In this document: positions 1-32,000 of the stretch, piece by piece | Layout: each line of letters opens with the position of its first letter | Position numbering within the stretch: the first letter of the stretch is position 1 | From: Acaryochloris marina S15 | Lineage (GTDB): Bacteria; Cyanobacteriota; Cyanobacteriia; Thermosynechococcales; Thermosynechococcaceae | Direction of reading: 5' to 3' | NCBI RefSeq assembly: GCF_018336915.1 | Contig: NZ_CP064923.1 | Location: 2,310,001-2,342,000 of the forward strand | Length of the DNA stretch: 32,000 nucleotides | Notes under the pieces: model-generated | Told to the model about the DNA's origin: nothing | Database searches by the model: none | The model's input: only the letters and a program-made list of their open reading frames with translations | Program-made: the position numbers and the translations under genes

Positions 1-145
1 CAATTTGGTGGGTGGTAGCGGCATCGTAGCCCACCTGATCAAAGATATCTGCTGCCGCATTGAGGATTTTATCGACCCTTTCTTTGCCTCTTTGCTGTTT
101 AGGCTGTCGACGGAAATGACTTGACGAATATGAATTATCTGTCAT
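1..145 (-). CDS. TetR/AcrR-family transcriptional regulator, N-terminal fragment (start codon in window, gene continues past left edge)
   Basis: Minus-strand ATG at 145..143 opens a frame that runs to position 1. It translates as MTDNSYSSSHFRRQPKQQRGKERVDKILNAAADIFDQVGYDAATTHQI. The R-x3-IL-x-AA-x3-F-x3-GY-x3-T pattern is the usual N-terminal HTH region of TetR regulators. The ORF is truncated, so it is not in the supplied track. Confidence 0.7.
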   Translation of the reverse strand, partial: MTDNSYSSSHFRRQPKQQRGKERVDKILNAAADIFDQVGYDAATTHQI

Positions 146-194
146 ATTTTTAAAACACGACGAATCTTTCACAATTTTATAGCGAGCGAAGAAG

Positions 195-1199
195 ATGATG
201 CGATCGATGCTTCCCGGTGCGCCTTGGCTATTGGCGCACAAGTCTATGCTGCTTGTCAATCAGCCCCTCAAGGTGACTCTGGACGGACAGGACTATGTGC
301 TTTGGCAGGATGGCACGGGTTCAGTACAAGCCTTGCCCAATCGCTGTCCCCACATGGGGGCGATGCTGTCGGAAGGTTGGTGTGAACTCTTGCCAGATGG
401 AGATGATGGGCAATCAGGGATTGTCTGTCCTTTTCATGCGCTGCAGTTTGATGGCGCAGGTTGCACCGTTCTGCCGGGTACTCAACGCAAAACATTGCCC
501 CAATTACAGCCTCCAGAGCTAATGATTCAAGGCGATTTTATCTGGTCCTATGGCGGCCATGAGCCCCAAATACCGATTCCCAGCATTATGAATGAAATTG
601 CCCAAGCCTATGATTTTATCGGACCTACTGCTGACTACAGCGTAGAAACGGATTTACTGAGTATGCTGCTGGTGATGCATGACTACAACCATCAAAACGG
701 CACTCACCGTGATTTGTTTCAGATCACCGACGTTCAATTCCATCAATTTGTAGACCATGGGCATCAATCCCATGCGTTTTACGACATGCCCACAGAAACC
801 TATCACTGGACGGAAAAGTTGAGAAAGCCAGATCTGATGTTGCTACCCAAAACCATTCAGGCACATTTGGAGAACTATTTTCCGGGGCTGGTCATTTTAC
901 ATACTGAAACACCCTTAGGAAAAATTGCTCAATGCCATTTCTTTGTGCCTGAGTCAGAACAGCGGACTCGTACTTATATTTTGCTGTTTGCTCAGCTCCA
1001 GCATTCACTATTCAAGGTTTTTGGTAATTCTTTTCTCAAATTCGGCCAAGTGGCAGTAGAACAAGATGTCGATATCTTAGCCAAGCTCTATGGTGATGCA
1101 CCCCAAAATATCAAACTCAATAACGAAGTGGGTATGGATTGGGTTCGACGGAATTTCGACAATTTTCCCAAAGTGGTGGAGCCTCATCTATCCAAGTGA
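195..1199 (+). CDS. Rieske [2Fe-2S] domain non-heme iron oxygenase (alpha-subunit-like)
   Basis: CPHMG ... CPFH gives the C-x-H ... C-x2-H Rieske ligands. DYNHQNGTH gives the D-x2-H-x4-H mononuclear iron motif. The gene has tandem ATGs at 195 and 198 and diverges from the TetR fragment across 49 bp. Confidence 0.8.
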   Translation: MMRSMLPGAPWLLAHKSMLLVNQPLKVTLDGQDYVLWQDGTGSVQALPNRCPHMGAMLSEGWCELLPDGDDGQSGIVCPFHALQFDGAGCTVLPGTQRKTLPQLQPPELMIQGDFIWSYGGHEPQIPIPSIMNEIAQAYDFIGPTADYSVETDLLSMLLVMHDYNHQNGTHRDLFQITDVQFHQFVDHGHQSHAFYDMPTETYHWTEKLRKPDLMLLPKTIQAHLENYFPGLVILHTETPLGKIAQCHFFVPESEQRTRTYILLFAQLQHSLFKVFGNSFLKFGQVAVEQDVDILAKLYGDAPQNIKLNNEVGMDWVRRNFDNFPKVVEPHLSK

Positions 1200-1328
1200 A
1201 TCGGGCAGTAGGATGGTTCTATTCCTAATCTCTAGTCTTGGTCTGAGATTAGAACCTTGGTTCAGAACCACTGGTTTGAAGGGCATGATATTAAACCTTT
1301 CACACCTATATTGAGGAGAAAAATTTCC

Positions 1329-3857
1329 ATGACATCCTCAGAGGATATTAAGGCTTGGTTACAGGAGCATACGGATCTAGATATCTTTCCTGAAAAGATT
1401 CTGGATCGGCTGGCTAGAACAGTAGAAGTACAGACGCTAGAAGCCAATCGGCGACTGATTTTAGAAGATACTTTGCCGGATGCGGTATATATTTTGCGTC
1501 AAGGCCGCCTTGAAAGCTATCACACCAGTTTGGTGGATACGGCACAGGTCTGTAGCTTGTTGCCAGGGGCTGTACTGCATCTCTTCGACATCTTGCTCGA
1601 TCAGCCGACCCTTCAAACCATCAATACTTTAACGGATTGCCAGTTGTGGGTGATTTCCAAAAAAGACCTACTCAAGATCGCGGGTGAATATCAAGATGTG
1701 ACGCGAATTGTGTCGCAAAAGCTGTCTAAAGACTTGGCGAATGTTTCCCAAGAGTTAGTGGCTGAACAGGAACGACAAGCTATCCTCAGACCCTATTTGG
1801 TCCCTAAGGCAAATAGAGGAATAGTCGGCTCTAGCCGCTATGCTAAGCGATTGCGAGAGCAACTCAAGGAGGCAGCACGTACTCGCGATTCAGTGATTAT
1901 CTTTGGCGAACCCGGTCTAGAAAAAGATAATGCAGCCGCTCTCGTTCACTTTGGATCGAACCAAAGACGGGAGCCGATGGTGAAAATTAACTGCAATACT
2001 CTACAAATCAGCGGGGCCAGTTTGTTTGGTCGAGTGGGGGGTAAGCCTGGGCTTCTAGAAGCTGTGGGTGAGGGCACGGTTCTTTTAAATAATATTCAAG
2101 AACTGCCGCCAGCATTATGCCCACAAATACGACGGCTCTTAGAAACCCAGACTTACGTACCGGTTCAAAGAGACGGGAATGCAGTGAAGCCTCGTACCAG
2201 CAATGCTCGCTTAATCTTGACGGCTGAGAAGGTTCAGCCGGAACTGGATGGGGTGATTTCCCATCGGGTTAAGATGCCGCCGTTGCGGGTGAGTAAGGCG
2301 GATGTGGGTGCCCAAGTTGAGTACTATATCAGTCTACTTTCTAAAGAACAGGGCTTTGCTAAGCGCCAGCTGACCCCTGAAGCCTTGCGACGTCTACAAA
2401 GCTACAATTACCCGGGCAATATTGTCGAGCTGCATAGTTTGGTGGAGCGTGCGATCGCACAATCGTCTCCCAACGAAGATCTCACTGCCGAAATCTTTTG
2501 GGCGGCCCAAGATCGCCAACAGCGGTTCCGGCTTAACCTACTCAATGCCAACCCGTGGTTGCGGCGATTTCTCCGCAGTCCCTGGTGGCCCACCCGCATT
2601 AACTACGGCATCGTCTTACCCCTATTTATTTTTGTGGTGATCATTCTATTTGTGGGTCCCCAGCAACGGAGCCAGAACTTTGCCTTGAACTTATTTTGGG
2701 CCTGGTGGTGGCCGTTGATATTAATCGGTTTCCCCTTTGTGGGGCGTCTATGGTGCTCCGTCTGTCCCTTTATGATTTGTGGTGAATTGCTGCAAAAGCT
2801 GTCTCTCTGGCTGGTGCCGAGACAACTGCGGCAATGGCCCCGGCAGCAGGCTGAACAGTGGGGAGGTTGGTTCTTATTTGGTCTATTTACCCTGATCTTT
2901 CTCTGGGAAGAACTCTGGAATTTAGAAGATACGGCCTATCTGTCTAGCTGTCTGCTGCTGCTGATTACGGCAGGTGCCATCATTTGCTCACAGATTTTTG
3001 AGCGCCGATTTTGGTGTCGATATCTTTGTCCTATCGGAGGAATGAATGGCTTATTTGCCAAACTTTCTATGACTGAGCTAAGGGCTCAACAAGGCACCTG
3101 CTCTGCTGAGTGCAGTACCTATCAATGCTACAAAGGCGGACCTGAAAAAGGAGAAGGACAAGAAACAACAGGCTGCCCCCTTTACTCTCATCCCGCTCAA
3201 TTGGAAGATAATAGGGACTGCGTGCTCTGTATGACTTGTTTGCAGGCCTGCCCCCACCGTTCTGTAGAGTTCAATTTGCGTCCCCCCGGTATCGAATTGT
3301 GGACAACCCACACCCCTCGAATCTATGAGGCCGCATTGCTCCTGCTGTTGTTAGGGGGGATTTTCCTGCATCGACTTCCTGAATTGCAAACCTGGATTGG
3401 GCTAGATTTGCATCTGCAGCAATTTTCAGTCCATGCTCTGGTGTCTTGTTTGGTGTTGGGGATAGCTGCTTTGATTCCCTTACTTTCCCATGCCGTCTTA
3501 TGCCGTATCAGTCCTAACTTGAAACCAAGGCCCTTTATAGAATTGGTTTATGGCTATTTACCTCTAGTCCTCGGTGGTACCTTAGCCCATTATTTACGAT
3601 TAGGACTGACCGAAGCAGGTCAAATTCTACCCGTCACCTGGGCCACGTTTGGCTTGGCTGGAGGAGGACTACCGGTCTGGGTAGCCCACCCAGCGGTGGT
3701 TAGTTTCCTGCAAGGTTCCACAATATTGGCTGCAATTTTTCTGACGTGGATTCTCACTCAAAAAATTGCTCGACAACCTATCTCTGTCCTTCTGCCTCAG
3801 CATATGACGAGCCTAGGATTAGGCGTCTGTTTGTGGTCTGTGATTGTGGGAATGTAA
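1329..3857 (+). CDS. Multidomain membrane protein: cNMP-binding-like domain + degenerate sigma-54-interaction-type AAA+ domain + 4Fe-4S/polyferredoxin-like (NapH/COG0348-like) membrane domain
   Basis: The ORF-track start at 1257 is TTG. I prefer ATG 1329, which is preceded by GAGGAG at 1313..1318. The AAA+ core aligns by eye to NtrC-type activators (GEPGLEKD, MPPLRVSKADV, YPGNIVELHS). The C-terminal half has several hydrophobic helices and the Cys motifs CSVCPF, WCRYLCPIGG, CSAECSTYQC and CVLCMTCLQACP. Confidence 0.8.
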   Translation: MTSSEDIKAWLQEHTDLDIFPEKILDRLARTVEVQTLEANRRLILEDTLPDAVYILRQGRLESYHTSLVDTAQVCSLLPGAVLHLFDILLDQPTLQTINTLTDCQLWVISKKDLLKIAGEYQDVTRIVSQKLSKDLANVSQELVAEQERQAILRPYLVPKANRGIVGSSRYAKRLREQLKEAARTRDSVIIFGEPGLEKDNAAALVHFGSNQRREPMVKINCNTLQISGASLFGRVGGKPGLLEAVGEGTVLLNNIQELPPALCPQIRRLLETQTYVPVQRDGNAVKPRTSNARLILTAEKVQPELDGVISHRVKMPPLRVSKADVGAQVEYYISLLSKEQGFAKRQLTPEALRRLQSYNYPGNIVELHSLVERAIAQSSPNEDLTAEIFWAAQDRQQRFRLNLLNANPWLRRFLRSPWWPTRINYGIVLPLFIFVVIILFVGPQQRSQNFALNLFWAWWWPLILIGFPFVGRLWCSVCPFMICGELLQKLSLWLVPRQLRQWPRQQAEQWGGWFLFGLFTLIFLWEELWNLEDTAYLSSCLLLLITAGAIICSQIFERRFWCRYLCPIGGMNGLFAKLSMTELRAQQGTCSAECSTYQCYKGGPEKGEGQETTGCPLYSHPAQLEDNRDCVLCMTCLQACPHRSVEFNLRPPGIELWTTHTPRIYEAALLLLLLGGIFLHRLPELQTWIGLDLHLQQFSVHALVSCLVLGIAALIPLLSHAVLCRISPNLKPRPFIELVYGYLPLVLGGTLAHYLRLGLTEAGQILPVTWATFGLAGGGLPVWVAHPAVVSFLQGSTILAAIFLTWILTQKIARQPISVLLPQHMTSLGLGVCLWSVIVGM

Positions 3858-3926
3858 TGGGTGCTGGAAGAGTACTAAAACTTTTAAATCAGTCTCTATT
3901 CAGATCTGTTTGCTGATGGAAACTAA

Positions 3927-3971
3927 AGAATGGGTTTGCCCCTATAAGAGAGAGGCAAACCCATTCTTTTT
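3927..3971 (+). terminator. Rho-independent terminator downstream of 1329..3857, possibly bidirectional
   Basis: A perfect 14-bp stem pairs agaatgggtttgcc (3927..3940) with ggcaaacccattct (3954..3967) around a 13-nt loop. The T-run ctttttg begins inside the right arm and ends at 3971. On the minus strand the hairpin is followed by TTTAGTTT, so it could also end the small minus-strand ORF. Confidence 0.65.
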
Positions 3972-4046
3972 GGGTTAAGATCTAGCCTTTTTGATAGCCC
4001 TTAACCACAATAATGCAGAAAACAAACAGATTGTGGATGAATCGGA

Positions 4047-4193
4047 TTACACATCATAGACCCGACAGGCATCGGACCAGTCATTGATGGCACAGTATTG
4101 ATCCCAAGTGCTTGGTACAACGTCTGCTTGGTTTGGCTTGGGGAGTAATTCAGTGGTTGTGTTGGGGGTTGTTTGTTGTTTGATTTGAGTCAT
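4047..4193 (-). CDS. Hypothetical 48-aa small protein with two Cys (below ORF-track size cut-off)
   Basis: My own translation of ATG 4193..4191 to TAA 4049..4047 gives MTQIKQQTTPNTTTELLPKPNQADVVPSTWDQYCAINDWSDACRVYDV. Two hairpins (3973..4006 and 3927..3967) lie downstream on the minus strand. A -10-like TAGAAT (plus-strand attcta, 4207..4212) lies upstream. I recognise no homology. Confidence 0.3.
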   Translation of the reverse strand: MTQIKQQTTPNTTTELLPKPNQADVVPSTWDQYCAINDWSDACRVYDV

Positions 4194-4432
4194 TGTTTTT
4201 ACCTAAATTCTACTCGGGCAGTGTCGTAGATTGGAGGCCACACAATTCTCAAGTGAGTCATCAGAAAATAATTGAAATAGGGAATCTTTTTTCTGATGTA
4301 GCCCCATCTGCGATGTCTTTAATGTAGGCGATCTTCTTGAGATCATCCTGAATAGTTTCTGAGAAAACTGAGCAACTTTGAAAAGGGAAAATTGCGAAAA
4401 AACAAAAGATTTTTGGCTTGATTGCGATGAAA

Positions 4433-4693
4433 TTAGCTTTGCTTCTGAAAGTGATTGGTGCCAGCAAATGCACCGGATAGCCACATTAAGCCAAACATTA
4501 TTAGGGTGATGGCTGATGCATGGCCAAAAATTCTGAGGGTGTCGAGAAGAACCATTACATTGTCCTCTGCTGGGTTGATACGGTTTAGTATGCTGGGCCA
4601 GCTAATAGAAAGCAGTGATCGATTTCTGGGGTGGGAGTGATTGCCATCACCCATGGCATGAGGAATGGCCAGTGCCCCCGATTTAGAAGTCAT
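4433..4693 (-). CDS. Hypothetical 86-aa protein with one C-terminal hydrophobic segment (doubtful)
   Basis: This ATG ORF starts 34 bp downstream of the deacetylase stop on the same strand. It contains the hydrophobic stretch ASAITLIMFGLMWLSGAFAG. It has no Shine-Dalgarno sequence and no family I recognise, and neighbouring frames hold other short broken ORFs. Confidence 0.25.
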   Translation of the reverse strand: MTSKSGALAIPHAMGDGNHSHPRNRSLLSISWPSILNRINPAEDNVMVLLDTLRIFGHASAITLIMFGLMWLSGAFAGTNHFQKQS

Positions 4694-4727
4694 TCGGAGG
4701 AAATAGACCTCGGTTTGATGGGGTAAA

Positions 4728-5522
4728 TTATAAGGAATTGGATTTGGAGGCTTCCCGGTATAGCTCAGTCAGGGTAACGACTCGATATCCTTTTTGTTTG
4801 AGTTGGGGCAAAATCTGATTCAGCGTCTGGACGGTTCGCAGCCCCCAGGCCCCCTCAGGTCCATAGTCATGGAGAACGATAATACTGCCGGGTTGGACAT
4901 TCGCCAAAATCTGTTGAGCGGCGAAATCTGAAGACGGCAGATTTGTGTCATAGGGCCATGGTGCCCCCAGGGCAATTTTGTATCCTTGCTGTTGAGCAAT
5001 CTCAGCCATCTCTGGAGTGCAGCGGCCACTCCCTGGACGCATCCACTCCAGGGATGTTTTATGGTTGGCGGCAGCTAGGATATCCTGTTCTGCGGTTTGC
5101 AAAGCAGTTTGGAATTCAGGTAAGGGAAGGCTGATGCTGGGGACATCAATGGTGAGGTGATTACCTAACTCGTGGCCTTGCCTGACCATTTGGGTGATAA
5201 AGGCTTGGTTCTGAGCCGATAATCTACTGCTGATCATAAAAAAGGTTGCTTTGGCATCGTGCTGTGCCAAAACCTGCAATATTTTTCCGGTGGTATTGGT
5301 ATCCCCTGCTCGTTGATCATCGGGGCCATCATCAATCGTGAGGGCGACAATCGGTTGCTCGGTGGGGAGATAGAAAATCGCACCTGGACAAATTAAGGGG
5401 GCTAGGCGATCAATTGCCCACCGGGGCTGCATCCAGAGTACTAGCAATGCTGCGATGAGTGTTCCAATGGCCAGCCCTGCGATTTGGAGTCGGTATCGGA
5501 TAAAGAAGCGAAAGTTAGCCAT
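4728..5522 (-). CDS. Polysaccharide deacetylase (NodB-homology, CE4) family protein with N-terminal membrane anchor
   Basis: LTIDDGPD matches the TFDDGP catalytic motif, and HELGNH is a His-containing motif consistent with the fold. The N-terminal helix is IAGLAIGTLIAALLVLW. The track start at 5531 is TTG, so I use ATG 5522 (MANFRFF...). Confidence 0.8.
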   Translation of the reverse strand: MANFRFFIRYRLQIAGLAIGTLIAALLVLWMQPRWAIDRLAPLICPGAIFYLPTEQPIVALTIDDGPDDQRAGDTNTTGKILQVLAQHDAKATFFMISSRLSAQNQAFITQMVRQGHELGNHLTIDVPSISLPLPEFQTALQTAEQDILAAANHKTSLEWMRPGSGRCTPEMAEIAQQQGYKIALGAPWPYDTNLPSSDFAAQQILANVQPGSIIVLHDYGPEGAWGLRTVQTLNQILPQLKQKGYRVVTLTELYREASKSNSL

Positions 5523-5669
5523 ATAAAACAATGGATTGAGGAGGGATGAATCCTGTCTTTCAGCCTAGGTTCTAGCCGAATCTACAGCAAGAATCGTGAC
5601 AGGAACTCCAAAAGCTGAAAAGATAAAGATTACAGAAAGTAAACATATCATTAACAAAAGATTCATTTT

Positions 5670-6197
5670 ATGACGATGAAACAACAATATGTGGTGTCAA
5701 GTGTCTTGTTAGGTGCTTTAGCGTTTGTTGCCCCCGCTCAAGCAGCTGGTCGGGTGGCTGGCTATCAATATGCTGTGTTTCAAGATAGTGAAGCCCCTCT
5801 CGAAGACAACGTCATTCACTACATTCCTTGCTATCCCCAAAATGATTGCAACGAGTTAGCCACCAAGCTAACCGCAGAACTTCGTCAAGCCCAGGTAAAC
5901 CTGACTCGGGCACGATTGACTCTAGAAAAGCCCATCGAAGCTTGGACGCTATTCACCCAACTCGATCAGCAGTTTTTGCCTCAGATTACCGATAAGAAGG
6001 GGTATAAAACCACGACTACCCAAAAGAAAGGGGTCTTTTCTTTTTACTGTCCAACCAAAACCTGCTTGGTCTATTCCTTTGGTACGGTCCGCGATCGCTT
6101 CAATTATTGGGTCACTGTGGCTAAGAGCCGGAAGCGTTGGGACTTGGGGCCTGGCAGAGGCTTTGTTGAAGACAAACCTGAAAAGCTAGGGAATTAA
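5670..6197 (+). CDS. Hypothetical secreted protein (signal peptide, 4 Cys)
   Basis: The N-terminus MTMKQQYVVSSVLLGALAFVAPAQA-AG looks like a Sec signal peptide with an AQA cleavage site. I recognise no family. The gene ends 11 bp before the next gene on the same strand. Confidence 0.6.
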   Translation: MTMKQQYVVSSVLLGALAFVAPAQAAGRVAGYQYAVFQDSEAPLEDNVIHYIPCYPQNDCNELATKLTAELRQAQVNLTRARLTLEKPIEAWTLFTQLDQQFLPQITDKKGYKTTTTQKKGVFSFYCPTKTCLVYSFGTVRDRFNYWVTVAKSRKRWDLGPGRGFVEDKPEKLGN

Positions 6198-6208
6198 TCA
6201 TTAGAATT

Positions 6209-6832
6209 ATGAACTATAAATCTTTCATCCTGGCGTTGGGCTTGGTTGCGATCGCATTTCCCGCCCAGGCAGAATTACCCGAACATATTCAACAATTGCT
6301 CAATACTCGTCGCTGTATTCGCTGTGATTTATCCCGTGCTAATTTTGGCGGCATGGATCTGAGCGTTACTAACTTGCAAGGGGCGAACCTGATTTTCTCC
6401 AACTTGGAGAATGCTAACCTCAACGCCTCTAACCTGACGGGTGCCAAGCTCATTCAGGCCCGAATGTCAGATGCGAATCTGCAAACCACCAACCTCAGCG
6501 TTACGGATTTGAGTAAAGCTGATTTGCGAGGCGCTAATTTGGCGGGCGCGGATTTGCGTAGCAGCCGCATGACGTCTGCCAATCTGAAAGGGGCAAAACT
6601 GCAACAAGCCAAACTCCAAGGGGTGAACTTAGGTTCAGCTAATCTGAAAGGGGCAAAGCTGAATGGAGCTAATTTGTTCTCAGCTGATTTAAGGGGCGCT
6701 AATCTCCAAAATGCTGATCTCACAGGTGCAAATCTTAAGGAAGCTGATTTGAGTGGCGCTAATGTGAAGGGAATTAAGCTCACGGATGCAGACCTAACAG
6801 GGGCCACCCTCCCGGATGGCATTTCCCAGTAG
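6209..6832 (+). CDS. Pentapeptide-repeat protein with signal peptide (periplasmic or thylakoid-lumenal type)
   Basis: The signal peptide is MNYKSFILALGLVAIAFPAQA. A CIRCDL cap is followed by an uninterrupted run of A(D/N)LxG-type pentapeptides (ANLSGANLKGAKL...). Confidence 0.9.
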   Translation: MNYKSFILALGLVAIAFPAQAELPEHIQQLLNTRRCIRCDLSRANFGGMDLSVTNLQGANLIFSNLENANLNASNLTGAKLIQARMSDANLQTTNLSVTDLSKADLRGANLAGADLRSSRMTSANLKGAKLQQAKLQGVNLGSANLKGAKLNGANLFSADLRGANLQNADLTGANLKEADLSGANVKGIKLTDADLTGATLPDGISQ

Positions 6833-6835
6833 GTC

Positions 6836-7699
6836 TTACTTGCAGGTTGCCAAGGCTTGAATTGAGGCGGGGATATCCATTTGACAGAATTTAGCCCCGC
6901 TTAAATCAGCATTGCTTAGGTTGGCATCTCGTAAGTTGACATCTGTCATGGCGATTTTGCCGAGATGGGCACTACTTAAGTCGGCCCCGCTGAGATTGAC
7001 GCTTTCTAAAGTGGCTTTTCTCAGATCTGCATGGTTTAACTTGGCCCCATTGAGGTTGGTGTACTTCAGTTGGGCCTGCTTTAGTTTTGCCCCTTTTAAG
7101 TTGGCTTCGCTGAGATTAGCGTTGGCCAAATAGACTTGGTTGAGATTCGCACTCTTGAGGTTGCTTTTATTGAAATTAGCCTCTCTTAGGTCGCTGAAGT
7201 AGACGCGACGATTGCCTTGGGCTGTTTCTACCACAGCAACGCTAAAGTCAGCATCTTCTAAAGCGGCTTCAAACAAGTTGGCCCGGCGCAAATCGGCGCC
7301 TTTGAGCTTGGCTTTGACTAAGGTTGCCTGGGTTAAATTGGCGTCTTGCAAATTGGTGGCTTGCTTGAGGGTTGTGGTTAAGCTGGCCCGTCGTAGGGTG
7401 GCTTTGCTGAGATTGGCAGATTGCAGATTAGCGCTCTCTAGATTGGCATCGTCCAAATTAACGCCCTGTAAATTGGCCCCTTGCAGGTTTGCTCCCTGCA
7501 AGCTAGCGCCTTTTAAATTTTGATCTTGAAAATTAGCTCCCCTGAGGTCGCAACCCTCACAACTGTTCGTGGCCTTTAGCTGCTGAAGATGCTCGGGGTT
7601 GGGAGTCTGAGGGGTATTGCTGGCAGCCCCCAGAGGAAATAACGCGATAAAAGTGGTGACTGTTCCTATAGCGAGACTGCCTTTATTCAACTGTTTCAT
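6836..7699 (-). CDS. Pentapeptide-repeat protein with signal peptide
   Basis: The track start at 7708 is GTG, so I use ATG 7699 (MKQLNKGSLAIGTVTTFIALFPLGAASN...). A CEGCDL cap is followed by long pentapeptide runs. A Cys pair sits near the C-terminus (KFCQ...ATCK). Confidence 0.9.
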   Translation of the reverse strand: MKQLNKGSLAIGTVTTFIALFPLGAASNTPQTPNPEHLQQLKATNSCEGCDLRGANFQDQNLKGASLQGANLQGANLQGVNLDDANLESANLQSANLSKATLRRASLTTTLKQATNLQDANLTQATLVKAKLKGADLRRANLFEAALEDADFSVAVVETAQGNRRVYFSDLREANFNKSNLKSANLNQVYLANANLSEANLKGAKLKQAQLKYTNLNGAKLNHADLRKATLESVNLSGADLSSAHLGKIAMTDVNLRDANLSNADLSGAKFCQMDIPASIQALATCK

Positions 7700-7839
7700 G
7701 TCATTCACCCAAATTAAAAAACGGTCTGCAATAGGTATTTATTCTCTAATCACTGTACTGTGATCAGGACAATGTTACAAAATGCTAAGGTATCGAGCCT
7801 TACCTCGGGGGTGAACCTGCAGACCTGAAAAATTGACCG

Positions 7840-8493
7840 TTATAGCACTCGCCAAATCAATAGCCAAAGGGTCAAAATACTGGTGGTCAACATCGCTTTT
7901 TGGGGGGCAAGGCACTTGACGCCCCAGTACAGTAACCATAATGACCAGAGGCTACCTACCAAGACGCACCAAAATAGCAGTTGGAGGAACACGTGTCCGT
8001 TCAAGATTTGGCTGTATAGGTGGAGCCAAGTTAGGTATTGGTTGAATAGGGGTTCTTCCGGTCTAAATGCTACAAATTGGGTAAAGGGAATCACGCGTCC
8101 GGTCGCTGGCCATAGCCCGGCAGCGCCCACCATGATCAATCCCACAATTGCCAGGGGCCATTGGGTCCACCCTGCAAGCTGCCAAGCCCGCCTTTGGCCG
8201 GTGAGCCATTGAATCATCCATCCGTACACTCCCCAGCTCAATAAGGGCCAACCCATTAAGCCAATGAGTAGGAGGATTACCCAAAACGGGGGGCTTCCAG
8301 TTTCGGCCCTGAAAGACTGTATTAACTCGGTAGAAATAATGGGGGATAAGTTCCGGGTCCAGAGCCCATAGGCGATGTACCGGAGCCAGCCTGCACTTAA
8401 GACAATGCCTAAGGGCACCCAATGTTGAAGCGGTTGATCAAATAGTTGCCGAAAAAAGCGGTGGGGTTGAACAATCAGTGTCCACAGGTTCAT
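7840..8493 (-). CDS. Trp-rich multi-pass membrane protein (Yip1-like topology, family uncertain)
   Basis: This ATG ORF has about five or six hydrophobic segments. Its N-terminus MNLWTLIVQPHRFFRQL resembles Yip1/DUF1282-type proteins, but I could not verify the assignment. Confidence 0.6.
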   Translation of the reverse strand: MNLWTLIVQPHRFFRQLFDQPLQHWVPLGIVLSAGWLRYIAYGLWTRNLSPIISTELIQSFRAETGSPPFWVILLLIGLMGWPLLSWGVYGWMIQWLTGQRRAWQLAGWTQWPLAIVGLIMVGAAGLWPATGRVIPFTQFVAFRPEEPLFNQYLTWLHLYSQILNGHVFLQLLFWCVLVGSLWSLWLLYWGVKCLAPQKAMLTTSILTLWLLIWRVL

Positions 8494-8580
8494 CGTTCCA
8501 TTCTAAAACCTTGGTTTGTATTCACACCTATTAATTGTATTTTTAGGTGTTAAGTCTGGTTTATTTTAGGTGTAATATTT

Positions 8581-11040
8581 CTATGTGAATTCTGACAATA
8601 TCCGTTCAAGTCCTTTGAGTCGAACGGGTTTTGCAATGTAGTCGTCCATGCCTGAGGCTAAATACGACTCGCGATCGCCCTGCATCGTATTGGCTGTCAT
8701 AGCAACAATGCGTGGCCGAGTTGTGTTATCCCACTCTTCACAAATACTCTGGGCTGTGGTGATGCCGTCCATCTCCGGCATTTGGACATCCATCAGCACC
8801 ACATCATAGGTTTGTTTACGCAATGCTGCTAGCACCTCCAATCCATTGGTGACCAGATCTGCTTGATAGCCCAAGCGATCGAGTAACTTAAGAATGACTT
8901 TTTGATTGACAACGTTATCTTCCGCCACCAAAATTCTGACCGGAGAAGTGGTCGGTGGTTGGAGTGGCTTGGATGTTGAGGGCTGGACAATATCGGACAG
9001 ATGAGTGGAGAGAGATTTGATTAGGGCCTGGTAGAGCCTAAATTGCTTAACGGGTTTACTGAGAGAGGCCGATAGAAGAGGCTGATATTGCCAAATGGCT
9101 GCACTTTCGCCGATGGCACATAAGCCAATAATGGGGAGTGGGGCTTGAACATGATTTTGAGTCAGCTCCGACAGGAGTCTGGGCCAGGCCATATCGGGGA
9201 GCTGCAGATCTGCGATCGCAACATCAAATCTCATGTTCCTAACCCATTCCATGGCCTCCCAGCCAGATGAAGCCAAGGTGGGAACTAATCCCCAAGTCTG
9301 GACTTGTTGGCAAAGAATCTGGCCCGTGCTGGCATTGTCTTCTACAATCAAAACCCGTTTATTTTGGAATTGGGGTTCTGTTTCTCGGTGATCCTCAGGG
9401 CCTGGTAAAGCAGAAGCCGCAATGGTGAAGAAAAAGGTTGAACCAATCCCCACCTGACTCTCCACCCAAATCGTCCCGCCCATCAGCTCGCAGAGTTGTT
9501 TGCTAATGGCCAATCCTAATCCCGTTCCACCATATTCCCGGGTAATGGAGGAGTCTAGTTGGCAAAAAGACTGAAACAGTTTTTGCTGATGATCCGGGGC
9601 AATGCCAATGCCGGTATCTTTGACGGCAAAGAGGAGTTCATGGAGGGATAAAGGGACTTCTGGGGTCATCTCCGCAGTGGCGACATCTCGGGCAGAGATG
9701 GTTACAATGACTTCGCCAGAGGCCGTGAACTTCACCGCATTTCCCAGCAGGTTGACAAGGATTTGCCGGAGGCGATTGGCATCTCCCTGGATATGGATGG
9801 GGGTTCCGGGTTCAATACAATAAGCCAGTTCCAGCCCTTTGGCTGTCGCTTTGGAGTTGACAATATCTAAGGCTTCTTCCACACAGGTGGAGATGGGGAA
9901 GGGATGTAGCTCTAGTTCTAATTTCCCTGACTCAATTTTCGAAAAATCAAGAATGTCATTAATGATATTGAGGAGTGATTCACCGCTGGTTCGAATCGTT
10001 TCCACAAAATCCTGCTGATGGGGATCGAGGTGAGTATCTTTCAGTAAATCCGTCATGCCGATCACGGCATTCATCGGCGTGCGAATTTCGTGGCTAATCA
10101 TGGCCAGGAACTCGCTTTTGGCGAGGTTTGCTGCTTGGGCGGCTTGGCTACTTTCTAGCAGAGCCTGATTTTTGGTTTGGAGGGCAGTTTGTAGTTGTAA
10201 TGTTTTTTGGAGCTGGAGATACAGGGCGGCCTCGGCTTGTTTGCGTTGGCTAATATCCTGCATTTCTGCAATGAAATAGGAGGGTTTCCCCTGGGAATTG
10301 TGGATTAAGGCAACATTTAAGAGGACGGAAAGGGTATGCCCCAACCGATGAAGAAACCGTTTTTCAGTCTGATAACTGGGCGTTTGACCGATTAAGAGCT
10401 GTCGAATTTGATGCCGATCAATGTCTTGATCCTCTGGGTGAGTCAGATCTTCAATGCGCAATTTTAGGAGTTCAGATGGCCCATAGCCTAAGAGTTGGCT
10501 TAAGGCTAGGTTGACTTGGAGCCAAGATCCATCTAAAGCGAGTAATGCTTTGGCGATGGCGGCATTATTAAAGGATGTCCGAAACCGCTCTTCGATCTGG
10601 ATGGTTTGTTGCTTGAGCAGGGCTTCCCGTTTCTTTTGTAGATCCTTTTTGATGGTGATATCTCGGCAAATCCCCCAAACCTGCCGATCTCCCGTCCTCG
10701 CATCTGTGGTCGGGGTATAAATCGTGTCGTAGTAGTAGCGTTGATGATTAAATACGAGTTCCTGTTCAGCAAAAATTCTTTCCCCCGTTTCCAAGGCCGA
10801 TGTGATAAATGGATCGATTAGTTCTGCTTGTGGCCCCAAGAGTTTCTGGTTCGTTTGACCCAGGATTTGTTCATAGGCCAACTGCAGCCGCTGGGCACCG
10901 ATTTTATTGATAGTGATAATTCGCAAATTTCGGTCATAGGCCACGAAGATATCAACCGTTTGGTCAATAAAGGCCGCGAAGGGATTGGCCAATGAAAGAG
11001 AAGAAGCGATGTTGAATGGATCCGCAGGCTGTTGTGGCAT
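8581..11040 (-). CDS. Hybrid sensor histidine kinase (PAS-PAS-HisKA-HATPase_c-REC-REC)
   Basis: The H-box is SHEIRTPMN. The N, G1 and G2 boxes are LLGNAVKFT, DTGIGI and GGTGLGLAISKQL. Two receiver domains follow (VLIVEDN...VAIADLQLPDM and ILVAEDN...VVLMDVQMPEMDG...KPV). The track start at 11064 is TTG, and I prefer ATG 11040 (MPQQPADPF), though the choice is ambiguous. Confidence 0.9.
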   Translation of the reverse strand: MPQQPADPFNIASSLSLANPFAAFIDQTVDIFVAYDRNLRIITINKIGAQRLQLAYEQILGQTNQKLLGPQAELIDPFITSALETGERIFAEQELVFNHQRYYYDTIYTPTTDARTGDRQVWGICRDITIKKDLQKKREALLKQQTIQIEERFRTSFNNAAIAKALLALDGSWLQVNLALSQLLGYGPSELLKLRIEDLTHPEDQDIDRHQIRQLLIGQTPSYQTEKRFLHRLGHTLSVLLNVALIHNSQGKPSYFIAEMQDISQRKQAEAALYLQLQKTLQLQTALQTKNQALLESSQAAQAANLAKSEFLAMISHEIRTPMNAVIGMTDLLKDTHLDPHQQDFVETIRTSGESLLNIINDILDFSKIESGKLELELHPFPISTCVEEALDIVNSKATAKGLELAYCIEPGTPIHIQGDANRLRQILVNLLGNAVKFTASGEVIVTISARDVATAEMTPEVPLSLHELLFAVKDTGIGIAPDHQQKLFQSFCQLDSSITREYGGTGLGLAISKQLCELMGGTIWVESQVGIGSTFFFTIAASALPGPEDHRETEPQFQNKRVLIVEDNASTGQILCQQVQTWGLVPTLASSGWEAMEWVRNMRFDVAIADLQLPDMAWPRLLSELTQNHVQAPLPIIGLCAIGESAAIWQYQPLLSASLSKPVKQFRLYQALIKSLSTHLSDIVQPSTSKPLQPPTTSPVRILVAEDNVVNQKVILKLLDRLGYQADLVTNGLEVLAALRKQTYDVVLMDVQMPEMDGITTAQSICEEWDNTTRPRIVAMTANTMQGDRESYLASGMDDYIAKPVRLKGLERILSEFT

Positions 11041-11168
11041 TGGGATAATCGTTGATCCCCTCAACAGGTCTAAATAGAAAGTCGGCTGACGTAATTATGG
11101 CATGCTCATTCAAAGACCTGCATGGAGCTTGCTACAGTATTCACTGATGGATAAGGACTTTCCTCTCT

Positions 11169-11981
11169 ATGTGCCGTTTGTTGGGCTATTTAGGCGAACC
11201 GGTTTCGTTAGATACCTTTCTTATTACTCCCCGCCATTCCCTCGTGGCCCAGAGTTACCAGCCCAAAGAAATGACGGCGGGTTTAATTAATGCCGATGGT
11301 TTTGGCATGGGTTGGTACAAGCCCGCTACAGATCAACTGCCCTATCGGTATCGCAATAGTTTGCCCATTTGGAACGATCCGAATTTTGAGGAACTCTGTC
11401 GCTATATTTCTTCTGGAAGTTTTTTGGCTTATATTCGCAGCGCCACCTTGGGGCAAAGTCTGCAGCTTAGTAATTGCCAGCCGTTTGGCGATGGGCAGTT
11501 ACTGGGGATTCACAATGGTTTTATTGAACGGTTCCGCCAAACCCTATATCGACCGATGCGGGAATGTCTCGGTGACGAACGCTATCAAAGTATCGAAGGA
11601 ACAACAGACTCAGAACATATTCTGGCTTTAATCTATGAAACTCTGGCTCAAAATCCTGAGCAAACCCTGGTGGGTGCGTTAACCCAAACCTTGAACCAGA
11701 TTAAGACTTGGGCTAAGTCCTATGAGGTGCGCGTTAGCTTGAATATCGTTCTCAGTGATGGTCAATCCATGACGGTGTCTCGCTTTGCCTATCCAGATCC
11801 GCCCCCATCTTTGTATTGGCTGAATGTCACCCATCCGGTGAAAGGGGTGGTGGTAGCTTCGGAGCCTTTGGATGCAGATGAGCAGATGCGATCGCAGTTT
11901 GGAGACTGCTGGCAATCCATTCCGGCAAACAGTTTATTAACCATCAATCCCAAGGGAGAAGTCACCACTCATGCCCTCTAA
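11169..11981 (+). CDS. egtC: Class-II (Ntn) glutamine amidotransferase, EgtC-like gamma-glutamyl hercynylcysteine sulfoxide hydrolase
   Basis: The N-terminus MCRLLGYLG carries the Cys2 nucleophile typical of Ntn amidotransferases and EgtC. The gene sits immediately upstream of egtB and overlaps it by 11 bp. Confidence 0.75.
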   Translation: MCRLLGYLGEPVSLDTFLITPRHSLVAQSYQPKEMTAGLINADGFGMGWYKPATDQLPYRYRNSLPIWNDPNFEELCRYISSGSFLAYIRSATLGQSLQLSNCQPFGDGQLLGIHNGFIERFRQTLYRPMRECLGDERYQSIEGTTDSEHILALIYETLAQNPEQTLVGALTQTLNQIKTWAKSYEVRVSLNIVLSDGQSMTVSRFAYPDPPPSLYWLNVTHPVKGVVVASEPLDADEQMRSQFGDCWQSIPANSLLTINPKGEVTTHAL

Positions 11982-13269
11982 GGAGATGTTTACTGAAACA
12001 GAACACCTACAATTAGCTATTAGGGAAACCCTGACTCAGTCCCGCGCTCGCACCCTCCAGTTATTTGAAGACGTCAGTGAAGATACGTTTCGACTGCAAG
12101 CCAATTCTGACTTTAGTCCTGTGGGATGGCATTTAGGACATATTGGCTTTACCGAAGGACTTTGGCTTTTAGAGCATGAAGCTGGATTCGCTCCACTATT
12201 TCCTGAGTATCGGCAGTTATTTGCGGCGGATGGGTTACCGAAGGCTGAGCGGCAAAATCTACCCTCTTTTACAGAGATTTGTGCCTATCTAGATCAAATC
12301 CGGAATCAAGTTTGGGACTATTTGCTGGAAGCCCCCTTAGACTCTCGGGCTTGGCTATGGCATTGGCTAGTCCAGCATGAAAGTCAGCATTGCGAGACGA
12401 TCACCTGGGTTCTTCAACTGCATCGCCGAAAATCACAACCCGTTGCTTTTGTGCCAAAGGAAAAGAAATGGCCCGTTGCCGTTGTCAATGTCTCTAAAAC
12501 TGCAAAGACATCCCTGCCAGATCCAGGCATGCTTCCGATTGAAGGGGGGCGATTCTTATTAGGCAATGACCAGTTAGAAGCCCTGGATAACGAAAAAAAA
12601 TCTCATTGGGTTCAGGTAGATTCGTTTTGGATGGATCGATTTCCGGTGACTCAAGGTCAATATCAACAGTTCATTGAGGCTGGAGGATATGGCCAGTCTC
12701 ACTATTGGTCAGCAGCGGGATGGCAATGGTTGCAATCTAACCCCGTCAATCATCCCACCCACTGGATGGCAGAGGGGGGAGCTGATCATCCAGTCTGTGG
12801 GGTGAGCTGGTATGAAGCCGATGCCTATGCCCGGTTTGTGGGTAAACGCCTGCCTACCGAGGCGGAATGGGAAAAAGCGGCCTGCTGGCACCCTGCACCC
12901 CAGGATCCTCCCACCAAGCGAGACTACCCTTGGGGCAACCAGGCCCTAGAAAAGCATCACTGTAATCATGGGGGCTTGCAGTGGGGGACAACCCCCGTCC
13001 ATCAGTATGCAAAAGGGCAAAGTGCCTATGGTTGTTTCGATTTACTGGGAAATGTTTGGGAATGGACGAATACTTGGTTCCATCCCTTTCCTGATTTCGA
13101 GCCCTATCCTTACAAAGGGTATTCCATGGTCTATTTTGATCACCAGCATCGCATCTTAAAAGGAGGCAGTTGGGCCACCCAGGCTCCAGTCCTCCGGGGG
13201 GCTTTCCGGAACTGGTATGAGCCTCGGATTCGAATTCATTTTGCCGGGTTTCGCTGTGCCTATGGCTAG
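11971..13269 (+). CDS. egtB: Ergothioneine biosynthesis sulfoxide synthase EgtB (DinB_2 + FGE-sulfatase domains)
   Basis: The N-terminal DinB-like His motifs are WHLGHIGFTE and HESQHCETI. The C-terminal FGE/SUMF1-like region contains GVSWYEADAYARFVGKRLPTEAEWEKAA, GNVWEWT and GGSWAT. The gene is flanked by egtC and egtD. Confidence 0.8.
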   Translation: MPSKEMFTETEHLQLAIRETLTQSRARTLQLFEDVSEDTFRLQANSDFSPVGWHLGHIGFTEGLWLLEHEAGFAPLFPEYRQLFAADGLPKAERQNLPSFTEICAYLDQIRNQVWDYLLEAPLDSRAWLWHWLVQHESQHCETITWVLQLHRRKSQPVAFVPKEKKWPVAVVNVSKTAKTSLPDPGMLPIEGGRFLLGNDQLEALDNEKKSHWVQVDSFWMDRFPVTQGQYQQFIEAGGYGQSHYWSAAGWQWLQSNPVNHPTHWMAEGGADHPVCGVSWYEADAYARFVGKRLPTEAEWEKAACWHPAPQDPPTKRDYPWGNQALEKHHCNHGGLQWGTTPVHQYAKGQSAYGCFDLLGNVWEWTNTWFHPFPDFEPYPYKGYSMVYFDHQHRILKGGSWATQAPVLRGAFRNWYEPRIRIHFAGFRCAYG

Positions 13270-13355
13270 TTGTGCGGGTTTGTTTGGGATGGTTTACAGT
13301 GGTTGGGAACCTTAGGTGACCGTTGTGTTGCCTCCCTGTTGGAGACCTCTCACCC

Positions 13356-14474
13356 ATGCTTGAGTCTGTGCATACAGCAACTCAATCCCTGTCGGCACTA
13401 TCCCCTACGGACCTTCCATCTCGTTTACAGATTACCCAATTTGCTTCGGACCCGTCTCCGACCGCTACCCAGCCAGGACTAGATGTGATTCAAGGGTTGT
13501 CGAAAACGCCCAAAACCCTCCCGGCTAAATATTTTTACGATGATCCAGGCTCTCAACTTTTTGAAAAAATCTGTGAGTTGCCGGAATATTACCCCACCCG
13601 GACTGAGACTGCTATTCTCCAGGCCTATGCATCCGAAATCGCCACCATCACTGGCCCTAGTGAGTTAGTAGAATTGGGGAGTGGCAGTTCTACAAAGACA
13701 CGGTTGCTCTTAGATGCCTATGTTGATATTGGTCTTGCCTCTTGGTACTGCCCCATTGACGTGAGCGGCGGTATCCTCAAACAGAGCGCCATCAACCTAC
13801 TCAAGGACTATCCCACCCTCAATATTCATGGCTATGTCGGCACCTATGAGGCCGCTCTAGCTGCCTTGCCGCCCTCTCAATTGCCAACCCGGATGATTTG
13901 CTTTCTGGGCAGTACTCTGGGGAATCTTAACCCTCAGGAATGTGAACACTTCTTTGCTGAGTTAACCCAAGCGTTGCAACCCGGTGAGTATTTACTGTTA
14001 GGGGTAGATTTACAAAAATCGGTTCAGCAATTAGAAGCTGCCTATAACGATAGCCAAGGGGTGACGGCCGCGTTTAACTTGAATATGCTGCAGCATCTCA
14101 ATCAGCGATTTCAAGGTGATTTCCAGGTGGATAATTTCCAACACCAAGCGTTTTACAATCTGGATGAGCATCAGATCGAAATGCATCTCGTTAGCCTAAA
14201 GACTCAGCAGGTCAACCTAGCGGCCCTGGATCTGGCGGTTGAGTTTGACCAGGAAGAAACCATCCGGACTGAAATCTCTCGTAAATTTGATTTAGAGACC
14301 TTAAAGCAACAATTGCGCTCCGTCTCTCAGGAATTGGCGGAGTCTTCGGATGGAGGGGAGACTTCAATACAAAAGGAATTAACCCCCTTGCGAACTTGGA
14401 CGGATGCAAACCAATGGTTTGGGCTGGTTCTTTGCCAATGCCAGGAAATTTCTCAGGTGACCCAGGAGAGCTGA
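13356..14474 (+). CDS. egtD: L-histidine N-alpha-methyltransferase EgtD
   Basis: YFYDDPGSQLFEKICELPEYYPTRTETAIL and ELGSGSSTKTRLLL (SAM-binding) are characteristic of EgtD, as is the C-terminal TDANQWFGLVLCQ. The track start at 13323 is TTG, so I use ATG 13356. Confidence 0.85.
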   Translation: MLESVHTATQSLSALSPTDLPSRLQITQFASDPSPTATQPGLDVIQGLSKTPKTLPAKYFYDDPGSQLFEKICELPEYYPTRTETAILQAYASEIATITGPSELVELGSGSSTKTRLLLDAYVDIGLASWYCPIDVSGGILKQSAINLLKDYPTLNIHGYVGTYEAALAALPPSQLPTRMICFLGSTLGNLNPQECEHFFAELTQALQPGEYLLLGVDLQKSVQQLEAAYNDSQGVTAAFNLNMLQHLNQRFQGDFQVDNFQHQAFYNLDEHQIEMHLVSLKTQQVNLAALDLAVEFDQEETIRTEISRKFDLETLKQQLRSVSQELAESSDGGETSIQKELTPLRTWTDANQWFGLVLCQCQEISQVTQES

Positions 14475-14735
14475 TGGATGCCCCAGGAATAAGACGGCTA
14501 AGGTATTCTGTAGAAATAAGGATGATGGTGCACATGAACCAAGAGGTGGTTAATGTCAGGAGACTTTCTCCCTTGTAGGGGCAATTCCAAGATGTTTCTC
14601 CTCAGCTGAAGAATTCATTCTTCTCCAGAGGCCATTCTCACGCACAGAACAGAATCCGTTCCGCAGGATAAAATATTAAATTCAACGGTTCACGATACAG
14701 ATCGCACTAGGCTGGCGATAGGAGAAATAGAGTTC

Positions 14736-16748
14736 ATGGGCAGAATTGTCGGCATTGACCTAGGTACTACTAATTCAGTGGTGGCAGTGATGGAGGGAGG
14801 CAAGCCAGTTGTGATTGCCAACACCGAAGGCAGCCGTACAACCCCTTCTGTGGTGGCTTTTGGCAAAGAAGGAGAACGTCTTGTTGGTCAATTAGCCCGC
14901 AGACAAACTGTCCTCAATCCCCAAAATACCTTCTATGCCTTTAAACGATATGTTGGGCGTCGGTATAGCGAATTATCTGCTTTTTCCAAACGGGTTCCCT
15001 ATACGATTCGGCGCGACCAGGCTGACAATATCAAAATAAAATGCCCGGCCTTGGAACGAGAATTTGCCCCGGAAGAGGTGTCAGCCATGATTCTGCGGAA
15101 ACTTGCAGATGAGGCGAGCCGTTTTCTTGGAGAACCGATTACTGGGGCAGTGATTACAGTGCCCGCCTACTTTAATGATGCTCAGCGACAGGCCACGCGG
15201 GATGCGGGGCGAATTGCGGGTTTAGAGGTAAAGCGGATTATTAATGAGCCGACCGCTGCGGCTCTAGCCTATGGATTGGACAATCAATATAACCAAACGG
15301 TGATGGTGGTTGATCTGGGCGGTGGCACCTTTGATGTCTCGATTCTGGACGTGGGAGATTCGGTCTTTGAAGTGCGGGCAACGAGTGGGGATACCCAATT
15401 GGGGGGCACGGATTTTGACCGGATTATTGTAGATTGGCTGGCTGAGCAGTTCCTAGAGCAAGAAAATATTGATCTGCGCCGGGAGCCCCAATCCCTGCAG
15501 CGCCTGACAGAAGCTGCAGAAAAGGCCAAAATCGAACTATCTGGTTTGCCCGAGACGAATGTGAGCCTGCCCTTTATCACGGCGACGGAAGAAGGCCCCA
15601 AACATATGGACGTGGTGTTGAGCCGGGGCCAGTTTGAAAATTTATGCGCCGATGTGGCGGAGCGCCTACAGGCCCCGGTGGAGCGAGCGTTGCGGGATAG
15701 TAATCTGCGCTCCATCGATATCGATGAAGTGGTGCTAGTGGGTGGCTCTACCCGCATCCCCATGGTCCAGAATCTGATTGGTCAGATGATCAACAAACGT
15801 CCGAATCAGAATGTTAATCCAGATGAAGTGGTGGCTGTGGGCGCTGCGATTCAGGCGGGGATTACGGCAGGCGATTTGCAGGATATTTTTCTGCTGGATG
15901 TGACACCCTTGTCCTTTGGCCTAGAAACGATTGGCGGGGTGATGAAGACCCTGATTCCTCGTAATACGACGATTCCGGTACGGCGTTCTGATGTCTTCTC
16001 TACGGCCCAAGACAATCAGAACCAGGTCGAAGTCCATGTGCTTCAAGGGGAACGACAGCTCGCGAATAGCAATAAATCCTTGGGACGGTTTCAGCTGCGG
16101 GGGATTCCGCCAGCGCCCCGAGGGGTGCCTCAAGTGCAGGTATCCTTTGATATCGACGCCAACGGCATTTTGCAAGTGACGGCGATGGATAAATACACGG
16201 GCCGTGAACAAACGATTACGGTCCAAGGGGCGGCCAATCTGTCAGATTCTGAAGTCAACCGGATGCTCCAGGAAGCGGAGCAGTTTGCCGATAAGGATCG
16301 GCTCCGTCGTGAGCGAATTGATAAGCGGAATCGGGGGCAAGATCTGATTAGCCAATGCGATCGCAAGCTGCGAGAAATCACCTTAGATTTTGGTCCTCAG
16401 TTCGCCAACAACCTGAGAAGGCGGGTCGAGACCCTGTCCCGAGACTTACAAGACAGCATTAACCAAGATCAGGATCGCCAGATCGATCTGGACTATGCCA
16501 ATCTCCAAGATGCGCTATATGAACTCAATCAAGAGGTGACTCGCGTCAATCAAGAGTACTACGATGACGAAGAGGAGCTATTCCCCTTGCCTTCTATGTC
16601 TTCGATCAGTGATGCTGTATCCAAAGGGGTGAATAAAGGCGTGGAATTGGTGACAGGGCGACCGTCGTCCGATGATCCACCCCCGCGTCGGTCTTCGAGT
16701 CGAATGGATGGGGACTTCTGGGAAGACTGGGATGATGATGATTGGTAA
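14736..16748 (+). CDS. dnaK: Hsp70 chaperone DnaK paralog with a divergent acidic, Trp-ending C-terminal tail (DnaK3-like by context)
   Basis: GIDLGTTNSVVAV, DLGGGTFDVSIL and VLVGGSTRIPMVQ are Hsp70 signatures. AGGAG lies upstream of ATG 14736. The tail ends ...DGDFWEDWDDDDW. Confidence 0.95.
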   Translation: MGRIVGIDLGTTNSVVAVMEGGKPVVIANTEGSRTTPSVVAFGKEGERLVGQLARRQTVLNPQNTFYAFKRYVGRRYSELSAFSKRVPYTIRRDQADNIKIKCPALEREFAPEEVSAMILRKLADEASRFLGEPITGAVITVPAYFNDAQRQATRDAGRIAGLEVKRIINEPTAAALAYGLDNQYNQTVMVVDLGGGTFDVSILDVGDSVFEVRATSGDTQLGGTDFDRIIVDWLAEQFLEQENIDLRREPQSLQRLTEAAEKAKIELSGLPETNVSLPFITATEEGPKHMDVVLSRGQFENLCADVAERLQAPVERALRDSNLRSIDIDEVVLVGGSTRIPMVQNLIGQMINKRPNQNVNPDEVVAVGAAIQAGITAGDLQDIFLLDVTPLSFGLETIGGVMKTLIPRNTTIPVRRSDVFSTAQDNQNQVEVHVLQGERQLANSNKSLGRFQLRGIPPAPRGVPQVQVSFDIDANGILQVTAMDKYTGREQTITVQGAANLSDSEVNRMLQEAEQFADKDRLRRERIDKRNRGQDLISQCDRKLREITLDFGPQFANNLRRRVETLSRDLQDSINQDQDRQIDLDYANLQDALYELNQEVTRVNQEYYDDEEELFPLPSMSSISDAVSKGVNKGVELVTGRPSSDDPPPRRSSSRMDGDFWEDWDDDDW

Positions 16749-16797
16749 ACTCAACGGTATCGTTGCAATTTTGGCGAACTAGGCTAACAAGAGGTAG

Positions 16798-17739
16798 ATG
16801 CAGAACTTCCGCAATTACTACGACATTCTTAAGGTGTCTAAAGAGGCACCCACGGAAGAGATTAAGCGTTCCTATCGAAAATTAGCCCGACAATATCATC
16901 CAGATTTGAATCCGGGCGATAAAGCGGCGGAAGAGCAGTTTAAAACCATCAGTGAAGCCTACGATGTGTTGTCGGATGCCGAGAAGCGATCCAAGTATGA
17001 TCAGTTCGGTCAATATTGGCAACAGCAGGGATTTCAGAAGTCGAGTAGTCCCCAATCGGCTAAGAAATGGGGAGGGCAAACCAATCCCTTTGCCTCTGAT
17101 AAGGTTGATTTCAGTGAGTTTGCAGATTTCCAAGAGTTTTTGGATCAGCTTTTAGAACGACCCTATGGCAAGAAAAGCAATGCTCGCAAGCAAACGAGAA
17201 ATAAGCCTAAAGCTTCTGCGGTTGGCCAGCGAGATGCCGAAGCACGGCTGACTTTGCCCCTGGAAAAGGCCTATGCGGGGGGCAGAGAGCGCATTCGTTT
17301 GGAAGATGGACGCTCCCTAGAAGTGTCGATGCCCATGGGGATGGTCTCGGGCCAGCGCATTCGTCTGAAAGGTCAGGGAACCTCAGGGGGTGATCTTTAT
17401 CTCAAAATTGATGTTTCCCCCCATGCCTTCTACCGCTTAGAAGGGAACGATATTGTTTGCGAATTACCGATTACCTGTGCAGAAGCCATCTTGGGAGGGC
17501 AAATCGAAGCCCCAACCCTAGATGGATGGGTTAAGGTATCGATACCGAGTGGAGTGCGCTCCGGCCAGCGACTTCGGTTAGGTGGAAAAGGGTACCCTGC
17601 TTCGAATGGAAAAAGAGGCGATCAATTAGTTGAGATTCGCATCGAATCTCCTAAAAATATTAGCTCTCGAGAGCGAGAACTCTACGAACAAATTCGCCAA
17701 ATTGAAACCTATAAGCCACGAGCAGATTTACCGATCTAA
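16798..17739 (+). CDS. J-domain co-chaperone with DnaJ C-terminal domains but no Zn-finger (CbpA/DnaJ3-like)
   Basis: The J-domain reads YYDILKVSKEAPTEEIKRSYRKLARQYHPDLNPGD and includes the HPD motif. No CxxCxGxG repeats are present. The C-terminal region is DnaJ_C-like (GQRIRLKGQG..., GQRLRLGGKG). The gene starts 49 bp downstream of dnaK. Confidence 0.9.
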   Translation: MQNFRNYYDILKVSKEAPTEEIKRSYRKLARQYHPDLNPGDKAAEEQFKTISEAYDVLSDAEKRSKYDQFGQYWQQQGFQKSSSPQSAKKWGGQTNPFASDKVDFSEFADFQEFLDQLLERPYGKKSNARKQTRNKPKASAVGQRDAEARLTLPLEKAYAGGRERIRLEDGRSLEVSMPMGMVSGQRIRLKGQGTSGGDLYLKIDVSPHAFYRLEGNDIVCELPITCAEAILGGQIEAPTLDGWVKVSIPSGVRSGQRLRLGGKGYPASNGKRGDQLVEIRIESPKNISSRERELYEQIRQIETYKPRADLPI

Positions 17740-17874
17740 TAGTAGTTTTAGGTGATGCTTTAACGCCTAGTGCTTGAGCTTAGATTAAATTGCTATTCTC
17801 ACAAAAATATCGGGAACAATAGTCAAGTAATCATAAAACTTGGATTATTGGCGTTATTTTGAGTTAGCTTCATT

Positions 17875-18453
17875 ATGCTAATTGTGCAGATTCTTTTAGC
17901 CCTGATTTTGCTGCTTCCGTTGGTTTTGGGAGGAGTCGTATGGTTTTTCTTTAATAATCTAGTCGCTAAGAAAAATCAAGTCGATCAGGCGTTTTCCAGT
18001 GTTGATGTATTGCTGAAAAAACGCTGTGACGTTATTCCCAATTTGGTGTCAATTGCCAAAACCTATATGGAGTTTGAAGAACGAACTCTGGTGAAAGTAA
18101 CGCAACTGCGATCGCAAGTGATGAAAGGCCAGGGGTCTACGGAAGACCGGGTCCAGCTCGAGAACCAACTCTCAGGTGCTTTAGCTAATGTCCTGGCCTT
18201 AACCGAGAACTATCCTGATCTGAAAACAGATGGACAGTTTGTTCAACTTCAAGGGTCCCTGAATGAGGTCGAGGAACAGCTGTCTGCTGCTCGTCGCTTC
18301 TATAACAGAGCTGTAACGGACTACAACAACAGTATCGAAATGTTCCCGAGCAACTTAATCGCCACATGGCGTCGGGATGAAGCTAAATCCTTGTTTGAAG
18401 CAACCGCTCAAGATCGACGGGCTATTGATGTCCGCAACCTCCTTCAAAATTAA
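17875..18453 (+). CDS. lemA: LemA family membrane protein
   Basis: An N-terminal TM helix is followed by the family pattern ALTENYPDLKTDGQFVQLQGSLNEVEEQLSAARRFYNRAVTDYNNSIEMFPSNLIA. Confidence 0.85.
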   Translation: MLIVQILLALILLLPLVLGGVVWFFFNNLVAKKNQVDQAFSSVDVLLKKRCDVIPNLVSIAKTYMEFEERTLVKVTQLRSQVMKGQGSTEDRVQLENQLSGALANVLALTENYPDLKTDGQFVQLQGSLNEVEEQLSAARRFYNRAVTDYNNSIEMFPSNLIATWRRDEAKSLFEATAQDRRAIDVRNLLQN

Positions 18454-18456
18454 ATC

Positions 18457-20505
18457 ATGACTCCTTTCAAAGAATATCGTTCAGGGTTACTCGCCCTAGA
18501 AAAACAGGATTATCCTGAAGCTGTTCAGCGTTTAGAAAACTATTATCAAGCCAACCCTAAACCGGGATCTTTAGAACATTATCAAGCCTGTAAAGCCCTA
18601 GTCAAAGCCTATGACCAGGTGAATGAGCTTGATAAAGCCCTGGCCATTTGTCAGGAATTGACGGAATGCGAAAAGCCCAATATTCGCTCTTGGGCAAAAC
18701 GTTGGCAAGACAAACTATCGAATAAAGCCGCAGCCATTGCCGAAGAAGCTTTAGCAGCCAGTACTGAAGAAGAAGTCAATACTGCACCAGCAGATGGACC
18801 CATACCTGAACCTAGTGCAGCTCCCTTGTCTCTAACTGATGCAAATCAGCTCCTCTCCGAAGGCCGTGAAGCCCTCCGAAGCCAACAGTTTAGCCAGGCG
18901 ATTCATGCCCTAGAGCAGTTTCGCCAGGGTGGAGATGCTTCCCATCCGGATTTTTACCAAGCCCAAATGTGGTTGGCTACCGCTTATCAAAAAGCGGGTC
19001 AACTCGAACAGGCAAAATCCCTAGGAACAATACTGGCCAATAATCCAGCCACTCAAGCCTGGGCAGAAAAATTTATCCAAAGCCTTAGCCTCTTGGTTGC
19101 GACTGAAGTGGTTACAGGAATGCAAGCTGCCGCCAAAGCCGATAGTGTCTCTGCTGCATCATCTCAAGGGTCGCCAGAAAAACCTTTCTTTAAGCATCGC
19201 ACCTTAGCAGAGTTCAAAGATTATTGTCGACAAAACTTAGTGGAAGATCTGAAGGAGTATGAGACCAAGCGGCAGTCGGCCCTGAAAGCTTTAGCTATTG
19301 TTGGTGCCATCCTTCTAATTATCTTGATTTTGATTCTGACTCAGGTTCCGCAAGTGTTTCAGTCTCTTCCACTTTTTCCTATCCCTACAGAGGGTGAGTG
19401 TATCCGAGACATGATCACTTCTGGTCTGGGTCAAAAGTTGAGCAATGCTGACGATGGCACTGCAGAACAGCTGTTTTTTGACTTCATCTTAAAGTGCCAA
19501 GAACCTAGATTCTCCTTCCCAAATTTTCGGTCGCTATTATTGGTCGCTACATTTTTTCTATTTGGCATAATTGGCTGTTTATGGAGTTGGGCTATTTTCT
19601 ATAGCGTTCAAACGGAGATGTATGAACGTGGGTTTAAAACCAAAATCATTGAGAAAGTGATTCGTTACATCAACAACGATCAAGGCCTAAGCTATGCTGC
19701 CTATGGAGATAATTCCCTCACTAGGATGGCGATCCTGAGAAGTCGACTATTTCCTGCTCTGAACTCCACATTTCACCTTCAACAAGATGATTGTGTGTAT
19801 GGCAATATCGGTCCGGCTAATGTTTACTTCTCAGAGGTCGTGGCTGAGCATGAAATCTATCACGCATTCATCCCTAAGATGATGCCTTTTTTACTGAGAC
19901 GTTCAAGAGGGTTTCTCACGTTTATTAAATTACCTATTTTAGTGCTGGTTTTGATGTTTAGCTTTTTGAAAGCCTCGCCTTTTATCGTGATCAGGATGTT
20001 CAAAGGCCAACGCTTTGATTACGACAGCTTCAAAGACCAAGTGGGGAATCAGGTGACTCGACGGCAGGTGTTTAAAGGACTGTTTTTTCGATCTGAGTTT
20101 AATAAGAGTTTTCAGGGTGAGACCGTTGTTTTCACAGGCTCATTAGCCTCGAAACTCAAGCAATTGAATCGATCTGGACAACTCGTTAAGCTAGAAGACC
20201 CAGAATTTGACCAGCTGTATACCGTATACAGTGACGATCAAGTTGAGGCCCGATATATTCTATCGACGAGCCTAATGGAACGCCTCGTGAAGTTTAGAAA
20301 AAAAGCCCAGCGTCCCGTCTCTATATCCTTCTCAGAGAATCAGATCTTTATTGCCATCCATCATGACCGAGATTTGTTTGAGGCTCAGCTATTCAAAACG
20401 ATGCTGAGTTTCAGACCGATGCAAGATTACTTTGATAACTTCCAGCTCATGTTAGGAATTATCCAAGATCTCAACCTTAATCGCCGGATTTGGACTCGTC
20501 AGTAG
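18457..20505 (+). CDS. TPR-like N-terminal domain fused to a DUF3137-type membrane protein
   Basis: The gene starts 3 nt after the lemA stop. Two TPR-like blocks occur (EKQDYPEAVQRLENYY..., QQFSQAIHALEQF...AYQKAGQLEQA). TM helices are followed by YGNIGPANVYFSEV...FKGLFFRSEFNKSFQGETVV, which matches my recollection of DUF3137. Confidence 0.65.
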   Translation: MTPFKEYRSGLLALEKQDYPEAVQRLENYYQANPKPGSLEHYQACKALVKAYDQVNELDKALAICQELTECEKPNIRSWAKRWQDKLSNKAAAIAEEALAASTEEEVNTAPADGPIPEPSAAPLSLTDANQLLSEGREALRSQQFSQAIHALEQFRQGGDASHPDFYQAQMWLATAYQKAGQLEQAKSLGTILANNPATQAWAEKFIQSLSLLVATEVVTGMQAAAKADSVSAASSQGSPEKPFFKHRTLAEFKDYCRQNLVEDLKEYETKRQSALKALAIVGAILLIILILILTQVPQVFQSLPLFPIPTEGECIRDMITSGLGQKLSNADDGTAEQLFFDFILKCQEPRFSFPNFRSLLLVATFFLFGIIGCLWSWAIFYSVQTEMYERGFKTKIIEKVIRYINNDQGLSYAAYGDNSLTRMAILRSRLFPALNSTFHLQQDDCVYGNIGPANVYFSEVVAEHEIYHAFIPKMMPFLLRRSRGFLTFIKLPILVLVLMFSFLKASPFIVIRMFKGQRFDYDSFKDQVGNQVTRRQVFKGLFFRSEFNKSFQGETVVFTGSLASKLKQLNRSGQLVKLEDPEFDQLYTVYSDDQVEARYILSTSLMERLVKFRKKAQRPVSISFSENQIFIAIHHDRDLFEAQLFKTMLSFRPMQDYFDNFQLMLGIIQDLNLNRRIWTRQ

Positions 20506-20596
20506 GGACACTAGCAGAACTGTGACCCTCCATGAACGGAGTTATTTCAAGTTCTGTGTGAAATCCAGTCTGAGATAGAACAAATCCAGCCAGACT

Positions 20597-21751
20597 TTAG
20601 GAGGGGACCCGTAAGTTAGACCGATGTTGAAGGGCCGCTTTATTCCTGGCTTTTAAGGGCCTAACCGCTAGCAGTTTTGTAATCTCCTTGATATCAGCAT
20701 TTTTCTGGCGGTAGATTTTTAATTCCACATCCGTGGCGTTGAGCTGAGATTTATATCGTCTCTCAATGGCTTTGAGCTGAGCAGCATAATGTTGTTTTGC
20801 TTGAGCTTCTATCGCCTCATGATTCGCATCAACAGGGACTTCCAATCGAACCGTAAAAGCGCCTCCGCTTTTCTTCTCAATGGCCTGAATATTGATGTCA
20901 CACTGTTCAAATTCACTGGTAAGAGTTTGATAAGCAGCGACAAAGGCTAGCCAATCGATACCGTGTAAAAAGAGTAAGTCAATCGTCCCTAAGGGCTTTT
21001 GAATCAGGTTGATAAACTCACCTGAGATAAAATCGCCGGCTAGGGGATGACGATCCCGTTGGGAAGACTTGAGGTAAATATAGGCACAGTCAACTTCATC
21101 AAATTTGGTTTCATTACTGATCTTCCAGTTTTCAATACTGGCCCCGGTAAAGGTGGCTCCGGTGAAGTCAGACGAAAGTGCGATCGCATAATCTAACGAC
21201 GAGTATCGCAAATCGGCCCCGCGCAGATCCGTCCACCGCAAATCTGTTTCATACAGGTTAGCTCCCCGCATATCGGCCCAGCGGAGTTCTGTCCAACTGC
21301 AATCTGCCTTTCTCAGAATCGAACGGCAGAGGGTCGCCCCACTCAGGGTCGCTCCCCGAAGGTTGGCTTGGGTCAGTCTGGCAAAGCTGAGATCGGCCCA
21401 GCGCATAGTTGCCCCTCGCAGTTTGGCATAGCTCAGGTCCACCTGTTCCAGGGTCGTGCCACTCAAATCGGCACCCCATAAATAGGCACCCCTTAAGGTA
21501 GCTCGACTCAAATCCGACCAACGCATAAAGGCTCGGCTGAGATTAGCGCCAATCAGGTGAGCATGTCTGAGTTCTGTACCACTGAGATCCGCACCGCTGA
21601 GATCCGCTCGACTGAAATTGATCTTGCTGAGGTTTTTCCCATTCAGGTTGGCCAACTGCAGATCAGGACGAATATTAGGGTTGGCATCTCTCCACTGATT
21701 CCAGGCTTTAACGCCTTGGTTCAGTATGTTTAGATGCTCACGACTCGCCAT
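20597..21751 (-). CDS. Cytoplasmic pentapeptide-repeat protein with an uncharacterised ~170-aa C-terminal domain and coiled coil
   Basis: The track start at 21763 is TTG. I use ATG 21751, preceded by GGAG (MASREHLNILNQGVKAWNQWRDANPNIRPDL). Pentapeptide runs follow. The non-repeat tail is CAYIYLKSS...GIDWLAFVAAYQTL...IQAIEKKSGGAFTVRLEV... Confidence 0.85.
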   Translation of the reverse strand: MASREHLNILNQGVKAWNQWRDANPNIRPDLQLANLNGKNLSKINFSRADLSGADLSGTELRHAHLIGANLSRAFMRWSDLSRATLRGAYLWGADLSGTTLEQVDLSYAKLRGATMRWADLSFARLTQANLRGATLSGATLCRSILRKADCSWTELRWADMRGANLYETDLRWTDLRGADLRYSSLDYAIALSSDFTGATFTGASIENWKISNETKFDEVDCAYIYLKSSQRDRHPLAGDFISGEFINLIQKPLGTIDLLFLHGIDWLAFVAAYQTLTSEFEQCDINIQAIEKKSGGAFTVRLEVPVDANHEAIEAQAKQHYAAQLKAIERRYKSQLNATDVELKIYRQKNADIKEITKLLAVRPLKARNKAALQHRSNLRVPS

Positions 21752-21870
21752 GCTCGACTCCAAAATCCCCTAACATCTCCACTAAAATAACTCTGAAAAA
21801 AGTTTTTCGCCGCATTTCTGTAAATATGAGCAAAAGATTTTGCTAAATCCCTCTATTCAAAGGGAAAGCA

Positions 21871-21898
21871 TTGACAATCCCTGAATTATGTGTAAGAT
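21871..21898 (+). promoter_or_regulatory. Candidate sigma-70-type promoter for 21929..22381
   Basis: TTGACA (21871..21876) is separated by a 16-nt spacer from TAAGAT (21893..21898), about 30 nt upstream of the ATG. This is pattern match only. Confidence 0.35.
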
Positions 21899-21928
21899 GT
21901 CTTCAACGTCTATGGGTAGGGCTAGTTC

Positions 21929-22381
21929 ATGGCTGATCAGAGTGGTGAATGGTTATCGGTTGTCGTCAATAATGGATTTCACCTACTGAAGCAATTTACC
22001 GAAGGCATGAGCTTACCGCGATGGTTAGCACCCCTAAGTATGGTTGGGGTGTTGTCCACCTTAGATAAGCTGCTGCCTTCAATGCAAAAAGGATCTTTTT
22101 TGGCAGGTCTGGGTAGCTATCTGCTCATCGGAATTCTGATCGTAAACTTGTTGGCTTTGTCCCTCTTTTTGTATTTGCCCGGTAGATTAGTCACCTCGAC
22201 AACCCCTGCAGTGGCTCAGTCTGGCCGAACTCTGTTGAAACTTTTACTGATGGGCTGTTTAGTTGTGGTGAAAAACGTAGTGATCCATAGCTTGAAATTG
22301 GCATTTGATCTGACAGTGCTGCTAATTGCTGCCTTGACCTATCCCCCTCGCGAGGCTAGCCAAATTGCAGCCCACTGTTAA
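21929..22381 (+). CDS. Hypothetical small membrane protein (about three hydrophobic segments)
   Basis: This is an ATG ORF with hydrophobic stretches FLAGLGSYLLIGILIVNLLALSLFLYL and LLLMGCLVVV. I recognise no family. Confidence 0.55.
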   Translation: MADQSGEWLSVVVNNGFHLLKQFTEGMSLPRWLAPLSMVGVLSTLDKLLPSMQKGSFLAGLGSYLLIGILIVNLLALSLFLYLPGRLVTSTTPAVAQSGRTLLKLLLMGCLVVVKNVVIHSLKLAFDLTVLLIAALTYPPREASQIAAHC

Positions 22382-22411
22382 TACCAGTTTGTTGATCATT
22401 GGTTCGTTGAT

Positions 22412-23872
22412 CTAAAAACTGTCAAGAAAGGCTGCGGATACCTGCAAATGCTGATCTAGCTTGTCACCCATGCGATCCAGGTGGCTGACCGTCATCCGCG
22501 TGCGAGGATTGCGCCCAAATAACGATCGATGTTGGTTCATAAAGCGCCAATATAAGCCGTCCCAGAGGACACTCCAGTCTCCCTGCTTGAAATAACTCAT
22601 TTTGCGCAGGTAGTTGGAAGAGCTGACATAGGGTTTCGTAATCATTAGGCCCCCGTCGGCATACTGGCCCATGCCATACACATTAGGAACCATCACCCAA
22701 TCAAAGGCATCGATAAACAGCGATGAAAACCAGCGATAAACCTGATCTGGGGCGAATTCGCAGAGCAAGAATAGGTTACTAAACACCATCAATCGTTCAA
22801 TGTGGTTGGCATAGCTACTGTCTAATACCCGCTGCATTGCCGTATCAAAGGGGAGGATGCCCGTGTTGGCGTCCCAAAATAGTTTAGGGATAGGTCGATG
22901 GTGTTGGAAAAAATTAGTGGTTCTTTGGATTCGTCCTTTCAGAAGGTAGACGCCGCGGACATATTCCCGCCAGCCAATCACTTGCCGAATAAACCCTTCC
23001 AGCGAGTTGAGAGGAATGGGGCGATCTGCATGCCTATCTAATGTGGCTTGAACGATTTCTTGTGGATGTAATAAACCAATATTCAGGGCAGGGGTCAAAA
23101 CCGAGTGAAATAAGTAGGATTGGTCGGCATCGATAGCATCTTGGTAAGCACCATACTGGTCAATACGGGTTTCTAAAAATTGGTTGAGGAAATGAAGAGC
23201 ACTGGCGTGGTCAATCGGATAGGCAAAACCATGACTACTGCCTGGATTCTGGGCAAAGTGTTGCTGGGTGTAGGCAACCGCTTCTTTGACATAGGTATTG
23301 GCAGCAGGCCACTGAATAGAAGGAAGCTCAATTTTTTTAGGCAGGCGCTTACGATTGTCCGCATCGAAGCTCCATTTGCCCCCCACTGGACCCTCGCCAT
23401 CCAGTAGAATCCCTAATCGTTGACGTTGTTTGATATAGAAGGAATTCATCCGTAAGGACTTATTGGCAGGCAATAGGGATTCTAATTCTGAGGTTTGGGT
23501 TAAGAAGTTGGGGGTTGGATGCCAAACCAGTTGGATGTCGAATGTCTGCGCTGCTTTAGTAATTCGTTGCGTTAACCAGTCATCGGTGACTTCGCAGATA
23601 TGGGCACAGCCAATGCCTTGGCTATGGAGAATAGAAAAAACGGTGGAGGAAGAGTCGAGTTTACTACTTTCTAAATACTGGACTGTATGGCCTTGCTCTC
23701 GCAATTGATCCGCATAGCTCTGCATTGAAGCTCGATGCAGAATAATCTTCTTTTTGTGAAAGGGGTATTGGCGAAAAAAGAGCGGCTCTTCGATTAAGAA
23801 GGGGATGCGTTCTGGTGAGGCAGCAGGATGATTTTCATACAACTGATGGGGGTAAATGAGGGTTGACTCCAT
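22412..23872 (-). CDS. Cryptochrome/photolyase-related protein (COG3046 / bacterial (6-4)-photolyase-like clade)
   Basis: EGFIRQVIGWREYVRGVY, NHIERLM, FDWVMVPNVYGM and GGKWSFDADNR match my recollection of PhrB/CryB-type proteins. The track start at 24070 is TTG and would overlap the divergent M48 gene. ATG 23872 (MESTLIYPHQL) matches the family N-terminus. Confidence 0.8.
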   Translation of the reverse strand: MESTLIYPHQLYENHPAASPERIPFLIEEPLFFRQYPFHKKKIILHRASMQSYADQLREQGHTVQYLESSKLDSSSTVFSILHSQGIGCAHICEVTDDWLTQRITKAAQTFDIQLVWHPTPNFLTQTSELESLLPANKSLRMNSFYIKQRQRLGILLDGEGPVGGKWSFDADNRKRLPKKIELPSIQWPAANTYVKEAVAYTQQHFAQNPGSSHGFAYPIDHASALHFLNQFLETRIDQYGAYQDAIDADQSYLFHSVLTPALNIGLLHPQEIVQATLDRHADRPIPLNSLEGFIRQVIGWREYVRGVYLLKGRIQRTTNFFQHHRPIPKLFWDANTGILPFDTAMQRVLDSSYANHIERLMVFSNLFLLCEFAPDQVYRWFSSLFIDAFDWVMVPNVYGMGQYADGGLMITKPYVSSSNYLRKMSYFKQGDWSVLWDGLYWRFMNQHRSLFGRNPRTRMTVSHLDRMGDKLDQHLQVSAAFLDSF

Positions 23873-24064
23873 GAGCCTTATCTTCTGTCTTGGCAACAGT
23901 TCCCTATCATACAAATTCTTGTCAGGACTGCCGAGGAAATTGAAGTGTGGGCATGGATTGAGTTCACCTGACCATTGAATGACCACTTGAAACATTGAGC
24001 CCAAATCTCCAAGTTCTTCTGCTGGGCATACTTTAGGTAGAAAGAAGGTCAATTTTTTGTAGCT

Positions 24065-25966
24065 ATGCAACGGTGGTTTCAGTGGATCTCGTTCAGAAAA
24101 ATCTCCACACCTGAGGAATTTGATGCTTTAGTCTACCGGGTTGAGACAATGGCTCAACGAAATCCAAGTTTCTACCGGAGTCGCTTAAGGCTGTTAGCTT
24201 GTTTAGGCTATATCTATATCCTGGCTGTATTTGTCCTGTTATTTGCGGGGCTATGGGGAATTCGACTGTATTTAACCGCCATTCAAGACCAGGACATGAT
24301 TGAATCTCTCAATTATGTGACTATCTTGGTTGGGTTTAGTCTGCTGCGCTTGTTTTTCGTTCGCTTTGATCGGCCTAAGGGGATTCCCATGACTCGGAAA
24401 CAAGTCCCCGAGTTGTTTGCCATGCTTGATGAATTAGCATTGGCGATGAAAGCGCCCAAGTTGAATAATGTCATCCTGAATGGGAAGCTCAATGCTGCTA
24501 TTGTTCAGCGTCCTCGATTTGGATTGATCGGTTGGCAAAGCAACTATTTGTTAATTGGCCTGCCCCTTTTGCAAGCGCTGTCTCCCCAGCAGTGCAAAGC
24601 CGTACTCGCCCATGAGCTTGCCCATCTCTGTGGAGATGATGGTCGAGCGTCAGCATGGATTTATCGAATTCGTCGGATGTGGTATGACCTAGCAGAACGT
24701 TTTGAGCATAGTAGTGGAGGATTTCTGTTTGACCGTTTTTTTAGGTGGTATGGACCATTCTTTAGAGCTTTTTCTTTTGTCCATGCTCGTGCTCAAGAGT
24801 ATGAGGCCGATCGGCGGGCAGCAGGAATAGTAGGGGCTCACCATCAAGCAGAGGCACTTATTTGGCTCTATGTGTATGATCATCTGCTCTTGAAAGAGTA
24901 TTGGTCTACCCATTACCGCCGAACACTCCACCAGTCAGAACCGGACGATGATTCTATTTCCCAGATCCTCCAGGTTCTTCGATCAGGAATGTCTCTAGAT
25001 CAATATCGTAGATGGTTGGCCCTGTGTCTTGCTCAGCAAACCACCAATGCCTCGACTCATCCATGTTTGTCAGAACGTCTGGAGAGGTTGGCCTATTCCC
25101 CAGTAGAATTATTGCCTCCTAAATTGAACGCTACAGTTTTATTGGGGGATACATTTCCTGACTTAACCGCCCAATTGAATCAATTTCAAAAACAAGAAGA
25201 AACTGAGGAGTGGGTTGATGATCATGACTATAGTCAACATCAGTTGGCTGGGTTACACCGCTTGAATCAAAGGCCTGAACATCTGCTGACCCTAGAAGAG
25301 CAAATGAAACGGGCTTCAACCACCTGGCAACTTCAGGATCGACAGCAAGCCCTATCCATGTTCCAATCGATTATTGTGGAGAACCCTCACCAGGCTAATG
25401 CTCGCTATTGGGTTGGATATTTATTGACAGAGGAAGGGCAAGCCGACGGAGTGACACACCTTGAATATGCGATGGATCATGATCCTTCCCTCGTGACTTC
25501 AGCCTGTCGTCAGCTCTATGGCTACTATCACCAACGACAACAGCCGGATCTGGCTGAACCTTATAAACGACGATGGCAGCAGCATCAGAAAGCCTGGAAG
25601 ATGGCGTTGACTGAACGTTCGCAGTTTGCCCAGAATACACAGTTCAAACCTCATGGATTACCAGAGGCAGAAATTCGACAGCTAACGGAGCACTTCTCCA
25701 GTTATCCAGAGATAAAAACGGTCTACTTGGTTCAAAGAGTGCTCGAACGCTTTCCTGAATGTCCCTACTATATTTTTGGGATGACTCGACGTCCATTTAA
25801 TCGAAAGGAGCATGAGTACTTTAGCAATCATAAACTGAAAGGCGTGATCAATGTTGCGATCGCATTCTCGTCAGACTATGCCTTATATTTCCACGACGAG
25901 CTAGTCCATTGGGACCGTTTGAAACGATTGCCCGGAGCTAAAATATATCCTCAGTCCTGGAGTTAG
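24065..25966 (+). CDS. M48-family zinc metallopeptidase with N-terminal TM segments and a long helical C-terminal extension
   Basis: The HExxH motif is AHELAHL, with a downstream Glu in EYEADRRAA. The N-terminal helices are LACLGYIYILAVFVLLFAGLWGI and VTILVGFSLLRLFFV. The C-terminal ~300 aa includes a TPR-like segment (ANARYWVGYLLTEEGQADG...). Confidence 0.8.
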   Translation: MQRWFQWISFRKISTPEEFDALVYRVETMAQRNPSFYRSRLRLLACLGYIYILAVFVLLFAGLWGIRLYLTAIQDQDMIESLNYVTILVGFSLLRLFFVRFDRPKGIPMTRKQVPELFAMLDELALAMKAPKLNNVILNGKLNAAIVQRPRFGLIGWQSNYLLIGLPLLQALSPQQCKAVLAHELAHLCGDDGRASAWIYRIRRMWYDLAERFEHSSGGFLFDRFFRWYGPFFRAFSFVHARAQEYEADRRAAGIVGAHHQAEALIWLYVYDHLLLKEYWSTHYRRTLHQSEPDDDSISQILQVLRSGMSLDQYRRWLALCLAQQTTNASTHPCLSERLERLAYSPVELLPPKLNATVLLGDTFPDLTAQLNQFQKQEETEEWVDDHDYSQHQLAGLHRLNQRPEHLLTLEEQMKRASTTWQLQDRQQALSMFQSIIVENPHQANARYWVGYLLTEEGQADGVTHLEYAMDHDPSLVTSACRQLYGYYHQRQQPDLAEPYKRRWQQHQKAWKMALTERSQFAQNTQFKPHGLPEAEIRQLTEHFSSYPEIKTVYLVQRVLERFPECPYYIFGMTRRPFNRKEHEYFSNHKLKGVINVAIAFSSDYALYFHDELVHWDRLKRLPGAKIYPQSWS

Positions 25967-25968
25967 CC

Positions 25969-27225
25969 CTATGGGGCTATGCCTATATCCCGGCGATAGA
26001 CGGTACCATTCTGCCCAGCGATTTGGCGGGGCAGTTGTTGGTGACTGATCACCTGTAGGGTCTTCATATCGTAGGTTGTATAGGTCGTTGATGCAGTGTC
26101 ATGATCAATATCCACCACCGTTAAAGTTTTCTGAGGGGTGCGATCGCTCCCCACTAATTGACGGGGACCGCCGCCTAACGCCCCCGTATGGAGCAGTTGG
26201 AGCTGTCCCCGGCGACCGGGATAGTAGGCATGTTGATGACCACTGATATAGGTATGAACGCCATAGCGCTCCATGATCACCCGTAACTGTTCAGCATTGT
26301 GCAAATATTCACCGGGTTTGTTGCGTCCCACCGCAATGCCATAGAGGGGGAGATGACCAATCATGATTCGAAGTTTAGCCTTTTTGGCTGCTGGACTCTC
26401 AAGGCTTCTCACCACCCAGGCTATTTGCTCTTGGGTGATCTTAGCGGTGGAAGCATCCCAAACTAGATAGAAGATATCATCCTGAGCAAAGGTGTAATTG
26501 AACGGGAAGTTTGCTCGATCGACAAAAGGTAAATCTGGGCGTTGCTGATTCCAATAGGAGGACGCAACTTGCCGATCGACCGTAAAAATAGGGCTGCCCG
26601 CAGGTGATAAAGCTCCTGAACCATCGTGATTGCCGATGGTGAATCCCAAAGGGAGTTGAGCTTGGCGGAGGGGGGCTGCTATGTTGCGATCAAATGCAGC
26701 CCACATGGCTTGAATTTGAGCCCGGTTGAGAGAACGCGATTGGCCCGCCACCATATCTCCCCCACTCAAAACTAAATCAGGTTGCCAGCCAGGAATCAGT
26801 GAGATTGCTTTAGTGACTTCTGGAGCGTAGCGAGTTGACCCATACTGGCTGTTGAGATCACTCATCACCACTAATCGCACATCTCCCCTTAGTGGGGCAA
26901 ATAGTCCTGGGGGCGCAAGAGCCGTCTTGGATAAATCTGGAGCAGGACCCGGAGACGAGGGTGCAGAAGCTGGGGTTGAAGAGGTCGAAGATGCTTGAAC
27001 GTCTTGGGAAGAGACCCACCGATAAATCCCCACAGACAAAACGACCCCACCAGCAAGAATACTAGTAACCCAAAGGAGGTGGCTTCGAGAAGGTTTCATG
27101 GGGGCCGGGTGGATAAGGTCATCCTTGTGCGCAATGGACTGAGAAGTGATTAAGCGCTTCATAATGATGTGAGACTGTTTCGCTATCTTGAGCCTTACCA
27201 TCCCAGAAAAGTTCCACATTCCCAT
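25969..27225 (-). CDS. Membrane-anchored calcineurin-like metallophosphoesterase
   Basis: The motifs are VVMSDLN, GGDMVAG, GNHD, IGHLP and SGHQHAYY. A TM helix (LLWVTSILAGGVVLSVGIY) is followed by a Ser/Pro-rich linker. The start is ambiguous, with ATGs at 27225, 27219, 27162 and 27099. ATG 27225 lies 7 bp after the upstream kinase stop. Confidence 0.8.
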   Translation of the reverse strand: MGMWNFSGMVRLKIAKQSHIIMKRLITSQSIAHKDDLIHPAPMKPSRSHLLWVTSILAGGVVLSVGIYRWVSSQDVQASSTSSTPASAPSSPGPAPDLSKTALAPPGLFAPLRGDVRLVVMSDLNSQYGSTRYAPEVTKAISLIPGWQPDLVLSGGDMVAGQSRSLNRAQIQAMWAAFDRNIAAPLRQAQLPLGFTIGNHDGSGALSPAGSPIFTVDRQVASSYWNQQRPDLPFVDRANFPFNYTFAQDDIFYLVWDASTAKITQEQIAWVVRSLESPAAKKAKLRIMIGHLPLYGIAVGRNKPGEYLHNAEQLRVIMERYGVHTYISGHQHAYYPGRRGQLQLLHTGALGGGPRQLVGSDRTPQKTLTVVDIDHDTASTTYTTYDMKTLQVISHQQLPRQIAGQNGTVYRRDIGIAP

Positions 27226-27232
27226 CCCTTAT

Positions 27233-29173
27233 TTAAGGGATTTTGGCTTCTGTATTGATTTTGTAGTTATTGATAATTCGATTGAGGGGTTTTTCCAGTT
27301 CCTTGAATTGATCGTTTGGAACGATGAAGCTCAGAATGGCCACTCGCTTCCCTTTACGTTCAATAAAGCTATTGCCCAGCAGTTTAACTTTAATGTTGCC
27401 TGTTGCTTTGGCTGTATAACCCCAAATGAGCAAAACACTGCCATCTTTTTGGGGTTTAGCATCTCGGAGAAAGAAACCTGGCTCCTTCTCAAAAGAGTTC
27501 TTGAGAAAATCTTGGAGTAACTTGGTTAAATCATCCTGGGTGGGATCGTAGTCAACATCGAAAATGTCGGCGACGAGTCCACCGTTACGGGTTGGATCGG
27601 TCCATAACACAATCACTTCACCCGGCTTGCTATTGTCTTTGCTTTTCCATCCATCGGGAGCCAGTAAGGAAAAGGCTTTGGTTTTATGGGTATAGGTGGA
27701 TAACTTATCAATATCAACGGACTTAAACCGCCGCCTACTGGAAGGGGATGGGCTGGGTGAGGGGCTAACCCGAGGGGAAGGAGAGCTAGAGGCAGTCGGC
27801 GAACTAGATTCTTCGGTTGATACGACTGGATCGACACTGTTATTACTGCCATTAAATCCAGCGTAAGCAAGACCGCCCAGGATAATGAAGGTCAATCCAC
27901 CGGCGATGGTCCACAACTTAACGTTACTCTTGCTTTGATCTGCTTCCACCGCAGCAACTTGTTGCACAGGGGCAGAATAGTTGGCAGAAAAAGGGTTCGC
28001 TGACTGGGTGGTTTGGGGAGACGGTTGAGTCGGAGGAGGTGCCGCGGGCATCGTTGGCGGCATGGTCGGAGGCACTCCAGTGACGGGGGGTGGCTGCATG
28101 ATTTTGGTGGGGGGCGGCTCTATCTGAGTATTGAGCGCTTGGATGATTTCCGCTGCGGACTGATACCGATCCACCGGCCGGGGCGATAACATTTTGTTGA
28201 GGGTGTCAGAAAAATTAGAGCTTAAGCTGAGTTCTTTCTGCCATAGCCACTCTAGAGATTGGGGATCTTGGAGCTGTTGGGGAGGATGTCCGGTCATCAG
28301 CACTAAAGCCGTTACTGCTAAGGCATATAAATCACTATGGGGAGCAACTAAACCTAATCGCATCTGCTCATCAGGAGCATACCCAATTTTCCCCAAGCGA
28401 GTCCCTCCCGTGGACGCTCCAGGGGAACTCCGTTCAGTGGCAACTTCTGTCGCAACGTCTATGGCAACTTGCTTCACCCCACCCATATCAATCAGGATGG
28501 GTAAACCATCTTTGTTCCGCCGGATAATGTTATCGGGGGAAATATCTCGGTGGATGACTCCCTGGCCATGGAGATAACTTAAGACAGGCAGCAGATCCCT
28601 GAATAGTTGTGTGACTTCTGTTTCGCTAAAGGTTTGCCCTTGCTGTTGGCGTCCTTCTAGCAGTTGTTGATAGGTGGAGCCTTCAGCAAAATCTTGGACT
28701 AGGAATAGTCGCTTCTGGGCAGTGAATATCTCCCAGAATCTGGGGATTTGGGGATGTTCAAGGCGATGAAGGGTGGCTGCTTCTCTTTGAAAGAGTTCTT
28801 CGGCTTTCTTAAGGGCGTAGGTGCCTTGAACCGATGGGGTCAATTCCTTGAGCACGATAATTTCGTTAAAGCGCCCAGTATCCTCAGCTCGGTAGGTTCT
28901 GCCAAATCCCCCTTGTCCTAGCTGGTGTTGGATTATGTAGCGATCGCGGAGTCGTGTACCAGGGGGCAATGAGGTCTGGGTATTTTCAGTGGCGTCTAAG
29001 TCTGCAGTTCCTTGGGTGGGTGGAATTGAAGATTGATTACTGGTTTGGGGTACGACTGCAGGGCTGCCTGAACCTGTCACAGGAGGTTTCAACATTGAAA
29101 TCCCACAATATTGGCAGAATCGGGAGTCTGAAGAATTTTCTCGCCCACAGGAACTACACGTAATCTGAGTCAT
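27233..29173 (-). CDS. Hanks-type Ser/Thr protein kinase with N-terminal zinc ribbon, TM helix and extracytoplasmic C-terminal domain
   Basis: The zinc ribbon is CSSCG...FCQYCG. The kinase motifs are LGQGGFGRTY, VLKEL, HRDISPDN, DMGGVK and GYAPDEQ. A Pro-rich linker, the TM helix LWTIAGGLTFIILGGLAYAG and a Ser/Pro linker precede a ~170-aa domain (AFSLLAPDGWKSKD...) whose PsbP-like identity is only a guess. Confidence 0.9.
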   Translation of the reverse strand: MTQITCSSCGRENSSDSRFCQYCGISMLKPPVTGSGSPAVVPQTSNQSSIPPTQGTADLDATENTQTSLPPGTRLRDRYIIQHQLGQGGFGRTYRAEDTGRFNEIIVLKELTPSVQGTYALKKAEELFQREAATLHRLEHPQIPRFWEIFTAQKRLFLVQDFAEGSTYQQLLEGRQQQGQTFSETEVTQLFRDLLPVLSYLHGQGVIHRDISPDNIIRRNKDGLPILIDMGGVKQVAIDVATEVATERSSPGASTGGTRLGKIGYAPDEQMRLGLVAPHSDLYALAVTALVLMTGHPPQQLQDPQSLEWLWQKELSLSSNFSDTLNKMLSPRPVDRYQSAAEIIQALNTQIEPPPTKIMQPPPVTGVPPTMPPTMPAAPPPTQPSPQTTQSANPFSANYSAPVQQVAAVEADQSKSNVKLWTIAGGLTFIILGGLAYAGFNGSNNSVDPVVSTEESSSPTASSSPSPRVSPSPSPSPSSRRRFKSVDIDKLSTYTHKTKAFSLLAPDGWKSKDNSKPGEVIVLWTDPTRNGGLVADIFDVDYDPTQDDLTKLLQDFLKNSFEKEPGFFLRDAKPQKDGSVLLIWGYTAKATGNIKVKLLGNSFIERKGKRVAILSFIVPNDQFKELEKPLNRIINNYKINTEAKIP

Positions 29174-29378
29174 AAAGTTAGCATTTCAATCAATGCAGCA
29201 AGGTCCAAGCCAAGTGAAAAGCAGAAGTGATTTATCCCTTTCCCATACTGGCGTGTAGCCATTGATTATTACTGTATGAGTAATTGATAGGATGTCTAAG
29301 ACTTCCTGCGTTCACATCATAACCTAGCTCAGTCTAGGTCCTTTTCGAATGACAAGGATCACCTAAATTTCCCAGTTT

Positions 29379-31376
29379 TTATTCAATATCAATATCGATG
29401 CTGTAAGGGCTGGTTTGAGTTGCCGTCACGTCTAAACGGTACTCTCCAGATTGAGGGAGTTGTCCTTGCCAATTGGCTGCTTGGGGGCTGAGTTGGCTTA
29501 AAGGTTGACCACCGGGACTGAAGAGTGTCACCTGAATATCTCCTTGGGCGATATTGACCCGCATCAATTGCTGTGCCCCAGCATTGAGTAAATACCGCTG
29601 TCGTTGGCCTGCTTGAATGGTGCTGTTGAGCTGAGTCCCCGTTGCACCAGGGGCGAACTTCACCCTTGAGGTGGTGTCTTTAGGGGGGATTTGCCTGGGC
29701 GTAACGACTTCAACATCTAGGGAAAAGCGTTCAGCCCCAGGTTGCTGATTTTCTACGGCGATGGTGTAGTTCCCATTCGAGGGTAATGCTGTGGTATCGC
29801 TAGGCGTTTGACGATTTGCCTCAGCAATCATACGACCTTGAGGATCGAGGATTTGGACCTCTACATCGCCGCTGGATAAGCGCACGGTCATAGATTGTTG
29901 GGCTTGAGCATTGAGTAGGAAGGGTTGCCGCTCATGCTGATTCAAGGTTTGTGCCAGTAAAGTGCCTGTTGCCCCTGGGGCGAATCGAACCCGATTTGGT
30001 GCTAATCGGCACACTTGCTGGGTGAGGTTTTTAGAAACCCAACCGTCAGGAGATTGAACTTGTAGCCACTTCCCTTGTGAACCGAGCACGGACAGAGGGG
30101 TGCCATTATCAACGGTGGCGACGATATTGTCGGGGGTGACTTCTGGACTGGAACGAATGTTCAAGGGAGGATTCGGATCGTTGACGGTGACCCTGCAGTT
30201 AGAGGGAAGAGGGTTGACGTTTCTGATGGGGGAAGGAGTCAAGGAGGGGGAGGGCTCAACAGAGGGTTCAACAGAGGCAGAGGGACTCACAGCCGGATCT
30301 GTAGATCGGCCATTGAGCCCCGAAAAGTTGGGCATCAGACCGAGGGCGTAAGCACCCCCTAGACCCGATAAACCGACGATGACTGCAGCAATCCACCAAG
30401 AACCACGAGAGGGTTGGGGAGGCACGGGTTTTGGACTGACAACATTGGTGGCAGGCAAGTCGGTGGGGTTGGCGTTAGGAATGGGAGCATTGTTGGGAAT
30501 GGGAGCACTGTAGATGACGGGCTCGGTGGGAGGAATGGGGGGAGATGAAGGTTGCGAAAGGAGTTGTAAGTCTTGGAGGACGTCTGCCACAGATGGGTAG
30601 CGGGTATTGAATTGCGATCGCACCATCCGTTCCAAGATCTCGGCAAACCTGGGGGACGCTTGGGGGGCCAAGGAACGCCACTGAAGCTCCGCCGTTTGTT
30701 CATCAAAGGGAAGTTGCATCGGCTCTACCCCCGTTAGGGCCTTGATACCAATCATGCCAACAGCATAAATGTCGCTGTTGAGGCGGGGACGGCCTGATAA
30801 TTGCTCACCGGGCATATAGCCCTGGGTGCCGATGCCCACGGTGTAGCCAACGGATTGATCCGCTGGAGCAATTTGAGTGCGGATTTCTTTGACGGCACCG
30901 AAATCAATTAAGACTAAATGACCATCGGCTTGCCGACGGATCAGGTTATCGGGCTTGATATCCCGGTGAATGACTTGGTGGTAGTGAACGAAATGCAAGA
31001 CGTTGAGGATTTCTTGCACAATGCCTAGCACCTGAGCTTCGGGTAAGGGTTGGCCCAGGGGCATCTCATCACTCAGGGTCTGACCTTGAATGAATTCCTG
31101 AACGAGATAAAATTCTTTTTGATCTTCAAAGTAGGCGAGGAGCTGAGGAATTTGATCATGGCGTCCCAGCTTCTCCAGCATCTCGGCTTCGGTCCGAAAT
31201 AGCCGCCGGGCCACATCAATAAATTGGGTATCAGAGCTGGCTGGCTTCAGATGCTTAACCACACATTGGGGATTGCCCGGTCGGCGAGTATCTTCAGCAA
31301 TATAGGTTTGGCCAAATCCACCGGCCCCTAAGACTGCCGTAACCTTATAGCGCTGATCAAGTAAAGTACCCAGCAT
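29379..31376 (-). CDS. Hanks-type Ser/Thr protein kinase with TM helix, SH3b-like domain and two tandem ~95-aa extracytoplasmic repeats
   Basis: The track start at 31415 is GTG, so I use ATG 31376 (MLGTLLDQRYKV). The kinase motifs are LGAGGFGQTY, VVKHL, HRDIKPDN, DFGAVK and GYMPGEQ. The TM helix is WWIAAVIVGLSGLGGAYALGL. The SH3b-like stretch is PLNIRSSPEV...GKWLQVQSPDGWVS. The two repeats begin VRFAPGATGT and VKFAPGATGT. Confidence 0.9.
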   Translation of the reverse strand: MLGTLLDQRYKVTAVLGAGGFGQTYIAEDTRRPGNPQCVVKHLKPASSDTQFIDVARRLFRTEAEMLEKLGRHDQIPQLLAYFEDQKEFYLVQEFIQGQTLSDEMPLGQPLPEAQVLGIVQEILNVLHFVHYHQVIHRDIKPDNLIRRQADGHLVLIDFGAVKEIRTQIAPADQSVGYTVGIGTQGYMPGEQLSGRPRLNSDIYAVGMIGIKALTGVEPMQLPFDEQTAELQWRSLAPQASPRFAEILERMVRSQFNTRYPSVADVLQDLQLLSQPSSPPIPPTEPVIYSAPIPNNAPIPNANPTDLPATNVVSPKPVPPQPSRGSWWIAAVIVGLSGLGGAYALGLMPNFSGLNGRSTDPAVSPSASVEPSVEPSPSLTPSPIRNVNPLPSNCRVTVNDPNPPLNIRSSPEVTPDNIVATVDNGTPLSVLGSQGKWLQVQSPDGWVSKNLTQQVCRLAPNRVRFAPGATGTLLAQTLNQHERQPFLLNAQAQQSMTVRLSSGDVEVQILDPQGRMIAEANRQTPSDTTALPSNGNYTIAVENQQPGAERFSLDVEVVTPRQIPPKDTTSRVKFAPGATGTQLNSTIQAGQRQRYLLNAGAQQLMRVNIAQGDIQVTLFSPGGQPLSQLSPQAANWQGQLPQSGEYRLDVTATQTSPYSIDIDIE

Positions 31377-31485
31377 CAAGGCCCCCTGTGCAACACTCCT
31401 GATTCTGGCACACAATGATCTCAGTTCCTGCGGGGTTTACCATCGCGTATCATCAATGGGGCCTTGTTCATATTCTGTTGCTGAA

Positions 31486-32000
31486 CTGAGTTTTCATGCC
31501 TCAAGTGTCTATCATTATGCCCCTGCTCAATGAAGCAACGGTTCTCAGCCGAACCCTTAAGCATCTGATGGCCTTGGAGCCTCCCGCCCATGAGATTATC
31601 TTGGTGGATGGGGGCAGTACTGATACGACGGTTTCCATTGCTCAGCACCATGTTGAGTCCTGGGAAGGGACGAGCTTTTCTGTGGTGACAGCACCGGAGC
31701 GGGGCCGGGCATCGCAGATGAATTACGGGGCTGCGATCGCAACTGGAGACATTCTTTGTTTTCTCCATGCCGATACCCTAGTCCCCGATGATCTAGTCGA
31801 CCTAATGACTCAGACCCTAGCCGATCCTAATACCGTCTGCGGGGGGTTTATTGCTTTGATGTGTGGCGATCAAAGTACCCGCTGGGGCATCACGTTGCAA
31901 AACTACCTAAAAACCTATATTGCCGCCCTGATTGCTCGTCCCCATCTCTTCTTATGTAAGGGATTTAGGGTCTTGTTTGGTGATCAAGTGATGTTCTGTG
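31486..32000 (+). CDS. Family-2 glycosyltransferase, N-terminal part (continues past right edge)
   Basis: My own translation from ATG 31486, the first start after an in-frame TGA at 31477, has no stop up to 32000. It reads MPQVSIIMPLLNEATVLSRTLKHLMALEPPAHEIILVDGGSTDTTV...GDILCFLHADTLVP. The VSIIxPxxNE, VDGGSTD and LHAD motifs are typical of GT2. The ORF is open-ended, so it is missing from the track. Confidence 0.75.

What the first reader, a model, noticed from the sequence alone, without database searches (positions are those of the whole stretch)
1329..3857. Fusion of a cNMP-binding-like domain, a catalytically degenerate sigma-54-activator-type AAA+ module and a Cys-rich polyferredoxin-like membrane domain
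The central region aligns by eye to the NtrC-type AAA+ core, but its catalytic motifs are degenerate. Walker A reads GEPGLEKD (1905..1928) against canonical GESGTGKE. The Walker B position reads VLLNNI (2079..2096), with NN in place of DE. The GAFTGA sigma-54 contact loop position reads GRVGGKPGLLEA (2028..2063). No HTH follows the module. The N-terminal cNMP-like barrel also lacks a clear FGE...R[ST]A phosphate-binding cassette (LFDILLDQPTLQTINT). The C-terminal ~420 aa, in contrast, keeps intact motifs (CSVCPF, WCRYLCPIGG, CSAECSTYQC, CVLCMTCLQACP) among multiple TM helices, as in NapH/COG0348 proteins. Cyanobacteria are not known to encode sigma-54. This therefore looks like a repurposed pseudo-ATPase linking a sensor-like domain to a membrane redox module, not an enhancer-binding protein. 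I know of no assigned function for this architecture.
Basis: partly seen in the sequence, partly recalled or inferred. Interest (0 to 1): 0.7.

Follow-up and report, generated by a model that had tools for sequence, protein, structure and literature searches.

The report
Dead AAA+ module on membrane iron-sulfur protein
This Acaryochloris gene, annotated as a sigma-54 transcription activator, encodes a nine-helix membrane iron-sulfur protein with a catalytically dead AAA+ module and a degenerate cyclic-nucleotide domain, and the uncharacterised family is found in cyanobacteria of many orders and in green algae.

Summary
Gene 1329..3857 (+) encodes 842 aa. All domains score above Pfam cut-offs: cNMP_binding (35-118), Sigma54_activat (165-300), AAA_lid_14 (323-390) and Fer4_5/NapH-like (470-650). 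Every quoted motif sits at the stated coordinates.

- The AAA+ fold is of the bEBP type (TM 0.8 to PspF/NtrC1). The GAFTGA loop is deleted, Walker B is NN, the P-loop Gly is Glu, and there is no HTH.
- These altered motifs are fixed, not decaying. GEPGLEKD occurs in 167 of 174 cyanobacterial members and NN in 173 of 174. None of 390 family members has DE at Walker B.
- Twelve Cys are invariant or nearly so across the family (CX2CP, CX3CP, two ferredoxin-type motifs).
- The family is not cyanobacteria-specific. Green algae and Klebsormidium carry the cyanobacterial type. Elusimicrobia, Acidobacteria and Armatimonadota carry relatives with a canonical P-loop, often a canonical cNMP cassette, or REC or GAF/FHA sensors instead.
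- There is no conserved operon in cyanobacteria. The membrane domain has no solved structural relative.

Best reading: a membrane electron-transfer protein of NapH type, controlled or scaffolded by an inactivated AAA+ ring. It is not a transcription factor. The substrate is unknown.

The parts
1329..3857 (+). Whole gene, 842 aa plus stop. A GAGGAG lies about 11 nt upstream of the ATG.
   Evidence: The product is 100% identical to an A. marina database protein of 842 aa.
1431..1682 (+). CRP-type cNMP-binding-like beta-barrel (aa 35-118)
   Evidence: Pfam PF00027, 7.6e-11, above cut-off. The AF2 model shows strands at 33-110.
1566..1619 (+). Degenerate phosphate-binding cassette (aa 80-97). H84-L85 replace G-E, and T94-L95-Q96 replace R-S/T-A.
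   Evidence: The region is conserved in this altered form in 38 cyanobacterial rows. Distant relatives have FGE (G66, E57 of 69) and often PRSA (R 30 of 69).
1692..1796 (+). Long linker helix (aa 122-156) joining the barrel to the AAA+ module
   Evidence: AF2 secondary structure, H122-156.
1821..2228 (+). AAA+ alpha/beta core of the sigma-54-activator (bEBP) clade (aa 165-300)
   Evidence: Pfam PF00158, 1.9e-14. PDB sequence hits to VpsR, NifA, DmpR, FleQ, NtrX and PspF. Foldseek target TM 0.8.
1905..1928 (+). Variant Walker A, GEPGLEKD. The GK glycine is replaced by Glu and the Lys is kept.
   Evidence: GEPGLEKD occurs in 167 of 174 cyanobacterial-type members.
2028..2063 (+). Truncated L1 loop, GRVGGKPGLLEA, in place of the GAFTGA sigma-54 contact loop
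   Evidence: Alignment gaps against VpsR, NifA and CapR show the deletion.
2079..2096 (+). Walker B position, VLLNNI (NN instead of DE)
   Evidence: NN occurs in 173 of 174 cyanobacterial-type members, and DE in none of 390 family members.
2295..2498 (+). AAA+ lid domain (aa 323-390). The sensor-II position reads GNIVEL (2418..2432), with Val in place of Arg.
   Evidence: Pfam PF25601, 2.2e-10..
2583..2996 (+). NapH-type four-helix membrane module (TM1-TM4, aa 419-556)
   Evidence: AF2 helices. NapH/MauN model 4.1e-13. Loop charges fit an N-in topology.
2754..2768 (+). First membrane-edge Cys pair, C476-x2-C479-P (CX2CP), on the cytoplasmic side after TM2
   Evidence: Both Cys are invariant in 116 sequences. 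One of the two Fer4_5 stretches.
3015..3032 (+). Second Cys pair, C563-x3-C567-P (CX3CP), on the cytoplasmic side after TM4
   Evidence: Both Cys are invariant in 116 sequences. Pfam Fer4_5 at 544-579.
3072..3293 (+). Cytoplasmic ferredoxin-like domain (aa 582-655). It carries C591-x3-C595-x4-C600...C616-P and C631-x2-C634-x2-C637-x3-C641-P.
   Evidence: The eight Cys are invariant or at least 90% conserved. Weak Fer4-family hits. Most conserved domain of the protein.
3321..3851 (+). Family-specific five-helix bundle (TM5-TM9, aa 665-841)
   Evidence: AF2 helices. No Pfam hit at E up to 10. P745-L746 are conserved family-wide.
3929..3972 (+). Terminator-like hairpin with a 12-bp perfect core stem followed by CTTTTTGG, 70 nt after the stop codon
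   Evidence: Free energy -29.4 kcal/mol, z = -5.96, and none of 200 shuffles folded as well.

Best explanation
The product is a polytopic membrane iron-sulfur oxidoreductase-type protein, not a transcription factor.

**Shown.**
- An N-in, nine-helix membrane domain.
- Its first four helices, two cytoplasm-facing Cys pairs (CX2CP, CX3CP) and a cytoplasmic eight-Cys ferredoxin-like domain match the NapH/NosR-type electron-transfer module.
- This is the most conserved part of the protein.
- On the cytoplasmic N-terminus sits a regulatory arm derived from a bacterial enhancer-binding protein: a CRP-like barrel, a long helix, and an AAA+ core plus lid.
- The arm has lost the sigma-54 contact loop, the Walker B acidic pair, the P-loop glycine and any DNA-binding domain.

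**Inferred.**
- The AAA+ module no longer does mechanical work. It acts as a nucleotide-hydrolysis-independent assembly or docking scaffold.
- It sets the oligomeric or conformational state of the membrane module, and so gates electron flow between a membrane quinone or thiol site and the cytoplasmic Fe-S clusters.
- In the wider family the N-terminal domain is the signal input. The evidence is a cNMP domain with an intact cassette, REC next to a kinase, or GAF/FHA.
- In the cyanobacterial and algal branch that input is degenerate (cyanobacteria) or deleted (many algae). The AAA+ and membrane core therefore work constitutively or through another ligand or partner.
- The electron donor, the acceptor and the physiological process are unknown.
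For: **Domains and fold.**
- Domains score above cut-off.
- The AAA+ fold is bEBP-type.
- No HTH is detected, and the lid is followed by TM helices.

**Inactivating changes are fixed under selection.**
- GEPGLEKD occurs in 167 of 174 cyanobacterial-type members and NN in 173 of 174. DE occurs in none of 390 family members.
- VpsR, with Walker B ND, lacks ATPase activity (PMC6158489).

**Membrane module.**
- Twelve Cys are invariant or at least 90% conserved across 116 sequences that share down to 21% identity.
- NapH/MauN and NapH models hit residues 470-651.
- Topology by loop charge puts both Cys pairs and the Fe-S domain in the cytoplasm, as published for NapH-type modules.
- Mean frequency of the commonest residue per column is highest in TM1-4 (0.88) and the Fe-S domain (0.95). 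It is 0.75 for the AAA+ core and 0.66 for the barrel.

**Input logic.**
- N-terminal domains are swapped (cNMP, REC+HisKA, GAF+FHA) on a constant AAA+ and membrane core.
- The REC variant lies directly after a hybrid kinase and a REC gene.
- cNMP variants lie near a CHASE2 cyclase or other cNMP-domain genes.
- Many algae drop the barrel but keep the AAA+, the Cys motifs and the GEPGLEK variant.
Against: - No biochemical datum exists for any member.
- No conserved gene neighbour in 82 cyanobacterial loci points to a pathway.
- The NapH model scores far below its curated cut-off (49 against 213 bits). The first Cys motif is CX2CP rather than CX3CP.
- One ferredoxin motif has atypical spacing, so the cluster type and number are unproven.
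- The oligomeric state was not modelled.
- The direction of signalling (arm to membrane, or membrane to arm) is inferred only from domain swapping.
- If algae can lose the barrel, the AAA+ must have a role beyond relaying that input.
Confidence: 0.5

Rival explanations
1. The protein is a redox sensor with reversed signal flow. The NapH-like module reads the redox state of the quinone pool or of cytoplasmic ferredoxin or thiols through its Fe-S clusters and Cys pairs. The dead AAA+ ring is the output. It binds or releases a cytoplasmic partner at the membrane, a sequestration-type control.
For: - The altered AAA+ surface motifs are strictly conserved (GRxGGKPG in place of the L1 loop, GEPGLEKDN), as expected for a binding surface.
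- Algae keep the AAA+ but can lose the barrel.
- Related NosR and RdhC proteins were first taken for regulators (PMC5928378).
Against: - No partner gene is conserved next to it.
- Swapping of classical input domains at the N-terminus, and a kinase/REC operon for the REC variant, argue that signals enter from the N-terminus.
- The membrane and Fe-S part is the most conserved region, as expected for a catalytic part.
Confidence: 0.25
2. The protein is a metal reductase or cofactor-assembly factor of the CcoG kind. The Fe-S clusters reduce Cu(II), or another metal, bound at the membrane-edge Cys pairs. This would supply Cu(I) to P1B-ATPases and so to plastocyanin or oxidase assembly in cyanobacteria and algal plastids.
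For: - CcoG, a membrane protein of the polyferredoxin class, has two [4Fe-4S] clusters and two Cu sites and reduces Cu(II) (review PMC7558416).
- The CxxC-P and CxxxC-P pairs are invariant.
- The distribution covers lineages that use plastocyanin.
- Synechocystis slr1529, a probable but unverified orthologue, is repressed 3.4-fold by high copper (PMC4182526).
Against: - No CcoG-family model hits the C-terminal half at E up to 1, while NapH/MauN does.
- No copper genes lie nearby.
- The copper repression is listed among selected genes repressed after the high-copper treatment, in a section on a general stress response.
- The periplasmic Ig-like domain of CcoG is absent.
Confidence: 0.1
3. The protein is a genuine transcription regulator as annotated, acting with sigma-70 like the atypical EBPs TyrR, NtrX and VpsR.
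For: - The best sequence and fold matches are NtrX and VpsR, both atypical EBPs without GAFTGA.
- Databases name it 'sigma 54-interacting transcriptional regulator' or 'ntrX'.
Against: - No HTH or other DNA-binding domain is detected.
- The place of the DNA-binding domain is taken by 450 residues of membrane protein modelled at pLDDT 96.
- All NCBIfam regulator equivalogs score far below cut-off, for example NtrX at 90 against 600 bits.
Confidence: 0.03
4. The N-terminal arm is a functionless relic and only the membrane domain matters.
For: - Catalytic motifs of both the barrel and the AAA+ are degenerate.
- Some algae have lost the barrel.
Against: - The degenerate motifs are almost invariant across 174 cyanobacterial-type sequences, and algae retain the variant P-loop and a non-acidic (NN/TN/KN) Walker B.
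- The AAA+ core is as conserved as the lid and the TM5-9 bundle.
- The full-length model is confident throughout (pLDDT 94, pTM 0.78).
Confidence: 0.02

Closest known systems
Atypical enhancer-binding proteins (VpsR, NtrX, TyrR, HupR)
   Same: - The AAA+ domain belongs to the sigma-54-activator clade and lacks GAFTGA.
- Walker motifs are non-consensus. VpsR has ND at Walker B and no ATPase activity.
- The AAA+ serves as a ligand-binding or oligomerisation domain, not a motor.
- VpsR is the best PDB sequence match (1.2e-22). NtrX is the best NCBIfam hit and the best Foldseek hit.
   Different: - All of those proteins end in an HTH and bind DNA. This protein has no DNA-binding domain and ends in a nine-helix Fe-S membrane domain.
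- Its sensor is a CRP-type barrel, not REC or ACT/PAS.
- Its P-loop also carries G to E.
NapH / MauN quinol dehydrogenase ferredoxin subunits (TIGR02163, PRK09477)
   Same: - Four TM helices.
- Two Cys-x-Cys-Pro motifs at the cytoplasmic membrane edge.
- A C-terminal cytoplasmic poly-Cys ferredoxin domain.
- Significant HMM matches over residues 470-651. Module definition from PMC5928378.
   Different: - The score is far below the family cut-off (49 against 213 bits).
- The first motif is CX2CP.
- One Fe-S motif has CX3CX4C spacing.
- There are five extra C-terminal helices and a 400-residue N-terminal cytoplasmic arm.
- No NapG, NapA or nap operon is nearby.
NosR / NirI and RdhC (PceC) membrane redox proteins
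   Same: - They share the same four-TM, two-Cys-pair membrane module, and NosR also has two 4Fe-4S motifs.
- They too were first annotated as transcriptional regulators and later reinterpreted as electron-transfer proteins (PMC5928378).
- There is a weak NosR model hit (7.8e-4).
   Different: - Those proteins carry a periplasmic FMN-binding domain and sit in nos or rdh operons.
- This protein has no FMN domain. Its extra domain is cytoplasmic (cNMP-like plus AAA+) and the gene stands alone.
Canonical bEBPs (NtrC1, PspF, NifA)
   Same: The AAA+ core and lid fold is shared (target TM 0.80-0.82, rmsd about 2.5 A). The overall layout is also shared: an N-terminal sensor, a linker helix, then the AAA+ module.
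   Different: GAFTGA, the Walker B DE, the sensor-II Arg and the HTH are all missing. The organism's phylum lacks sigma-54.
CcoG / FixG cupric reductase
   Same: It is a membrane polyferredoxin with two Fe-S clusters and Cys-based metal sites. It shows that this class can act on a metal and not only on quinol.
   Different: No CcoG model hit. The periplasmic Ig-like domain is absent and there is no ccoGHIS context.

Membership tests
Sigma-54-dependent enhancer-binding proteins (bEBP) | AAA+ domain of the Sigma54_activat family | tested here: met
   PF00158 at 1.9e-14 and PF25601 at 2.2e-10. Foldseek target TM 0.8 to PspF and NtrC1.
Sigma-54-dependent enhancer-binding proteins (bEBP) | GAFTGA sigma-54 contact motif in the L1 loop | tested here: not met
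   The position reads GRVGGKPG, with an approximately 8-residue deletion relative to NifA and CapR. It is absent in all family members inspected.
Sigma-54-dependent enhancer-binding proteins (bEBP) | Catalytic Walker A GxxGxGK and Walker B hhhhDE | tested here: not met
   The motifs read GEPGLEKD and VLLNNI. DE occurs in none of 390 members.
Sigma-54-dependent enhancer-binding proteins (bEBP) | C-terminal HTH DNA-binding domain | tested here: not met
   No HTH family was found in the Pfam scan at E up to 1. Residues 396-842 are modelled as a membrane domain at pLDDT 96.
Sigma-54-dependent enhancer-binding proteins (bEBP) | rpoN (sigma-54) in the same genome | not testable with these tools
   Only 32 kb of the genome is held, and it contains no rpoN. 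The literature reports sigma-54 absent from all 29 cyanobacteria surveyed (PMC3162934).
Atypical sigma-70-dependent EBPs (TyrR/NtrX/VpsR type) | bEBP-type AAA+ without GAFTGA | tested here: met
Atypical sigma-70-dependent EBPs (TyrR/NtrX/VpsR type) | DNA-binding domain and promoter binding | tested here: not met
   No DNA-binding domain was detected. Promoter binding itself cannot be tested here.
NapH/MauN family (TIGR02163) | Whole-protein score above the curated cut-off | tested here: not met
   49.4 bits against a cut-off of 213.
NapH/NosR/RdhC membrane module | Four TM helices with two CX3CP motifs on the cytoplasmic side | tested here: inconclusive
   Four helices and two invariant Cys pairs are present in the predicted cytoplasmic loops. 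The first pair is CX2CP (C476-C479-P) and the second is CX3CP. Definition from PMC5928378.
NapH/NosR/RdhC membrane module | Two [4Fe-4S]-binding motifs C-terminal to the module (NapH, NosR) | tested here: inconclusive
   One canonical CX2CX2CX3CP motif (631-642) and one atypical CX3CX4C...CP motif (591-617) are present. All eight Cys are conserved. Cluster content needs spectroscopy.
NapH/NosR/RdhC membrane module | Operon with its redox partner (napG/napA, nosZ, rdhA) | tested here: not met
   No such genes lie in the window or in 82 cyanobacterial loci.
CRP/FNR-type cNMP-binding domain | Beta-barrel fold matching PF00027 | tested here: met
   7.6e-11, 42 bits against a cut-off of 27.5.
CRP/FNR-type cNMP-binding domain | Phosphate-binding cassette FGE...R[ST]A | tested here: not met
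   H84-L85 and T94-L95-Q96 occupy these positions in the window protein. Cyanobacterial rows never show GE or R, whereas distant relatives do.
CcoG/FixG cupric reductase | Match to a CcoG-family model and a periplasmic Ig-like C-terminal domain | tested here: not met
   No CcoG model appears among NCBIfam hits at E up to 1. The C-terminus is a five-helix bundle.

The most novel reading that the evidence does not exclude
The family is a so far unrecognised component of photosynthetic or respiratory electron transport shared by cyanobacteria and green-algal plastids. It would be a ferredoxin (or other cytoplasmic/stromal donor):plastoquinone oxidoreductase built on a NapH-type module run in reverse. 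Its activity would be set by a nucleotide-independent AAA+ ring. That would make it a candidate for an unassigned route of cyclic or chlororespiratory electron flow. The evidence does not exclude this. The module links a quinone-facing membrane part to stromal-side Fe-S clusters, the phyletic pattern follows oxygenic phototrophs, and algal copies carry transit-peptide-like leaders. Nothing tests it directly.
Probability: 0.07. Interest if true: 0.9.

Novelty: new variant of a known kind. Interest (0 to 1): 0.62.

Why it matters
**Annotation error.** The gene is annotated in cyanobacterial genomes as a sigma-54-interacting regulator, in a phylum without sigma-54. Its probable Synechocystis copy (slr1529, 'ntrX') has been treated as a nitrogen regulator and included in a transcription-factor knockout set. 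The annotation is wrong in kind, because the protein is a membrane Fe-S protein.

**An uncharacterised protein of oxygenic phototrophs.** The family is retained from cyanobacteria into Chlorophyta and Klebsormidium with all twelve cysteines intact. That pattern is typical of proteins tied to the photosynthetic membrane, yet no function is known.

**A natural experiment on AAA+ function.** Relatives exist with an intact P-loop and cNMP cassette, alongside cyanobacterial forms with both degraded, and none has a catalytic Walker B. This series can show what an AAA+ ring does when it no longer hydrolyses ATP. It can also show how bEBP-type sensor-to-AAA+ logic is coupled to a redox enzyme instead of RNA polymerase.

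**Structure.** The membrane domain has no solved structural relative.

Tried and rejected
**Gene neighbourhood.**
- I clustered all ORFs of at least 100 aa in 82 cyanobacterial loci. No neighbour family occurs in more than 12 loci, and those reflect Nostocales-only synteny.
- The upstream Rieske oxygenase is conserved only within Acaryochloris.
- Context therefore gives no pathway.

**Structure search for the membrane half.** The separate model is confident (pLDDT 95.9, pTM 0.93). Foldseek against the PDB gives no hit at E <= 0.001. phmmer against the PDB gives only weak CxxCxxCxxxCP ferredoxin matches.

**Pfam on the last 188 residues.** No hit at E up to 10.

**Literature.**
- Ten searches found no study of the architecture in cyanobacteria or algae.
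- slr1529 appears in only three searchable papers, as an expression or knockout list entry.
- Its orthology to this protein could not be verified, because no Synechocystis sequence was reachable.

**CcoG membership.** Rejected on the lack of any model hit.

**PspF-like partner of Vipp1/PspA.** I considered this idea and dropped it. PspF is not the closest bEBP and nothing else supports it.

**Links considered but not shown.**
- A link to the absence of sigma-54 is rejected as the cause of degeneration. Relatives in Acidobacteria and Elusimicrobia also lack DE and GAFTGA, and one such locus also encodes a REC plus Sigma54_activat response regulator.
- The PNAS paper on CcoG could not be read.


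Full report
**Observation.** The window carries an ORF at 1257..3857 on the + strand. Its ATG at 1329 gives an 842-aa product that is 100% identical to a database protein of Acaryochloris marina named 'sigma 54-interacting transcriptional regulator'. All domains score above Pfam gathering scores:
- cNMP_binding, residues 35-118, 7.6e-11
- Sigma54_activat, residues 165-300, 1.9e-14
- AAA_lid_14, residues 323-390, 2.2e-10
- Fer4_5, residues 544-579, 4.5e-6

NCBIfam adds the NapH/MauN model over residues 470-649 (1.5e-12). It also lists a string of bEBP equivalogs (NtrX, NorR, NifA, PspF and others), all far below their cut-offs. A strong hairpin followed by a T-run lies 70 nt after the stop. The gene looks like its own unit, or at most is paired with the upstream Rieske gene.

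**Anatomy.** AlphaFold2 on a 116-sequence alignment gives pLDDT 94.2 and pTM 0.78. The predicted order is:
- a beta-barrel (33-110)
- a 35-residue helix (122-156)
- an AAA+ core and lid (165-395)
- two short amphipathic helices
- nine long hydrophobic helices, interrupted between helix 4 and helix 5 by a small Cys-rich domain (582-655)

Foldseek places the AAA+ part on NtrX, DmpR, FleQ, PspF and NtrC1, with target TM 0.80-0.82 and rmsd about 2.5 A for the isolated AAA+ structures. The best PDB sequence match is VpsR, an atypical EBP. Loop charges fit an N-in topology, which puts both membrane-edge Cys pairs and the Cys-rich domain in the cytoplasm. A separate model of residues 396-842 is very confident (pLDDT 95.9, pTM 0.93). 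It has no structural relative in the PDB (no Foldseek hit at E <= 0.001; only weak ferredoxin motif matches by sequence). The last five helices match no Pfam family.

**The AAA+ is catalytically dead, and deliberately so.** Aligned to VpsR, NifA and CapR:
- The L1 loop that carries GAFTGA is shortened to GRVGGKPG.
- Walker B is NN.
- Walker A is GEPGLEKD, with Glu in place of the GK glycine.
- Sensor II reads GNIVEL, with Val in place of Arg.

Among the 120 closest homologues, GEPGLEKDN and NN are essentially invariant. In 390 full-length family members aligned to a family HMM, none has DE at Walker B. Of 174 cyanobacterial-type sequences, 173 have NN and 167 have GEPGLEKD. That is purifying selection on the altered state, not decay. 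For VpsR, whose Walker B is ND, no ATPase activity was detected (PMC6158489). No HTH or other DNA-binding domain is present. Sigma-54 and true EBPs were reported absent from all 29 cyanobacteria surveyed (PMC3162934). The annotation as a sigma-54-interacting regulator is therefore wrong in kind.

**The membrane and Fe-S part is the conserved core.**
- Across 116 sequences sharing down to 21% identity, these Cys are invariant: C476 and C479 (CX2CP); C563 and C567 (CX3CP); C591, C595 and C600; and C631.
- C616-P, C634, C637 and C641-P are at least 90% conserved.
- Mean frequency of the commonest residue per column in cyanobacteria is 0.88 for TM1-4 and 0.95 for the Fe-S domain. It is 0.75 for the AAA+ core and 0.66 for the barrel.
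- The published definition of the NapH/NosR/RdhC module is four membrane segments with two CX3CP motifs, plus two 4Fe-4S motifs in NapH and NosR (PMC5928378).
- This protein fits that plan with three differences. The first motif is CX2CP, one Fe-S motif is spaced CX3CX4C...CP, and the NapH model scores far below cut-off (49 against 213 bits).

The best 80 are nearly all cyanobacteria (a few MAG records carry uninformative or discordant titles) and span many orders.
- An exhaustive profile-free search of 1.8 billion cluster representatives found 424 representatives below 1e-30.
- The 41-51%-identity tier turned out to be nuclear genes of green algae: Trebouxia, Edaphochlamys, Picocystis and Ostreococcus.
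- A search from the Edaphochlamys protein added Volvox, Gonium, Tetrabaena, Chlamydomonas incerta, Chlorella, Micractinium, Coccomyxa, Scenedesmus, Haematococcus and the streptophyte alga Klebsormidium. No land plant appeared in the top 120.
- All algal copies keep the Cys motifs, the GEPGLEK-type P-loop and a non-acidic Walker B.
- Many have replaced the barrel with a short leader. In several species (Chlorella, Edaphochlamys_b, Klebsormidium) its composition resembles a chloroplast transit peptide. This is my reading of the sequences, and no targeting predictor was available.
- The 25-33% tier comes from Elusimicrobia, Acidobacteria/Thermoanaerobaculia, Armatimonadota, Handelsmanbacteria and Desulfitobacteriaceae.
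- Those proteins mostly have a canonical P-loop (GK in 98 of 136). They have the FGE of the phosphate-binding cassette (123 of 136) and, in a minority, the cassette Arg (23 of 136; 30 of 69). None has a catalytic Walker B.
- Some carry REC+HisKA or GAF+FHA in place of the cNMP domain.

**Genomic context.**
- In cyanobacteria no neighbour is conserved. The largest neighbour family occurs in 12 of 82 loci, all within one lineage.
- The upstream Rieske oxygenase is shared only by Acaryochloris.
- In distant loci the neighbours are suggestive but not uniform:
  - a CHASE2 cyclase
  - a small cNMP-domain protein with a NapC/NrfH-like multihaem cytochrome
  - an MscS-cNMP channel
  - for the REC-type variant, a hybrid kinase and a REC gene immediately upstream
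- Three of seven distant loci have a homologous small protein of about four predicted TM helices directly downstream.

**Mechanism.**
- Shown: a membrane protein with a NapH-type module, conserved Cys ligands, a bEBP-type AAA+ that lacks every catalytic and sigma-54-contact determinant, and no DNA-binding domain.
- Inferred, step 1: classical input domains are exchanged on a constant AAA+ and membrane core, and the REC form sits in a phosphorelay operon. Signals therefore enter at the N-terminus, and the AAA+ and membrane part is the effector.
- Inferred, step 2: the whole family lacks a catalytic Walker B. The AAA+ therefore acts through assembly or docking, not through ATP-driven remodelling. 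Relatives with an intact P-loop may use ATP binding to stabilise that assembly.
- Inferred, step 3: in the cyanobacterial and algal branch both the cNMP cassette and the P-loop glycine were lost, and later the barrel itself was lost in many algae. The core now works constitutively or with another ligand or partner.
- Inferred, step 4: by analogy with NapH, NosR and CcoG, the module passes electrons between a membrane-side site (quinone, or the Cys pairs) and cytoplasmic Fe-S clusters.
- I put 0.5 on this overall picture. The negative statements (not a sigma-54 activator, not an ATPase motor, a membrane Fe-S protein) are much firmer than the positive mechanism.
- The main rival reverses the signal flow, with a redox sensor and the AAA+ as a docking output (0.25). 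A CcoG-like metal reductase role is a specific variant (0.1).

**Known and new.** Atypical EBPs without GAFTGA are known, but all bind DNA. NapH, NosR, RdhC and CcoG modules are known, but none carries a cytoplasmic AAA+ arm. The fusion is catalogued in databases under misleading names. I found no paper that describes or tests it. Synechocystis slr1529 ('ntrX', 'nitrogen assimilation regulatory protein') is probably the orthologue, but I could not verify the sequence. It appears only in three places:
- an iron-limitation expression table
- a copper-repressed gene list
- a transcription-factor knockout set, where the mutant showed metabolite changes at 72 h

I rate the finding a new variant of known kinds with unknown function. 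It is interesting because of its distribution across cyanobacteria of many orders and into green algae.

**Limits.**
- No multimer modelling was possible.
- Presence in Gloeobacter, the picocyanobacteria, red algae and land plants was not determined.
- rpoN absence rests on the literature and on the 32-kb window only.

Noticed in passing
P0122, P0123, P0124, P0134/P0403, P0420-P0461 (proteins; no window coordinates): Nuclear-encoded homologues (41-51% identity) occur in many green algae and in Klebsormidium. They keep all Cys motifs and the GEPGLEK P-loop variant. Volvocales, Chlorella, Micractinium, Klebsormidium and Ostreococcus lack the cNMP-like barrel and have short leaders, some of which resemble transit peptides. 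Chlamydomonas incerta and Edaphochlamys have two copies close together on one contig, adjacent by locus tag in C. incerta.
   Followed up: partly
L083:8551-8958, L086:7529-7921, L089:7993-8472: A homologous small protein (130-159 aa, about four predicted TM helices) lies 0-20 nt downstream of the family gene in three of seven non-cyanobacterial loci. It has no significant Pfam family. It accompanies both cNMP-type and REC-type variants and is absent from all 82 cyanobacterial loci by tblastn. It may be a partner subunit.
   Followed up: partly
window 195..1199 (+): A Rieske [2Fe-2S] / VanA_C-like oxygenase gene lies 130 nt upstream on the same strand. The adjacency is conserved only in Acaryochloris (L003, L004), so it is probably not a functional partner family-wide.
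   Followed up: yes
window 3858..4727: An approximately 870-nt stretch has no ORF of 100 aa or more after the terminator hairpin, only small overlapping minus-strand ORFs (4203..4693). In A. marina MBIC11017 (L003) the interval between the family gene and the deacetylase gene is about 3.5 kb, so the region is variable between strains.
   Followed up: no
window 11169..14474 (+): Three adjacent genes resemble an ergothioneine-type cluster. They encode a class-II glutamine amidotransferase, a DinB_2 + FGE-sulfatase protein (EgtB-like) and a Methyltransf_33 histidine methyltransferase (EgtD-like, 1.6e-114).
   Followed up: no
window 6209..6832 (+), 6836..7708 (-), 20597..21763 (-): Three pentapeptide-repeat proteins. 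The first two are convergent and separated by only 3 nt, and each has a signal-peptide-like N-terminus.
   Followed up: no
window 8581..11064 (-): A hybrid histidine kinase (PAS, PAS, HisKA, HATPase_c and two receiver stretches) lies next to a Yip1-domain membrane protein (7840..8493).
   Followed up: no
window 27233..29173 (-) and 29379..31415 (-): Two tandem Ser/Thr protein kinase genes. One has an N-terminal zinc ribbon and the other an SH3_3 domain. They are preceded by a calcineurin-like phosphoesterase gene (25969..27225).
   Followed up: no
P0017, P0018, P0019 (Trichocoleus and relatives): Variants of 1115-1121 aa in the cyanobacterial family contain the full 842-aa architecture plus about 270 extra residues. 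The nature of the extension was not examined.
   Followed up: no
P0127 / P0399 (Spirulina major, 901 aa): A cyanobacterial member at only 41% identity has a canonical-looking P-loop (GAPGTGKTF) but still a non-acidic Walker B (SN). It is either a divergent orthologue or a second lineage within cyanobacteria.
   Followed up: no
L001:4294-5718 (Chroococcidiopsis sp. CCMEE 29): Directly upstream of the family gene, on the same strand, is a cNMP_binding + HATPase_c protein of 474 aa. The pair recurs in 4 of 82 loci only.
   Followed up: partly
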